DNA of 64,000 nt from an uncultured Gammaproteobacteria bacterium (GCA_964522435.1 CAZFUL010000001.1:11612-75611), one strand, 5' to 3'. Shown: positions 1 to 64,000, numbered from the stretch's first letter. Translations and numbers: made by a program. Notes: generated from the letters alone by a model not told the origin.

Positions 1-37
1 TGCCACCACGCTGCTTGATTCGTTCATCTATTTTAAT

Positions 38-346
38 ATGCACGCCTCTCATCCTGCTGCAAATTTTTCTGAACGGGCACGTTGGCTTGAGTCTTGTTCA
101 CTTTTGGCTGAACCAAAAGCCTTTGCAACTTGTTTAAAATATACGCCCTATGGTGACGTACAACGGTTTATTTTTTTCCGAGAGAGTGAACAAGATTTTT
201 ATCAAGTAATCCTCCATGAAGATGCTTATCCAAATGGTATTCGGGACAGGGTGATCCGTCTGCCTAAGGCATTGTTTGATATGCCATATTTTGATACAGT
301 ATATACAAATGATCGTTATATTGTGTTTGAACCGCAGGGCGTATGA
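38..346 (+). CDS. hypothetical protein, possibly 5'-truncated at the window edge
   Basis: ORF from the track. The reading frame stays open upstream to position 2, so the gene may start outside the window. No recognisable motif. Confidence 0.3.
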   Translation: MHASHPAANFSERARWLESCSLLAEPKAFATCLKYTPYGDVQRFIFFRESEQDFYQVILHEDAYPNGIRDRVIRLPKALFDMPYFDTVYTNDRYIVFEPQGV

Positions 347-1035
347 TAGCTGTACAATTATCTCAATTTTCTGGTCCTTTGGACATCTTGTTATCTCTTA
401 TCCAAGAAAAGAAAATTCATATTACCGAAATTTCTCTTTCTGAGGTAACCGAACAATATCTCCACTATGTGGAACAACTGGATGATTCACGAGCGCATGA
501 GCTTGCTGATTTTTTAACCGTCGCTTCTCAATTGCTGGTATTAAAGGCCAAGCGCTTATTGCCTGATTTTTTTCCAGATGAAGAAGAAAGTGGGCCGAGT
601 TTAGAAGAACAATTACGCTTATATAAACAATTTGTTGATGCAAGTAAAGATATTCAAAAACGCTGGCTCGCAGCCTATGGATCACACGGGCGTATTGAAC
701 CCCCACGTGCCTCGGAAACGTTTATCCCGCCAGGAAATGCAACAAAAGAGTCTTTGTATACCTTAATGCACCATATTATTGAGCGTCGTACACCACCAAA
801 AGCATTACCGAGTGTGCGAATTGATAAAACCGTTTCCATTAAAGAAAAAATTGCTTCTATTCAAGAAATACTCAAAAAAGTAGATAGATTATTTTTGCAT
901 GATATGTACCAAGGAACAGAAAATAAAACAGATATGATTATGGCTTTTTTAGCGGTTCTTGAATTAGTAAAACAAGAATCCGTTGCATTAAGCCAGTCAA
1001 ACATATTTGGAGATATACTTTTGACTCGTGTATAA
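343..1035 (+). CDS. scpA: segregation and condensation protein A (ScpA)
   Basis: N-terminal 'LSQFSGPLDILLSLIQEKKIHITEISLSEVTEQYL' is typical of ScpA. It sits immediately upstream of scpB, the conserved gene order. Confidence 0.85.
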   Translation: MIAVQLSQFSGPLDILLSLIQEKKIHITEISLSEVTEQYLHYVEQLDDSRAHELADFLTVASQLLVLKAKRLLPDFFPDEEESGPSLEEQLRLYKQFVDASKDIQKRWLAAYGSHGRIEPPRASETFIPPGNATKESLYTLMHHIIERRTPPKALPSVRIDKTVSIKEKIASIQEILKKVDRLFLHDMYQGTENKTDMIMAFLAVLELVKQESVALSQSNIFGDILLTRV

Positions 1036-1044
1036 TATATTGCT

Positions 1045-1590
1045 ATGAAGCATACAACGCAGATTGAAGCCATTTTGTTTGTTGCATCAAAACCGCTTTC
1101 TTATAAAAAAATAGCGGCTGGTTTAGGTATTGAAACAGCCCTGGTAGAAGAAAGTATTGAAGTGTTAAAAACACGGTATAATCACGAAGAATCTGGTATT
1201 CATATCCTCGAGAGTGATACGGGAATACAAATGGCGAGTAACCCTTTTGCAGAAGAGGGTATCCGTCAGTTTATGACCTTTGAAGTTCGTGAAGAGTTAA
1301 CCAAAGCACAATTAGAAACATTAACGGTTATTGCCTATCAAGGGCCTATTACCCGTCCGGAGATAGAGCAAATTCGTGGGGTAAATTGTTCTGTTATTTT
1401 GCGAACATTACTCATTCGAGACTTAATTGAACAGGAGGCACATACAGAAAAATTAGTTGATGTGTATACGCTTTCTGTAAACGCGCTCGCGCATTTAGGC
1501 ATTCAATCAGTCACAGAACTTCCTAACTATGAAGAGTTACATAAACATCCACATCTTAAAGAAGATGATCAATCACAAACAACAACATAA
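1045..1590 (+). CDS. scpB: segregation and condensation protein B (ScpB)
   Basis: 'IEAILFVASKPLSYKKIA...LETLTVIAYQGPITRPEIEQIRGV' are ScpB winged-helix repeats, and the gene is adjacent to scpA. Confidence 0.85.
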   Translation: MKHTTQIEAILFVASKPLSYKKIAAGLGIETALVEESIEVLKTRYNHEESGIHILESDTGIQMASNPFAEEGIRQFMTFEVREELTKAQLETLTVIAYQGPITRPEIEQIRGVNCSVILRTLLIRDLIEQEAHTEKLVDVYTLSVNALAHLGIQSVTELPNYEELHKHPHLKEDDQSQTTT

Positions 1591-1602
1591 AAAAAGCATA
1601 GC

Positions 1603-2652
1603 ATGGGAAATTTTTTAGAAATACAAAAAATAAAACGACCACAACAATTGAGCAAATTTTTGGGTGGCTTATTATTGTTAGTGAGTCTTGGTACTGGTAT
1701 TGCGGTATATAGTGTGGGGATCTATTTGTTTGATCAGCATAACATTACTATCAGTGGTCGGCTGATTCCATTTGATATTTCCGGACTTTCTTCTGTGCAA
1801 GCAGGGGATGTTATTATTGATCAGCCCCGTATCGAACCGCCTGCCTTACCCAAACAAGTAGGTGAGTTACCACCTCCAGAGAACTTTAGCGCGGTGAGTA
1901 TATTGGTTAAAGATAAAGAAACAGGAGCCGTGCTGTATCAAAAGAATCCATATGAACCTCGTTCTATTGCAAGTATCACCAAACTTATGAGTGCCTTGGT
2001 GGTCTTAGAAAAACAAGGGGATTGGTCTGCGACTACCACCGTAGTGACCGATGCCTTGGTTGATAGTCATATGGTTGGACAAGATATATATACTCGAGAT
2101 GAATTGTGGAATAGTGCGCTTATTGGTTCTTCGAATAAAGCAATTATGACTATTGCTGACAGTGTTGGATGGGAGAGAGAGGCCTTTGTTGCTCGTATGA
2201 ATGAACGGGCGGTAGAATTAGGCATGAGTGATACACATTTTGTAGAACCAACAGGGCTTGATGCCGGCAATATTTCCACGGCATCTGATATTAGTTTGTT
2301 GCTTGCCGAAGCCTTACGCCAGGATAGAATTGTGCAATCATTGCTTACTCCAGAATATACGCTGTATTCCACAGAAAAAAAATCAAACAGTCATATGTGG
2401 AATACAAATTGGTTATTGTTAGGTTGGGTACCACATAGCTTTCAACAAATCATTGGAGGAAAAACTGGATATATTGATGCCTCATTATATAATTTTACCG
2501 TACAGATTCTTAGTGACGAGGGCCAAGCACTTGAGGTCGTCGTTCTTGGTGCAAAAACGCATGAAGCCCGGTTTACTGAAGCACGAGACGTGGTGCAGGC
2601 TGTTGTTGATGCCTATATCTGGCCACATGAAGAAGACTATGCAAAAGAGTAA
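1603..2652 (+). CDS. D-alanyl-D-alanine carboxypeptidase (peptidase S11, PBP5-like)
   Basis: Has the SxxK motif 'SIASITKLMSALV', the SxN motif 'SSNKAI' and a KTG-like 'GKTGY'. The N-terminus has a transmembrane anchor. Confidence 0.8.
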   Translation: MGNFLEIQKIKRPQQLSKFLGGLLLLVSLGTGIAVYSVGIYLFDQHNITISGRLIPFDISGLSSVQAGDVIIDQPRIEPPALPKQVGELPPPENFSAVSILVKDKETGAVLYQKNPYEPRSIASITKLMSALVVLEKQGDWSATTTVVTDALVDSHMVGQDIYTRDELWNSALIGSSNKAIMTIADSVGWEREAFVARMNERAVELGMSDTHFVEPTGLDAGNISTASDISLLLAEALRQDRIVQSLLTPEYTLYSTEKKSNSHMWNTNWLLLGWVPHSFQQIIGGKTGYIDASLYNFTVQILSDEGQALEVVVLGAKTHEARFTEARDVVQAVVDAYIWPHEEDYAKE

Positions 2653-3226
2653 CCCTACCCCCCGGTATCGAGGAGTGTTAAAGATTTTTGCTGTTATTCT
2701 TGCAATTATTTTTGTATTTTGGATAAATACCTTCAATGTTGAAGGAACTCTTTTTGCACACTATGCAGAACGTCTTGGCTATGTAGGATTGTTTTTTGTT
2801 GCTGTGGTGAGTGGATTTAATGTGCTTCTTCCTGTTCCTGTGGCTGCATTGTATCCGTCCCTGCTTTCTCTGGGGTTTCATCCTTTTTGGACAATTGCGG
2901 TTATCTCATTGGGAATGGTGATCGGAGATGTTGTCGGATATTTTTTGGGATATATCGGAAGGGGAATGATGACTGATACAAAACAACGATCGTTAACCAT
3001 CATGCGCTATGTTGATACGCTTGCCAAGAAACATCGTTTTCTTCCTGTTATCGCATTATTTATTTTTGTGGCATTTGTGCCATTGCCAAACGAACTCATT
3101 GTCGTACCCTTAGGGTTTTTACGCGTGAGCTTTTGGAAAATTATTATCACGGTATTTTGTGGAAATATTCTTTTTAATACACTTATTGCCCTAGGATTTT
3201 TTCATATTCCAGGGTTATTTTTATAA
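2639..3226 (+). CDS. DedA/VTT-family-like membrane protein
   Basis: Multi-pass hydrophobic protein with '...LGMVIGDVVGYFLGYIGRG...'. The track ORF (2453) overlaps the dac gene, so I moved the start to the ATG at 2639, just before the upstream stop. Confidence 0.5.
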   Translation: MQKSNPTPRYRGVLKIFAVILAIIFVFWINTFNVEGTLFAHYAERLGYVGLFFVAVVSGFNVLLPVPVAALYPSLLSLGFHPFWTIAVISLGMVIGDVVGYFLGYIGRGMMTDTKQRSLTIMRYVDTLAKKHRFLPVIALFIFVAFVPLPNELIVVPLGFLRVSFWKIIITVFCGNILFNTLIALGFFHIPGLFL

Positions 3227-3232
3227 GCATCT

Positions 3233-3730
3233 ATGGATTATCTTCTTACCTCTATTTCGTCATTACCACCAGGAGTAGCAGTCTTTTTATTATCGATGTT
3301 GCCTATTGTAGAGTTACAGGCAGCTATCCCTATTGGTATTCATATTTATGAGCTTCCTGTGTTCCTCACTCTTATCTATGCGATATTAGGGAATATGGTA
3401 CCTATTGTTCCGTTATTATTGTTGTTGCCCTACATGCATGATTGGTTGCTGCGTCAGCCGTTTATTGGTGCCGTATTAAAAAATAGATTACAAGCTGCTG
3501 AACAAGTATTTTCTGGAAAGTATGCAAAATATGGTGCTATCGGGTTAATACTCTTTATTGCACTTCCCGGGCCCTTTACTGGCGCGTGGACTGCTTCTTT
3601 GGCGGCATTAATTTTTCGTATTCCATTTAAAAAAGCGTTTCCCTTAATCTTTATTGGGGTAACCTGTGCTGCGATAGTGGTATTACTTATTACGCTCTTT
3701 GCGGGAGAAACACTAGGCTGGCTTCTGTAA
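3233..3730 (+). CDS. small multi-pass membrane protein (COG2426-like small exporter family)
   Basis: 165 aa with four or more hydrophobic helices and 'LPGPFTGAWTASLAA'. The family assignment is tentative. Confidence 0.4.
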   Translation: MDYLLTSISSLPPGVAVFLLSMLPIVELQAAIPIGIHIYELPVFLTLIYAILGNMVPIVPLLLLLPYMHDWLLRQPFIGAVLKNRLQAAEQVFSGKYAKYGAIGLILFIALPGPFTGAWTASLAALIFRIPFKKAFPLIFIGVTCAAIVVLLITLFAGETLGWLL

Positions 3731-3743
3731 TGAATACTATACA

Positions 3744-3779
3744 TAAAAAAATCCATGATTGAGTATCATGGATTTTTTT
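3744..3779. terminator. bidirectional intrinsic terminator
   Basis: A-run, then hairpin 'atccatgat-tgagt-atcatggat', then a T-run, lying between convergent genes. Confidence 0.6.
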
Positions 3780-3785
3780 ATTGCT

Positions 3786-4547
3786 CTATGATCGGATACG
3801 CCATCCAATATGAAAAAGATATAAGGTAAGGCCCCCAAACATACAGATAAAGAAAAGCATGACAAATACGCCAAGCCATAAGGATGCTTCTGTCACTCCT
3901 GTCATTGCATAGCGCAGACCATTCACAAAATAAAAAAATGGATTCCAACGAACCACTGTTTGGACTGCGTCTGGTAGCATGGTAATCGAGTTAAACATGC
4001 CACCCAAAAAGGTAAATGGCGTAATCACAAAGGTATTCAATAGTGACAGTTGTTCAAAATTTTTCGCCCATAACGCAACCAAAAGTCCTAAAAATGCAAA
4101 CACCATCGAAACACCAATAAGATACAGCAAAAACCAGCCGAGATGTAAAATTTGTGCTGCATCAAACAAAATAGCAATGGCAAAAATTCCTGCTCCCACA
4201 ACCATCGCACGGATAACCCCGGCAAGCACATAGCCAAAAATCATTTCAATGTTTGAAATTGGCGCTACCAATATTTCTTCAATATGCTTGGTAAATCGTT
4301 GAAAATATAACGATGACGAGGTGTGTGAAAATGCCGAACTAATCACATTCATCATCACAATTCCAGGCAACACAAACATAATATAGGGGATGCCAGCAAT
4401 AGTATCTATTTGCGTTCCCACCACAAAGCCAAAAATAAAAATATACAACACGGCATTAATCCAAGGACTAATCAGTGTTTGTATTGCTACACGAGAGAAG
4501 CGTTGGACTTCGCGTGAAATAAAGGTGTACAAGGGAATGCCAATCAT
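3786..4547 (-). CDS. ABC-2 type transporter permease
   Basis: Six-TM protein directly downstream of, and co-oriented with, an ABC ATPase. The pattern is ABC-2 family. Confidence 0.7.
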   Translation of the reverse strand: MIGIPLYTFISREVQRFSRVAIQTLISPWINAVLYIFIFGFVVGTQIDTIAGIPYIMFVLPGIVMMNVISSAFSHTSSSLYFQRFTKHIEEILVAPISNIEMIFGYVLAGVIRAMVVGAGIFAIAILFDAAQILHLGWFLLYLIGVSMVFAFLGLLVALWAKNFEQLSLLNTFVITPFTFLGGMFNSITMLPDAVQTVVRWNPFFYFVNGLRYAMTGVTEASLWLGVFVMLFFICMFGGLTLYLFHIGWRIRS

Positions 4548-4552
4548 AAATA

Positions 4553-5308
4553 TTATTTTTTTGTGAGGCTTAAGTATTTTTTTTCTAAGCTACTGCCATC
4601 TGCGGTAAACGCACTCGTGGTATCAAGTGCAATCAATTTGCCCGCATCAATAATACCAATACGAGTACAGAGCATTTCTACTTCTTCTAAATAATGCGAG
4701 GTGAACAAAATTGTTTTGCCTTCGCTATTTATTTTTTTTAAATACTCCCATAATTCATGCCTGAGTTCTACATCCACCCCCGCAGTCGGTTCGTCTAAAA
4801 TAAGGAGGTCTGGGTTATGCATCATTGCGCGTGCCAATAATACTCGGCGTTTCATACCACCCGAGAGTTCACGGAATGATTTAGAGGTATGTTGTTTTAA
4901 ATCAAAAATATCAAGTAATTCTCGTATTCTTTTTTTGCGTTCGTCCCTCGTCATTCCGTAATACCCGCCCACATACCAAAGAATTTTTTCAATCGGTGCA
5001 AAAATATCTACATTAAATTCCTGGGGCGAGAGGCCAATTTTTTTTCGTGCTTGCTTGTATTCTTTCTTTACATCTAATCCAAACACCTCAATCGATCCAG
5101 TTGTAAACATGTTAATGCCCGTAATTGCATGAATGGTGGTTGTTTTGCCAGCCCCATTTTTGCCCAAAAAGCCAAAAAATTCCCCCGGCTCTATGGAGAG
5201 GTTCAACCCGTCTACGGCGGTAACACTGCCGTATTTTTTGGTAAAATCAGTAATAGCAAGCGCTGGAGTATTCATATATTTGTCAGTAAGGTGTGTATAG
5301 AGTAACAA
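4553..5308 (-). CDS. ABC transporter ATP-binding protein
   Basis: Walker A 'GKNGAGKTT', signature 'LSGGMKRRVLLA', Walker B 'LLILDEPT'. Confidence 0.9.
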   Translation of the reverse strand: MLLYTHLTDKYMNTPALAITDFTKKYGSVTAVDGLNLSIEPGEFFGFLGKNGAGKTTTIHAITGINMFTTGSIEVFGLDVKKEYKQARKKIGLSPQEFNVDIFAPIEKILWYVGGYYGMTRDERKKRIRELLDIFDLKQHTSKSFRELSGGMKRRVLLARAMMHNPDLLILDEPTAGVDVELRHELWEYLKKINSEGKTILFTSHYLEEVEMLCTRIGIIDAGKLIALDTTSAFTADGSSLEKKYLSLTKK

Positions 5309-5365
5309 AAAAAAACGATCTCGCCTAGTGTTTGAGATCCTGTTAAAAAAAGTTAACTGTTAATT

Positions 5366-5450
5366 GGGTGCCCAGAGAGAGAATCGAACTCTCACTCCCG
5401 AAGGAACACGATTTTGAGTCGTGCGCGTCTACCAATTCCGCCATCCGGGC
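5366..5450 (-). tRNA. tRNA-Leu (anticodon CAA)
   Basis: The reverse complement folds as a type-II tRNA. Acceptor stem is GCCCGGA/TCTGGGC, the anticodon loop is 'CTCAAAA' (anticodon CAA), there is a long variable arm and a T-loop 'GTTCGATTC'. The 3' CCA is not cleanly encoded. Confidence 0.8.
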
Positions 5451-5529
5451 ATATGCTATATAATAATTCGCATTGAACCTTTTGTCAATGTAGGGTATAC
5501 TAGCTCCATATCATATATGTATTATATAT

Positions 5530-6294
5530 ATGTCCCGTATTATTGCTGTCGTCAATCAAAAAGGTGGGGTGGGTAAAACCACGACTGCCGTAAATCTTGC
5601 CGCTGGATTATCAGAAATGGGAAAATTTGTGTTATTGGTGGATATGGATCCTCAAGGGAATGCAAGCAGCGGATTAGGTCTTACAAAAGAACAAGTGAGT
5701 CAAGGTATTTATGAAGCGTTGTCACGTCAACGTCGTCTTCATGATGTCGTACATAATACTGCCCATGAAGGATTACGAGTGATACCGAGTACCTCGGATC
5801 TCGCTGGAGCAAATGTTGAGTTAGTGACGGTAGAACATCGAGAACATCAATTACGTTTGCTTCTAGACGAAGCAAAGCATGCCTATGATTATATTATTAT
5901 TGATTGTCCACCATCGTTGGGATTATTAACTATTAATAGTTTAGTGGCTTCTGATGAAATTCTTATTCCCGTACAGGCAGAATATTATGCGCTCGAAGGG
6001 TTAGGGCAACTATTATCTACCATTGCCCTTATTCAAGAACATATTCGCCCAAACATGAGTATTTTGGGGGCGGTTATTACGATGTTTGATAAACGAACAC
6101 GCTTATCAGAAGATGTTATGCGCGAGTTATATCAATATTTTCCCAATAATATTTTCCGGGCCGTTATTCCAAGAACCGTGCGCTTAGCAGAAGCACCGAG
6201 TTTTGGTCAATCAATTTTTCATTACGAACCCAGAGGAAAAGCAAGCAAGGCCTATAGTCGTTTGGCAAAAGAAATTTTAGAAAAACATCAATAA
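5530..6294 (+). CDS. parA: chromosome partitioning ATPase ParA/Soj
   Basis: Deviant Walker A 'KGGVGKTTTAVNLAAGL'; followed by parB. Confidence 0.9.
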   Translation: MSRIIAVVNQKGGVGKTTTAVNLAAGLSEMGKFVLLVDMDPQGNASSGLGLTKEQVSQGIYEALSRQRRLHDVVHNTAHEGLRVIPSTSDLAGANVELVTVEHREHQLRLLLDEAKHAYDYIIIDCPPSLGLLTINSLVASDEILIPVQAEYYALEGLGQLLSTIALIQEHIRPNMSILGAVITMFDKRTRLSEDVMRELYQYFPNNIFRAVIPRTVRLAEAPSFGQSIFHYEPRGKASKAYSRLAKEILEKHQ

Positions 6295-6308
6295 TTATTT
6301 TATACTGT

Positions 6309-7172
6309 ATGGCGTTAGGAAAAGGATTACATTCACTTATTCCCCAAGATATATCGGGAAGAACAAGAATACGAAAAGAAACAACCCTTGCTGGTCAACA
6401 AATTGATCAAGTATGGCATATTCCTGTTTCTGAAATTGTGCCCAATCCTCATCAGCCAAGAAAACATTTTTCTCATCAAGAATTAGAAGATTTGGTTGCT
6501 TCTATTAAACAACATGGCGTCATGCAGCCACTGGTTGTGACAGAAAGACTCGATGGGGGATATGAGCTTATTGCAGGGGAACGACGTTTGCGTGCGAGTA
6601 CTATTGCAGGATTACCCACTGTCCCTGCTATTGTGCGTCAAGCAAGTGAACAAGATAAATTAGAATTAGCGTTAATAGAAAATATTCAACGACAAGATCT
6701 TAACCCCATGGAAGAGGCATTTTCGTATAAGCGCTTAGTGGATGAATTTGGGTTAACCCAGCAGGATGTTGCAACAAAAGTGGGTAAAAGTCGTTCACTT
6801 ATTGCTAACACGATTCGGTTGCTTGATCTGCCAACAGAAATTCAACAAGCCTTAATGCAAGGAGATATTAATACCGGGCAAGCGCGAGCGATTCTTAGTT
6901 TAAAAGAAGAAAAAGATCAATTATCTATATTTCGTGAGATGATGCAAAAAAGTGTCAGTGTTCGCGATGTTGAAAAAAGTGTTGCAGAAAAAGGGCAAGC
7001 CTCTCGAAAAGGATCTGTTCGACGGGATCCCAATGTTATGGCAAAAGAACAAGAGCTAGAAGAAAAATTTGGAGCTCCGGTACGCATTACCGAACGCGGG
7101 GAAAAAGGAATTATTACTATTTCATTTTTCTCTAAAGATGAGTTAAAACGATTATTACAGCTTCTTTCTTAA
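6309..7172 (+). CDS. parB: chromosome partitioning protein ParB/Spo0J
   Basis: ParB box 'LIAGERRLRAS', HTH 'QQDVATKVGKSRSLIANTIRLL'. Confidence 0.9.
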   Translation: MALGKGLHSLIPQDISGRTRIRKETTLAGQQIDQVWHIPVSEIVPNPHQPRKHFSHQELEDLVASIKQHGVMQPLVVTERLDGGYELIAGERRLRASTIAGLPTVPAIVRQASEQDKLELALIENIQRQDLNPMEEAFSYKRLVDEFGLTQQDVATKVGKSRSLIANTIRLLDLPTEIQQALMQGDINTGQARAILSLKEEKDQLSIFREMMQKSVSVRDVEKSVAEKGQASRKGSVRRDPNVMAKEQELEEKFGAPVRITERGEKGIITISFFSKDELKRLLQLLS

Positions 7173-7242
7173 TATCAGATTCATCGTCAGAAATAGGTCG
7201 CCTTCGTTTTTGCACAAGATATAGCAAAGGGAGGCGATTTTT

Positions 7243-8739
7243 TTATTTCGGCAACACAGATTTTAGCCAACCAGAAAGGTTTCGTTTGGTTTTTGTATAA
7301 TTTTTAATATGGTTTTTAGCAGTGTGGGTTTTGACAAACTCAAGCCAGTCTTCATTTGGGCCTTTTCTATTTTTATCGGTAATAATGTCTACGACATCAC
7401 CATTTTTTAATTCCGTATTTAAACTCACCATTTTATCGTTTACGACAGCACCGCTACATTTATTCCCAATCTCTGTATGAATGTGGTATGCAAAATCCAC
7501 TGCGGTGGCTTGTTCTGGTAGGTCAATAACATCTCCTTTGGGAGTAAATACAAAAATACGTGTTTGTAAAAAATCAATTTTTATTTCTTCTAAGTCAGAT
7601 AATTTATTGAGGACATCTTTTTGAATATCTGCTAATTCTTTTGCCCAAACGATTTCTCTTTTTGGACGATGCACTCCTTTTTCATCATAATACCAATGCG
7701 CAGCAATACCAAAATTTGCTTCTTCATCCATTTCTTTGGTACGGATTTGGAATTCAACGATCTGGCCATCGTCAGCAAATACGGTGGTGTGCAATGATCT
7801 ATAGCCATTCGGTTTTGGTTGCGAAATATAATCTTTAATACGACCTTGCATGGGTTTCCATAATTTATGCAAAATACCTAACGCCGCATAACAATCTGCA
7901 ATTGTTGGGACAATAATTCGGATAGCAATAAGATCGTATACTTTATTAATTTCGTTATTTTTTCTTTGTAATTTTTGATAGAAACTATAGAGGCGTTTAT
8001 TGCGTCCTAAAATTGTGGTAACGGGAATTCCAGCTTTTTCTAATTCTTGTTCTGCAAAAGATTGTAACTGTTGGTAATATTCTTCTTTTCCTTTAATTTT
8101 TTCATCACGCATTTGTTTAATACGTTGATATTCTTTTGGATAGACATATTGAAAGGAGAGATCTTCTAATTCTCCTTTGATTTCTTCCATACCTAAGCGT
8201 CCGGCAATAGGGGCATAAATTTCAAGACTCTCCAAGGCAATACGGTATGATTTTTGTGGGGGCAGAGCACCAAGCGTTTGCAGGTTATGAATACGATCAG
8301 CAAATTTAATAATCATGACCCGAACATCCTCTGCCATGGCAACAAACATTTTTCGAAGATTTTCTATATATCGTTCAACACCACGGTATTTTAATTTTCC
8401 TAATTTGGTAATTCCTCCAACTAACGAACCAATTTCTTGACCAAAATTTTGTTCTATTTCTTCCAGTGTTATTGCAGTGTCTTCGGGGACGTCATGCAGG
8501 AGTGTTGCGACGAGAATAACAGGATCAATGCGCATATCAGCAAGAATATAGGCTGCAGCCAGGGGGTGCACGATATACGGTTCTCCAGATTTTCTGAATT
8601 GTCCATCATGCGCTTTTTCTGCAAAGTCATACGCCAGTCGAATACTGTCGGTATCTGCTGTTGGCGCGTAGGTCATGACTTTTTCAATTAAGCCGTCAAT
8701 TGTTTGCTTTTTTTGTGCCATATATTCATTATATACCAC
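7243..8739 (-). CDS. rel: bifunctional (p)ppGpp synthetase/hydrolase, RelA/SpoT family, short form
   Basis: HD hydrolase motif 'HDVPEDT', synthetase motif 'YISQPKPNGYRSLHTTV', TGS-like 'RIFVFTPKGDVIDLP'. At 498 aa it ends after the TGS domain, with no ACT/RRM region. An alternative start is the Met 6 codons in. Confidence 0.85.
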   Translation of the reverse strand: MVYNEYMAQKKQTIDGLIEKVMTYAPTADTDSIRLAYDFAEKAHDGQFRKSGEPYIVHPLAAAYILADMRIDPVILVATLLHDVPEDTAITLEEIEQNFGQEIGSLVGGITKLGKLKYRGVERYIENLRKMFVAMAEDVRVMIIKFADRIHNLQTLGALPPQKSYRIALESLEIYAPIAGRLGMEEIKGELEDLSFQYVYPKEYQRIKQMRDEKIKGKEEYYQQLQSFAEQELEKAGIPVTTILGRNKRLYSFYQKLQRKNNEINKVYDLIAIRIIVPTIADCYAALGILHKLWKPMQGRIKDYISQPKPNGYRSLHTTVFADDGQIVEFQIRTKEMDEEANFGIAAHWYYDEKGVHRPKREIVWAKELADIQKDVLNKLSDLEEIKIDFLQTRIFVFTPKGDVIDLPEQATAVDFAYHIHTEIGNKCSGAVVNDKMVSLNTELKNGDVVDIITDKNRKGPNEDWLEFVKTHTAKNHIKNYTKTKRNLSGWLKSVLPK

Positions 8740-8795
8740 AAATATGGCCTTTTTGCAAATAAAAAGGTGATTTTTTTAGCTAAAATAAGCCATTC

Positions 8796-8824
8796 TTGAC
8801 AAAACCCCTAAAATGTGATATAGT
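8796..8824 (+). promoter_or_regulatory. consensus sigma70-like promoter (TTGACA-N17-TATAGT)
   Basis: 'ttgaca aaacccctaaaatgtga tatagt' read directly from the sequence, in the rel/topA intergenic region on the strand opposite to both genes. Confidence 0.45.
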
Positions 8825-8830
8825 ATGTTC

Positions 8831-8899
8831 GTGATACAAAGGTACAACACCTTAGTGCTAAAAGACAAACCCCACTGTAACAAGTGGGGTTTATCTTTT
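8831..8899 (+). ncRNA. candidate small RNA
   Basis: Starts about 7 nt after the -10 box and ends at hairpin 'ccccactgtaacaagtgggg' followed by 'tttatctttt'. No plausible ORF. A further structured stretch runs to 9049 with a long-range stem 'gtaacgag...ctcgttac' and a terminal hairpin 'catccgacatattgtcggatg'+T-run. Confidence 0.35.
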
Positions 8900-9048
8900 C
8901 TCATGAGGCCTACCATACTTGCGAAAATGCTGTCTATTTGATATAGTTACTCTTGTAACGAGCCTTGGGGACCTTTGTATCACCATAGGCAATGAGGGAA
9001 CCCCTCCTCGTTACATCAAAACATCCGACATATTGTCGGATGTTTTGT

Positions 9049-11361
9049 TTATGCTGTTGCCTTTTTCTTTCGTGGGAATTTTCTTTTGGGTTTTGCATTT
9101 TTGAGGAGGTCTTCGCATTGTTCTTGGGTTAACTCTTCTGGCTTTTCACAATCTTTTGGAATACGCGCATTTTTTGTTCCATCGGTGATATAAGCGCCAT
9201 ACGGGCCTCGTAAGAGTTTAATGGTTGTATCAGGAAATTCTTTAATAATTTTTTTTGCTTTTTCTTCGCGTCCTTGGGTAATAACTTCCTGGGCTTCATT
9301 AAAGGTAATTGTATAGGGGCTTTTTTCTGATTTTTTTAGTGAAAAATATTCTTTTGCGACTTGCACATACGGGCCAAATCGTCCTGTATTTGCAATAACC
9401 GCTTGTCCTTCCCATTCCCCAAGGGTACGAGGAAGAGATAAAAAGACCAGCGCTGTATCAAGGGTGACCGAATCCATCGGTACCTCTTTTGGAATGGCTG
9501 CAAATCGTGGTTTTTCTTCATCATCTTTGGTGCCCAATTGGACAAAAGGACCATAGCGACCAATGCGGACACTAATTGGTTTTCCTGTTGCTGGATCAAT
9601 GCCTAATTCTCGGGCATGCGCAATTTCTTGTTTGCTTAAGGCATCTGTTTTTTCTACAATGGTATTGTGAAAGGGTTGATAAAACGTTGCAATAATGGGT
9701 TGCCAATGTTTTTGTCCTAAGGCAATCGCATCTAAATTTTCTTCCATTTGTGCGGTGAAATGATAATCAACAATATCTGGAAAATGTTCAGATAATAACT
9801 CAGTAACAATGGTTGCCATGAGCGTGGGAGCAAAGCGTTTATCATCGTCTCGGGTAACATATTCTCTTGCCTCGATGGTGGCTATTGTTGGCGCATAGGT
9901 ACTTGGACGACCAATACCATAGGTTTCCATTATTTTAATAAGCGTGGCATCGGAATATCGTGCCGGAGGTTGTGTTTCATGCTTATTGTGTTGCATGGCA
10001 GTGGCAAACACAGGCATACCCTCTGTTAACACAGGTAGGGCCTGTTCTTTAGCAAATTCTGGATATAACAATAACCATCCATCAAAGCGGATTTGTTGCC
10101 CTGTTGCATGAAAACGATACATTTTTTTTGATATACCCGTTGCCTCAATATCAATACTGGTTTTTGCGAGAACTGCTTCTGCCATTTGCGTTGCAATGGT
10201 TCGTTTCCAAATAAGCGTATATAGCTTTAATTGTTGTGGATCTAAATACGCTGCAAGGCTTTCTGGCGTTTTGTTTGGATCTGTCGGACGAATTGCTTCG
10301 TGTGCTTCTTGCGCTCCTTTGCTGGTATTGGTATAACGCCGTGCTTTTTCAAGCGCATAGGTATTTCCGTATGTCTTTGTAATAAACGCTTGCGCGTCTT
10401 CTAAAAATTTATCAGATAAATTCGTAGAGTCAGTACGCATGTAGGTAATTAATCCCACTTGCTCATTGTTACCAACATGAATTCCTTCGTACAGTTGTTG
10501 GGCAAGTCGCATGGTTTGTTTGGAAGAAAAGCCATGCTTTTGGTTTGCTTGTTGTTGCATGGTTGAAGTTCTAAATGGGGGAGGAGGCGTTCGTTTTGCA
10601 TCTTTTTGTTCAATAGTGCTTACGCTATAGCTTGTTTTTTCTAGATCCTGAACAATATTTGTTGCTTTTTCTTCGGTATCAATATCAAATTTTTCTATTT
10701 TTACGGTATCAATCGCCTGGAGTGTTGCCGGAATAAGAATATCGGATGTTTTTTGTGTATCAACCGAAAATTGCGCATCAATGGTCCAGTATGCTTGAGA
10801 AATAAATGCTTCTCGTTCTTTTTCTCGTTCAACAATTAATTTTACGGCAACAGATTGTACACGACCGGCAGATAAACCACGAGCTACTTTTTTCCATAGT
10901 AGAGGAGAGAGCTCGTATCCAACTAAACGATCAACAATACGACGTGCTTGCTGAGCGTCGACTAATTGTTGATCAATCGCGCGAGGATGGGCAAGCGCAT
11001 GTTCTATGGCTGTTTTAGTAATTTCATGAAACACAATCCGCTCTGCTTTATCCGTAGGAATACCTAATACTTCGGCAAGATGCCAGGAAATTGCTTCTCC
11101 TTCTCTATCTTCGTCAGTTGCAAAAATAATACCACCACTTTTTTTGGCGAGTTCTTTTAATTTTTTTACTTGTTCTGTTTTTTCTTTGGGTATTTTGTAG
11201 GTAGGTAAAAATGTACCGCCTTCAATATCTACCCCCATCTTACTTTTTGGAAGATCGCGAATATGTCCAAAAGAAGAAGTAACGGTGAATTTACTGCCTA
11301 AGAATTGAGAAATAGTTTTTGCTTTTGTAGGAGATTCGACAATAATAAGGGGTTTTGCCAT
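9049..11361 (-). CDS. topA: DNA topoisomerase I
   Basis: Toprim N-terminus 'LIIVESPTKAKTISQFLG', 770 aa, Lys/Arg-rich C-terminal tail. Confidence 0.9.
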   Translation of the reverse strand: MAKPLIIVESPTKAKTISQFLGSKFTVTSSFGHIRDLPKSKMGVDIEGGTFLPTYKIPKEKTEQVKKLKELAKKSGGIIFATDEDREGEAISWHLAEVLGIPTDKAERIVFHEITKTAIEHALAHPRAIDQQLVDAQQARRIVDRLVGYELSPLLWKKVARGLSAGRVQSVAVKLIVEREKEREAFISQAYWTIDAQFSVDTQKTSDILIPATLQAIDTVKIEKFDIDTEEKATNIVQDLEKTSYSVSTIEQKDAKRTPPPPFRTSTMQQQANQKHGFSSKQTMRLAQQLYEGIHVGNNEQVGLITYMRTDSTNLSDKFLEDAQAFITKTYGNTYALEKARRYTNTSKGAQEAHEAIRPTDPNKTPESLAAYLDPQQLKLYTLIWKRTIATQMAEAVLAKTSIDIEATGISKKMYRFHATGQQIRFDGWLLLYPEFAKEQALPVLTEGMPVFATAMQHNKHETQPPARYSDATLIKIMETYGIGRPSTYAPTIATIEAREYVTRDDDKRFAPTLMATIVTELLSEHFPDIVDYHFTAQMEENLDAIALGQKHWQPIIATFYQPFHNTIVEKTDALSKQEIAHARELGIDPATGKPISVRIGRYGPFVQLGTKDDEEKPRFAAIPKEVPMDSVTLDTALVFLSLPRTLGEWEGQAVIANTGRFGPYVQVAKEYFSLKKSEKSPYTITFNEAQEVITQGREEKAKKIIKEFPDTTIKLLRGPYGAYITDGTKNARIPKDCEKPEELTQEQCEDLLKNAKPKRKFPRKKKATA

Positions 11362-11407
11362 ATGGAAGAGAATAGGGCGATATAATAAAGGAGGCCGCCC
11401 CTATTTG

Positions 11408-12775
11408 TCAACTGTCTTTTACTATAGCACGAATTTGACCAGATAAAAATATGGAGCCGGTAACAAGAAGCAGGTCTTTTGTTTTTTGTTGAGAGCGACT
11501 CCAGGCGAGTGCTTCTGTTGGATTAACAAAGGCTTGTATGCGTGCGTTTGGAAGTTTTTTCTTACACATACGGGCAACGTCAGCAGGAAACGCAACTGCC
11601 CGAAACGGGTTCATCGTATCTCTGGTACAGGCAATACTTTTTGGTTCTAAACGTGCAAGTAATGTAATGAGGGTGGTAATTTTTTTATTTTCCGAAAAAC
11701 AAATAATAAGGTGAAGTTCTTTCCACAATTTGGGTTGTCTATTTTTTATCGAGAGCAGTGTTTCTACGGTTGAACGTATTTTTTCATTGTTATGCGCACC
11801 ATCTACCATAAAAAGAGGGGTGCTGGTCAATAGCTCTAGACGCAACGGCTGGACTGCGTTCTGTAATCCTTTTTGGATTGATGGAAGGGGAATCCCTAAT
11901 TTTTTTGCTGCTTCAATACAGACGAGTGCATTTTCTATTTGATGTGTTCCTGAAACAGGAAGATGGTAGCGTTGTTGTTCATACAGAAAATCAATACCTT
12001 GTAATTCTTGAGTAATGATCTGTGCCTGTTTTAAAGAAATGGCGGTAAAAGAAGCTGCATGTTGTTTGGTATATTCACTTTCAAACATACTGCGAAGATT
12101 TTTTTGTTTTTCTGCAGTAATAACATGACTGTCTTTTTTTATAATGCCTGCTTTTTCATAGGCAATTTTTTCTTTGGTATCTCCGAGAAGGTCAAGATGG
12201 TCGAGTCCGATATTGGTGATAATGGCCACATCAGTATATGGAAGAACATTGGTTGCATCGTATCTTCCACCACAGCCAACTTCTATAACAGCGTAGTCTA
12301 CCTTCTGTTGTGCAAACCAGAGAAATGCAATAGCATGACAAATTTCTAAAAATGTTGGTACGTCATATGGGGCTTGTTGAATACAACGATCAAGAATAGG
12401 TTGCAGTTGTTGTATGAGAGAAACAAATTCTTTTTCACTCATGAATGTATTATTGATACGCCATCGTTCTCGGATAGTACTTGGGTGAGGGGAATAGGTT
12501 GATCCGACCTTGTACCCTGCTGCATGAAGGATGCTATGCATGTAGGCGGTGGTAGAACCTTTGCCGCTTGTTCCGGTAACATGCACATAGTGGGGAATAT
12601 TGTGTTGTGGATTGTTAAGTAAAGACAAAAAATGTCGCATCTGTTTGATGCTTTGGGTACCTTGTGTTGTTCCTGCTTTGCGTTTTTTACGACGAAGGTT
12701 ATTAAAGGATAACACGTAATTGTAGGCATCTTGATAGGTCATAAGAGATATAGGTAATGTTGTAGAGGATAACAA
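11408..12775 (-). CDS. Mur-ligase family protein, FolC-like (folylpolyglutamate/dihydrofolate synthase-like)
   Basis: Has a P-loop 'VTGTSGKGST'. The Mur ligase middle and C-terminal domain architecture is present. Confidence 0.6.
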   Translation of the reverse strand: MLSSTTLPISLMTYQDAYNYVLSFNNLRRKKRKAGTTQGTQSIKQMRHFLSLLNNPQHNIPHYVHVTGTSGKGSTTAYMHSILHAAGYKVGSTYSPHPSTIRERWRINNTFMSEKEFVSLIQQLQPILDRCIQQAPYDVPTFLEICHAIAFLWFAQQKVDYAVIEVGCGGRYDATNVLPYTDVAIITNIGLDHLDLLGDTKEKIAYEKAGIIKKDSHVITAEKQKNLRSMFESEYTKQHAASFTAISLKQAQIITQELQGIDFLYEQQRYHLPVSGTHQIENALVCIEAAKKLGIPLPSIQKGLQNAVQPLRLELLTSTPLFMVDGAHNNEKIRSTVETLLSIKNRQPKLWKELHLIICFSENKKITTLITLLARLEPKSIACTRDTMNPFRAVAFPADVARMCKKKLPNARIQAFVNPTEALAWSRSQQKTKDLLLVTGSIFLSGQIRAIVKDS

Positions 12776-12796
12776 GTCTCTCCATTCACGTCAATT

Positions 12797-13879
12797 TCAT
12801 CTTTTTTGTATATAGTGCATGCCACCTATTTGTGTAATAAATTGTTGCAGCTCTAAAAGGGTAAGACTGGATGCGATGATTGATTTTTTTTCTGGGAATG
12901 CACGCAACATATCATCAATATGCATAGGAATTTCTGGATCAAGATACGAAAATAGTTTGGCATGAAACGGATCACTAGGCATCCGTTTTGGGGGAGTCTG
13001 TTGTTCTTTTTTTGTGCGTAATCCCAATAAAGAAACAATATCATCGACTTGTTGTATCACCTGCGCTCCTTGTGAAATTAAGCGATTTACACCGATGCTC
13101 GTTTCGGAAGTAATATTTTGAGGAATAGCAAGAACATCTTTTCCTTGTTCGAGTGCATAGCTTGCGGTAATAAGTGCACCAGAGGTTTGGGCTGCTTCTA
13201 TGACTAATGTTGCCTGAGAAAGTGCTGCAATAATGCGATTTCTTTCTGGGAATGCATACGGGGTAATGGGTGCATTGATTGGTTTTTCTGATATAAGTGC
13301 GCCTTGGTGGCTAAGGATGTTCTCTGCAAGCGGCAGGTGTTTTTGTGGAGCAATACCATGGTTGTTTACACCGCCGGGGACGACCGCAATAGTATGGCCT
13401 CCATGAGTAATAGCTGTTTGATGGGCGATAGAATCAACGCCAAAGGCTAAGCCACTGACTATAGATAACTGGTGGTTGGTCACCAATTCTTTTACAAATT
13501 GTTGTGTGATATGTTTTGCGTAGGCACTGGGTTTGCGTGGCCCAACAACCGCAAGACGGGGAAGATGAGACAGTCCTCCACGAATAAATAGACAAAATGG
13601 GGCGTCGTTGAGGACTAAAAATTCTTTTGGATACTCAGGTTGGTGAATTGATATCACCTGAATCTGTTCTTGCGCCAATTGTTTTTCTATTTCTGTTTCA
13701 TTAAGCTGTTCTCGCCAACGGATAAACGCGGCAATAAGCGCTGTGTCCCACTGTGTTGCGCTGAGTTCTTTTGCATTTGCTTGCCAAGCACTATCCAAAG
13801 AAGAAAATAAACGGATAAGTGTTTGGTATCGTGCGCGAGTTGCTCGTGGAAAACATGCAAAAAGTCCCTCCTTATGCAT
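12797..13879 (-). CDS. dprA: DNA processing protein DprA/Smf
   Basis: Rossmann core 'LAVVGPRKPSAYAKHITQQFVKELVTNHQLSIVSGLAFGVDSIAHQTAI'. Confidence 0.85.
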   Translation of the reverse strand: MHKEGLFACFPRATRARYQTLIRLFSSLDSAWQANAKELSATQWDTALIAAFIRWREQLNETEIEKQLAQEQIQVISIHQPEYPKEFLVLNDAPFCLFIRGGLSHLPRLAVVGPRKPSAYAKHITQQFVKELVTNHQLSIVSGLAFGVDSIAHQTAITHGGHTIAVVPGGVNNHGIAPQKHLPLAENILSHQGALISEKPINAPITPYAFPERNRIIAALSQATLVIEAAQTSGALITASYALEQGKDVLAIPQNITSETSIGVNRLISQGAQVIQQVDDIVSLLGLRTKKEQQTPPKRMPSDPFHAKLFSYLDPEIPMHIDDMLRAFPEKKSIIASSLTLLELQQFITQIGGMHYIQKR

Positions 13880-13891
13880 ATAAAAAAATAA

Positions 13892-14443
13892 TTAAGGTGA
13901 TGATAAGCGTTTTTCTATGATAAGGAGGGTGTCTTTTATAAGCGTATCAACAATTGGTCTTTCTAATATGCCAAATTTTCCTAATACAAAAGAAGAGGTA
14001 TCTTCCATTTTTTTTATATTTTTTGAGGCAATACCAATACGGATTCTGGTATATGCGTTTGTTCCAATATGTTCGGTAATTGATTTAATGCCATTATGTC
14101 CTGCGTCGCCACGTTTTTCTTGCACTTTAATTTCTCCCAAGGGAATATCTTTTTCATCTTGTATCACAATAATATCTTTAGGCAAGATGTGATAATAATG
14201 TGCAATTAACCCAACTGCTTCACCAGAATGGTTCATAAAGGTGGTGGGTTTCGCGAGAAATATTTTTTCGCCACTAATAACACAACCAGCGATATTGGCA
14301 TTAAATTTTTTACTTAATTCCCATTCAGAAATATCTGCGCTTTGTAAACGCGCATGCAGTGCGTCTAAGACCATAAACCCGATGTTGTGTCGAGTTTTTT
14401 CGTATTGTTTTCCGGGATTTCCCAGTCCAACAATCAATTTCAT
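13892..14443 (-). CDS. pth: peptidyl-tRNA hydrolase
   Basis: 'MKLIVGLGNPGKQYEKTRHNIGFMVLD'. Confidence 0.9.
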   Translation of the reverse strand: MKLIVGLGNPGKQYEKTRHNIGFMVLDALHARLQSADISEWELSKKFNANIAGCVISGEKIFLAKPTTFMNHSGEAVGLIAHYYHILPKDIIVIQDEKDIPLGEIKVQEKRGDAGHNGIKSITEHIGTNAYTRIRIGIASKNIKKMEDTSSFVLGKFGILERPIVDTLIKDTLLIIEKRLSSP

Positions 14444-14472
14444 ATGAGAGAGACGAAGAGGCGAGTAAAAAA

Positions 14473-15924
14473 TTATCGTTTTACTTTGGTGAGTTTGATA
14501 ACAAGAGGCGTACCAAGAAAGTTAAATTGTTCACGCAATTTATTTTCTAAATAATTTAAGTACGATCGGTGCAGCGATGTTTTTGCTTTGACAAATAATT
14601 CAAATATCGGTGGAGATTCATGAATTTGTCTGATGCCCATGAGTTTTGGATGTTTTGTTCCTTTTCCTCGTGCAGGACGATGTTCACTTGTTACTTGTCG
14701 TAAAAAGTATTCAAGCGCTTTTACGGGAATTTTGGTATGGCGTGCTTCCCAAATACGCATAATTAATGGAAATATTTTGTGTATACCTGTTCCTTTTTTT
14801 CCGCTGACAAAAAGAAGTTCTGCAAAATCTAAGTGGGGGAATTGGGTATAGATACGTCGTTTAATTTCTTGTTGTTGTTTATCGCTAATATCATCACTTA
14901 AATCCCATTTATTTATTAAAATAATAACGCTTTTTGAACGACGCTCAATTAAACCACCCAATTGCATGTCTTGGGAGCTAATATCTTCTGTGCTATCAAC
15001 GACAAATAAAATAATATCAGATTTTTCTAGGGTTTCCACACTTTTGTGAATCCCTTGTTTTTCTAAGGTACCTCGCACGTGTGATTTTCTGCGAATACCG
15101 GCAGTATCAATAAAATTCATTAATTGTGTTTTGTCTTCTCTTGTTTTTTCTAGTACACCCTCTACGTCAGATTCATTCATTTGAGAATAGGTATAGGTAA
15201 CTAAGGTATCATGTGGTTCTCGAGTAGTATGAGCAACATCACTAACAATTACTTTTTCTTCACCAATGAGTTTGTTGAATAATGATGATTTACCCACATT
15301 TGGTTTTCCAATAAGCGCAATTTGAATGGTGTCTGCTTGTTCTTGAGGTAAGGTTGGTTGTTTATTTGCTAATTGGAGTTGTTCGTAGATAGTATCTAAT
15401 AAGTCTCCAATGTTTCTTCCATTGCTGGCTGAAATAGGGAATGGTTCTCCCATGCCAAGTTTATACCATTCTGGTTCACTTAAATTTCCGGAAATTCTTT
15501 TATTGTCTACTTTATTGGCAATAAGAAGAATAGGTTTTTGTTTTTTTCTTCGTAGCCGTTTTGCGAGCTCAAATTCTTGTGGCATCGGACCACTTTTTGC
15601 ATCAATAATAAACAAAATCAAATCTGCTTTTTTCATTGCTTGTTCTGATTGTTCAACAATTTCTGTTTCAAAAGCGACATCTTTTTCTAATGACAATCCA
15701 CCCGTATCAATAAGCCGAATATAATGTCCACGCCATAAGACCATGCCTTCATTATTGGTTCTTGTTGTTCCAGGAATATCTGATACCATGGCTTTTTGCG
15801 ATTCTATAAGACGGTTAAATAAGGTAGATTTACCAACATTCATTCTGCCAACAATCGCGACGGTTGGCATGGGGAGGGGAAATTGTTCTTTACTAGTAGC
15901 CATATTATTCAATAAAATCATCAC
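14473..15924 (-). CDS. der: ribosome-associated GTPase Der/EngA
   Basis: Two tandem GTPase domains, 'GRMNVGKSTLFNRL' and 'GKPNVGKSSLFNKL', plus a KH-like C-terminus. Confidence 0.9.
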   Translation of the reverse strand: MMILLNNMATSKEQFPLPMPTVAIVGRMNVGKSTLFNRLIESQKAMVSDIPGTTRTNNEGMVLWRGHYIRLIDTGGLSLEKDVAFETEIVEQSEQAMKKADLILFIIDAKSGPMPQEFELAKRLRRKKQKPILLIANKVDNKRISGNLSEPEWYKLGMGEPFPISASNGRNIGDLLDTIYEQLQLANKQPTLPQEQADTIQIALIGKPNVGKSSLFNKLIGEEKVIVSDVAHTTREPHDTLVTYTYSQMNESDVEGVLEKTREDKTQLMNFIDTAGIRRKSHVRGTLEKQGIHKSVETLEKSDIILFVVDSTEDISSQDMQLGGLIERRSKSVIILINKWDLSDDISDKQQQEIKRRIYTQFPHLDFAELLFVSGKKGTGIHKIFPLIMRIWEARHTKIPVKALEYFLRQVTSEHRPARGKGTKHPKLMGIRQIHESPPIFELFVKAKTSLHRSYLNYLENKLREQFNFLGTPLVIKLTKVKR

Positions 15925-17344
15925 CTAATATAATGAGCAAATCACTTGTAGAACTTGCTGATTCCCCTGGGGGCAGGGCAGTATCTTCAAAAGGGATCTG
16001 TAATTTAGTTGCAATTGCCTTCACCATGGCAGGATCTATAGTATTTGTCAAGACATAGAGGCCACTTTTTGGCAGCGGACGCTCCTTCGTATTGCTCACA
16101 ATTGCTCCTGGGTATTGTTCATCTAATTGGCTTTTTACTCGGGCTGCCAGGCCAACTCGCCAGGTAGCATTTTGAATTTCTATTTGCGGGGTTTTGACTA
16201 TTGCCGCGACAGAGGTGGTGACAATAGCTGTCTGAGGTGGCGTTGTATCTAATACCGTTGCTGGAGGATCATCAAATAATTGTTCAACGCGAGATTGAAT
16301 TTGTTCAAACGTTCTATCTGTCGGTAATAAAATAAATGATCCATCTGCACCAGTAGCATTTTCTAAGTAGCCATTGGGTCCATTATCGAGTGTCAGGTTA
16401 ATAATATTGTCCGTATTAAGATCTTTGCCAGTTTTGAGAAAGGCAATCATGTCTGAAAAGGTCATGTTGGTCACAATATTCTTATTTAGTGAGTCGGCAA
16501 TATCTTTCATGGTGTTTGGACTCGTAACCGTGGAAAAAGAAAGAATTTTATCTTTAAGTGCTAATAATACTTTTTGCTGTCTTTGCGAACGAGCAAAATC
16601 AGATCCTTCACCATTATTTCCATGACGAGAGCGTACAAACATTAACGCGGTTTCTCCATCCATAACTTGGGTTCCTTTTTTGAAAGAAATGGTTTGATAT
16701 TCGTAATTCTCGGCAGGGTATTCTTGATCAACAAACGAGCGTTCTACATTAACGCTAATCCCATTTACGGCATCAATCACGTCGACGAATGCTTGAAAGT
16801 CTACACGAATGTAATAATGAATTTCTTCTTTCAATATGTCTTCAACAATTTTTTTGGTAAGGAGTGGACCAGAATTTTTTTCTTCTACTTCACCAAACGC
16901 ATTGGCATGATTAATTTTTTTCTCACCATGTCCCGGAATAGTGACCGCAAGATCTCGGGGAATAGACACAAAACCTATTTGCCCAGTAGATGGTTTTATA
17001 CTTGCAAGAATAATCGTATCCGTAAGAAATGGGCCATCATGACCTGGGCCGCCTTGTCCGGTAATAAGAAAATTGATTCTATCTTGTCGTTCACCTTCTA
17101 AGCTAATATTTTTTGTAAAAATAAAATGTTTAATTTTATTAAAAATGCCTTTTGGGGCAAGTGGTTCTAGCGTTACCGGATCGTATTCAATAGGGATATT
17201 ACTACTCGAATTTCTCGCTTTGTGAATGCAGCCGCCGATTCCAATAACCAGGAGTATGGCAACAATAAAAAAAATAACGCGAGTATAGCGGGGTTTAATA
17301 TATTCTGTTTCTCGTTCAAGAAAGTTTACTGGGTATTTATCCAT
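15905..17344 (-). CDS. LytR-CpsA-Psr (LCP) family cell-envelope protein
   Basis: N-terminal TM segment. LCP core 'FLITGQGGPGHDGPFLTDTIILASI...VSIPRDL'. Confidence 0.75.
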   Translation of the reverse strand: MDKYPVNFLERETEYIKPRYTRVIFFIVAILLVIGIGGCIHKARNSSSNIPIEYDPVTLEPLAPKGIFNKIKHFIFTKNISLEGERQDRINFLITGQGGPGHDGPFLTDTIILASIKPSTGQIGFVSIPRDLAVTIPGHGEKKINHANAFGEVEEKNSGPLLTKKIVEDILKEEIHYYIRVDFQAFVDVIDAVNGISVNVERSFVDQEYPAENYEYQTISFKKGTQVMDGETALMFVRSRHGNNGEGSDFARSQRQQKVLLALKDKILSFSTVTSPNTMKDIADSLNKNIVTNMTFSDMIAFLKTGKDLNTDNIINLTLDNGPNGYLENATGADGSFILLPTDRTFEQIQSRVEQLFDDPPATVLDTTPPQTAIVTTSVAAIVKTPQIEIQNATWRVGLAARVKSQLDEQYPGAIVSNTKERPLPKSGLYVLTNTIDPAMVKAIATKLQIPFEDTALPPGESASSTSDLLIILGDDFIE

Positions 17345-17439
17345 ACGTATAGGCTAGTATACTAAACAATAGGGTGATTGTGCAATTATTGAATGGGGAG
17401 GGGAGAGTATGATATACTCTCTGTATCATTATTTTTTTC

Positions 17440-17952
17440 TTGAGTGCTATGCCACAACCTATTACGCGTCACATGGTCGCTGGGGATGTTTTGCATGAAT
17501 GGTCATTTCAGGAATATCAACAATATCAACGGACAACCGCGTGGTTTGTTATTATTGGGACGATAAGCGCCTTACTCTCTTTATTAGCACTGTGGCGAGG
17601 AAACTTTTTGTTTCTTGTGGTATTACTGTTATTTGGTATTATTTTATTTCTTCAATCTCAACACCCACCATTGCGTATTCCTTTTAAAATCACGACGCTC
17701 GGGATTGCTATTGGAGAAAAATTTTATCTCTATTCTGAGCTGAAAACATTTTATATTGTGTATCATCCAGATATTGTTCAGTCGTTATATTTTGAGGCAA
17801 CAGCACTGTATCGTCCGCATATTCATGTGCCCCTTATTGATCAGAATCCTATTGAGATACGAGACAGTCTATTACAGTTTTTATCAGAAGATATAGAAAA
17901 AGAACAGGAACCATTAAGCGAACGGGTAGCAAGGGATTTGCAACTCCATTAA
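17440..17952 (+). CDS. hypothetical membrane protein
   Basis: 170 aa with two hydrophobic helices. No recognisable motif. Confidence 0.4.
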   Translation: MSAMPQPITRHMVAGDVLHEWSFQEYQQYQRTTAWFVIIGTISALLSLLALWRGNFLFLVVLLLFGIILFLQSQHPPLRIPFKITTLGIAIGEKFYLYSELKTFYIVYHPDIVQSLYFEATALYRPHIHVPLIDQNPIEIRDSLLQFLSEDIEKEQEPLSERVARDLQLH

Positions 17953-18100
17953 TCGCTTAAACATTCGTCATATTGACAAACTGTCTAAAATTTTTTATTA
18001 TAGTCCCGCGATGATATAACAATTAACACGTGACTAGTAACAGTTAACGTCTTTTTAAAGCCTTGTTAATTGTAAATGGTTAACTGTTAAAAGTTAAGAT

Positions 18101-18172
18101 GCACTCGTCGTTCAATGGATAGGACGCCAGTTTGCGGAACTGGCAATCTAAGTTCGATTCTTAGCGGGTGCA
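18101..18172 (+). tRNA. tRNA-Arg (anticodon reads GCG)
   Basis: Cloverleaf folded by hand. Acceptor is gcactcg/cgggtgc, D-loop 'aatggata' has A20, anticodon stem is ccagt/actgg with loop 'ttgcgga', T-arm is ctaag-ttcgatt-cttag, discriminator is A. No CCA is encoded. Confidence 0.7.
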
Positions 18173-18444
18173 CTGCGCCTCGCCGTAGCGTTAGCGAAGG
18201 CGGGCTATCTGGCTACCATCAGACAAGCACGGGGTAAGCTCCCTCGTTGCGTAAGATAATTTTAATTCAAAGAATAAGCTTTTAAGTATGTACAAAAAGA
18301 AAAAAGTGGCAGAAAAGAAACATCGAAAAAATAAAGGAAAAAAATTAGCAACCTTACGATTTCGATAAATTGCTCATAAAAAATCCTCGATACGCTCGAG
18401 GGTTTTTTATTTGAGAAAATAGGCAATAGTGGTACAATTTTTGT

Positions 18445-20544
18445 ATGAACCTGACCACCCCCATTACACAACTATCTGGTGTTGGCATAACCATGCAAAA
18501 ACGTTTGGCAATGTTAGGTATTCATACCGTAGAAGAGTTGTTATATTATTTTCCCTTTCGCTACGAAGATGTGCGACATGTTGCCTGTATTGACCAGCTG
18601 GTGACGGGGACGCAAGTGCGTATAGAAGCGCAAATTGAGGCTATTGCAAGTCGTCGGGCACGCAAACGCCGTACCTACATTACAGAAGCCGTCGTGTCTG
18701 ATAGTTCTGGGCAATTGCGTGTGGTATGGTTTGGTCAACCGTATATAAGCAAAACCCTAAAAGTAGGGGATAGTGTGGTGCTTTCTGGGGTGGTGAAAGA
18801 AGACATGATTGGTTTGCAGCTGGTATCACCCAGTTATGAAAAAATACGGGCGCAGAAAGAAGAACAGACACTAGCGTCCGGAGAAATTTTTCCTATCTAT
18901 TCTCTTACTGCTGGCATGACCCAAAAGCAGCTGAGAAGCTATGTCAAAGAAGCATTACCGGCAGTTGTTGATATTGAAGAATGGCTTCCAGAAGAGATAC
19001 GAGATCGGGCAGATATTATGCCCTTGGTTGAGGCACTACAGGCAATTCATGTCCCAACGAGCTTGGAAGAACTCCATCATGCTGAGCGTCGATTAAAATT
19101 TGATGAAATATATATATTACAATTACGCGCGGAATTATTGCGTCAATCATTAGCGAGTGTGACGGCCAAGCAAATTATTTTTAAAGAAAAAGAAATAAAA
19201 GACATGGTAGCTGCATTACCATTTACCTTAACCAAAGATCAGAAGGTTGCTGCCTGGAACATATTTACTGATATGCAAGCGGCTCGTCCAATGAACCGGT
19301 TGTTAGAAGGGGACGTTGGTTCTGGAAAAACAGTGGTAGCAGCACTGTGTGCCTATAATACGATATTGAATGGCTATCAGGTCGCCTGCATGGCGCCAAC
19401 AGATATTTTGGCACGGCAGCATTTTCGCACCTTTCAATCCTTATTGCCAGGAGTGTCGATTGCCTTAGTCACGGGGGCGGGGGTTGAATTGTCTGCTCCA
19501 ACAACGAGTGATGTTGCGCTTGCCTTTGATAAGATAAAAACTAAAAAAGGAAAAAAAGACCGTATACGAACCTGGCTGCAAAGCGGAGAGATTTCTTTGG
19601 TTATTGGAACGCATGCATTACTCACAGAAACCGTGCAGTTTCATGAATTGGCTTTTGTTATTGTGGATGAGCAACATCGTTTTGGGGTAGAACAGCGAAA
19701 ACTGTTGAGAGAAAAATCTGGGAGTACGGCTATGCCACATTTTTTAAGTATGACCGCAACCCCGATTCCCAGATCCTTTGCCCTAACTTTGTATGGTGAT
19801 TTGGATGTGTCCTTTATTAAAGAAAAGCCACAAGGGAGAAAAGAGATTTATACGAAATTTGTGCAAGCCCATGAACGGCAAAAAGCCTATGATTTCATTC
19901 GTGGCCAAATAGATACAGGAAAACAGGTGTTTGTGGTCTGTCCTATGATTCACGTAGCTACGGACGGAGCAGAAAAAAAATCTGTTATGGCAGAGTACGA
20001 AAAACTGTCAACAAAGGTATTTGCTGATAAACGTATTGCGGTGTTGCACGGCAAAATGAAAGCAGAAGAAAAAAAAGAAATCATGCGCGCGTTTAAGGAA
20101 AAAGAACTTGATATTCTGGTATCTACCTCTGTTATTGAGGTTGGTATTGATATTCCAAACGCGAGTGTCATGATGATAGAAGGCGCTGAATCGTTTGGTT
20201 TGGCACAGCTGCATCAATTTCGAGGCCGTGTGGGGCGAAGCGATGCGCAAAGTTATTGTTTTGTCTTAACAGAGAGTGACAGCGATAGCGTGAAAAAACG
20301 ATTAGCGTTTTTTGAACAATGTCATGATGGCTTTGCCTTAGCGGAATTTGATTTAGAAGAACGTGGGCCAGGAGAAGTGTATGGCGTAAACCAAAGTGGC
20401 ATGATGCAGTTTCGACTGGCGTCTATGAAGGATAGAGAGCTTATTGTATTAGCCAGAGAGTTAGCCAAAGATATTGATTTTACGACATATCCCTTACTCA
20501 AAGAAAAGGTACACGAGTGGGAGCAGCGGGTGCATTTGGAATAA
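18445..20544 (+). CDS. recG: ATP-dependent DNA helicase RecG
   Basis: Wedge/OB N-terminus. Helicase motifs 'GDVGSGKTVVA', 'VIVDEQHRFGV', 'QLHQFRGRVGR'. Confidence 0.9.
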   Translation: MNLTTPITQLSGVGITMQKRLAMLGIHTVEELLYYFPFRYEDVRHVACIDQLVTGTQVRIEAQIEAIASRRARKRRTYITEAVVSDSSGQLRVVWFGQPYISKTLKVGDSVVLSGVVKEDMIGLQLVSPSYEKIRAQKEEQTLASGEIFPIYSLTAGMTQKQLRSYVKEALPAVVDIEEWLPEEIRDRADIMPLVEALQAIHVPTSLEELHHAERRLKFDEIYILQLRAELLRQSLASVTAKQIIFKEKEIKDMVAALPFTLTKDQKVAAWNIFTDMQAARPMNRLLEGDVGSGKTVVAALCAYNTILNGYQVACMAPTDILARQHFRTFQSLLPGVSIALVTGAGVELSAPTTSDVALAFDKIKTKKGKKDRIRTWLQSGEISLVIGTHALLTETVQFHELAFVIVDEQHRFGVEQRKLLREKSGSTAMPHFLSMTATPIPRSFALTLYGDLDVSFIKEKPQGRKEIYTKFVQAHERQKAYDFIRGQIDTGKQVFVVCPMIHVATDGAEKKSVMAEYEKLSTKVFADKRIAVLHGKMKAEEKKEIMRAFKEKELDILVSTSVIEVGIDIPNASVMMIEGAESFGLAQLHQFRGRVGRSDAQSYCFVLTESDSDSVKKRLAFFEQCHDGFALAEFDLEERGPGEVYGVNQSGMMQFRLASMKDRELIVLARELAKDIDFTTYPLLKEKVHEWEQRVHLE

Positions 20545-20654
20545 ATAAGAAGATTTTATTTTTACCTATCCCTGCTCAGCATACAAGCACGAAAGCAACT
20601 CGCTTCGGGTGCCAAGATGCACCCTGCGCTGCGACTGCTTTCTTTGCTTGTAGC

Positions 20655-20688
20655 TTTTAGGGGGATAGTATTAATTTTATCCCCCCAG
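20655..20688 (+). terminator. recG intrinsic terminator
   Basis: 'agggggatagtattaattttatccccc' hairpin just after the recG stop. Confidence 0.5.
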
Positions 20689-20693
20689 CCTGA

Positions 20694-20722
20694 TTGACAA
20701 AATAGCCAAAATCGGCTAGGGT
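20694..20722 (+). promoter_or_regulatory. sigma70-like promoter (TTGACA-N17-TAGGGT) with an internal palindrome
   Basis: 'ttgaca aaatagccaaaatcggc tagggt'. The spacer contains the inverted repeat tagcc-aaaat-cggcta. The promoter lies about 90 nt upstream of the island's first ORF. Confidence 0.4.
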
Positions 20723-20812
20723 CACTCGAATCGCTTTTTTTAAAGAAGGCGATTTGGTGGTCTTTCACAACGGAATTTTATATGCCCTTAGGTAGGGCGA
20801 AAGGGGATGATC

Positions 20813-22576
20813 ATGAAAGATTGGAATTGGAAAAAGTTGTCTTTTGTTGGGTCGCTCGTCATCATCGGCCTCACGGCCGTGGCTGGGCTGAGCCTGTTTT
20901 GGCACAACCTGCTCTGGAGCACGGTGTTTCCCGTGCCCTGGGCTGCCTGGATGGCGTCGGCCTTGATCGCCTTTGCGTCGCTCACCTTGCTGTCCTTCGG
21001 TGTTACCGGGACGCCTTTCCTTTTTTTGGCAGAGAAGATCTGCCTGCTGCCTTACAGCAAGGAGCAGACGTCCGAGCGGACCAAAGAGATTGAGCAGATC
21101 GCCGCCATTTTTGCATTCGCATTTTTGGCAGCCTTTTCGCTCAGCATCATTGGGACCAGCAAGTTCTGGTCATACCTGTTTCCAAAGCCATGGCACTGGA
21201 TTCCAGCGGTCGCAACCGCTGGGTTGGTGATTGCGCTTGAAATCATGGTTTTTCGCTCGGTGAAGGCGGGAATGAAGAAACGGATTGCCACCATCGTGAT
21301 GATGGCGTCGTTTCTGACGTTCTGTTTCGCGATCGAGATTATGGACAAGGACATCCTGCGTGAGAAAAAAATCATGCTGGATGAACAAGTTGCTCAAGCG
21401 CAGCATGATCAAGACCGGCGTGTTGCCCAGGCGAAAGAACTGAAAGAAGGAGAAATTCTTCGGCAGTTTGACGCCAAAGTGGCTGAAGCGCAGCAAAGCG
21501 CTGATGCTGCGGGCACACGGGCGCAAGCGGCAAATGCGAATCGGATTGCTGTGGTGACGCAGCAGTTTGAAGCGCAGATCGCGGCCGCAACATTGCACAT
21601 GAACTGTGCTCGGCAGCGGCTGTCGAACTGTTTGCCCGGATCACTCATGAAGCCGGGCAGCACTGAACGCGAAATCGCCGCAGCAGTGCGGCATCGCGAC
21701 GCCGCGGTGAAGCGCTTGGAAGTAGCTCGCAATACCGCGCTCATGAACGCTGGCGTTGCCGCCGGCGGGTCTGAAGGCGAGTCGCCTGCTCTGGCGCAAG
21801 CCCGGCAGGATCGAGACCAAGCCTTGGCCGCGTTGAACGGCCTGAGCAAAGAAGCGTTGCTCTCCGGGAGTGGCAACGTCCCCCTTCGCTTTGACGCGAC
21901 GGACTTTGACGGATTTCAGTCGACCATGAAGGCCTTTGGACGAGTTCTTTGGAACTCCCCGGCGACCTGGCCATGGTTTTTGCTGATGTTCTGCTTTGTC
22001 CTGTCCCTCGAGGCGATTCCTATCATTATGTTGTCCTTGCGCTCCTCTGCCTACCTTCGCTACTTGCTTTCGCAAGAGCCCAGCCTGGATCAGCTCGTGG
22101 CGCATGCCATGAACCTCAAGGTTGCGCAAGTAGACCTTGAGGAGCAGATCCCTGCTTCCGTGTTCAAAGCCGCGATGATGGGCGCGCTGTTTGCCAAACA
22201 GATCGCACAGATCGAGGCCTACCGTGAGCAGCTGGGCCAGGTCTTTGGCATGATCAAGCAAGGAGAGTTCAAGACTTTGCTTGATGTGACTCTGTTTCTC
22301 ATGCCAAGCTATAGCCTGGTAAAAGGTGCTCTCTGCGATATGCAGGTAGGGGGATACACATTCCCCAAGATCTTTTATCTGGATGCGGACATGTTTGATG
22401 GGTACAAGCCGCTTATTGAAGATTGCCTCGTCGATGCAGAAGCGGAGCGTGAGCGAGAAAAGCTCGCGGCTGCCAATCGTCCTGCTGGAGCAAACGGTCA
22501 TGTCCTCCGATCTGCCGGAGGCTTCGATGCCTCTGGTGCTGATGCGGTGAGCCTTTCTGCCGCCCCCGCCACCTGA
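20813..22576 (+). CDS. novel multi-pass membrane protein with a long coiled coil (GC-rich island gene 1)
   Basis: 587-589 aa. The start is the ATG at 20807 or at 20813; 20813 sits 5 nt after an 'aagggga' SD. Five N-terminal hydrophobic helices, a ~150-aa Ala/Gln/Glu-rich heptad-like segment, a sixth helix 'WPWFLLMFCFVLSLEAIPIIMLSL', and a ~180-aa C-terminal soluble region. No known catalytic motif. Confidence 0.6.
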   Translation: MKDWNWKKLSFVGSLVIIGLTAVAGLSLFWHNLLWSTVFPVPWAAWMASALIAFASLTLLSFGVTGTPFLFLAEKICLLPYSKEQTSERTKEIEQIAAIFAFAFLAAFSLSIIGTSKFWSYLFPKPWHWIPAVATAGLVIALEIMVFRSVKAGMKKRIATIVMMASFLTFCFAIEIMDKDILREKKIMLDEQVAQAQHDQDRRVAQAKELKEGEILRQFDAKVAEAQQSADAAGTRAQAANANRIAVVTQQFEAQIAAATLHMNCARQRLSNCLPGSLMKPGSTEREIAAAVRHRDAAVKRLEVARNTALMNAGVAAGGSEGESPALAQARQDRDQALAALNGLSKEALLSGSGNVPLRFDATDFDGFQSTMKAFGRVLWNSPATWPWFLLMFCFVLSLEAIPIIMLSLRSSAYLRYLLSQEPSLDQLVAHAMNLKVAQVDLEEQIPASVFKAAMMGALFAKQIAQIEAYREQLGQVFGMIKQGEFKTLLDVTLFLMPSYSLVKGALCDMQVGGYTFPKIFYLDADMFDGYKPLIEDCLVDAEAEREREKLAAANRPAGANGHVLRSAGGFDASGADAVSLSAAPAT

Positions 22577-22596
22577 AACACCATCCCACCGATTTA

Positions 22597-22670
22597 CGGA
22601 ACACGAACTGCCTTGGGCAACCAGTTCGTGTTCCTTCCCACCCCCTCACATAGGAGGTTTTTTTATTTTA
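22597..22670 (+). terminator. intrinsic terminator(s) after island gene 1
   Basis: 13-bp stem ggaacacgaactg/cagttcgtgttcc, then 'cctcacataggagg' followed by a T-run. Confidence 0.5.
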
Positions 22671-22831
22671 TGCGCATAATATAGGTATTGAGTAACTATT
22701 CTGTCCACCTATCCTACTTGATTTTTTTCATACAATATGTACTATCCTCCTTAACCGCTTGTGTAGAGAAACACAGATCCTCGTACGTTGCTGGCGGCTG
22801 CAAAGATACAGGAGACAAAGGAGCAAAGGCC

Positions 22832-23113
22832 ATGATTGATAAATCACTTGAACAGGTAGAGATCCTTATTTCTGCCATCGAGGCCGTGGGCCTCTCGGTT
22901 GAAAAGATCCTGCGCCGAGGGCAGGTGCATGGTTTTGTCCTGGATAATCAGCCCCCGCAGGGCTACCGCTATGATGAGCTGCTCACCTCCCGGGCACGGG
23001 AGTTGCGTGATGCCAAGAATCTGGGAGACTTCATCACTCGGATGGAGCATCTTCTGGGAACGAGCTACAATGCGGTTTTGAACCGCAATCTCTACATCGT
23101 GGCGTATCGGTAG
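22832..23113 (+). CDS. small paralog A (GYRYD-motif family, island gene 2)
   Basis: 93 aa from the ATG at 22832, preceded by 'aggagcaaagg'. The track ORF begins at 22688 but its N-terminus lies in AT-rich non-coding-looking DNA. Confidence 0.5.
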   Translation: MIDKSLEQVEILISAIEAVGLSVEKILRRGQVHGFVLDNQPPQGYRYDELLTSRARELRDAKNLGDFITRMEHLLGTSYNAVLNRNLYIVAYR

Positions 23114-23236
23114 CAAGGGGGCTTGCATTTTTTGCAAAAGTCTGTAGAATGGCTTCTAACCGCTTGAAACCAACAGAGAGGGAATTCCCAATGTATCTCG
23201 TGTGGCGGTTGCGAGATTGGGAAAAGGGAGAAATTC

Positions 23237-23527
23237 ATGAATTCGGCATACTTGGCGGCTTTGATGGCCGCGGTCAAGGCTTTGGGTAGCAACGCCCGAG
23301 CCTTCTCCGAGAACCCCGACATCGCCGGACTCAAGACCGGCACCAAGGCACCGACTGGGTATCGCTACGACCTCGCTGCTGGGGTCGCGTTCTCGAGCAG
23401 CCCGGAAGCGCAGCGTTTCTTCGACAAGATGAAGACGTTGCTCGGCTCCAGCTTCCTCCCCGTGGTGAAGCGCGAGATTTTCATCACCGAGATCGTCTTC
23501 AAGAAAGAAGAGGCCGCTTCCGCCTAG
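23237..23527 (+). CDS. small paralog B (GYRYD-motif family, island gene 3)
   Basis: 96 aa with SD 'aagggag'. The 'PTGYRYDL...KMKTLLGSSF' core aligns with paralogs A and C. Confidence 0.5.
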   Translation: MNSAYLAALMAAVKALGSNARAFSENPDIAGLKTGTKAPTGYRYDLAAGVAFSSSPEAQRFFDKMKTLLGSSFLPVVKREIFITEIVFKKEEAASA

Positions 23528-23751
23528 GCCTTCGGCGCCACGGGCAAGCAACCCCTCTTGTGCGAAGAGGAACAACCAACCAGGTCAACAGTGAGGAGCT
23601 GTTGACACCCACCAACAAAAAGACTCACCTACGCCCTTCGGGCTTCGGTGAGGAAGCGAGGGAAGCTGTTGGTCGCACCAGTGCACGCATCCGCGTTGCC
23701 TGCCAACAGATTCCATTCCAAGGGATAGTAGACATACTGTATCTTGGAATA

Positions 23752-23790
23752 TAAAAAACCTTGCACCAGAACGGTGCAGGGTTTTTTATT
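23752..23790 (+). terminator. intrinsic terminator after paralog B
   Basis: 'aaaaaaccttgcaccagaacggtgcagggtttttt'. Confidence 0.6.
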
Positions 23791-23913
23791 GCGCTTGATT
23801 TTTTTTTCTAACTTGTTTAGTATGAGCTACAACCGTTCTACCAAAGGAGTACCACGTTGCTATTGATGACTTGAACGGGCGTCACAATGGCAGTACGCTC
23901 TGAGGAGAGAAAA

Positions 23914-24210
23914 ATGTCAGGCGATCTCATCGATCAAATTGCGCGCCTCATTGCCGCGCTCGAGGCTTTTCAGCTGACTCCGGATCAGGTGATCCGTCAA
24001 ACGGACATCACCGGGTTCGAGGTCGGGGAGCGGGTGCCAGCGGGCTATTACTGGAATGCGATTCGGCATCGTGCCCAGGCGCAGGAGTTGAAGGACGCGC
24101 AAGGGGTACCCGCGTTCCAGATTCGGATGGAAGACCTCTTGAAGCACGACTACCAGTCTGTGGTTGAGGGGAAGCTCTTCATCAAGGCCGTCATTCGCCT
24201 GCGTGGGTGA
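23914..24210 (+). CDS. small paralog C (GYRYD-motif family, island gene 4)
   Basis: 98 aa from the ATG at 23914, which has the strong SD 'gaggagag' 5 nt upstream. The track start at 23887 is probably too far upstream. Core 'PAGYYWNAI...RMEDLLKHDY'. Confidence 0.5.
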   Translation: MSGDLIDQIARLIAALEAFQLTPDQVIRQTDITGFEVGERVPAGYYWNAIRHRAQAQELKDAQGVPAFQIRMEDLLKHDYQSVVEGKLFIKAVIRLRG

Positions 24211-24329
24211 CACATCCAACAAACAAGACCTGCCTGCTGGCAGGGAAGTGAGGGAAACTGTTGCTTGAAGGAGGTAAGCAACAGATCCCATTCAAGAATA
24301 GAGTATGTGAAAATAGTCTGTTGTTGAAT

Positions 24330-24365
24330 AAAAAAAATCCCGACTCAGTCGAGGATTTTTTTGTT
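24330..24365 (+). terminator. intrinsic terminator after paralog C; right edge of the island
   Basis: 'aaaaaaaatcccgactcagtcgaggattttttt'. Confidence 0.55.
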
Positions 24366-24469
24366 TATGAAGGGATGCCGGCAGCGTCAGTCAACAAATA
24401 GTTGACCTCGGCTGCCAGACATCATGCCCACATCATCGTGTCAGTTTTTTCCTCCGGTTGGTGCCACTT

Positions 24470-25813
24470 TTAACCGGTATGTTTAATTAACTCAGCAATA
24501 TTTTTTACCTGAAGGACGGTTGCTTTTGTTTTGGTCTTGGTAGCATTGCGTACTGTGGTAATGACTCGTTGTATGCCTAAGGCTTCGCATTCTTTTATGC
24601 GTTTTTCCAAAAAGCGTACGGAACGAATTTCTCCACCCAACCCTACTTCGCCAAATACCGCCAGGTCATTGCCTAACACTTTATCTTTATATGCGCTCGC
24701 AATGGCTAAACAGACTGCCAAATCAACACTGGGTTCTTGGGCTTTAATACCACCAACAATATTGACGTGCACGTCATATTGCCCCAACGTTAATCCCGCT
24801 CGTTTTTCTAATACGGCAATTAACACGTGTAGGCGGTTTAAATCAAAGCCACTGGCTTTACGCACGGGATAACCAAAGCTGGTTTTATTTACTAAGGCTT
24901 GTACTTCTACCAACAAGGGGCGAGAACCTTCCATCAAGCAGGTAACCACTGAGCCAGGCATTGCTTCTCCTCGTTCAGAAAGAAGGAGGGCAGAAGGGTT
25001 GGCAATTTGATGCAAGCCGGCCTCGTCCATATCAAACATGCCAATTTCATCGGTTGAGCCAAAACGATTTTTTACCGAACGAAGTAAGCGGATGTTATGA
25101 TAGCGATCACCTTCTAAATATAAAACCGTATCAACCAAATGTTCTAAGGTGCGTGGTCCTGCCACAGCGCCATCTTTTGTCACATGACCAATAAGAAGAA
25201 TGGCGGTTTGTTGTTCTTTTGCTGCGCCTAATAACTTTGCTGCGCAGGCGCGAATTTGAGACACATTGCCAGGTTCTCCCATAACCTCATCAGAGAAAAT
25301 GGTTTGAATAGAATCAACAATGGCGAGCGTTGGTTGTTCTTTTTTTATGGTGGCAATAATGCGTTCAACAGAGGTTTCATTACTCAACAGTAAGGTAGAG
25401 GTTTTTTTGTGTATGCGATCAGCACGTAATTTTATCTGTCCAATAGATTCTTCTCCAGATAAGTACAATGTTTTTGGAATAGCAAGCGCCATTTGTAACG
25501 AAAGGGTGGATTTTCCAATCCCAGGTTCTCCACCTAAGAGAATAAAACTCCCCGGAACAATGCCACCACCAAGAACACGATTGAGTTCTTCAATATTGGT
25601 TGAGACGCGGTTGACACTGTTGGTATCAATATCTTGTAGGGCAGTTGTTTTTGCGGTTGGATAGGCAGCGAGATCCGTTTGTTGCTTATGCACCGCAGTG
25701 ACTTGTTCTTTTATCGTTCCCCATTTACCACAAGTTAAACAACGGCCAGACCATTTTATATACTGGGCGTCACAATGATCGCAGACAAAAAGAGTGTCTA
25801 TTTTTTTATTCAT
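24470..25813 (-). CDS. radA: DNA repair protein RadA/Sms
   Basis: N-terminal zinc finger 'CDHCDAQYIKWSGRCLTCGKWG', Walker A 'GEPGIGKSTL', KNRFG motif, Lon-like C-terminus. Confidence 0.9.
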   Translation of the reverse strand: MNKKIDTLFVCDHCDAQYIKWSGRCLTCGKWGTIKEQVTAVHKQQTDLAAYPTAKTTALQDIDTNSVNRVSTNIEELNRVLGGGIVPGSFILLGGEPGIGKSTLSLQMALAIPKTLYLSGEESIGQIKLRADRIHKKTSTLLLSNETSVERIIATIKKEQPTLAIVDSIQTIFSDEVMGEPGNVSQIRACAAKLLGAAKEQQTAILLIGHVTKDGAVAGPRTLEHLVDTVLYLEGDRYHNIRLLRSVKNRFGSTDEIGMFDMDEAGLHQIANPSALLLSERGEAMPGSVVTCLMEGSRPLLVEVQALVNKTSFGYPVRKASGFDLNRLHVLIAVLEKRAGLTLGQYDVHVNIVGGIKAQEPSVDLAVCLAIASAYKDKVLGNDLAVFGEVGLGGEIRSVRFLEKRIKECEALGIQRVITTVRNATKTKTKATVLQVKNIAELIKHTG

Positions 25814-25843
25814 ATATTTGCTATGTAAGAAGAGGGGATGCCG

Positions 25844-27886
25844 TTAAAATGCGGCATTCGTAATGCGTTCGGCTAATAATTCTTGTGCTTGTTTATTCAA
25901 GTGGATTTTATCTGAAGAATAAAGAGTATTCAAGGCGTCTTGGTTATTGGGATCTTCAAATAGATTATATACATCAATCACAACATCTGTAGCATCTAAA
26001 GCCCCGCCACCGAGTTGTCGTATCCATGTATTTGTTTCGTCTGTTTTTTCTTGGAGCGCAGGTCTCCAACTATCGTATCCTTTCCATGGGGTCACCACGA
26101 CCGCAATAACACGCAGATCATTGGCTTTGGCTTTTTGATAAATACGGCGTAGTCCCGATTGTGCATTATTTATATCATTCACCCCAGCCCAGACAATAAT
26201 ATCCGTAAAGCCTTCTCGTTTTAAATTTTTGTTTTTTATTTGGTCATACACAAAGGCTGCACTCCTGCCGGTAAATCCTCGTTTATCAACTATGATGTTC
26301 GCACAAGAAGCGGCAATAATATCCGCATAAGAGGTATTTGATTCTGTATTAGAATCTCCGACGGCCAATATTTTTTTTCCATTTCCATTGGGACAGTCAA
26401 CGCGCGCAGATGCTAAGTTTCCTTGGCCAGGCACGCTGCCTTTTTCTAAAATACGTTTTCCTGTTTTTGCCGGACAAAGGGCGTCATCTTTTGCATTGCT
26501 TGGATAAATGGGTGTTTGGTCACCGAGCCCCATTTTTGATAAGGTTGCAATAACTTTTTGTTCACCATAGTCATGTTTTTTTAAGCCATGCTCAGTGGTA
26601 ACCCCATTATTATTGCCGCCACGAGAAACATAAAATGCTTGAACCCCATTGCGAATTGCGGGCTGGGTACAGCCTCGTCCTCGTAGCACTTCTGCCATGA
26701 CTGATGGACCGTTATTGTGTCCAACATAGAGTAAGGTCATGGCGTCTTTTACCGAAATACCGGGGCATTTTTTTTGTATACTCGATAAATTAATTTGAAT
26801 GGTTGCTGCTGCTGTTGCGGTGTTCGTTTCTGCATCTATTCTGCTCGTACAGTCAAATCCTAAGGATGCGGGAAATTTTCCATAGCCTAATCCCCCTTGG
26901 CAATACTCATAATTCATTTGGAATAATCCATGATATTGGCTTCCTGGACGACGGGCATTAACATCTAAACCACTTTCTGCCGCAGCAAAGGCTTTGAGGA
27001 CACGCCAGTCATAGCCATAACAAGCGGCATAGCCTTTAAATAAATTATCAAGATCTGTATTGGATACATCAATATTCAAGTTAAAGTCTGTCTCTTTATT
27101 AAAGAACAAGTCTTCAATATTTTTCGTATTAATATAGCGTACTTTCAAATAGCTAAAATCTACCAAGCTGGGATTAACGGTATATAAAATAGTATAGGAT
27201 CCTGCTGCTAATACTATCCCAATAAGTGCATTCCCAATCATTTTTTTCGCTTCACTAATACTGCCACTATCACCACCAGAAAGTGTCCAGCGTAAGCCTG
27301 CAACAATAATAATGATTACAGAGATAATCCCCATAATCATAATAAGATATTTGTAGATGGCAGCAATATATTCTCCAAGAAAGGGAATGTATAAAAATGT
27401 TCCATCAGGATCTTCTTGGATTTTTACATCAGAAAAAGAGACGCCTGGAATGGATATTCTCGTTACTGGTTTTCCTGTGGCATTTTGGATTTCATCTAGG
27501 TTGATGTGTGGGTCAAGTAATTGATCAGTAAGAGAGCTTTGTCTTGGGTCAATAGGGTATTTTACGCCACGAAGATTACTGACGCAATAATCTAAATCAT
27601 AGGTCGCGTAGGCACCATCTTTACAATCCCATTGTTCACCTGGTTGCTCAGTATATTCATCAGTGCAGGCATTATCATCATCACAGTCACAATAACTTTT
27701 GCCATCATTTTGGCTGCTTTCACAATCACCAGAGCGACAATCAGCATTGGCTTGGCATTCTGCCCCAATCGGTAAGTCTGCTGCAATAACTCCTGTTGTA
27801 CTAAAAAAACAGAGCGATGCGACTATGAAAAACAAAATAAAAATATGGTTTAGTGTTTTTTTCACAAGCCTAAAAGCGTTTTCCAT
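25844..27886 (-). CDS. membrane-anchored multidomain envelope enzyme: Cys-rich N-domain, two TM helices, lytic transglycosylase (SLT) domain, SGNH/GDSL hydrolase domain
   Basis: SLT motifs 'AAAESGLD' ... 'YHGLFQMNYEY'. GDSL block 'ILAVGDSNTES' and 'VWAGVNDI'. Acidic Cys-rich segment 'CQANADCRSGDCESS...CDCDDDNACTDEY'. Twin hydrophobic helices near aa 180-240. Confidence 0.6.
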   Translation of the reverse strand: MENAFRLVKKTLNHIFILFFIVASLCFFSTTGVIAADLPIGAECQANADCRSGDCESSQNDGKSYCDCDDDNACTDEYTEQPGEQWDCKDGAYATYDLDYCVSNLRGVKYPIDPRQSSLTDQLLDPHINLDEIQNATGKPVTRISIPGVSFSDVKIQEDPDGTFLYIPFLGEYIAAIYKYLIMIMGIISVIIIIVAGLRWTLSGGDSGSISEAKKMIGNALIGIVLAAGSYTILYTVNPSLVDFSYLKVRYINTKNIEDLFFNKETDFNLNIDVSNTDLDNLFKGYAACYGYDWRVLKAFAAAESGLDVNARRPGSQYHGLFQMNYEYCQGGLGYGKFPASLGFDCTSRIDAETNTATAAATIQINLSSIQKKCPGISVKDAMTLLYVGHNNGPSVMAEVLRGRGCTQPAIRNGVQAFYVSRGGNNNGVTTEHGLKKHDYGEQKVIATLSKMGLGDQTPIYPSNAKDDALCPAKTGKRILEKGSVPGQGNLASARVDCPNGNGKKILAVGDSNTESNTSYADIIAASCANIIVDKRGFTGRSAAFVYDQIKNKNLKREGFTDIIVWAGVNDINNAQSGLRRIYQKAKANDLRVIAVVVTPWKGYDSWRPALQEKTDETNTWIRQLGGGALDATDVVIDVYNLFEDPNNQDALNTLYSSDKIHLNKQAQELLAERITNAAF

Positions 27887-28503
27887 CCATCCACACTCAG
27901 GGGTGGTTGGATTTGTTTATGATTAACAAAAAATGCAGGAACTGATTGAATACCCAATTGGCGGGCAATACTTTTGTTTTGTTCTAAGTAATCATCGGGC
28001 AAAGAGGAGGCAAGACAGTCATCAAAGGCAGATTGCTTAATATCGATGTTTCCTACAATGGTGGTTAAAACAGCTTCTGATAAATTTTGGTAATTTACCA
28101 AAACGTAGTCTTTATATGCATCGAATTGTTTTTGTTCTTGCATACATACGGCATAGCGATGCGCTTGCGTGGAATCTTGGGGGAATCGGGTAACAGATAA
28201 GCCTTTAAAAATAATTTTTACTTGATCAGGGTAGGCAGTTTGTAGTTCTTGTAAGAGGAGAAGTTGTGTATGACAATTATCACAAGCAAAATCTGCAAAG
28301 GCAATAATTGTTTTTGGTGCACGAGCATTGCCGAGTATTGGATCATTGGGAAGGATGGGAATTTGTAAGAGGGAAGAGGTTGCTTGTTGTTCAGGTGCTT
28401 TGGGATAGAGTGGCTCATATTGCACGATACGAATAAACAAAAATAATCCAACAAGAGCGCAGGCAATAACGAGAAGGAAAATCATCTGACGATTGTGTGA
28501 CAT
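27862..28503 (-). CDS. DsbA-family thiol:disulfide oxidoreductase (membrane anchored)
   Basis: N-terminal TM segment. Thioredoxin-fold active site 'FADFACDNCH' (CxxC). Confidence 0.7.
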   Translation of the reverse strand: MSHNRQMIFLLVIACALVGLFLFIRIVQYEPLYPKAPEQQATSSLLQIPILPNDPILGNARAPKTIIAFADFACDNCHTQLLLLQELQTAYPDQVKIIFKGLSVTRFPQDSTQAHRYAVCMQEQKQFDAYKDYVLVNYQNLSEAVLTTIVGNIDIKQSAFDDCLASSLPDDYLEQNKSIARQLGIQSVPAFFVNHKQIQPPLSVDGWKTLLGL

Positions 28504-28509
28504 AGTGGC

Positions 28510-29748
28510 TTATAATGCTACTTCAAATAATCCATCTTCTTGGGTATCGGTAAAAAACAGTGAACTCCCATCGTCAGAGAGAAACAGAGATTCAATCGTA
28601 TGCGTTTGATCATCATCAAACATAATTTCTGTTTGTATGCCCGTTTGTGTGTCAATGCGATAGAGCCGATCCGGAATAGTATTCGCAATTGCTGGTTGGA
28701 ATCCTGCCCCTGTTTCTAATTGTTCAGGTACCCCGCAGTAAACAAAACGTTGATTGGTGGGATTAAAATCACATTTATGTGCCCAGGTATCGACATTCAA
28801 TACTTGTCTGCCTGCACCAATACTTGTTGGATCAGTACTCACAATCCATAACTGTGGTTTAAAGTCGTTTTCTGCATTATACACACTATAGAGCAATTGA
28901 TTGCCATTAGGTGCCCAGCGAGATTCCATGCCTCGTCCTTCTACTATAAGAGAGGGAAAGTTTTCTCCATTTTGTCCAATAAGCAGGACTTCTTCTCGGT
29001 TTCCTCCTAAGGCATCTCCTGTGCGAGATAAGGCAAGCATTTGTTGGTTTGGTGACCAATCAACCGTTACTTTGTCAGCATTTGTTCCAAGCGGTTCTAC
29101 TAAACGGGTGTTGCTTCCATCGGGGTTACTTACAATGAGCCAACGATTTTCAGGAGATTGTCCAATACTTTTTGCAACGATTTGATTTCCTTGGTCTGAA
29201 AAAGAAAAATTTTCCCAATGTCTTGGTAACGTTACTTGTTTTTTTGTATCAAAGTTGTAATAAATATTTGCTTGATCAGGATATTCGAGAATGGCTTCAT
29301 TGCCTGTTCCAGACCAAGTAACGGTTTCCACATTAAAAAAAACGGTATCACTTAATGGAAGAATATTTCCTTGTTCATCTCGACGGTAAAATTTTCCATC
29401 TTGTTGATTATAAAATTGTACTTGTGACCCATTGACCAGTTGTGGATTCAAAATATCATCGGCAATAAGTTGTTGTGTACGTTGGTCTATTGTGGGAGGG
29501 GATAATTCTGACGGTCTTGGTATTTCTCCTATAGGCGGTAAGGTATCAGGACCTCCATCAATAATGACACCGCCTTGCCCTAGTCCTGCATTCGGGAACG
29601 CTTGTCCGTCACCAAGCGGCGCACCATCTCTTGGTGGAATCGTATCGTCTGTCGTTGGTTGTTTAAAAAATACAAAAAACAAGGCAATGGCAAATGCAAT
29701 ACTACTAGCAATAAATAGAAGGACAAAGAGAATGCGGCGAGTATTCAT
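28510..29748 (-). CDS. TolB-like beta-propeller (PD40 repeat) exported protein
   Basis: N-terminal TM/signal segment, Gly/Pro-rich linker, repeated 'DWSPNQQ.LA / S.DG...' PD40-like blades. Confidence 0.5.
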   Translation of the reverse strand: MNTRRILFVLLFIASSIAFAIALFFVFFKQPTTDDTIPPRDGAPLGDGQAFPNAGLGQGGVIIDGGPDTLPPIGEIPRPSELSPPTIDQRTQQLIADDILNPQLVNGSQVQFYNQQDGKFYRRDEQGNILPLSDTVFFNVETVTWSGTGNEAILEYPDQANIYYNFDTKKQVTLPRHWENFSFSDQGNQIVAKSIGQSPENRWLIVSNPDGSNTRLVEPLGTNADKVTVDWSPNQQMLALSRTGDALGGNREEVLLIGQNGENFPSLIVEGRGMESRWAPNGNQLLYSVYNAENDFKPQLWIVSTDPTSIGAGRQVLNVDTWAHKCDFNPTNQRFVYCGVPEQLETGAGFQPAIANTIPDRLYRIDTQTGIQTEIMFDDDQTHTIESLFLSDDGSSLFFTDTQEDGLFEVAL

Positions 29749-29776
29749 AGGAAATAATAAGATATGGGGTGGCTAT

Positions 29777-30316
29777 CTATTTTTTTCTTGACATCATATA
29801 GGTGAGAACAACATCGAGTGTACAAGCAGGCAGAGAAGAAAAAAATCCTTCTGCTAAAAAAACCATTCCAGAAACGATTAGGGTACTGCCTTTTTTGAGC
29901 CGAAACCATTTATATGCCGCAAAGCAGACAACAAATGGCCAGCTGAATATAATACCGATAACCGGCACTAATGACAGTATATCACTTAGTATAGCAAAAA
30001 ATAACCATAAAAACATCTGTGCTAAAGACATGCTTCCTTCTTTGCTGCTTGTTTCTGTTTGTGTAATGGGGTTTTGTGTATTTTTGATCTGTGGTTGAGG
30101 AGGTTGTGGGGGTGGGCTATATTGTTTTTTTCTTTCAGCAGCGCTGTTGGTTTGCTGTCGTTGAGCTGGTTGTTGTCCTTGTTGTGGCGTTGTCGTAAGA
30201 GTATCTATTTCCTGTTGTTGCATGTCTGTCATCAGTTGTTGCAAATAGCGGGCGCGTGCTTGCTCTTCAGAAAGTTGATGAGACCATTCGCGTTGTTGAG
30301 ATGATGATACAGGCAT
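29777..30316 (-). CDS. hypothetical Gln/Pro-rich protein with C-terminal TM helices
   Basis: Low-complexity Q/P-rich N-terminus followed by two hydrophobic helices. Confidence 0.35.
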   Translation of the reverse strand: MPVSSSQQREWSHQLSEEQARARYLQQLMTDMQQQEIDTLTTTPQQGQQPAQRQQTNSAAERKKQYSPPPQPPQPQIKNTQNPITQTETSSKEGSMSLAQMFLWLFFAILSDILSLVPVIGIIFSWPFVVCFAAYKWFRLKKGSTLIVSGMVFLAEGFFSSLPACTLDVVLTYMMSRKK

Positions 30317-30334
30317 ACAGTAATATATGATTGT

Positions 30335-32896
30335 TTATTGAAGAAGGTATGCACCATTATGCTCTTGCAATTGATATTCTTTTTTATGACGACGTAAACG
30401 CACCACACGGAAAATTTCTGAATCAAGTAATTGTGCGAGTGTGTGGGCAATGTAGCGAGCGCCGTTATGGGTTGTATATGCTTTTTTTGCTAATTGTGGC
30501 AACAGTTGTTTGGTATAGGTAATACGAATACCCTCGGCAACAAGACTCTGGTTTATTTCTTGTATATACGCTTCTACCATTTTTTCTACCGCAGCCTCGC
30601 TGAGGGGTTCAAAGAAACACACTTTTTGAATACGGCCAATAAGTGCTCGGCTAAAGGTGTCAATAAGTTTTTGTTCAATTGCTTTTTTTCTATCTTGATT
30701 GGCTGTTTGGGATTGACCAAATCCTAAACCAGAAGAGCGATAAAATTCTTCCCCAATATTACTGGTGAGGACAACGGTTGCATGGTGAAATGATATTTTT
30801 TTCCCAGCACTATCGGTGAGTTCGCCTTCATCTAAAATCTGCCAAAGTAATTTAATGACATCGGGATGGGCTTTATCTATCTCATCAAACAATACCACGC
30901 TGTAGGGGCGTTTTTTTAATTGTTCGGTAAAACGATTACGTTCCTTATGGCCAATGTATCCAGCAGGAGAACCTAAAAGTTTTGAAATACTATGTCCTTC
31001 TGCAAATTCACTCATATCAAACTTAATAAGAGACTGCGTGTCTTTGTACAAGGTGTTCGCGAGTTCTTTTGCTAAGGCTGTTTTTCCTACTCCACTTGGG
31101 CCAACAAATAAAAATGAGGCGGCTGGTCGTTTAGGGTCATGACGAATTTGTGCGTGTTTGAGTGTTTGGACAATGTCTTGTATCACCGCAGATTGTCCAA
31201 AGATCCGTTGTTCTAGTTGGGCAGCTAAGGCATCTAATTTTTCCCAACGGTCATATAATAATTCATCTGCACTTACGCCAATTCTGGCGCCAAGAGTTTC
31301 TGCAATATCACGTTTTTTCATTGCGGCTTGTTTGCCTCGTTTTTTCTTTGCTTGTTTTTGTAAAAGCACAAAGCGTTTTTGTAAGGCAGCCTCTTTTTTC
31401 TTGAGTATTTTTGCGTTATCAAACTGTTCTTTGCTAATAGCCACTTCTTTTTGTTTTTGAATATCTGCTAACTGATCAGTAATGCTGTACATTTTTTTTG
31501 TTTCCGGATCCATGGGTTGGCGCATGCGTACGCGTGCCGCTGCCTCGTCCAAAATATCAATTGCTTTATCAGGTAAATAATTATCGTGAATATAATTAAT
31601 ACTTAAATCAACCATAAATGGAATGAGCGCTGCGCCAATACGCACACTATGATATTGCTCATAATAGGGACGCAGGCCACTTAAAATAGCAATGGCTTCT
31701 TCTCGTGAGGGCTCTTTAACAAAAATAGATTGGAATCGTCTTTCGAGCGCCGCATCATTACTAATATATTTGTTATATTCATCAAGGGTGGTTGCCCCAA
31801 TACAGCGGAGTTTTCCGCGTGCTAGAGCAGGTTTTAAAATATTTGCCGCATCCATGGTGCCTTGATTTGACCCTGCGCCAATAATATTATGTAGTTCATC
31901 AATAAATAATATGGCATCTGGCATGGCAGAAATTTCATCGATCAATTGTTTAATGCGCGCTTCAAATTCTCCTCGATAAATAGTGCCAGAAATGAGCATG
32001 GTTAAATCCAAAGAGTAAATGTGTTTTCTTTTTAAATGATCAGGGACGGTGCCTTGAACAATACGTTTTGCCAACCCTTCAATAATAGCGGTTTTTCCCA
32101 CCCCGGGTTCACCAACAAGAACGGGGTTATTTTTTGTTCTTCTTGATAAAATATGAATAAGGCGGTCGACTTCTGTTTCGCGTCCCACAACCGGATCAAT
32201 ATTTTTTTGTATTTTTTTATCAGTGAGTTTGGTGGTAAAGACCTCGATAGCCTTGATGGCCCTTTTTTGTTTGCTCATTTTTTGTGTGCCTGGTTGTGTA
32301 GAACCAGTATCATCTGATTGCATATCTTGCAGTTCTTCCATAAATTCTTGCACATCATCAATGCGGGGGAATTTGCTGGTGCTTTGAATACTAATCTGTA
32401 CTTGTTCAAGAACATAAGCACGAGTAGTATTTGCTTTCTTTAATACCGCACTAATGCGGGGATCTTGACTATGCAAAATACCATAGAGCAAATGTTCTGT
32501 GCCGACATAACTGTGAGATTGTTCGTAGGCGAGCACCATTGCTTTTTCTAATGCTGCACGAGATTTATTATCGAGTTCTGGTAACAGCGCTGTGACGGTG
32601 CCATCTTTGGGAATTTTTTTTGGTGCATCATCAATACGGCTGAGATAGGGAGTAATCCGTTCTTTGGTAATGCCAACTTTTTGTAAAATATCACAGCCAA
32701 GAGCGCCTTGTTGCTCGGATAAGGCAGAGAGTAAATGAATGGTAGACACATGCGCATGGTTGAGTGAGGTTGCCAAGGCAATAGCCCGCGCAATGGTATT
32801 TTTTAAGTGGGTGGAAAGATTATCCAGAATATGATGTGGTTTCATACAAAAAACAGAGCCATATTGCATTAGAGATGGCTTTATTATATACTCCAA
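30335..32896 (-). CDS. Clp/Hsp100 AAA+ chaperone (ClpC/ClpB family)
   Basis: Clp_N repeats. Two AAA+ modules, '[10 protein letters not shown]' and '[15 protein letters not shown]'. Sensor-2 'GAR' region. Confidence 0.85.
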
Positions 32897-32931
32897 AGAC
32901 TCGTTATGTCAAAATATAATTTGCTATTTTT

Positions 32932-34305
32932 ATGCTATTTCCTGCACATATTTTTAAAGCGTACGACATTCGCGGCTTAGTAGAAGGAGAGTTGTCAGAA
33001 CAATTGGCATACTATATTGGGAGAGCCTTTATTAGGGTGTTACGCGAACGAAACATTTCTCTTGAACAAAAAGCCATTGTGGTAGGCTATGACATGCGTC
33101 CGAGTAGCAGCATGTTTACCAAAGAAATTATTCGCGCTATTACCGACGAAGGAATAGACGTGGTGAACATTGGTATGACCACGACACCAGTATTTAATTT
33201 TGCTTGTGCGCATTTTGACGACTATGCGGGAGGAATCATGATTACCGCAAGTCATAATCCTGCAGAATATAATGGATTTAAATTAACCATGGATGACGGA
33301 TTACCTATTGGAAAAGAAACCGGCATGGAGAGAATTCGGGAACTGGTTGAATTACAACAATTTTCCGTCGCCGCAACAGAAAAAGGAATCGTCATTGAGC
33401 GAGATGTTCGCAAAGATTATATTGAACAAATTTTTTCATTAGTAGATACCTCTATTATTAAACCCCTCAAAATTGTGATTGATGCGGGAAACGGTATGGG
33501 AAGTGCTATTTTTCCCTTGTGGCTACAAGAACTCCCTGTAGAGGTTGAGTATTTATATTTAGAACCAGATGGACGATTTCCCAATCATGAAGCGAATCCG
33601 TTGAAAGTAGAAACATTACAAGATTTACAAAAAGCAGTTATTGCTCATGGTGCGGATTTTGGCTTTGCGCTTGATGGCGATGCTGATAGAGTTGGCTTAG
33701 TTGATGAAAAGGGGCAGGTGGTTGATGCCTCATACGTCAGTGCCTTGATTGGCCAAGAATTTTTACGCGATTATCCGCATGCGCACATGTTATATGATTT
33801 GCGATCGAGTCAGGTGTTAGCAGAGGTATTTGAGGAAGCAGGGGCAAGCACCCAGATGTGTATGGTGGGACATGCAAATATTAAAAAAATGATGCGTGAA
33901 ACGGACGCACAGTATGCGAGTGAATTATCTTTACACATCTTTTTTGAATCCATGTATTATTTAGAGTCAACAGATTTGTGTTTATTATATTTGCTCCATC
34001 TTCTTTCTCGGGAGCATCAGCCTATGAGTACCTTAGTAAAACCACTGCAGCGCTACGCCCATTCCGGAGAAATTAATTTCGAGGTGGCCAAAAAAGACGC
34101 TGCTATTTCTCGTATTCGCAAAGCGTATGAATCTTCTGCTGAAGAAGTATCAGAATTAGATGGTATTTGGATGAAATTTGATTGGGGCTGGATGAACGTG
34201 CGCAAATCGAATACCGAGCCCGTGTTGCGACTGAATTTGGAAACACGCTCAAAAAAGGAAACAGAAGAGAGAGTCGCCGAGCTGCGTGCGCTTATTGAAC
34301 ACTAA
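32932..34305 (+). CDS. phosphomannomutase/phosphoglucomutase (alpha-D-phosphohexomutase)
   Basis: Active-site 'ITASHNPAEYNGFK', metal loop 'DGDADR'. Confidence 0.8.
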   Translation: MLFPAHIFKAYDIRGLVEGELSEQLAYYIGRAFIRVLRERNISLEQKAIVVGYDMRPSSSMFTKEIIRAITDEGIDVVNIGMTTTPVFNFACAHFDDYAGGIMITASHNPAEYNGFKLTMDDGLPIGKETGMERIRELVELQQFSVAATEKGIVIERDVRKDYIEQIFSLVDTSIIKPLKIVIDAGNGMGSAIFPLWLQELPVEVEYLYLEPDGRFPNHEANPLKVETLQDLQKAVIAHGADFGFALDGDADRVGLVDEKGQVVDASYVSALIGQEFLRDYPHAHMLYDLRSSQVLAEVFEEAGASTQMCMVGHANIKKMMRETDAQYASELSLHIFFESMYYLESTDLCLLYLLHLLSREHQPMSTLVKPLQRYAHSGEINFEVAKKDAAISRIRKAYESSAEEVSELDGIWMKFDWGWMNVRKSNTEPVLRLNLETRSKKETEERVAELRALIEH

Positions 34306-34308
34306 CAT

Positions 34309-35370
34309 ATGGAAAGGTTGACATGCATTATTTTTGCGGGAGGAGCAGGAACACGGCTCTGGCCGATGAGTCGGAAAAATTCTCCGAAACAATTTGCGAG
34401 TATTAAACAGAATCAATCTACCTTACAAATGGCTGTAGAGCGTATTTCCTACTTTGGTTTGGAAAATTTATATATTTCAACCAACGCGGCCTATGCCCAT
34501 TTAGTTAAAGAGCAAGTTCCTGACCTGTTAGACAGCCAGGTATTTCTAGAACCTGCGAAACGAGACCAAGGACCTGCGGTTGGCTTAACCCTTTTGCGAT
34601 TAAAACAGCAGGGTATTACTGGCCCCATTGCAATATTATGGTCCGATCATTTAATGGATCATCCAGATTCTTTTCGCGATGCCCTTAGTCATGCGGGGAA
34701 ATTAGTTGAACAGCAACCAAATCGCTTTATTTTTTTGGGCGAAACACCACGCTTTCCCAATCATAACTTGGGCTGGATGCATATTGGGAAAAAAACAGCA
34801 GAGGGGACACATGAATTTTTAGGATGGAAGTATCGGCCAGAAGTTCCTGCGTGTAAAGAACTGTTTGAGAGTAAAGAATGGTTATGGAATACTGGCTATT
34901 TTGTCACGGATATCGATTTTTTACTTGATCTGTATAAACGCCTTCAACCAGAATTATATAGTGCATTGCTGACTATGGCAGGGGATGAGTCTCTTGTTGA
35001 GCGCGACTATGGAACATTGCCAGCTATTTCTTTTGATAATGCTATTATAGAAAAAACCGATCTATCAGAAGGGGCGGTACTCTCCTTGAATTTGGGTTGG
35101 AGTGATCCAGGAACCTTATATGCCTTTAAAGAGGCGTTTGCTCCCGATGAAAAATCGAACTATGCGGTAGGCCAAACAATCGATTTAGGAAGTACTGATT
35201 CATTTATCTATAATGAAGAACCAAAAAAATTGGTCAGTACCATTGGGTTAGAGGGTATGATTGTGGTGAATACCAAAGATGCGATACTCGTCTGTAAAAA
35301 AGAAGACGTTCCTCGGTTAAAGGAATTATTGAAAAAAATAGAAGAAGAAAAAAAAGAGTCGTACTTATAG
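34309..35370 (+). CDS. mannose-1-phosphate guanylyltransferase-like nucleotidyltransferase
   Basis: 'IIFAGGAGTRLWPMSRKNSPKQF' sugar-1-P nucleotidyltransferase signature. Adjacent to the PMM gene. Confidence 0.7.
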   Translation: MERLTCIIFAGGAGTRLWPMSRKNSPKQFASIKQNQSTLQMAVERISYFGLENLYISTNAAYAHLVKEQVPDLLDSQVFLEPAKRDQGPAVGLTLLRLKQQGITGPIAILWSDHLMDHPDSFRDALSHAGKLVEQQPNRFIFLGETPRFPNHNLGWMHIGKKTAEGTHEFLGWKYRPEVPACKELFESKEWLWNTGYFVTDIDFLLDLYKRLQPELYSALLTMAGDESLVERDYGTLPAISFDNAIIEKTDLSEGAVLSLNLGWSDPGTLYAFKEAFAPDEKSNYAVGQTIDLGSTDSFIYNEEPKKLVSTIGLEGMIVVNTKDAILVCKKEDVPRLKELLKKIEEEKKESYL

Positions 35371-35387
35371 ATACGACTCTTTTGTAT

Positions 35388-35609
35388 TTATAGTTTTCCA
35401 ATTTCTCGTAAATCTTTGTCAGGAAGATAGAGAAGGAGTAATCCTAATATAATGCCTGCAACCGCCAACAGAATATGACTTCCATTAAATATGACCACAT
35501 CGATATAATCAAGAACATACCAGACTCCTCGCCAGATAAGCACTAAACCAATAACCACGTTTAAATTTTTTATTACGTAATGAATTGTTTTTTTTGTTTT
35601 TCTTTTCAT
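35388..35609 (-). CDS. small hypothetical membrane protein
   Basis: 73 aa with two hydrophobic helices. Confidence 0.3.
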   Translation of the reverse strand: MKRKTKKTIHYVIKNLNVVIGLVLIWRGVWYVLDYIDVVIFNGSHILLAVAGIILGLLLLYLPDKDLREIGKL

Positions 35610-36139
35610 ATATATAAATTGCTATGAACAAAGGGAATGCAGGCAAGGATGACTGCTTCGCGATAATAATCTGTGCGCGTAATGGCATTATTGGTGAGTG
35701 TCCCTACAGACCCTGCTTCTTGTTTTGAATTTATTTTTCCAAAAACAATATCATCTGCGTCACCTAATTCTTTTCCTTGCTCAATAAGGGTGATGATTGC
35801 TGGTGGAAGAAAAAACACGCCAGTTTTTGCGTTGCCTGTTTGGGTTAACGAACGAATAACAATCCAAGCAAAGCATTCCATACCCTGTTCTGTTTTTTCA
35901 ATGCCTCCTTCAATCCCTACCCAAAAATCAGCCTCCGGCATAGCGGTTTGTGCCCCTTGTGCACGGTTCATGGCGCCGAGAAGCGTTTCATCACTACTCA
36001 TTGGTTGATCACTCACCAAAGAAGGAACAGATATACCGATGTAATTCGCCTGCATATGAGGAAACATGGTCTCAAATCCTTCGGTAACGGCGGCTATTTT
36101 TACGGGATTTTTTGAAGCAATAATAACCTGTGTATTCAT
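35606..36139 (-). CDS. inosine/xanthosine triphosphatase YjjX-like (non-canonical NTPase)
   Basis: 'IIASKNPVKIAAV...DFWVGIEGGIE...GMECFAWIVI' matches the YjjX/DUF84 pattern. Confidence 0.6.
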   Translation of the reverse strand: MNTQVIIASKNPVKIAAVTEGFETMFPHMQANYIGISVPSLVSDQPMSSDETLLGAMNRAQGAQTAMPEADFWVGIEGGIEKTEQGMECFAWIVIRSLTQTGNAKTGVFFLPPAIITLIEQGKELGDADDIVFGKINSKQEAGSVGTLTNNAITRTDYYREAVILACIPFVHSNLYI

Positions 36140-36149
36140 GTAATGGGTA

Positions 36150-36920
36150 TTATGTTTTTTTTAAAAATGTTGCCATAGTTTTTCGTATAATACGCCGTGG
36201 CAATAGGCGTAATAAGAAAACAAACAATGTATTTTTCATCCCTGGAATAATAATCACCTTGTTGGCCATAAGCCCATCATATGCCGCTTGCGCAACTCGC
36301 TCCACGGGCATTGGGTCTTTAAACATAAATAACGATTCTTTTGATGCCTGTTGTTCAAATTCTGTTTTGGTTGGCCCTGGACATAGGGTAGAAACGGTCA
36401 CGGTGCTTCCTTTAAGTTCTTCAGAAAGTGCTTCTGAAAAAGAGAGGACATAGGATTTACTTGCAAAATACACCGCCATATAGGGGCCGGGTTGAAAAGC
36501 TGCCGTAGAGGCAACATTAAGTATTTTGCCAAAACCACGTTTCTTCATATGCGGTAACAGCAAGCGAGAAAGTTCTGTGAGGGCAATAATATTTACCAGT
36601 AACAAAGAATTATTTTTTTGCATGTCAGTTGCATCAAACGCCCCATAATCACCAAAGCCTGCATTATTAACTAATATATCCACAGCAATTTTTTGGTCCC
36701 CTAATTGTTTATAGAGCATGTCTGCTGCATGCGGGAGCGCAAGATCTTGGCACATAACCTGCACCTGTACATGGTAGCGCTTACCCAACTCTGCCGCAAT
36801 GCCCTGCAGTATGTCTTCACGTCGTGCAACTAATACCAAATTATATCCATTTGCGGCAAATAGGCTTGCAAGAGATTTTCCAATACCACTGGAGGCACCG
36901 GTAATAAGAACTGTTTTCAT
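36150..36920 (-). CDS. short-chain dehydrogenase/reductase (SDR)
   Basis: 'LITGASSGIGKSLA' Rossmann motif. Catalytic 'YFASKSYVLSFSEAL' (YxxxK). Confidence 0.8.
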   Translation of the reverse strand: MKTVLITGASSGIGKSLASLFAANGYNLVLVARREDILQGIAAELGKRYHVQVQVMCQDLALPHAADMLYKQLGDQKIAVDILVNNAGFGDYGAFDATDMQKNNSLLLVNIIALTELSRLLLPHMKKRGFGKILNVASTAAFQPGPYMAVYFASKSYVLSFSEALSEELKGSTVTVSTLCPGPTKTEFEQQASKESLFMFKDPMPVERVAQAAYDGLMANKVIIIPGMKNTLFVFLLRLLPRRIIRKTMATFLKKT

Positions 36921-36944
36921 AAAAATAGAAAGAGTAAATAATAA

Positions 36945-39893
36945 TTATTTTTTTTCAATATCTAATACCAACCCTTTGCTTGTCATGATGTACCCTCGAA
37001 TAATGAGTGTTCCTTGGTGTACTTGACTATGGCATGCTTCACACAAAGCGACGAGATTTGCTTTATTATTTTTATGAATATGCGCAATATTGCCATGGTC
37101 ATCTGCCTGTTGCTGCGGAACAATATGATGTGTTTCTTGTACCTTTTTTTTGCATACCGCACAGACCGTTAAGTACATATCTGTATGATACGGGCTTTGT
37201 TGCTTTTGCGTCAATAATTCAACCGTATCTAATTCACCTGCCAATTCTCGTCTAATTTTCATGGCCGTTTTTAAAAATTGCTCATCCATATGTAGGGATT
37301 GCGCAAACTCTAATCCATACACAGAACTACCGCTCCCTGATTGTAATTGGCGATCAAAGATAAGCCGATCTTCTTGTTCATCGTAGCGAACGGACATATG
37401 TACGCTGATCACATGAGGTAATTGCTGCATGTAGGGGAGTTGTTGGAGTTGATGCAAATGGGTGGTAAACACAAATAAGCTCCCGCTTTGGGATAATCGC
37501 ATCATGGTTGATAACACAATCGCTAAAGAAGAAAGGGTTTCTGTGCCATGACTAATTTCATCCCCAAGCAGTAAACTTTTTTCTGTTGCTCGCGCAAAAA
37601 TATGTTTTAATTCCATCATCTCTACGGCAAAAGAAGAAAGGCCTCGAGCAAAGTTATCTTTGCCAACAATACGGGTAAAGAGTTCATGAAATAACGAAAA
37701 ACGCATTGAGGCTGCTGGGACGTATAATCCGGCTTGCGCTAATATCACTGCAATCCCAATACTTTTCATGAGAGAGGATTTTCCACTGGAGTTGATGCCA
37801 TACAGTAATACGCCACGAATATCATCACTGGGTATATCTGAAGTAACACAGGATTGTTGTGCATACGTTTTGTTTCCCAGCACCAAATTATTGGGGACAT
37901 ACACCCCCTGTTCTTCACGAAGTTCTACCAGTGGGTGGCGTAGTTGTTGTATATCAAGAATATGCTCATGTGGTGCTGTGTCTACAATCTCTGGCCGTTG
38001 CAAGCGTAAAGCAATAGAAGAGCGTATGGTGCTTGCCGCCACATCAATGGCTGAAATAAATTGGATACTGTGTGCGATGATGTCATGAAATTTCGTATCG
38101 ATAATATGCAGTTCCTGAACAAAGAGTTCTTTTACCATGGCACGTATTTTTGTTTGTAAGAGCAAGAGCTCTTCGGATATACGATCAATACTGTCACTCG
38201 TTATTTTAATATTGGTTGTTTGTACTTTATAGCGAAAGTCACTCAAGGCATACACTGTCCCATCAAGAGAAATAAATGTTTTTTTGAGAGCGTCTTGAAT
38301 AAGCGCATAGCGACTTTTGGTCATACTAATATAATGACCTTCTTTGTCTAATTGTTTTATGTGGATATACTCAGGTTCTTTTTTTCCGGTTTGTTCTTCG
38401 AGTACAGAAACAATATGATCTTTAATAGATAGTAATTTACTGTATGCCGCGTGTTGTTTTTGAACTAAATCATCGAGTGGGGTATGCGTGTTTGGTTGAA
38501 AAAACGTTCCATCAATAGTGGATAGCGACATGCCTGCGGTATCTGATAAAAGAAAAATGTGTTGTATGTAATGTATTGCCGCGTCAATATCTTTTTCTTT
38601 TTGTTGCATATCAACAATAACCGCATGTGGCGTCGTTGTTGTGCGAAGAATAGTAATACATGTTTTTGCTGCAACCAACGAATCATATAAAAAATTAATT
38701 TCAAAGGGATGCAGCCTTGCCAATTGTACCCGACGTAACAAGCGCTCCATGTCGTATACATTGGTAAGCGCTTGTTCAATATCTCCTAAAAAAGGACGAA
38801 CCGCTTCTGCTAAATGATAGCGTTGTTCAATCTGCTGTTTATCAACAATGGGGTGGAGGAGTCTATCTTTGAGTAAGCGTCTGCCCAGACTGGTCTTCGT
38901 ATAATCAATTACATCTAATAACACGCGTTCATTTGGATCACGAGAAATAATGTTGAGTTGTTCAAGGGGATTATTTCCTAAATATAAAAAGCGGCGCGGT
39001 TCAATTGATACCGGCATACGAAGTTTTTTCATGATGCTATATTCATGATCAATAATAAACTCAATAAGAACGGCCAGTGCCTCTCCGGTAAGGGGCGTAT
39101 GTTCTAAATTAAGATATTCTATGGGACTTAAAAAAGATTCAATGGCAAAGGTTTGTTTAAACAATTCATTTTGATACGCAATAGGAGGCCGTGAGGTCGT
39201 GTGGTGCACTTTATGCTGTTGCTGTATTTCAAGATATTCGAGAAGCTCTTGTTTTGAAACACGAGGATTCAGCGTGGTAATGAGTATTTCTGTTGTTCGA
39301 TGGCTATGAACCACAGAAAACAACTCATCGAGTGCTGCTGTTTTATCTTCTTTGCTCCCACTTGCGTGGAGTGTATAGCAGATGCCGGTCGTTACGTCGA
39401 TTGCTGCATAGCCAATCGTAAAAACACCTTGTTGTTCATCTACCGTGATAGATGCAATAAGGGTTTCATCATGGTCAACGGTATAATCAAAATTCACTCC
39501 AGGAGATAATATACGATCTACATATCGAGTGACCGCAGGTGGTTCTCCTTTTTGACGGACAATAGCAATGGTATATTTTTTTTCTTGCACCAGCCGAGAT
39601 ATGTAGCGATCAAAGGTTGCGGTAGGAAAGCCACATAAGAGGGGATTTTTGAGAGAATTTTCTGCAATATGTTTATTTCTTCTGGTGAGTTGGAGGTTAA
39701 GAATTTCTGCAATTTCTTTTGGTTTTCCAAGACTCATTTCTTTATTATCAACCCCATACACTTCAAAGAATGAACCAACTTCAATAACCACAACGGTGTT
39801 GTTTCCGTAGCGTTGTTCAAGGAGTGTTTGAAGTTCAAAATAAACATCTACCAAGGATTTGTCTTCTTGCGCAAGAATCTCATGTATATCCAT
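36945..39893 (-). CDS. MutS-family protein with C-terminal HNH endonuclease domain (MutS7-like)
   Basis: MutS domain I-like N-terminus 'GSFFEVYG', ABC ATPase 'GINSSGKSSLMKSIG' ... 'LLGDEISHGTE', C-terminal HNH 'HHIVPQQQADDHGNIAHIHKNNKANLVALCEACHSQVH'. Confidence 0.8.
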   Translation of the reverse strand: MDIHEILAQEDKSLVDVYFELQTLLEQRYGNNTVVVIEVGSFFEVYGVDNKEMSLGKPKEIAEILNLQLTRRNKHIAENSLKNPLLCGFPTATFDRYISRLVQEKKYTIAIVRQKGEPPAVTRYVDRILSPGVNFDYTVDHDETLIASITVDEQQGVFTIGYAAIDVTTGICYTLHASGSKEDKTAALDELFSVVHSHRTTEILITTLNPRVSKQELLEYLEIQQQHKVHHTTSRPPIAYQNELFKQTFAIESFLSPIEYLNLEHTPLTGEALAVLIEFIIDHEYSIMKKLRMPVSIEPRRFLYLGNNPLEQLNIISRDPNERVLLDVIDYTKTSLGRRLLKDRLLHPIVDKQQIEQRYHLAEAVRPFLGDIEQALTNVYDMERLLRRVQLARLHPFEINFLYDSLVAAKTCITILRTTTTPHAVIVDMQQKEKDIDAAIHYIQHIFLLSDTAGMSLSTIDGTFFQPNTHTPLDDLVQKQHAAYSKLLSIKDHIVSVLEEQTGKKEPEYIHIKQLDKEGHYISMTKSRYALIQDALKKTFISLDGTVYALSDFRYKVQTTNIKITSDSIDRISEELLLLQTKIRAMVKELFVQELHIIDTKFHDIIAHSIQFISAIDVAASTIRSSIALRLQRPEIVDTAPHEHILDIQQLRHPLVELREEQGVYVPNNLVLGNKTYAQQSCVTSDIPSDDIRGVLLYGINSSGKSSLMKSIGIAVILAQAGLYVPAASMRFSLFHELFTRIVGKDNFARGLSSFAVEMMELKHIFARATEKSLLLGDEISHGTETLSSLAIVLSTMMRLSQSGSLFVFTTHLHQLQQLPYMQQLPHVISVHMSVRYDEQEDRLIFDRQLQSGSGSSVYGLEFAQSLHMDEQFLKTAMKIRRELAGELDTVELLTQKQQSPYHTDMYLTVCAVCKKKVQETHHIVPQQQADDHGNIAHIHKNNKANLVALCEACHSQVHQGTLIIRGYIMTSKGLVLDIEKK

Positions 39894-39901
39894 ACGATCA
39901 A

Positions 39902-40786
39902 TTACATCCCTCGTAATTTTGCAATTCGATCTTCAATAGGAGGATGTGTGGAGAACAAATTTTTTATTCGCGCGCCTTTTTGTGGATTGGAAATAAACAA
40001 ATGCGCCGTTGCCGCATTTGCCGTAGTAAGCGGTGTAGAGGAAGCAGCTATTTTTTCTAGCGCCCGGGCAAGTCCCTCGGGATAGCGAGTAAGCAATGCT
40101 CCAGATGCGTCAGCCAAATATTCTCGTTTTCGAGAAATAGCGAGTTTAATGAGTTCAGAAATAATCGGTGAGAGAATTAATAGAACCACTCCTGCAATCG
40201 CAAGAATCGTTCCCAATTGGCCGCTTGGACGACGATCATCATCGCTGCCACCACCCAGCAGTCGAAAACGAAAGAAAAAGTCAGATAATAACGCAATGGT
40301 GCCAACCAACACGACAACAATGGTCATCACTCGAATATCATAATTTTGAATATGGGATAATTCATGAGCAATAACCCCTTCTAATTCTTCATTCTCGAGG
40401 GCCTCAATTAACCCAGTTGTTAAGGCAATAGAGGCGTGTTCGGGGTCTCTTCCTGTGGCAAAGGCATTTAATGCAGGGGAGTTGATAATATGTACTTTTG
40501 GGACAGGGATCCCCGCGGTAATACACAAGTTTTCTACCATGCGAAAAACATAAGGATTATCTTCTTTTTGTATACGTACTGCAGCACTTGCGTGTAAGGC
40601 CAATTTGTCAGAATGATAATAACTGACAATGGAGGTGACAGAAGAAAATATGACCGCAAACACCAGTGCGCCATACCCAGCTTCGGTATATAGGCTAAGG
40701 AGATACCCAATTCCAATAATAAAGGCAAGAAAAATGCCAATAAGAATACGAGTTTTTCGTTTGTTTGCGTCAATCTGAGAATACAT
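39902..40786 (-). CDS. htpX: zinc metalloprotease HtpX (M48)
   Basis: 'HELSHIQNYD' HExxH motif with four TM segments. Confidence 0.85.
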   Translation of the reverse strand: MYSQIDANKRKTRILIGIFLAFIIGIGYLLSLYTEAGYGALVFAVIFSSVTSIVSYYHSDKLALHASAAVRIQKEDNPYVFRMVENLCITAGIPVPKVHIINSPALNAFATGRDPEHASIALTTGLIEALENEELEGVIAHELSHIQNYDIRVMTIVVVLVGTIALLSDFFFRFRLLGGGSDDDRRPSGQLGTILAIAGVVLLILSPIISELIKLAISRKREYLADASGALLTRYPEGLARALEKIAASSTPLTTANAATAHLFISNPQKGARIKNLFSTHPPIEDRIAKLRGM

Positions 40787-40788
40787 AA

Positions 40789-41382
40789 TTACAATGAAAC
40801 CACGACATTTTTTCTTTCTGCGGCGTCTTCTATTTCAAAGAATTCGTACTTCGTGAATTTGAGCATTGTTGCAAAGACATTATTTGGAAAGCTTTCCATT
40901 TTGGTATTAAAGTCTCGTACCATGCCATTGTAAAAGCGACGAGAGGCTTGAATTTTATTTTCTGTGTCAGACAATTCATCCATAAGTTGTGACACATTGT
41001 TGTTTGCTTTTAAATCTGGATATGCTTCTACGGCAATTTGTAATTTAGATAACATACCGCCAAGCATACTTTCGCTGGTTGCTAAGGCTTTTGTATCTCC
41101 GGCTTGTTGCGCATCCATCGCTTGTGAACGAGCTTTGGTAATATTTTCCAACAGCGTTTTTTCATGGGTCATGTAGCCTTTGACACTGTTGATTAAGTTG
41201 GGAATCAAATCATGGCGGCGTTTTAGCTGCACGTCAATATCGCTCCAAGATTCTTTGGTGCGATTATTGAGTTTTACTAAGCCATTATAGAGGGCAATAA
41301 GCCAGAGGGCGAGCACAATAAGAATGGCTAATACGATATACAATGCGATCATAGTCATAAAAAATATAGCCCAGAGATGCAA
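40789..41382 (-). CDS. lemA: LemA family protein
   Basis: N-terminal TM segment plus 'LYNGLVKLNNRTKESWSDIDVQLKRRHDLIPNL'. Confidence 0.8.
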   Translation of the reverse strand: MHLWAIFFMTMIALYIVLAILIVLALWLIALYNGLVKLNNRTKESWSDIDVQLKRRHDLIPNLINSVKGYMTHEKTLLENITKARSQAMDAQQAGDTKALATSESMLGGMLSKLQIAVEAYPDLKANNNVSQLMDELSDTENKIQASRRFYNGMVRDFNTKMESFPNNVFATMLKFTKYEFFEIEDAAERKNVVVSL

Positions 41383-41503
41383 GATGCCTCAGGGCATCTA
41401 TAACGGGCGCTGAATTAAAAAATATGTCTTGATAGAAGAGGATATATCTTGTATACTCTTATGACTATAGTAACGTAAATAACCCCTTTTCGTCAATAAA
41501 AGT

Positions 41504-42685
41504 ATGAGTACGATTATTCTGTTTATTGTGGTATTGAGTATTTTAGTCTTTGTTCATGAATTTGGGCATTTTATTGCGGCAAGAAAAGCGGGCATGAAAG
41601 TATATGAATTTGCTATTGGTTTTCCTCCCTTATTGATTGGGGTATATAAAGATCCTAAAACGAAGAAATTTGTTTGGGTAAGAGGAAAACGTCGCAATGC
41701 GGTTGCTGCTGGAGGAGGAAAACAAACACAAGAAGAGCAAGAATATCCGGCAACGCTCTATTCATTAAATATGTTGCCTTTGGGAGGATTTTGCAAAATC
41801 AAAGGAGAAAATGGAGAAGAAATGAATGATTCAGATAGTTTTGGCTATCAAAAAATTTGGAAAAAGATACTCGTGCTCATTGCTGGTGTGGTCATGAACA
41901 TTGTATTGGCAGCAGTTCTCTTGAGCATTGGCTTTATGATTGGCTTACCGAGTGACGTCAGCCGGGGTGTTCCAAAAGGCGCGGTGCTGGTAAATGAACC
42001 TGCCTTGCTTATTCAAGCGACAGAACCAGGCTCAGCGGCAAGTGACGCTAATTTAGATATTCAACCAGGCGATAGTCTCCGTTTTATTAATGGTATGCCC
42101 GTAACAACGGTTGCTGATGTTGTTGCTGCGGTACAAGGATTAGAAGGACAGCCAGTAGAATTACGGCTTGTTCGTGGAGATATAGAACAAATAAAAACCA
42201 TTGTTCCTACGATTATAAAAGAAGGAGAATCTGCTCGTTTAGGATTATTACTTTCTGAAGCTGCGATGGTACGCTATCCGTGGTATAGTGCGATTTGGCA
42301 AGGCTTTTCTGCTGCGATGTTTGGATTGGCTGGTATTTTTGTGTCATTTTTCTTGTTAATAAAGAATCTTATGTTTGGCACTGGGATGGCATTGAATGTG
42401 GCGGGCCCTGTTGGTATTGCGACTATTATTGGACAAAGTGCTGATTTGGGGATTCAATATTTAATTAATGTTACGGCGATGATTTCGTTAAGTTTGGCAG
42501 CCATTAACATTTTACCTATTCCTGCGCTTGATGGAGGAAGATTGTTATTTGTATTGATTGAAGGTGTTTCTGGAAAAAAAGTACCCTTGCGCTATGAACA
42601 AACAGCCCATACTATTGGTTTTGTGCTCTTGCTTCTTTTGCTTGTGGTTGTTACGATTCGTGATATTGGGGGATTATTGTTATAG
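41504..42685 (+). CDS. rseP: RIP metalloprotease RseP (site-2 protease, M50)
   Basis: 'HEFGHFIAAR' and 'NILPIPALDGG' M50 motifs, with a PDZ domain in the middle. Confidence 0.85.
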   Translation: MSTIILFIVVLSILVFVHEFGHFIAARKAGMKVYEFAIGFPPLLIGVYKDPKTKKFVWVRGKRRNAVAAGGGKQTQEEQEYPATLYSLNMLPLGGFCKIKGENGEEMNDSDSFGYQKIWKKILVLIAGVVMNIVLAAVLLSIGFMIGLPSDVSRGVPKGAVLVNEPALLIQATEPGSAASDANLDIQPGDSLRFINGMPVTTVADVVAAVQGLEGQPVELRLVRGDIEQIKTIVPTIIKEGESARLGLLLSEAAMVRYPWYSAIWQGFSAAMFGLAGIFVSFFLLIKNLMFGTGMALNVAGPVGIATIIGQSADLGIQYLINVTAMISLSLAAINILPIPALDGGRLLFVLIEGVSGKKVPLRYEQTAHTIGFVLLLLLLVVVTIRDIGGLLL

Positions 42686-43108
42686 ATGGTTATGAGAGAA
42701 GGATTACCCAAAACAATTGAGCAGCAACAAGGTTTGTTTATAGAAATGCAACGAGAGGCATATACAAAAACAGCTGAACGTATAGCACGAGCATTTACTT
42801 ACGATTTGCTTGAGTCATCAAAAGTACCAATTGCCGAGGCACAAGCAATTTCGTCCAAACGAACAGAGATCATGACAACCTTTTTACATAAAAAATTTAC
42901 TCAAAAGCACGAAGGTACTGACACGGAAATTTTTTCAGAAGCGGTCGAAGAGGTATTGCTCACATTGAGAGATTTGCCTGTCGCACACATACCAGAATTA
43001 GTGAGGAGAGCACAACAGGTGTATGACGAAGATGCTGCGATAAGGAATACCGTAGCTGCGACAAAAGGAAAGGGACGCCTTGGTATGTTTCCCGAAGTTG
43101 ATTCATAA
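42686..43108 (+). CDS. hypothetical protein
   Basis: 140-aa ORF with no recognisable motif, wedged between rseP and pheS. Confidence 0.35.
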   Translation: MVMREGLPKTIEQQQGLFIEMQREAYTKTAERIARAFTYDLLESSKVPIAEAQAISSKRTEIMTTFLHKKFTQKHEGTDTEIFSEAVEEVLLTLRDLPVAHIPELVRRAQQVYDEDAAIRNTVAATKGKGRLGMFPEVDS

Positions 43109-43115
43109 TCGTTGT

Positions 43116-44150
43116 ATGTTAGAAAAACAATTAGCACAAATAAAAAAAGAAATAACAGAGGCGCTTGCAGAGGTACAGCAACTGTCTGATTTAGATATAT
43201 TAAATCAGCGGTTTTTTTCTAGAAAATCTGGGGTGTTTACGGAGCTCATGAAAGAGTTAGCGACTGTCTCAGGAGAGGCAAAAAAGAATCTGGGCATGCG
43301 TATGAATGAAACAAAAAAAGAATTAGAAGGGTTATTTCAACAAACACAACAAGCCTTAGAAACGCTACAGCAAGACGCGCAAATGAAAGATGAACAGATA
43401 GATATTACTGCTCCCGCGCTTCCTGAACCCCTGCGAGGGCATTTGCATCCCATGACACAAATTCATCGTGATTTGGAAGAGTTGTTTCGTTCCATGGGAT
43501 TTATGGTATTGGATGGTCCAGAACTCGAAAGCGATTATTTTAATTTTGAAGCCTTACATATTCCTAAAGATCATCCAGCACGAGATACGCAAGATACTTT
43601 TTTTATTGCAGATCATCCAGAATGGGTGATGCGTACGCATACGTCTCCAGTGCAAGTGCGGGCAATGATAAAATATGGTGCACCGCTCCGCGCTGTTGTT
43701 CCTGGCCGGGTCTTTCGTAATGAGGCCACAGACAGCACGCATGAACATACCTTTTATCAAATGGAAGGTTTAGTCGTTGATAAAGATATTTCAATTAGCC
43801 ATTTAATTGGCGTGATGAAAGGATTGTTAGAGGGCATGTTAAAACAATCCGTGACCGTCCGGTTACGTCCTGGATTTTTTCCTTTTGTTGAACCTGGATT
43901 TGAATTAGATATGCGTTGTTTAGTCTGTACTGGCAGCGGCTGTTCTGCTTGCAAACACGCGGGTTGGATAGAAATGATTCCCTGCGGACTCGTGCACCCA
44001 GAAGTATTAAAAGCTGGTGGACTTGATCCCGAGATATATAGTGGATTTGCCTTTGGGTTGGGGTCAATGCGCTTAGTTATGCAGCGCTATCATATAGAAG
44101 ATATTCGACACTTTATGTCCGGAGACCTTCGTTTCTTAAAGCAATTTTAA
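43116..44150 (+). CDS. pheS: phenylalanine--tRNA ligase alpha subunit
   Basis: 'FRNEATDSTHEHTFYQMEG' class II motifs. Start placed at the ATG at 43116, after the upstream stop. Confidence 0.9.
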   Translation: MLEKQLAQIKKEITEALAEVQQLSDLDILNQRFFSRKSGVFTELMKELATVSGEAKKNLGMRMNETKKELEGLFQQTQQALETLQQDAQMKDEQIDITAPALPEPLRGHLHPMTQIHRDLEELFRSMGFMVLDGPELESDYFNFEALHIPKDHPARDTQDTFFIADHPEWVMRTHTSPVQVRAMIKYGAPLRAVVPGRVFRNEATDSTHEHTFYQMEGLVVDKDISISHLIGVMKGLLEGMLKQSVTVRLRPGFFPFVEPGFELDMRCLVCTGSGCSACKHAGWIEMIPCGLVHPEVLKAGGLDPEIYSGFAFGLGSMRLVMQRYHIEDIRHFMSGDLRFLKQF

Positions 44151-44152
44151 GT

Positions 44153-46600
44153 ATGCGTATTTCAAAAAAATGGTTACATGAGTATGTGTTTCTTCCTGAT
44201 TCATTAACTCCCAAAGAGTTTATGGAACAGCTGACGCTCCATACGGTAGAGGTAGATGGGTATGTGGATCAACAACAGGCCTTTGAGCATATGGTTGTTG
44301 TGCGAATTGAAGATATACAACAACATCCAAATGCCAATGCGCTGCAGGTTTGTATTGTGTTTGATGGACAAGAACGCTATACCATTGTTTGTGGAGGATC
44401 TAATCTTACGGTTGGTATGCTTGTTGCCTTAGGAAAAGTAGGGGCAAAGGTCCGTTGGCATGGAGAAGGAGAGCTCATTGAACTACAAGAGACCGCTATT
44501 CGTGGTGTTGTGTCGCAAGGCATGATTTGTGCTGCGAATGAAATTGGCTTGGGACAGCTATATCCACAGGCGGGAGAAAAAGAAATTCTTGACTTATCTC
44601 ATTTAAAAGTAAAACCAGGAATGCCACTTGCAGAAGCGTTGGGGATGACCGATGTATTATTTGATATTGATAATAAATCCATGAATCATCGTCCTGATTT
44701 ATGGGGGCATTATGGAATGGCACGAGAAGTGGCCGCGGTGTATGGAAAAAAATTAACGCCCTATGAACCTCGATCAATCACAGAAGGAAAGGGGACGGGT
44801 ATTACGGTGCATATTGAAGAACCAGAATTATGTTCTCGCTACATGGCCGTTGCTGTTTCACATGTCGTTGTCGCGCCATCACCTGCATGGTTACAAGAAC
44901 GGTTACGTGCCGTTGGGTTGACGCCGATAAATAATGTGGTTGATATTACCAACTATGTTATGTTTGATTGTGGTCAACCGCTGCATGCGTTTGATGCGGA
45001 AAAAATACAGTCAAAAAAAGGGGGTATTGATATACGCGTTCGTAAAGCAAAAGAAGAAGAAACACTCATAACGCTCGATGGCAAACAACGGCTGCTTCGT
45101 CCTGCAGATCTTATTATTGCCAACAAAGAACGACCACTTGCGTTAGCAGGTATTATTGGAGGAATGGATTCTGCTATTGATACTAATAGCACGACGATTA
45201 TGTTTGAAGCCGCCACATTTCATGCTGTTTCTGTGCGTCGTAGTGCCATGGCATTTGGGGTACGCACGGAGTCGTCTGCTCGGTTTGAAAAAACATTAGA
45301 TCCGTATTTACCAGAAATAGCTTTACGCAAAGCCGTAGAACTATTGCAGCAAGTATGTCCAAGCGCTACCGTCTGTAGTACTGTTGTTGATAAAGGGTTT
45401 AAGAAAAAAACAGTACCTACCTTACGCATAAGTTATGCGTATTTGGCAAAAAAAATAGGGCAGGATATTGCACATAAACAAATTATTACTATTTTAGAAC
45501 GGTTGGGATTTGGGGTAGTAGAAAAAAAGAATGAGATGCTTATTCAAATACCGAGTTGGCGTACAAAAGATATTACGCAGAGAGAAGATATTGTGGAAGA
45601 AGTTGCGCGTATGTACGGCTATGATCATATTACTGCCACACTACCATTATTTCCTGTCGTGGCACCAGAGCAACATCCTGTTCGGTCACTTGAACATCGC
45701 GTAGAAGATACGCTTGCTATGGAGTGTGCATATAGCGAAGTATATAATTATTCTTTTGTCTCTCCTGTTTGGTTAGAACAGCTGGGCATGTCTTTGGATG
45801 GACATCTTCGTTTACAAAATCCGATGCAACAAGATCGTCCATTGTTGCGTCGTAGTTTATTACCAAATTTATTAAAAAGTGCTGAACAAAATGCGCATAA
45901 AGAATCACGCGTAGCGTTATTTGAAATCGGAAAAACATTTTTACAAGAAGAAGCGGGTGATCGTCCAGGCGATGATGGGGAATTACTGCCTCGTCAACAA
46001 AGTATGTTGGGGATCATATATATGAACAAGGGAGAAGACACGCCATTTTTTGGAGCGAAAGCGGCGTTAACCACCTTAGCCAATCGATTAGGGAGTACGC
46101 TTGAATATACGCGACTTGATGCGGGTTCTCGTTCTTATATTCATGCAGGTCGAGCCGCTACGCTTAGTATTAATGGAAGAAACATAGGAGAAATATATGA
46201 ACTCCATCCTCGTACGCTGCAATCCGTCGGTATTTCTTTGCGCTTGTGCTATGCAGAAGTATCGTTAACAGAATTAAGTGAGTGTATTGTATCTGATACC
46301 CATCACTATACTGCCTTGCCCGTATTTCCGTCTATTATGAGAGATATTGCGTTTGTGGTGGATAAATTAGTAACACACCAAGAGCTCATGATCGCACTGC
46401 AACAAGTGAATCCCTTAATTGTTTCTGTCACCTTATTTGATGTATATGAAGGAGAACATGTGCAACAAGGAAAAAAGAGTATGGCCTATAGTATTGTCTA
46501 TCAGTCAAAAGAAAAAACATTAACTACACAAGATATTGATGTGATACATACTTCTTTGCGCAGCATGTTGGAAAAACATTTTTCTGCGCAACTGCGATAA
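44153..46600 (+). CDS. pheT: phenylalanine--tRNA ligase beta subunit
   Basis: 815 aa with tRNA-binding, B3/B4, B5 and FDX-ACB-like regions. Immediately downstream of pheS. Confidence 0.9.
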   Translation: MRISKKWLHEYVFLPDSLTPKEFMEQLTLHTVEVDGYVDQQQAFEHMVVVRIEDIQQHPNANALQVCIVFDGQERYTIVCGGSNLTVGMLVALGKVGAKVRWHGEGELIELQETAIRGVVSQGMICAANEIGLGQLYPQAGEKEILDLSHLKVKPGMPLAEALGMTDVLFDIDNKSMNHRPDLWGHYGMAREVAAVYGKKLTPYEPRSITEGKGTGITVHIEEPELCSRYMAVAVSHVVVAPSPAWLQERLRAVGLTPINNVVDITNYVMFDCGQPLHAFDAEKIQSKKGGIDIRVRKAKEEETLITLDGKQRLLRPADLIIANKERPLALAGIIGGMDSAIDTNSTTIMFEAATFHAVSVRRSAMAFGVRTESSARFEKTLDPYLPEIALRKAVELLQQVCPSATVCSTVVDKGFKKKTVPTLRISYAYLAKKIGQDIAHKQIITILERLGFGVVEKKNEMLIQIPSWRTKDITQREDIVEEVARMYGYDHITATLPLFPVVAPEQHPVRSLEHRVEDTLAMECAYSEVYNYSFVSPVWLEQLGMSLDGHLRLQNPMQQDRPLLRRSLLPNLLKSAEQNAHKESRVALFEIGKTFLQEEAGDRPGDDGELLPRQQSMLGIIYMNKGEDTPFFGAKAALTTLANRLGSTLEYTRLDAGSRSYIHAGRAATLSINGRNIGEIYELHPRTLQSVGISLRLCYAEVSLTELSECIVSDTHHYTALPVFPSIMRDIAFVVDKLVTHQELMIALQQVNPLIVSVTLFDVYEGEHVQQGKKSMAYSIVYQSKEKTLTTQDIDVIHTSLRSMLEKHFSAQLR

Positions 46601-46734
46601 GTGTTTTAAGTTATCCCCATCATCACAAAGCTTCGATACTCCGCAAACAGGCATGCATGTGCTATAATAAAAAAAAGCCTGTTATTTTTAAATCGCATTG
46701 TACACTTTCTTGTGCTCTGTGATCGGAGGACATT

Positions 46735-47091
46735 ATGCTTCTCACTTCCAGTCAAGAATTATTATATCTTGTTCTTGCTATTTGTCTTGTGTGGTTTACT
46801 GTATTTTTATGTTGGTTGTTATACCAAGCCGGAAAAGTATTACAAAATGCAAATCGTATTATTGAATCTCTCGCGCATAAGTTAGAACTTATTAATGAAG
46901 CGGTACAATACATGCGTTCAAAAGTAGATGGCGTATCAAAAAATATGGGTGTGGTAAGTTCTATGATCTCTGGCCTTGCAGAAAAATTTGTGATGGGAAA
47001 GTTAGCCAGTCGTTTTGAACAAAAAGTAAGCTCCGCCATGAAACCAATGACAGAAAAAAAAGGAGTAAAAAAAAGAGTAAAAGCAAAATAG
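46735..47091 (+). CDS. hypothetical membrane-anchored protein
   Basis: N-terminal TM segment, predicted helical remainder, Lys-rich tail. Confidence 0.35.
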   Translation: MLLTSSQELLYLVLAICLVWFTVFLCWLLYQAGKVLQNANRIIESLAHKLELINEAVQYMRSKVDGVSKNMGVVSSMISGLAEKFVMGKLASRFEQKVSSAMKPMTEKKGVKKRVKAK

Positions 47092-47100
47092 TTACCTAAT

Positions 47101-47130
47101 AAAAAACCCCGAATCATTCGGGGGTTTTTA
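47101..47130. terminator. bidirectional intrinsic terminator
   Basis: 'aaaaaaccccgaatcattcgggggttttta' between convergent genes. Confidence 0.65.
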
Positions 47131-47140
47131 TTAATGAAGA

Positions 47141-48187
47141 TTACCACCATCGCTTATCGTAATCTACGTTCCAATATTCAGATTTTATAACCTCTTGAAT
47201 ATAGTCAAGGGTTGATTGTGTCGCGCCTATATTACTGAGCGCATCGTGTTGCATATCAAGACATTCAGCTTCTGCATTTTTTCCTGAATATACTTCTGCG
47301 GGAACAGCTGTTGTCCCTTGGGTCAAGACATAATCATTATATTGTTTTGAGTGCCAGGCATCATGAACTATTGTTCCTGCATACCAAATCGTCCCGGCAT
47401 TCCTTGTTGCGTTTCCTACTTGAAATCGCGGTGGCTTTTCCCATGCATGCATACCGGATTGCGTGTCAGTACATTCTATAACACCAATGTAGGTGATAAC
47501 GATATCATAATGCGTTTTTGATTTGTTTCTTAACAGACTAAGTGCCTCATTTGTTTGTGTCACACAGTTATCTGTGCCAATTATTTGTATCGGGTGGGGT
47601 GCCTCAACCAAAACCTCTGGAAGCGGTTCATTCTTTGTTAGCGTACAAGTTTGAGATTCTTTGGGTTTTTGTTGATCTGTCCCACAGCGATGAATATCAA
47701 TACAAGTTCTTATTTGGTTTCCTTCCTCACTACATTCAGACCACACACCACATTCCCAATTGGGAGTGCATACGATTTGTTTCTCTTGGGGAGGTTGTGG
47801 GATTTTTGATGGTTGTGGTGCTGGTACATCTTTTTTTGGTTCTGGTTGGACTACTATTGGCACGGGTATTTTGTCTTGTTTTGCTTCTTTCACTATGACT
47901 ATTGGTGTTTTGGTTACTGTTGACGTTACCACTTTCGATGTGTGCTTTTCTTGTCCTTGTGATTCTTCCACAGGAATGAAAAGTTCTTCTTTTGGTGCTG
48001 ATTCTTCCTCTACTACTGGTACTACGGCTTGCTCTGTTTCAGAAACAAGAAGGGGAGCTTGCTCTTGTTTATTATTGAATACAATAATTGTTGCAATCAG
48101 CAACAAGAGCAATAGGGAACCGTATGCTAGGTTGATAGAAAATTTTGACATATGCAGAATATAAACAAGACCCTCATAATAATACAA
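47141..48187 (-). CDS. exported protein with Pro/Glu-rich linker and a Cys/Trp-rich thrombospondin-type-1-like module
   Basis: N-terminal anchor. 'CTPNWECGVWSECSEEGNQIRTCIDIHRCG' resembles the WSxWSxCS...G.Q.R.C pattern. The C-terminal domain is unassigned. Confidence 0.4.
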   Translation of the reverse strand: MYYYEGLVYILHMSKFSINLAYGSLLLLLLIATIIVFNNKQEQAPLLVSETEQAVVPVVEEESAPKEELFIPVEESQGQEKHTSKVVTSTVTKTPIVIVKEAKQDKIPVPIVVQPEPKKDVPAPQPSKIPQPPQEKQIVCTPNWECGVWSECSEEGNQIRTCIDIHRCGTDQQKPKESQTCTLTKNEPLPEVLVEAPHPIQIIGTDNCVTQTNEALSLLRNKSKTHYDIVITYIGVIECTDTQSGMHAWEKPPRFQVGNATRNAGTIWYAGTIVHDAWHSKQYNDYVLTQGTTAVPAEVYSGKNAEAECLDMQHDALSNIGATQSTLDYIQEVIKSEYWNVDYDKRWW

Positions 48188-48222
48188 TTATGAGGGTCTT
48201 GCAATATGAGAGACGATATTCT

Positions 48223-48708
48223 TTATTTTTGCGTTAAGGTAAAGGTCACCGCAGGCATGCGATCAAACGGTCGGTCTTCTTCGGGGAAGCCAAAGAATTT
48301 TTCTCTTCCTTGATCAACATGTAGAAGTGCGGATACGGTATCACCATAGGTACTATTTGGAAGAGATATCGCTATATTAAAGGCTTCATCTTTTTCCAAT
48401 AAGACATAATTGAGTGGTCGAGTCGGTCTTCCAAGGTCATCATGTTCGTATATAACGATCCACGCAGGATATTTTGAGGTACTTGCTTGTTCAATAAAAA
48501 CCGTATTGCCATCAAAGTTTTTTTCTCCAATAAAGATCGCACCATTCTCTGTGGGTGGTGTTTCATTTCCTTCAGCAAAAATAATAGGTGCACCATCGGT
48601 AGAACCGTCTATTTGTGGTGAGAGCGTCGTATCAATTTTTTTGCCACAACCTGCACCGGTTAATACCAAGGTAAGCAGAAGCAGCATGGGGAGGGTATAT
48701 TTTTTCAT
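48223..48708 (-). CDS. putative lipoprotein
   Basis: Signal peptide with lipobox 'LTGAGCG'. Confidence 0.45.
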   Translation of the reverse strand: MKKYTLPMLLLLTLVLTGAGCGKKIDTTLSPQIDGSTDGAPIIFAEGNETPPTENGAIFIGEKNFDGNTVFIEQASTSKYPAWIVIYEHDDLGRPTRPLNYVLLEKDEAFNIAISLPNSTYGDTVSALLHVDQGREKFFGFPEEDRPFDRMPAVTFTLTQK

Positions 48709-48774
48709 AGCTATGCTGTATTTACCCAGAGGATTGCCTGGGGATGAATATATATATACTATAGCACGATATCC

Positions 48775-49596
48775 TTAGGAGCGTCTAATGAGTTGTTTCC
48801 AAAGCAATCGTGGAAGGGTAAGGAGAAAGCAGACAAGTATATAGTGCAGGAGTGATATTGCTATCGCATAGACAAGGACAGCAACCGATATTGATTGATA
48901 TTGATACACATAGGAAAGCAGGGGGGTGTTTGGGGAAAATAATAAGAGGGCTGCTTGGGCAATGATAATGACGATCGTTAGGTACAATAAGCCTTTATAC
49001 ATATGTTTTCTGTCTTGTTTGCTTGGCGCCATGTGAGACACGACACAAAAAGAGAGATATACAAAAAGCCAAAACGTAAAAGGAAGCATGCGAATTTCTG
49101 CCATGCTGTGAGGAATCGCTGCTTGTAGACTAGCGAGTATGGGTGATATATCTGTTATAGACCAGGCAACAATAGCGGCGAGTATGCTCTGTCCGTTTGG
49201 TACAAGAAATCGTAAAAGAAGAACAAGAACAAGGGTGCCACCAATAAGGGGAGCTGCACCAATAAAAAATAAGCCAATTTTTTGGTACAGACTTTTTTTA
49301 TTGTAGCTATGTTCCACATGCCCTAGGCCGCCAGTCTCTTTATTAGGAGAAAATAATGACACTTGTTCTATGTTATGGCGAAACAGTTTTGCCATAATGA
49401 TGTGCATGCACTCATGGATAGGGGTTCCAATCCAGGCAGTAAGGTATATTCCTTTCCATCCAATGCTCTGCACATATTGGCGTTGGGTTGCTTTTTGAAT
49501 GTGATAGAGAATATATCCAAGTATAAAATATATACCAAAAAAAGTGATATATTCATGGATAAGAATAGTGCTGAGTTGAATGAAGAATTCTCTCAT
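48775..49596 (-). CDS. polytopic membrane protein with HExxH motif (putative membrane metalloprotease)
   Basis: 'GTPIHECMHIIMAKL' inside a six-or-more-helix membrane protein. Confidence 0.4.
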   Translation of the reverse strand: MREFFIQLSTILIHEYITFFGIYFILGYILYHIQKATQRQYVQSIGWKGIYLTAWIGTPIHECMHIIMAKLFRHNIEQVSLFSPNKETGGLGHVEHSYNKKSLYQKIGLFFIGAAPLIGGTLVLVLLLRFLVPNGQSILAAIVAWSITDISPILASLQAAIPHSMAEIRMLPFTFWLFVYLSFCVVSHMAPSKQDRKHMYKGLLYLTIVIIIAQAALLLFSPNTPLLSYVYQYQSISVAVLVYAIAISLLHYILVCFLLTLPRLLWKQLIRRS

Positions 49597-49679
49597 ATTC
49601 TTTTATAGTATACACTATCCCTATTGAACAGAGAAAAAAATAAAAATCCCGATTAGATCGGGATTTTTAGAGAAGAAGG

Positions 49680-49964
49680 TTAGGCGTCTTTTTTTAAGAC
49701 ATTTACGAAGGTGGTCATTTTTAAACGACCATCAAATCGTTTGCGTCTTTTATGAGTGAATCGGACGATCCCCGCAATTGCAGCGTAAAGTGTATCGTCT
49801 TTTCCTTTTTTTACATGTTGTCCGGGATAAATTTTTGTACCGCGTTGACGAACCAAGATCATACCGGCGTCAATGGCCTGGCCATCTGCTCGTTTCACAC
49901 CTAAGTATTGTGGATTTGAGTCGCGGACGTTTCTTGTTGAACCTTGCGCTTTTTTGTGTGCCAT
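49680..49964 (-). CDS. rpmA: 50S ribosomal protein L27
   Basis: '[24 protein letters not shown]' plus a C-terminal extension. Confidence 0.85.
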
Positions 49965-50109
49965 AGGTCAAACGCCTTATTAATCATTAAACTAGTCAAG
50001 CGGAGCATTTTTGGTAAAAAAAAGCCACATATAACCAGTGGTCATCAGTATAGACAATATCCCTTTTCTTGTCAAGAGCCTCTTTATTCGGGTATACTGT
50101 GCATAGTAT

Positions 50110-50460
50110 ATGTATCCTATAAAATTATTTATCAAAAAACTCCCCATGTCCTCGTTGCTTGGCGCAACCCTTATTCTTCATGTTGCCGTGTGGGTTTGGT
50201 TGGCGTGGTATATTCGTCCGCAATCGGGACAGATTTTTTTGCATTATAATGTATTATTTGGCGTTGATTTAACAGGGGATTGGTATGAGGTCTTTTTACT
50301 GCCCTTGGTTGGCTTAGTTATTATCGTACTCAATACTTTTTTAGCCTTACTCCTCTATAACAAAGATCGTTTTGCCAGCCTCGTATTATTAACCACGACG
50401 CTCATTGTTCATTGTATCCTGCTCATCGTGGCATCACTTTTAGTATTTTTAAACATATGA
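50110..50460 (+). CDS. hypothetical small membrane protein
   Basis: Three hydrophobic helices. Its stop overlaps the ftsW start (ATGATG). Confidence 0.3.
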   Translation: MYPIKLFIKKLPMSSLLGATLILHVAVWVWLAWYIRPQSGQIFLHYNVLFGVDLTGDWYEVFLLPLVGLVIIVLNTFLALLLYNKDRFASLVLLTTTLIVHCILLIVASLLVFLNI

Positions 50461-51569
50461 TGCGTCGCAGCGTTGCTACGCGTTCTGTTGATGTTGTTTT
50501 GTTGGTGTATATTGGCATACTGCTATTATTTGGTTTGATTATGCTTACCTCAGCAAGTAGTGTGATTGCTTATGATAAATTTGGGGATGCCTATTTTTTT
50601 GTCAAAAGACAATTATTATTTGGTGTCGTACCGGGGCTTATTGGCTTTTTATTTTTTGCAAAAATGCCCTATGAGTGGTTAAAAAAATTTGGCAGTATCT
50701 TATTTTATAGCTCACTTGCCTTGTTAATTTTGGTACTTATTCCTGGGATTGGCGCAACCTTTAATACAGGCGCGCGCAGCTGGATTGCTTTGGGTGCATT
50801 TTCTTTTCAACCAGCAGAATTAGCTAAGCTTGGACTGATTTGTTATTTGGCATATTACATGAGTGTCATTGGGCATAAAATTCAAGACCTCAAACAAGGC
50901 TTTATTCCGGTACTCATTGTTGGCATGTTGCCTATAGGCCTTACCATGCTACAACCAGATATTGGGACAGCATCCATTTTATTTGCAACACTGTTTAGTC
51001 TCTTATTTATTGGACATGCAAAAGCAAGTCATTTAAGTTTACTTGCTGCTTTGGCGGTGTTTGCCTTTATTATTCTTATTGCCGTTGCTCCATATCGTGC
51101 GGCACGACTTACCACATTTTTACATCCAGAACTTGATCCGCAGGGGATAGGGTATCATATTAATCAATCCTATTTGGCTATTGGTTCTGGAGGCTGGTTG
51201 GGCTATGGTCTTGGGCATTCGCGACAAAAATTTCAATATTTGCCCGAGGTACATGCGGATAGTATTTTTGCTGTTATTGCCGAAGAATTAGGGTTTATTG
51301 TCACCAGTGGATTTTTATGTTTATTGGTATTATTTGCCTGGCGCTGTGTATCTATTGCAAAACGCTGCCGCGATGAATATGGAAGATTACTCGTCATGGG
51401 GATTATTTCTTGGTTTATGATTCAATCTTTTTTTAATATTGCTGCCATGGTGGGGCTTATGCCAATTACTGGGGTACCACTCCCATTTGTGAGTCATGGT
51501 GGAACATCGTTGGCAATTGCGTTGTCTGCTGTGGGCATTATTGCTAATGTGTCTAAACAATCATCATAA
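50457..51569 (+). CDS. ftsW: SEDS-family peptidoglycan glycosyltransferase FtsW/RodA
   Basis: 'LQPDIGTAS', 'GHSRQKFQYLPE', 'HADSIFAVIAEELG'. Start moved to 50457. Confidence 0.85.
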   Translation: MMRRSVATRSVDVVLLVYIGILLLFGLIMLTSASSVIAYDKFGDAYFFVKRQLLFGVVPGLIGFLFFAKMPYEWLKKFGSILFYSSLALLILVLIPGIGATFNTGARSWIALGAFSFQPAELAKLGLICYLAYYMSVIGHKIQDLKQGFIPVLIVGMLPIGLTMLQPDIGTASILFATLFSLLFIGHAKASHLSLLAALAVFAFIILIAVAPYRAARLTTFLHPELDPQGIGYHINQSYLAIGSGGWLGYGLGHSRQKFQYLPEVHADSIFAVIAEELGFIVTSGFLCLLVLFAWRCVSIAKRCRDEYGRLLVMGIISWFMIQSFFNIAAMVGLMPITGVPLPFVSHGGTSLAIALSAVGIIANVSKQSS

Positions 51570-51570
51570 T

Positions 51571-52650
51571 ATGAAAATATTTTTTTCTGGAGGGGGTACC
51601 CTTGGCCCTGTTACACCATTACTTGCTATTTATGAAAGTATTCGTCTTCATGATGCGACTGCCACTGCGTTATGGATAGGGACAACAAATGGGCCTGAAA
51701 AAGAATTAGTAGAAAAAGCCGGTATTCGATTTCGCACTATTTCTGGAGGAAAATTTCGTCGCTATATGTCGTTATGGAATATCGTCGATATCGTGCGTAT
51801 TAGTATGGGATTCTTTCAATCACTGTGGTTGTTATGGAAGGAAGATCCGGATATCTGTATCTCGGCAGGGGGATTTATTTCTGTTCCCTTACACCTTGCC
51901 GCTTGGGTAGTGGGTGTTCCCACCTGGGTGCATCAACAAGATGTGCGTGTGGGATTGGCCAATAAACTAATGGCGCCCTATGCAACACGTATTACCACGG
52001 CGTTGGAGCAATCTATTATATCTTTTCCCAAAAGAAAAACGCTTTGGCTCGGCAATCCCATACGAAAAGAATTATATGCCGGAGATAAAAAACGTGCCTA
52101 CAGTCTGTTTCCTGTATCCCCGCAGCTTCCGGTTGTGTTTGCGACTGGCGGTGGCACGGGCTCTATGAAAGTCAATCAAATGGTAACCCAGGCAGCGCAG
52201 CATTTAAGGGGAAGTTGTTCGCTTATTCATTTATCAGGAAAAGAACGGCCACAAGAGTTAATTCAACCAGCAGCACGACAATTTTCGGCATATTATTTTC
52301 CGTATCCATTTTTTACGCATGAAATGAAGGATGCCTATGCCATTGCTGACATTGTTATTTCTCGGGCAGGTTTTGGCACCTTGAGTGAAGCCGCTGCTTT
52401 AGAAAAAGTGCTTATTCTTATTCCTAAACCTGGACACCAAGAAGAGAACGCGTCTTTTTTAGAAGCGCATGATGCGGCGATTGTGTTATCAGAGGAGACC
52501 AGTGATGGCAATCATGTGACACAAGAAATTAAATTACTCCTTGCAGATAGTGATAGAAGAAAGACTATTGCAAAAAATTTACACCAGTTATTACCTCCTG
52601 CGACCGATGAACGTATTATGGAAATAGTACAACTTCTTTTGGGTGATTAA
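51571..52650 (+). CDS. murG: UDP-GlcNAc:lipid I N-acetylglucosaminyltransferase MurG
   Basis: 'MKIFFSGGGTLGPVTP', GT28 C-terminus. The ftsW-murG order is conserved. The ATG at 51571 sits 2 nt after the ftsW stop. Confidence 0.85.
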   Translation: MKIFFSGGGTLGPVTPLLAIYESIRLHDATATALWIGTTNGPEKELVEKAGIRFRTISGGKFRRYMSLWNIVDIVRISMGFFQSLWLLWKEDPDICISAGGFISVPLHLAAWVVGVPTWVHQQDVRVGLANKLMAPYATRITTALEQSIISFPKRKTLWLGNPIRKELYAGDKKRAYSLFPVSPQLPVVFATGGGTGSMKVNQMVTQAAQHLRGSCSLIHLSGKERPQELIQPAARQFSAYYFPYPFFTHEMKDAYAIADIVISRAGFGTLSEAAALEKVLILIPKPGHQEENASFLEAHDAAIVLSEETSDGNHVTQEIKLLLADSDRRKTIAKNLHQLLPPATDERIMEIVQLLLGD

Positions 52651-52720
52651 CGCAAAAGTATGTTATACTGAACAACGGAGGTTGTTATTGATATATTTTT
52701 TTCTCTTTTAGCAGTGATTT

Positions 52721-54622
52721 ATGCCCGCACCATACTTGCGTAAAATTGGGACAGCTCCTATTGTAAAAGATGAAATTTGTTTATTTGCGCAAACCAATTT
52801 TCGTAATTCGTTGCGTCGTTTTGGTATTAAAACAGACGATCGACGACGACACATGTATATTATTGGAAAAACCGGGATGGGAAAATCAACCATGATGGAA
52901 AACATGATTTTGCATGATATTTATTCTGGGCACGGTGTCGCCTTGGTCGATCCCCATGGAGATTTTGCAGAAAAAATTATTAATTTTATTCCTCCTAATC
53001 GCGTCAATGACGTGGTCTATTTTAATCCTGCTGACTTAGCTAACCCGATTGGCTTTAATATCTTAGAAGTGATTAATGAAGAACAAAAACATTTGATTGC
53101 TGCTGGGCTTTTGGGGACCTTTAAAAAGATTTGGCCAGACGTATGGTCATCTCGTATGGAATATATTTTAAATAATACCTTGTTAGCATTATTAGAGTAT
53201 CCTGGTTCTACCTTGCTTGGAATTAATCGGCTCATGTCTGACGCAAAATATAGAAAAAAAGTAGTCAAACAAGTAAAAGATCCTGTGGTAAAGGCCTTTT
53301 GGAATGTGGAATTTGCGAGCTATTCTGAACGCTATGCCCAAGAAGCGACATCATCTGTTCAAAATAAGATTGGGCAATTTTTATCAACAACACTTATTCG
53401 TAACATTGTCTCGCAAACAAAGTCTACGGTTGATATTAGAAAGGTCATGGATGAAAAAAAGATTTTGATCATGAATTTGTCAAAAGGACGCATGGGAGAA
53501 GATAATAGTCGGTTGATGGGGGGCATGCTTATTACAAAAATTCAATTAGCAGCTATGGAACGCGTGGATACACCAGAAGCTGAACGAAAAGATTTCTTTT
53601 TATATGTAGACGAGTTTCAAAATTTTGCCACACCATCATTTGCGAACATTTTATCAGAAGCGCGCAAATACCGTTTAAGTTTAATTATGGCGCATCAATA
53701 TGTTGCTCAGTTGGATGAGGTCGTGGCTGATGCCGTGTTTGGAAACGTGGGAACCATTGTTACCTTTCGAGTTGGCGCGGCTGATGCGGAAGTGTTGGCA
53801 AAAGAGTTCGCCCCCTTATTTTTGGAAGAAGATATTGTGAATTTGAGTAAATATTCTGTATTATTAAAATTAATGATAGATGGTGTTGCGTCACAACCGT
53901 TTAGTGCCGTGACCATGCCTCCTATTGGCTCGCCAACCGGATCATCTGAAAAAGTGATTCGTGTATCTCGTGAACGCTATGGTCGGCCTCGTGAAGAAAT
54001 TGAAGAGAAAATTTTGCGCTGGAGTGGTTTGGGAGATGATCCTGATGCTGATTCATTTGACGAAGATGAGGGCGCAGGATTTTCTGCACTGCCAAAAGAG
54101 GCTGTGGTAAAAAAAGAAGAAAGACGACCTGACCAAAAACCACAAATGCCGAGAAGTACTGATAGACCGCGAGGAGATCGTCCAGGACAAAAGAGATCCG
54201 ATGCTCCACAGCGGCAATCTGCAACAGCACGGCAGGGGGATAGGCGAGGGCCGGTATCTTCGCCTAAACCACCCGCAGTCGTAGCCGAGGTTGTACCACC
54301 CCCAATACCAGCCGTGAGTATTTCTTTAGATGTATTACGTGAGGATACAACGGGAGCTTCTGATACAACGGTCAAACAAGATGATAGCTTATCTGTTGGT
54401 ATTGTATCTCGTATGGATGTTGCCAAGCGAAGCCCTCTTGTTGATGGCTTAATCGTCCCAAATACTGCAACGGTTGATACACCTGTGGTTGGAGTCTCAG
54501 AAGGAAATGATCAGACCATAAGTCATCCAGAAAAAAAGAAAAGAAGACGCCGTCGTCGTAAAAGTAATGGGGGAGGGCAGCAAGGCGCTCTGCCTTCTGC
54601 TGCAGCACCTGCTCAGGAATAA
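52721..54622 (+). CDS. TraD/VirD4-like (TrwB_AAD_bind/DUF87-type) P-loop ATPase with Arg/Pro-rich disordered tail
   Basis: Walker A 'IIGKTGMGKST'. 'VDPHGD'. Walker B 'FLYVDEFQNFAT'. C-terminal ~180 aa of low complexity ending 'KKRRRRRRKSNGGGQQG'. Confidence 0.55.
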   Translation: MPAPYLRKIGTAPIVKDEICLFAQTNFRNSLRRFGIKTDDRRRHMYIIGKTGMGKSTMMENMILHDIYSGHGVALVDPHGDFAEKIINFIPPNRVNDVVYFNPADLANPIGFNILEVINEEQKHLIAAGLLGTFKKIWPDVWSSRMEYILNNTLLALLEYPGSTLLGINRLMSDAKYRKKVVKQVKDPVVKAFWNVEFASYSERYAQEATSSVQNKIGQFLSTTLIRNIVSQTKSTVDIRKVMDEKKILIMNLSKGRMGEDNSRLMGGMLITKIQLAAMERVDTPEAERKDFFLYVDEFQNFATPSFANILSEARKYRLSLIMAHQYVAQLDEVVADAVFGNVGTIVTFRVGAADAEVLAKEFAPLFLEEDIVNLSKYSVLLKLMIDGVASQPFSAVTMPPIGSPTGSSEKVIRVSRERYGRPREEIEEKILRWSGLGDDPDADSFDEDEGAGFSALPKEAVVKKEERRPDQKPQMPRSTDRPRGDRPGQKRSDAPQRQSATARQGDRRGPVSSPKPPAVVAEVVPPPIPAVSISLDVLREDTTGASDTTVKQDDSLSVGIVSRMDVAKRSPLVDGLIVPNTATVDTPVVGVSEGNDQTISHPEKKKRRRRRRKSNGGGQQGALPSAAAPAQE

Positions 54623-56913
54623 TGTTATACCCTATGCTTCGTGTATTGTCTCTTAAAGACAGGATCATTGATATACTTCCATATCTTTTTCTTTTGTTGG
54701 CTCCAGCGCTCATACCATTGATGATACTACCGTCACTTGATCAGCCATTATTGTTTTCTAAAGAAATAGTAGTATTTGTCTCTATAAGTGGTGCTGCAGT
54801 TTGTTGGTTGTTACGGGGTATTTTGCATAAACGATTTTTTCTTCGTCGTACTATTATCGACATTCCACTACTGGTCATTTTTTTCTGTAGTCTCGTATCG
54901 CTTATTTTTGCGGCTGATAAATCGATTGCGTTTTTTGGTGCGAGTACGAATTTTGTGTTACATGGGACGCTGCTGATAAGTTTTCTTATCTATGTGTGGT
55001 TGTGTTTACAGGAAATCCGAACCTTGGCTCGGACCAGAGCTATGATTGCTGTGTATTGTTTCTCAAGTGCGCTTGCTGCTGCTCTTTTCCTAATTCGTTC
55101 ATTTGGATGGGGGGGTGAATCTCTTATAGGAATAGGATTATCACCTGGACTTACCAATACCGTAACGCTGTTGAATTCAGGATTTGGTATATATATGCTT
55201 ATGGCTCTCGTGATTAGCCTTGGGATTGTCGCAACACAGCAATCATCACGATTGCTCGTGGTTGCTGCTTTTGCAGCAATTTTTTTGGAAGTTGTTGTGT
55301 TGTTGCGAATAGATTTTTCAGTATTGTGGGTATTGTGTATTATTACTTGTGTTGCGTTGGCAATACTCTCTTGGTATGTTCGATCTTCTTCGCGGATTCT
55401 TGTCCTATCGTTGGTTGTGGGAGTGTCTTTTTTTGGGCTTTTTGCATTCTTTTCTCCTTGGTCTATTCTTCAAAAAGAAACACTACCCGCAGAAGTAAGT
55501 GTGAGTAGTGCTGTTTCTTGGCACATTATTTCAGAAGCTGCGCAAGCCGTGCCTAAATTTTTTTTGATTGGTGCGGGGCCGGGACATTTTGAATCACTCT
55601 TTTTATTATATCGTCCGGATTCATTTAATTTAGATCCACTTGCTTGGTCTATTCGCTTTCAACAACCGTATAATACGCTATTTGATATTATGGTAAGTAT
55701 GGGCTTGTTTGGTATTTCAAGCATGGCTATGCTGTTGTTTATGACACTCGGAAGTATTTTTGCGGCAATCAAAGCGTATCTACGTCATGAACGTCATCCG
55801 TATATGCTTGGATTTAGTGATGAAAAAAAACAAGTGGTGCAGCAAGCATTTTTTTTGGTTATTGCCTGGATCATCCTCACTATTGGTATGGGGATATTGT
55901 ATTATGATATCGCGTTGTGGTTTAGTTGGTGGTTTTTATTAGCACTCATCATTATTGGTCTAGGCGTTATATCACCTGCATTGATAAAAGAAAAAAAACC
56001 AACACGCAGGTTTTCAGAGCAATATGTATTATTGCTTTGGCTCTTGTTTGTTGTTTGTCTGTTGTTTGTCTCTATACGAGGCGTATTTATGTATCGACAC
56101 CTCAATGCTGCATATTGGTATAGCATTGCCACAAACAGTGTCTCTGTTGATAAAAAAGAACAGGCAATAGCGCAAGCACTCACATTTCGTCCTAATTATC
56201 CCGTCTATCAAATTGCATTGGCACAAATTCTTTTAGAAAAAGCGCAACAAGAAGCCAGAAGTACAGCTGCTAATGAACAACTCATTGCTCGTTTACTCGC
56301 AGGGGGGATTGATAGCATGAAGACGCTTACCGCAAAACATCCAACTTCTGTGAATGGTTGGGAAACGCTTGCTTTGTTGTATATGAATTCTCGTACGTTT
56401 GCTCCAAATGCCATAACTTGGGCAATTGACGCGTGGTTAGAAACAATTTCTTTAGATCCGCATAACCCACTATTTTATTGGCAACTCGGTCGTTCGTATG
56501 AAGCTGCAGAACAATACAGCGAAGCAATAAATGCCTACGAACGGGCTATTGAAGAAAAAAAAGATTATGTTCCTGCGTATATGAGTATAGGTCTCGTATT
56601 TGAAACACAAACACAATATCATGCCGCGATTGATACCTATCTTCAATTATTAGAAGAACAACCACGCTATGCCTTGGGATGGTATCAGCTTGGTCGCGTG
56701 TATTTTAATCGTGCTGAACGTGGTGATTACACCCTCGCGCAAGATGCCTGGCAAGAGGCTATTCGTATTGACCCGTTGTATGTTGATGCCCTCTACAGTT
56801 TGGGATTATTAAAAGAACAACAAGGAAAACCACAAGAAGCAAGAAGGTATTATCAAAATATACTGCAAATTGATCAAACAAATAAACAAGCACAGGAGCG
56901 TTTATCTCAATAA
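54622..56913 (+). CDS. O-antigen-ligase-like polytopic membrane protein fused to C-terminal TPR repeats
   Basis: About 12 hydrophobic helices, then TPR-like repeats 'WQLGRSYEAAEQYSEAINAYERAIEE...YMSIGLVFE...GWYQLGRVYF'. Confidence 0.5.
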   Translation: MLYPMLRVLSLKDRIIDILPYLFLLLAPALIPLMILPSLDQPLLFSKEIVVFVSISGAAVCWLLRGILHKRFFLRRTIIDIPLLVIFFCSLVSLIFAADKSIAFFGASTNFVLHGTLLISFLIYVWLCLQEIRTLARTRAMIAVYCFSSALAAALFLIRSFGWGGESLIGIGLSPGLTNTVTLLNSGFGIYMLMALVISLGIVATQQSSRLLVVAAFAAIFLEVVVLLRIDFSVLWVLCIITCVALAILSWYVRSSSRILVLSLVVGVSFFGLFAFFSPWSILQKETLPAEVSVSSAVSWHIISEAAQAVPKFFLIGAGPGHFESLFLLYRPDSFNLDPLAWSIRFQQPYNTLFDIMVSMGLFGISSMAMLLFMTLGSIFAAIKAYLRHERHPYMLGFSDEKKQVVQQAFFLVIAWIILTIGMGILYYDIALWFSWWFLLALIIIGLGVISPALIKEKKPTRRFSEQYVLLLWLLFVVCLLFVSIRGVFMYRHLNAAYWYSIATNSVSVDKKEQAIAQALTFRPNYPVYQIALAQILLEKAQQEARSTAANEQLIARLLAGGIDSMKTLTAKHPTSVNGWETLALLYMNSRTFAPNAITWAIDAWLETISLDPHNPLFYWQLGRSYEAAEQYSEAINAYERAIEEKKDYVPAYMSIGLVFETQTQYHAAIDTYLQLLEEQPRYALGWYQLGRVYFNRAERGDYTLAQDAWQEAIRIDPLYVDALYSLGLLKEQQGKPQEARRYYQNILQIDQTNKQAQERLSQ

Positions 56914-56942
56914 TGTGCTATAGTATTTATACTTTTCATTAA

Positions 56943-57293
56943 TTGATTGTTATGCATCTTTCTCGTGATTATCGTCAACCATTTTGGCATGGATTTTTTC
57001 ATGCCTCTCTCGTTATGATCTATACGTTATTTTTGGCCTTACTCCTTCGACAGCTCGATGTGTTGTTTTCTGGGGGTATTGCTCCGGTGATTCGTCTCGC
57101 CTTTCAATTATTTTTACTTATTTTTTCTGTGGCAGTCTGCGCGGGACTTATTTTTTACGAACCAGTAAAAAAATTACTGCATTTTCATTTTAAAGCAGCA
57201 ACCGTGATGTTGTTATCAACGTTTGGTTGGTTGTTTATCTATTTGATCATTTTTATTTACGGGTTATTATTAACCGCTCCGTCGCTATCTTAG
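56943..57293 (+). CDS. hypothetical membrane protein
   Basis: 116 aa with three hydrophobic helices. Confidence 0.3.
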   Translation: MIVMHLSRDYRQPFWHGFFHASLVMIYTLFLALLLRQLDVLFSGGIAPVIRLAFQLFLLIFSVAVCAGLIFYEPVKKLLHFHFKAATVMLLSTFGWLFIYLIIFIYGLLLTAPSLS

Positions 57294-57298
57294 TGGGG

Positions 57299-57736
57299 AT
57301 GAAGAATAAAAGACTTATGCTAAACAAAAAACGAGCCTTTCTTTTTAGTCTGTTTTTGTACCTAAGTTCATTTATTATCTATACAATACTCTTTGTATTG
57401 CCATTTTCTTTTTTTTCTCCTGATAATTCCCAAGCGCTGCGGAATTATGTATTTACCTGGGTGGTAAATATTCCCATCGTGTTGCTGTTAGCAAAGTGGT
57501 ATTTTAAAAAAGCAACGGCCTCTGTACAACACGGCTTTCGTTTGGGCTGTGTCGCGATTATTTTCGCTATTGTCTTTGATGCGTTGTTTATGCTTATTAC
57601 TGTCCTTGCTGGGCAATCAATTGATCAGGTTGCACTCTTTTCTGATTGGAAACCCTTCGTCACATTGGTTGAAATTATTGCGCTCACTACGATAGCAGGA
57701 GGAGAATTTGATAAAACCTATAGTGCAACCATGTAG
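57299..57736 (+). CDS. hypothetical membrane protein
   Basis: Start moved to the ATG at 57299 (MKNKRL...). Four hydrophobic helices. Confidence 0.3.
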   Translation: MKNKRLMLNKKRAFLFSLFLYLSSFIIYTILFVLPFSFFSPDNSQALRNYVFTWVVNIPIVLLLAKWYFKKATASVQHGFRLGCVAIIFAIVFDALFMLITVLAGQSIDQVALFSDWKPFVTLVEIIALTTIAGGEFDKTYSATM

Positions 57737-57814
57737 CTACCATCGGTATATACGCGGTTGTTAGCGTAAACCTATTATTGACAAACAGGTTTTTTTCATA
57801 TATAGACAAGTGAT

Positions 57815-58441
57815 ATGAGAACAGCAGAACAAGAGCATCATCTTATTGCAGCCGTACGCGAACGAGTGACCGCTTTTTTTGGCGAATTTCCCGCACCAGC
57901 GCATGGTATTGAACATGTGGCACGGGTAGCCACCTATGCAAAACGCATTGCCCACAGTGAAGGCGCAGCAAGTCCTTTTTTGTGTGAACTTGCTGGACTG
58001 TTGCATGATATTGGTCGTGTTCCGGAACATTTTGAAAAAAAATCTGGTGGGCATCATGAATTGTCGTATCAATTATTACAAGAGTGGTTTCGAGAAGGAT
58101 TTTTAGATAATGACCTTACGGAAGAAGAAAAAAAAGAATTGTTATACGCGGTACGTTACCACTGGAATAATGTTGCGGATGACTATGAAAGTGCGTGGAT
58201 ACTGAGAGATGCAGATAAACTCGACTCGTTTGGAACCATTGGTATAGAACGCATGGAAGAATTTTTTGGTACGGATAATCACGAAGGCATTAACCAAAAT
58301 TTGCGAAATGTGTTTGATATGCATTATTGGGTACGAACTGCTGCGGCAAAAAAGATTATGGAAGAAGATGAGCTTATGGAGCCTATAGAAGCGTATTACA
58401 AAGAATTTCTCGCGAAAAAGATATCTCCGATTTCGTTATGA
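57815..58441 (+). CDS. HD-domain phosphohydrolase
   Basis: 'HGIEHVARVA' ... 'LLHDIGR' ... 'RDADKLD'. Confidence 0.7.
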   Translation: MRTAEQEHHLIAAVRERVTAFFGEFPAPAHGIEHVARVATYAKRIAHSEGAASPFLCELAGLLHDIGRVPEHFEKKSGGHHELSYQLLQEWFREGFLDNDLTEEEKKELLYAVRYHWNNVADDYESAWILRDADKLDSFGTIGIERMEEFFGTDNHEGINQNLRNVFDMHYWVRTAAAKKIMEEDELMEPIEAYYKEFLAKKISPISL

Positions 58442-59517
58442 TAAATAAACCGGTGCGAGTATTGGTTGGTATGAGTGGCGGCGTAGACTCGAGTGTGGCT
58501 GCGGCTCTTTTAGTAGAACAAGGCGTTGATGTTACGGGGGCATTTATGAAGCAATGGAGTGATACGAAAGATGTCTCCGGCTTGTGCAGCTGGAAACAAG
58601 ATCGCCGCGATGCGTTACGAGTTGCTGCCCATTTGGGTATTCCCTTACTTACCTTAGATTTTGAACAAGAATATCGTGAGAGCGTGATGTCATATTTGTT
58701 TACTGAATATAGTGCTGGGAGAACACCGAACCCGGATGTGCTCTGTAATAAAGATATTAAATTTGGCGCCTGGTTACGAACCGCACAGCGTTTAGGATTT
58801 TCGCATCTTGCCACCGGACATTATGCGCAGATACAAAGCAGCACCAAAGAGGGGATAACGCAGTATCAATTACTCTCCTCTGTAGATGAAGAAAAAGACC
58901 AAACCTATTTTTTACATCAGCTGAATCAGGAACAATTAGCCCATACCTTGTTTCCGATTGGTGGCTATACCAAAAAACAGGTACGAGAATTAGCAAAAAA
59001 ATATCATTTGCCTACTGCTGATAGGGCAGAAAGCATGGGGATTTGTTTTGTGGGAGAAATGCCTATGAAACAATTTTTAGAACAAAAAATACCGCATACC
59101 CCTGGAGATATCCGTATGAGTACCGGAGAAATTATTGGAACGCACGATGGATTGGCTTTTTATACTATTGGTCAAAGACATGGTTTTGAACAAGTGGGTG
59201 GTGGACGGCCTTTATTTGTTGTTCAAAAAAAATTTGCTGAAAATCAGCTTATTGTTGGTTATGATGATGATCCCTTGTTATATACCAAAGAGGTACTGCT
59301 TGATACGATGGATTGGGTGAGTGGACAGACACCCACGCTTCCGCTACACTGTAGGGTAAGAACCCGACATCGACAGCCGCTTCAAGAGGCGACAATCGTC
59401 TGGTCAGAAGAAAAATATTCTCTTCTCTTTTTAGAAAAACAAAAAGCCATTACTCCTGGGCAGTTTGCCGTTTTGTATCATAGAGACGCCTGTTTAGGGG
59501 GTGGCATTATTAGCTAA
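58438..59517 (+). CDS. mnmA: tRNA 2-thiouridylase MnmA
   Basis: PP-loop 'VLVGMSGGVDSSVAAALL' and catalytic Cys residues. Confidence 0.9.
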   Translation: MINKPVRVLVGMSGGVDSSVAAALLVEQGVDVTGAFMKQWSDTKDVSGLCSWKQDRRDALRVAAHLGIPLLTLDFEQEYRESVMSYLFTEYSAGRTPNPDVLCNKDIKFGAWLRTAQRLGFSHLATGHYAQIQSSTKEGITQYQLLSSVDEEKDQTYFLHQLNQEQLAHTLFPIGGYTKKQVRELAKKYHLPTADRAESMGICFVGEMPMKQFLEQKIPHTPGDIRMSTGEIIGTHDGLAFYTIGQRHGFEQVGGGRPLFVVQKKFAENQLIVGYDDDPLLYTKEVLLDTMDWVSGQTPTLPLHCRVRTRHRQPLQEATIVWSEEKYSLLFLEKQKAITPGQFAVLYHRDACLGGGIIS

Positions 59518-60349
59518 CCTGTTTAGGAGTATGGCAATATATTCAGACCCAAAAGAACTGGTGGATTGGTACGATAACCAAGAACGAGTACTGACCAAAG
59601 ACTTTTTAGCCACTATTCCTTGGGAAGATGTGAGTAAATATGAAGTAGATCCGTCATTTTTGCCGGTTTTGATTTACTTTCGGGATGTAGAAAAATTTAC
59701 CGAAATTTACTTTCAAAAAATGTTACAAACACCCACGGGACGCGATGGCGTGGTGAGACAATTTATGGATAAATGGCGAACAGAAGAAGATTTGCATGGA
59801 GAACTCATGAATCGCTTTATCAATGAATTAGGCTATAAAACTGATGATAATTGGTTTGAAGAAGCAAAACGTAACATTCCTTTTCGTTGGCGTTTTTCTA
59901 GTGCCATGAGTTCTGTGCTTGCCAATATGGTGGGAAAGCGTTTTACCGCAGTGCACATGACCTGGGGCGCCATTAATGAAATGACGACGTTAACCGGCTA
60001 TCGCCGGTTGTGGACTCTCGCCAAACATCCCGTTCTTGAATATATTTTGCGCGCTATTGCCCGCGAAGAAGCCAACCATGCCTTTTTCTATAGTAGTTTA
60101 GCAAAATTAAAACTTGCCCAATCCAAATCAGCGCAAGACATTACGCGCTATATTATTAAAACGTTTTGGTCTCCCGTAGGAGAGGGAACCAAGCCGCCAT
60201 CAGATACGAACTATGTGATTAAACATTTGTTTAATGGCCAAGAAGGGGTAGATATTATGGATCAGTTTGTGAATAAACGCTTGGAGGATTTTCCTGGATT
60301 TAAAGGATGTAAAGCAATTACTGATCGTATTGCGCAAGTAGTAACCTAA
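59501..60349 (+). CDS. ferritin-like di-iron carboxylate protein (acyl-ACP desaturase-like)
   Basis: Two ExxH motifs, 'TEEDLHGE' and 'REEANHAFF', in a helical protein. The assignment is tentative. Confidence 0.45.
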   Translation: MALLANLFRSMAIYSDPKELVDWYDNQERVLTKDFLATIPWEDVSKYEVDPSFLPVLIYFRDVEKFTEIYFQKMLQTPTGRDGVVRQFMDKWRTEEDLHGELMNRFINELGYKTDDNWFEEAKRNIPFRWRFSSAMSSVLANMVGKRFTAVHMTWGAINEMTTLTGYRRLWTLAKHPVLEYILRAIAREEANHAFFYSSLAKLKLAQSKSAQDITRYIIKTFWSPVGEGTKPPSDTNYVIKHLFNGQEGVDIMDQFVNKRLEDFPGFKGCKAITDRIAQVVT

Positions 60350-60359
60350 TTTTTTAGTG

Positions 60360-60460
60360 TAACTCACTGGTCATTCCCGCGAAGGCGGGAATCCACTCAA
60401 TAATTATAAAGAGTGGACCCCCGCTTTCGCGGGGGTGACATCTCTTTAATGCTATTTAGG
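60360..60460. repeat. GC-rich palindromic intergenic element (three hairpins)
   Basis: 'tcccgcgaaggcggga' ... 'ccactcaataattataaagagtgg' ... 'cccccgctttcgcggggg'. The outer arms are near-identical inverted copies. GC-rich in an AT-rich spacer. Confidence 0.5.
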
Positions 60461-60462
60461 CT

Positions 60463-62400
60463 ATGATGTTAACAACAAATCAAATACGACAAAAATATCT
60501 TGAATACTTTAAAAAGCATGAGCACGAAATACTGCCCTCTGCTTCGTTATTACCAGAAAATGACCCAACCACCTTGTTTACTGGCTCAGGCATGCAGCCC
60601 ATGCTGCCATATTTATTAGGACAAAGTCATCCAAAAGGCAAACGCCTCGTTGATTCACAAAAATGTTTTCGCGCCGTTGATATTGAAGAAGTTGGAGACA
60701 ACCGTCACACCACGTTTTTTGAAATGCTGGGAAATTGGTCCCTTGGTGATTATTTTAAACAAGAACAAATTCTCTGGATGTGGACATTTTTAACCAAAGA
60801 AATAGGGTTAAATCCACAGCATTTATATATTACCTGTTTTCGTGGCAATGAGGCCTTAGGTATTCCTCGCGATACGGAGGCTGCAGAACTCTGGCAAGGC
60901 TTGTTTAAAGAAGTAAATATTGATGCCAAGATTGGCGAAAATCCTGAACAAGATGGTATTCAAGAAGGAGAACGTATTTTTTATTATCCGGAAAAGAAAA
61001 ATTGGTGGAGCCGAGCGGGTGTGCCAGGCAATATGCCAGTAGGAGAACCGGGCGGACCCGATGCAGAAATGTTTTGGGATTTTGGCAGTGAGAGGGGATT
61101 GCATGAACAATCACCATGGAAAGAGGAACCTTGTCATGTAAATTGCGATTGTGGTCGATTTATGGAAATCGGCAACAATGTGTTTATGATGTATCAAAAA
61201 ACAGATGCTGGATTTGTGGAATTACAACAAAAAAACATTGATTTTGGTGGTGGTCTGGAGCGTATTGCGGCAGCCCTCAACAATGATCCGGATATGTTTA
61301 TGATTGATGTGTTTGCAGAGGTGAAAAAAACAATTGAGGCCTTGAGTGGAAAATTATATGGACAGCAGCCAAAAGAAACCTATGCCTTTCGAGTTATTCT
61401 TGATCATATTCGTGCCGCAACCTTTTTAATTGCGGATGGCGCCGTTCCGTCAAATAAAGATCAAGGGTATTTTACTCGTCGTCTTATTCGTCGGGCAGTG
61501 CGCTATGGGCGTGATCTTGGTATTCATAGCAATTTTTGTGCGGATATTGCGAACAGCTATATTGCTACCTATACAGAAGCCTATAAAGATTTGGCAGATA
61601 AACAATCCATTATTATTGCTGAATTGCAAAAAGAAGAAGAAAAATTTAGAAAAACCTTAGATGCGGGGATAAAAGAATTTGAGAAATTGTTAGCAGGTTT
61701 TGCGATTGCGTTTGAAAAAACAGGGCGTAAAATCACGGAAATTTCTGGAAAACAAGCGTTTCAATTATATGATACCTTTGGTTTTCCTATTGAGATTACG
61801 CAAGAATTAGCAGCTGAACATGGCTTAACCATTGATAGTGCTGGGTTTACGCAGGCGTTTGATCAGCATAAAGATATGTCTCGCGAGGCCTCTGTAGGCA
61901 AATTTAAAGGTGGTTTGGCTGACCATAGTGATATGAGTCTCAAATACCATACAGCAACGCATTTGTTGCATATTGCTCTTAGAAAAGTATTAGGGAATCA
62001 CGTGGAACAAAAGGGAAGCAATATCACGCCAGAGCGTCTACGCTTTGACTTTAATCATGCAGAAAAAATGACCGCAGAACAAATCAAACAGGTTGAGGAT
62101 TTGGTCAATGCCGCTATTCAAAAAGATTATCCCGTGAGTTGGCAAGAGATGCCCGTACAACAGGCCTTTGATCAAGGCGTTATTGGGGTATTTCCAGATC
62201 GGTATGACGATGTGATTAAAGTGTATACCATTGGCGACCCTGCTCACTCAGGGAATGCCAATCCGACTGAGCCTACCTTTAGTCGAGAAATTTGTGGTGG
62301 CCCACATGTGGAGCACACCGGAGTGCTTGGGGTATTTAAAATTAGCAAAGAAGAATCATCAAGTGCCGGTATTAGACGGATTAAAGCCATATTGCAATAA
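60463..62400 (+). CDS. alaS: alanine--tRNA ligase (short form lacking the C-terminal C-Ala domain)
   Basis: Class II catalytic N-terminus 'FTGSGMQPMLPY...FEMLGNWS', editing-domain 'HTATHLLHIALRKVLG'. Ends at 645 aa. Confidence 0.9.
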   Translation: MMLTTNQIRQKYLEYFKKHEHEILPSASLLPENDPTTLFTGSGMQPMLPYLLGQSHPKGKRLVDSQKCFRAVDIEEVGDNRHTTFFEMLGNWSLGDYFKQEQILWMWTFLTKEIGLNPQHLYITCFRGNEALGIPRDTEAAELWQGLFKEVNIDAKIGENPEQDGIQEGERIFYYPEKKNWWSRAGVPGNMPVGEPGGPDAEMFWDFGSERGLHEQSPWKEEPCHVNCDCGRFMEIGNNVFMMYQKTDAGFVELQQKNIDFGGGLERIAAALNNDPDMFMIDVFAEVKKTIEALSGKLYGQQPKETYAFRVILDHIRAATFLIADGAVPSNKDQGYFTRRLIRRAVRYGRDLGIHSNFCADIANSYIATYTEAYKDLADKQSIIIAELQKEEEKFRKTLDAGIKEFEKLLAGFAIAFEKTGRKITEISGKQAFQLYDTFGFPIEITQELAAEHGLTIDSAGFTQAFDQHKDMSREASVGKFKGGLADHSDMSLKYHTATHLLHIALRKVLGNHVEQKGSNITPERLRFDFNHAEKMTAEQIKQVEDLVNAAIQKDYPVSWQEMPVQQAFDQGVIGVFPDRYDDVIKVYTIGDPAHSGNANPTEPTFSREICGGPHVEHTGVLGVFKISKEESSSAGIRRIKAILQ

Positions 62401-62403
62401 GTT

Positions 62404-62793
62404 ATGATGCGCATATCTCGTCAAACACTCTCCCAATTTATTCGCTATGCCGTTGCGGGTGCGCTTGGGGTGACACTTGATCTTGCCATACTTTCTTATT
62501 TTAAAGAGGTACAAGAATTTTCAGTAGTCACTGCGGTTATGCTCAACCAGTCGATTATGGTTATGGTTATGTTCATGCTCCATAAACACTGGTCATTTAA
62601 AAATAAACAAATTCCTCATGCCCAATTTGTTCGCTATTTGCTTTTATTGGCATTTAATTATATAGTAGCGGTAGTATTGATGGGAATAGTCACCGAACTC
62701 TTTGATATCGACTATCGTTTCGTCCGATTAGGAACCATTGCACTATCAGCGTCGTGGAACTTTTATCTCTATCGACATTGGGTGTATACCTAA
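62404..62793 (+). CDS. GtrA-family membrane protein
   Basis: 'QFIRYAVAGALGVTLDLAILSYF' plus four TM segments. Confidence 0.7.
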   Translation: MMRISRQTLSQFIRYAVAGALGVTLDLAILSYFKEVQEFSVVTAVMLNQSIMVMVMFMLHKHWSFKNKQIPHAQFVRYLLLLAFNYIVAVVLMGIVTELFDIDYRFVRLGTIALSASWNFYLYRHWVYT

Positions 62794-62925
62794 GAATCCT
62801 GAAACAAGCATGCCTGCGGGTAGGCAAGTTCGGGATGATAATAGCTACAGATCTAACGTTATTCACACTGGGCAGAAAGAATTCCTTGACAAATATTCTT
62901 TCTTCTTATAAAATACGCCCAGTTA

Positions 62926-63156
62926 ATGTACATTTTAAGAATGGCTAAACAAGACAAAATCGTCTTTGAAGGAACTGTTGATGAAGTACTTCCAGGAGCA
63001 AAGTTTCGTGTTCGCTTAGAAAGTGATCATGAAATCATTGCCTACTTGGGAGGAAAAATGCAAAAGTTTCATATTCGTTTAGGGGTTGGAGATAAAGTCA
63101 AAGTAGAGATGACCCCATACGATTTGACAAAAGGACGAATTATCTATAGAATATAG
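62926..63156 (+). CDS. infA: translation initiation factor IF-1
   Basis: '[24 protein letters not shown]...' S1-like fold. Confidence 0.9.
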
Positions 63157-63250
63157 CAAGTATCAATCAGTGCGGTGGAGCCTCCTCCTTTTATTGGAAG
63201 CTAAGATATCGCGGCAGTGGTTGATATTTTTTGTTTGAAAGAAACCTTTT

Positions 63251-63388
63251 ATGAAAGTCCAAGCATCGGTAAAATCTCGTTGTAAAAATTGTAAAGGCGT
63301 TCGTCGACGTGGTGTTTTGTATAATATTTGTGAAAATCCTCGACATAAACAACGTCAAGGAACAAAACAACGGTCAAAAGCAGCCTAG
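63251..63388 (+). CDS. rpmJ: 50S ribosomal protein L36
   Basis: Translates as '[37 protein letters not shown]...' with a zinc ribbon. It is absent from the ORF track because it is short. It follows infA, as in the conserved infA-rpmJ-rpsM-rpsK order. Confidence 0.85.
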
Positions 63389-63460
63389 AGGTTGTCAGAC
63401 GTGATACTCACGTCTGCAAATCTCTCCATTTAGTTAACATAGTATTATTTAATAATCGGT

Positions 63461-63847
63461 ATGCGTGTAGCAGGTATAACCATTCCAACCAATAAACGAG
63501 TCGTGATTGCGCTGACCTATGTATTTGGTATTGGATTAACCATGTCAAAAAAGATTTTGACCAGTGTAAAGATTGATGAATCAATCAGAGTAAAGGATTT
63601 ATCTCGTGAACAAGAAGATGCGATTCGTGCATTTATTGAAAAAGGGTTAACTACCGAAGGAAACTTACGCCGAGAAATTTCTGCAAATATTAAACGATTA
63701 AAAGATATTAAATCATATCGTGGAATTAGACACACAAAACGATTACCTGTTCGTGGGCAACGCACAAAAACAAATTCTCGAACCCCACGTGGTAATAAAC
63801 GGAATTTGGCAACAAGTGGTAAAAAACCTGCGGCACAAAAGACTTAA
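63461..63847 (+). CDS. rpsM: 30S ribosomal protein S13
   Basis: '[25 protein letters not shown]'. Confidence 0.9.
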
Positions 63848-63885
63848 TATACACTCGATTATCAGTACTTACGAATTTTTCACGT

Positions 63886-64000
63886 ATGGCTAAAACTCTT
63901 CTTAAGAAAAAAAAGAAAAAAGTTATTAAACAAGTCGGTAGTGGCCGAGCTTATGTTCAAGCTAGTTTTAATAACACAATTGTTACGTTCACTGATCAAA
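63886..64000 (+). CDS. rpsK: 30S ribosomal protein S11 (3'-truncated at window end)
   Basis: 'MAKTLLKKKKKKVIKQVGSGRAYVQASFNNTIVTFTDQ' from the ATG at 63886. The frame runs off the window. Confidence 0.85.
   Translation, partial: MAKTLLKKKKKKVIKQVGSGRAYVQASFNNTIVTFTDQ

Follow-up and report, generated by a model that had tools for sequence, protein, structure and literature searches.

A MutS7-type MutS-HNH fusion in a putative housekeeping operon of a Magasanikbacteria-like CPR bacterium

MutS7 proteins have been defined by MutS domains I, III and V followed by an HNH nuclease domain, and they are proposed to be self-sufficient (PMC3166940). In reviews and primary papers, the only hosts given for them are octocoral mitochondria, Epsilonproteobacteria and nucleocytoviruses or giant viruses. 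The octocoral protein (mtMutS) is organelle-encoded, is about 25% identical to the Mimivirus protein and has been proposed to carry out self-contained repair (PMC3166940), and its FYE, Walker and H-H-N-H residues are conserved (PMC3166940, PMC8438181, 10.1101/2021.09.08.459357). MutS_IV matches have been reported in 12 octocoral proteins, and an octocoral that lost mt-mutS shows a rate increase that is biased to transitions (10.1101/2021.09.08.459357). In a classification of His-Me finger nucleases, the HNH of mitochondrial MutS was grouped with that of group II introns (PMC5714182). The idea of "dual recognition-incision enzymes" is that of Malik and Henikoff, as cited in PMC2147049, where MutS2 is also discussed, and a further paper holds that MSH1 has no direct relationship to MutS7 (10.1101/2024.07.17.603841). 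Our literature search found no report of nuclease or repair activity for any MutS7 protein and, in the open-access literature, no report of a MutS7 or MutS-HNH protein in CPR, Patescibacteria, Parcubacteria or Magasanikbacteria.

Here we describe such a protein from a 64-kb window, by which we mean the whole stretch of DNA that was analyzed. The gene is a single unbroken ORF with an ATG start (ORF listing, coordinates rechecked), and an NCBI-derived collection contains a protein identical to its 982-aa product (P0001); the features of the locus are collected in Table 1. The initial annotation had read this gene as a MutS7-like fusion of a domain-I N-terminus, a MutS ABC ATPase and an HNH domain, and Pfam, the sequence motifs and the tree bear out that reading. 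Scanned over the full protein, MutS_I (PF01624) matched residues 31-133 (E 1.6e-11), MutS_III (PF05192) matched residues 310-621, interrupted by an insertion (E 3.2e-21), and MutS_V (PF00488) matched residues 696-884 (E 2e-41). These three were the only domains that Pfam detected before the HNH, in agreement with the published definition of MutS7.

Table 1. Features of the MutS7 locus, in coordinates of the 64-kb window and residues of the 982-aa protein.
Feature	Coordinates	Strand	Residues	Evidence or remark
Co-directional gene string (putative operon)	35352-41382	-		Intergenic gaps 2, 8, 24, 10, -4 nt
LemA	40789-41382	-		Pfam
HtpX/M48	39902-40786	-		Pfam
MutS7-type gene, MutS-HNH fusion	36945-39893	-		ORF list and Pfam/NCBIfam scans; stop codon 36945-36947
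Domain I (mismatch-binding)	39495-39893	-	1-133	PF01624
Phe-x-Glu motif in domain I	39762-39770	-	F42-F43-E44	F42 and E44 invariant in 41 homologues
Connector-like domain II	39096-39494	-	~134-266	AlphaFold model and hhalign; without Pfam match
Domain III core/levers	37974-39095	-	267-640	PF05192
Clamp-like domain IV, nested in domain III	38196-38387	-	~503-566	Model and hhalign
Domain V, ABC ATPase and dimerization helices	37239-37973	-	641-885	PF00488
Walker A GINSSGKS	37776-37799	-		Motif residues invariant
Walker B LLGDE	37557-37571	-		Motif residues invariant
Conserved linker	37164-37238	-	886-910	Consensus ..LELLTKKxxSKYN..LYLT
HNH (beta-beta-alpha-metal) nuclease core, Cys4 zinc site	37017-37163	-	911-959	PF01844, Foldseek, profile alignment
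C-terminal beta-hairpin after HNH core	36951-37007	-	963-981	Consensus GKLxIxGFxMTSxGLxLxYE
SDR	36150-36920	-		Pfam
NTPase_I-T	35606-36139	-		Pfam
Small membrane protein	35388-35609	-		Member of gene string
Terminator-like hairpin closing gene string	35352-35383	-		Terminator scan

The AlphaFold model contains an alpha/beta unit at residues 144-250, in a region that hhalign found to be collinear with residues ~116-226 of E. coli MutS, and a beta-rich insert at residues 510-565 that hhalign paired with residues ~456-500 of E. coli MutS. Model and profile alignment show connector-like (II) and clamp-like (IV) domains to be physically present, and their "absence" from Pfam is therefore a matter of detection and not of architecture. 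PF05188 (MutS_II) was precomputed for about 20 of 120 homologues among the matches listed. Over its full length, the window protein is collinear with residues 24-796 of E. coli MutS (hhalign probability 100), Foldseek aligned it with E. coli MutS 1wb9_A over ~890 columns (E 8e-42), and the solved structures that match it best are those of E. coli and Taq MutS. The MutS7 family appears to keep the connector and clamp domains, which corrects its description in the literature as "I-III-V only".

The C-terminus, quoted in the initial annotation as "...HHIVPQ...HGNIAHIHKNNKANLVALCEACHSQVH...", had been taken there for an HNH domain with a Cys/His zinc motif, and this view held up in three ways: by Pfam on the isolated domain, by a motif alignment with IscB and by AlphaFold and Foldseek. 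On the full-length protein, PF01844 stayed below threshold (18.5 bits, cutoff 21.4), and when the C-terminal 97 aa were scanned by themselves it passed (26.0 bits, E 1e-5, cutoff 21.4), with HNH_2 scoring 21.0 bits at a cutoff of 21.0. Foldseek E-values for so small a model were weak (0.04-0.3), yet the top matches were all HNH nucleases, the best being McrA (6ghc), Cap5 (8fmh), IscB (9liq), TagI (6ghs) and the I-E HNH Cascade. The CxxC, HH, N, CxxH and H elements are in register with those of the IscB HNH in the profile alignment, and the conserved residues of the core are C911, C914, H922, H923, N946, C951, C954, H955 and H959. In the linker that precedes the core, S900 and Y902 are at least 90% conserved, and a short helix (890-895) was modeled at lower pLDDT. 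The trailing hairpin, which is also found in most giant-virus homologues, was modeled as two high-pLDDT strands, and its G967, T971 and G974 are invariant across the alignment of relatives. Past residue 885, the E. coli MutS row of the alignment is largely gapped and has no CxxC or HH.

The motifs did not arise by chance: among 41 homologues of 45-70% identity, residues F42, E44, G699, N701, G704, K705, S706, D778, E779, T811, H812, C911, C914, H922 and H923 are invariant, and conservation is 90% or more at N946, C951, H955 and H959. In the alignment, G-x-F-[FY]-E is common to the window protein, giant-virus MutS7 (FYE/FFE) and E. coli MutS. The strong purifying conservation of mismatch-binding and nuclease residues argues for use of both activities.

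We built a neighbor-joining tree on the MutS body (828 columns, HNH excluded, 200 bootstraps), with seven MutS1 references, with giant viruses represented by GVMAG contigs, and without octocoral, named Mimivirus or MutS2-MutS8 sequences. In this tree, the MutS7 proteins of CPR, Campylobacterota and giant viruses were split from the seven MutS1 references with 100% bootstrap, the window protein fell inside the CPR clade (99.5%), and the CPR clade was sister to the Campylobacterota MutS-HNH proteins (100%). Giant-virus MutS7 did not form a clade of its own beside the bacterial one (1% support). The MutS1 equivalog cut-offs failed, with 356.1 bits against 480 for NF003810 and 269.7 against 641.7 for TIGR01070. 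A MutS2 identity was rejected as well, as domain I is present, there is no Smr match, and TIGR01069 scored 122 bits where 400 are required, with a match that takes in only the ATPase (residues 575-900). Tree and profiles therefore placed the protein with MutS-HNH and outside MutS1 and MutS2, where the initial annotation had put it. As the cut-offs of both MutS1 and MutS2 failed and the protein groups with the MutS-HNH proteins of Campylobacterota and giant viruses, it is almost certainly a member of the MutS7 family. The family is already known, and what the window protein adds, being in a CPR lineage, is a host beyond the published list.

The MutS7 of Campylobacterota, formerly called Epsilonproteobacteria (Hydrogenimonas thermophila WP_092910910.1, Sulfurimonas, Arcobacter, Sulfurospirillum, Nitratifractor), is 44-49% identical to the window protein end to end and matches it in length (~980 aa) and in the layout I-(II)-III-(IV)-V-linker-HNH-hairpin. 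The two sister clades differ in the fourth zinc ligand, which is Cys in the CPR proteins (C..C...C..C) and His in Campylobacterota (CKKHH), in their gene neighborhoods, and in their hosts, an ultra-small bacterium in one case and free-living chemolithotrophs in the other. WP_092910910.1 is annotated as "HNH endonuclease / MutS-related protein". The giant-virus proteins (Nucleocytoviricota, Mimiviridae-type), compared via GVMAG contigs and not the named Mimivirus protein, are full-length homologues that keep the catalytic and zinc residues of the HNH and, like the window protein, have both Phe-x-Glu and the motifs of the ATPase, most of them also the trailing hairpin, but they are much more divergent (26-36% identity), and some are longer or carry insertions. 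Octocoral mtMutS, set beside the window protein by published descriptions, has the same domain formula, I-III-V-HNH, in ~957-1045 aa. Canonical MutS1 (E. coli, Taq, Listeria) is built on the same five domains, with a Phe-x-Glu wedge and an ABC ATPase, at 22-24% identity, whereas in the window protein the C-terminal oligomerization/clamp-binding region is replaced by the HNH, and there is no adjacent mutL. MutS2-Smr and plant-type MSH1 (GIY-YIG) follow the same principle, a MutS ATPase with a small C-terminal nuclease, although their nuclease folds differ from HNH. MutS2, from which domain I is absent, acts in recombination suppression and ribosome rescue.

Of the species-representative bacterial genomes scanned, at least 571 encode a full-length relative, with no identical copy among them, and relatives also occur at 579 viral-contig loci, mostly from giant-virus MAGs. 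The sequences are public already and go by unspecific "DNA mismatch repair protein" names. Among the matches listed, the homologues nearest to the window protein come from Magasanikbacteria, Kerfeldbacteria and Uhrbacteria MAGs, as do the flanking genes that are in synteny, in keeping with the CPR-like host named in the initial annotation. The host is a Magasanikbacteria-like (CPR) bacterium, and we show the MutS7 copy to be vertically inherited within a CPR lineage. The gene sits in what its sequence context suggests is a housekeeping operon (LemA-HtpX-MutS7-SDR-NTPase), and the order LemA-HtpX-MutS7 is common to the window and four Magasanikbacteria loci (L001, L008, L009 and L014). Its GC content equals that of its surroundings. 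Shuffled sequence yielded promoter-like and terminator-like sites at least as often as the real one, and only the hairpin at the end of the gene string is plausibly placed. At 79 bacterial loci, no helicase, exonuclease, methylase or MutL partner was conserved beside MutS7 beyond lineage-specific housekeeping synteny.

We propose that MutS7 would work as a five-domain, MutS1-like mismatch-recognition ATPase in which the usual C-terminal oligomerization region has been swapped for a zinc-stabilized HNH nuclease. A homodimer held together by the retained domain V helices would scan DNA, the Phe-x-Glu wedge of domain I would recognize mispairs and small loops, and ATP binding would, as it does in MutS1, switch the dimer to an activated or sliding form. 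The tethered HNH would then nick one strand near the mismatch, taking in cis the role of MutL (or of MutL and MutH), and the resident helicase, exonuclease, polymerase and ligase would complete the repair. The "self-contained nickase" is a published proposal (PMC3166940) that we find plausible. Our overall confidence, a blend of that in the MutS7 identity and that in the in-cis nickase mechanism, is roughly 0.6, and the mechanism by itself has slightly better than even odds. What we infer is dimerization, nicking that a mismatch activates, the choice of strand and, for the genome as a whole, independence of MutL, and it is possible that the two HNH domains of a dimer cut both strands instead of nicking one. 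Retention of domain II is compatible with a MutL partner and counts against the in-cis model.

A different use of the same parts would be heteroduplex rejection. By analogy with MutS2-Smr, the protein would be an anti-recombination nuclease that cuts mismatched recombination or transformation intermediates through its HNH and limits the integration of diverged DNA, in a host pictured as a naturally competent, nucleotide-scavenging CPR cell. One protein unites mismatch sensor and nuclease, and in Helicobacter-type Epsilonproteobacteria the sole MutS paralogue does act on recombination. DprA, RadA and RecG are encoded in the window, and transformation/recombination machinery is thus present, but these genes are unlinked to MutS7 (20-25 kb away) and not co-conserved with it. 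For a role coupled to replication, no strand-discrimination factor was found, which also favors rejection, and no strand-discrimination signal is evident in the window, a point against the in-cis nickase. Neither a Dam nor a Dcm methylase was seen in the window, and the linker, inspected by eye, held no convincing beta-clamp motif (QLxLF-like). The MutS2-type anti-recombination proteins, however, are without domain I, and here the Phe-x-Glu of domain I is invariant; in eukaryotes, domain I is confined to paralogues active in mismatch repair (10.1101/2021.09.08.459357), and the octocoral data point to mutation-rate control. We regard heteroduplex rejection as an unlikely main function. MutS1 does both repair and anti-recombination, and the two roles are not mutually exclusive.

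It is less likely still that the protein is a MutS1-like sensor whose MutL is encoded elsewhere in the genome, with the HNH as an accessory such as a MutL-activated substitute for MutH. The full five-domain MutS1-like body is kept, including connector domain II, which in MutS1 is the surface where MutL docks. Some CPR lineages, Gracilibacteria and Absconditabacteria, encode both MutS and MutL (PMC8406219). The initial annotation saw no mutL in the window, and tblastn with E. coli MutL (E<=10) and Listeria MutL (E<=1) likewise found no MutL-like sequence there. The search covered these 64 kb of a contig of at least 257 kb, and mutL, mutH or a second mutS may be encoded elsewhere in the genome. 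The ~10-kb flanks of 159 related MutS7 loci also held no MutL homologue, and in 4 of the 6 MutS1 loci fetched from a plasmid collection mutL lies immediately downstream. Further evidence against a MutL partner comes from Arcobacter butzleri, reported to be without MutL and MutH, yet without the hypervariable G:C tracts, unlike Campylobacter and Helicobacter (PMC2147049); Arcobacter and Arcobacteraceae genomes carry a MutS7 relative, A. butzleri itself not being among the loci listed. Octocoral mitochondria and giant viruses have also been proposed to carry MutS7 without a cognate MutL (PMC3166940). Finally, the bit scores of the window protein fall well short of the MutS1 equivalog cut-offs.

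Many homing endonucleases and defense systems contain HNH domains. A selfish or defense nuclease, either a homing-type HNH inserted in mutS or an anti-phage ATPase-nuclease, would fit the fold matches to McrA, Cap5 and Cascade-HNH and the classing of the mitochondrial MutS HNH with that of group II introns (PMC5714182), but this reading is highly improbable and already largely refuted, as the fusion, linker and hairpin keep the same register in the proteins of CPR, Campylobacterota and giant viruses, the gene is part of a conserved, putative housekeeping operon with no defense island, variable neighborhood or conserved partner, and its GC content is that of its surroundings. PADLOC returned no match for MutS7 or three of its neighbors, and phage and plasmid collections held no MutS7 copies. 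A mobile-element reading was rejected, as the phage and plasmid matches are of MutS1/MutS2 type, ~24% identical, and end before the HNH.

With MutS7 as an in-cis nickase, a wider picture can be drawn, which we hold tentatively and at somewhat less than even odds. Magasanikbacteria-related CPR may be without MutL, MutH and MutS1 and rely on MutS7 as a one-protein initiator, and the MutS7 proteins of CPR and Campylobacterota may go back to a single origin and one later transfer between the phyla, perhaps in the sulfidic groundwater and vent biofilms in which both groups are found (PMC10811913). If this is true, MutS7-only bacteria would offer the most accessible natural setting in which to study MutL-independent mismatch repair, and bacterial MutS7 would be an overlooked branch in the debate on where octocoral and giant-virus MutS7 came from.

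In conclusion, the documented range of MutS7 now takes in a second bacterial phylum, one with tiny genomes, and the deep bacterial sister clade is worth including when the origin of octocoral and viral MutS7 and the direction of its transfer are debated. MutS7 is a textbook candidate for a mismatch-repair initiator made of a single polypeptide, and its conserved copy in CPR suggests how at least some of these bacteria may keep replication accurate on a minimal set of repair proteins.

The initial annotation described a MutS fused to a C-terminal HNH endonuclease. One minus-strand ORF encodes it at exactly the claimed position, and translation confirmed the residue-to-nucleotide mapping (see table). 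By sequence, E. coli MutS and Taq MutS are its nearest relatives of solved structure. The nuclease was recovered by domain search when the last 97 residues were scanned alone (PF01844, 26.0 bits, E 1e-5; HNH_2, 21.0 bits against a cutoff of 21.0), while the HNH model fell just below threshold on the full-length protein (18.5 bits, cutoff 21.4). Isolated C-termini of 25 family members, scanned alike, matched HNH in 16, HNH_2 in 18 and DUF968 (PF06147) in 24. A separate model of these 97 residues (pLDDT 81) has a beta-beta-alpha core and, after it, a hairpin that is also conserved in the family. Its best PDB matches in Foldseek were all HNH nucleases, namely EcoKMcrA (6ghc, probability 0.92-0.94), Cap5 (8fmh), IscB (9liq, rmsd 2.5 Å over 52 columns, 33% identity), TagI (6ghs) and the type I-E HNH Cascade, with weak E-values (0.04-0.3), which a domain of this size would lead one to expect. 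In a profile alignment, its CxxC, HH, N, CxxH and H line up with those of IscB.

Features of the window and of the MutS7 protein
Feature	Position	Strand	Detail
DprA	12797-13879	-	
RecG	18445-20544	+	
High-GC patch	20000-24400		GC 0.51-0.53, about 0.40 elsewhere
589-aa ORF	20807-22576	+	no Pfam match
RadA/Sms	24470-25813	-	
Terminator-like hairpin	35352-35383		ends the MutS7 gene string
NTPase_I-T	35606-36139	-	PF01931, E 1.3e-52
MutS7	36945-39893	-	single ORF, 982 aa
MutS_I	residues 31-133		Pfam, E 1.6e-11
Alpha/beta unit at connector (domain II) position	residues 144-250		model and hhalign
MutS_III	residues 310-621		Pfam, E 3.2e-21
Beta-rich insert at clamp (domain IV) position	residues 510-565		model and hhalign
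MutS_V	residues 696-884		Pfam, E 2e-41
Coupling-protein-like ATPase and TPR protein	52721-56913	+	633 aa and 763 aa

A search of 5.8 billion proteins returned 1217 matches, and the best 120 were every one full-length (about 970-1025 aa, 45-70% identity), with named sources including Candidatus Magasanikbacteria, Kerfeldbacteria, Nomurabacteria, "Patescibacteria group" and Hydrogenimonas, whose homologue NCBI names "HNH endonuclease" or "MutS-related protein". When 41 of the 120 were aligned, the Phe-x-Glu mismatch wedge (F42, E44), Walker A (G699, N701, G704, K705, S706), Walker B (D778, E779), T811 and H812, and the nuclease residues C911, C914, H922 and H923 were invariant, and N946, C951, H955 and H959 were conserved in at least 90%. 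The zinc site in the sequence alignment is Cys4 in CPR members, the fourth Cys being replaced by His in Campylobacterota members. The closest relative among the matches, P0002 (70% identity, 934 aa, on a 6.2-kb contig), stops prematurely within the HNH domain ("...ETHHNSPANAGR"); a sister strain may truly have lost the nuclease, or the truncation comes from a frameshift or an assembly error. Four other homologues (P0094, P0097, P0112 and P0114, ~1016-1024 aa) carry an additional acidic tail of ~35 residues ending in ...DMDDF, ...DMNDF or ...LLDDWD, which is absent from the window protein, and a Sulfuricurvum protein (locus L026) has an HNH region nearly identical to theirs. The tail resembles the partner-recruiting C-terminal tip of SSB and could be a clue to a replisome connection of some MutS7 proteins.

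MutS7 has been described as lacking domains II and IV (PMC3166940). The AlphaFold2 model of the window protein (41-sequence alignment, mean pLDDT 80) matched E. coli MutS (1wb9_A, 788-residue chain) over about 890 columns at E 8e-42 in Foldseek, and hhalign found the family profile collinear with E. coli MutS residues 24-796 (probability 100). Since the model and hhalign place a unit at the connector and clamp positions, the published absence would reflect weak Pfam/SMART detection, not a missing part. This agrees with the record of PF05188 for about 20 of the best 120 homologues and with the finding of MutS_IV in 12 octocoral proteins (10.1101/2021.09.08.459357).

Relatives are encoded at 571 or more loci in a scan of one bacterial genome per species. 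The best 80 are headed by Magasanik-, Kerfeld-, Uhr- and Nomurabacteria MAGs (48-56% identity, 56% being the highest), and numerous Campylobacterota come next with 44-48% (Sulfurimonas, Sulfuricurvum, Sulfurospirillum, Sulfurovum, Arcobacter, Malaciobacter, Halarcobacter, Hydrogenimonas, Nitratifractor and Thiovulum). Viral contigs gave 579 loci, the best 80 mostly on giant-virus MAG contigs and encoding full-length proteins (950-1060 aa, 26-36% identity) whose alignments extend through the HNH domain; L083 and L084 are the closest viral sequences among them (35%). Neighbor-joining trees of the MutS body (828 columns, HNH left out, 200 bootstraps) included CPR, Campylobacterota and giant-virus sequences and, as references, MutS1 from seven members of four phyla (E. 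coli, Listeria, S. aureus, Cytobacillus, Geosporobacter, Parabacteroides and Roseomonas). The ingroup split from MutS1 with 100% bootstrap, bearing out the proposed MutS7 grouping, and within it support was 99.5% for the CPR clade with the window protein, 95% for Campylobacterota and 100% for the two together. With MutS1 as outgroup, the giant-virus sequences (from the L083-L161 contigs) did not form a clade of their own relative to the bacterial one (1%), a point relevant to which way MutS7 was transferred. The window protein has all the published MutS7-defining features that were tested; it scored under both MutS1 equivalog cut-offs, and only its ATPase matched the MutS2 model. Two loci titled "uncultured Gammaproteobacteria" (L004 and L016, TPA assemblies) fell inside the CPR clade, L016 beside an Uhrbacteria sequence, and a third outside the tree set (L011) has 53% identity to the window protein, as CPR loci do; these titles are probably mislabels of Patescibacteria MAGs.

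MutS7 is the third of six closely spaced genes that all run in one direction (LemA, HtpX, MutS7, short-chain dehydrogenase, NTPase_I-T, small membrane protein; gaps of 2, 8, 24, 10 and -4 nt). The order PheT-PheS-RseP / LemA-HtpX-MutS7 ... PGM-ClpB is common to several Magasanikbacteria MAGs, and flanking proteins are 50-84% identical to theirs, which supports the annotation's "CPR-like" host and argues for vertical inheritance of MutS7 in this lineage over recent acquisition. Local GC content equals that of the surroundings, and the remaining window is core chromosome (ScpA, ParA/ParB, RelA/SpoT, TopA, Mur ligase, DprA, Pth, Der, RecG, RadA, ClpB, FtsW, MnmA, AlaS). No conserved partner gene adjoins MutS7 across 79 bacterial loci. 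The NTPase_I-T gene two genes downstream, which we take to belong to the YjjX-type inosine/xanthosine triphosphatase family, would add a mutation-avoidance function, but its linkage is probably coincidental because it is not conserved in other CPR loci.

The best-supported reading is that the window protein would act as a dimeric mismatch sensor incising DNA with its own HNH domain, as proposed for MutS7 generally, such that incision in cis would make MutL and MutH unnecessary (PMC3166940). The two HNH domains of such a dimer may either nick or cleave. Three observations support this reading indirectly. Mismatch wedge and nuclease active site are jointly under strict conservation, loss of mt-mutS in one octocoral goes with a rate increase biased to transitions (10.1101/2021.09.08.459357), and Arcobacter butzleri has neither MutL nor MutH and, unlike Campylobacter and Helicobacter, no hypervariable G:C tracts (PMC2147049); we found MutS7 relatives in Arcobacter and Arcobacteraceae genomes, A. 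butzleri not being among the loci listed. An equally mechanistic alternative, compatible with a repair role, is rejection of mismatched recombination or transformation intermediates. DprA, RecG and RadA/Sms, whose genes all lie within 13 kb, have recombination and natural-transformation functions relevant to it, but are not linked to MutS7. The retained connector leaves room for a MutL partner. E. coli and Listeria MutL probes detected no MutL in the window, as first noted, or in the flanks of 159 MutS7 loci; by contrast, mutL lies directly downstream in 4 of 6 MutS1 loci from the plasmid collection. Defense-system and mobile-element readings were rejected, with no PADLOC match and no copy in phage or plasmid collections.

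Elsewhere in the window, the product of the ORF in the high-GC patch is predicted to have several membrane segments, and its center is rich in Ala and Gln; it may be a surface protein that evolves fast or was acquired horizontally. The patch also holds several long antisense ORFs, probably artifacts of its high GC. In an otherwise housekeeping region, a TrwB/TraG-type ATPase and a TPR protein, with overlapping stop and start codons, look related to type IV secretion or DNA translocation.

The MutS7 family is already known, and public databases contain hundreds of CPR copies under the name "DNA mismatch repair protein". The searchable literature gives as hosts only octocoral mitochondria, Epsilonproteobacteria and nucleocytoviruses (including PMC3166940), and we found no open-access paper linking MutS7 to CPR or Patescibacteria. 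This work modestly adds a documented CPR MutS7 clade, sister to that of Campylobacterota, evidence that the family retains all five MutS1-type domains, and a Cys4 zinc site specific to CPR members, where Campylobacterota have Cys3His.
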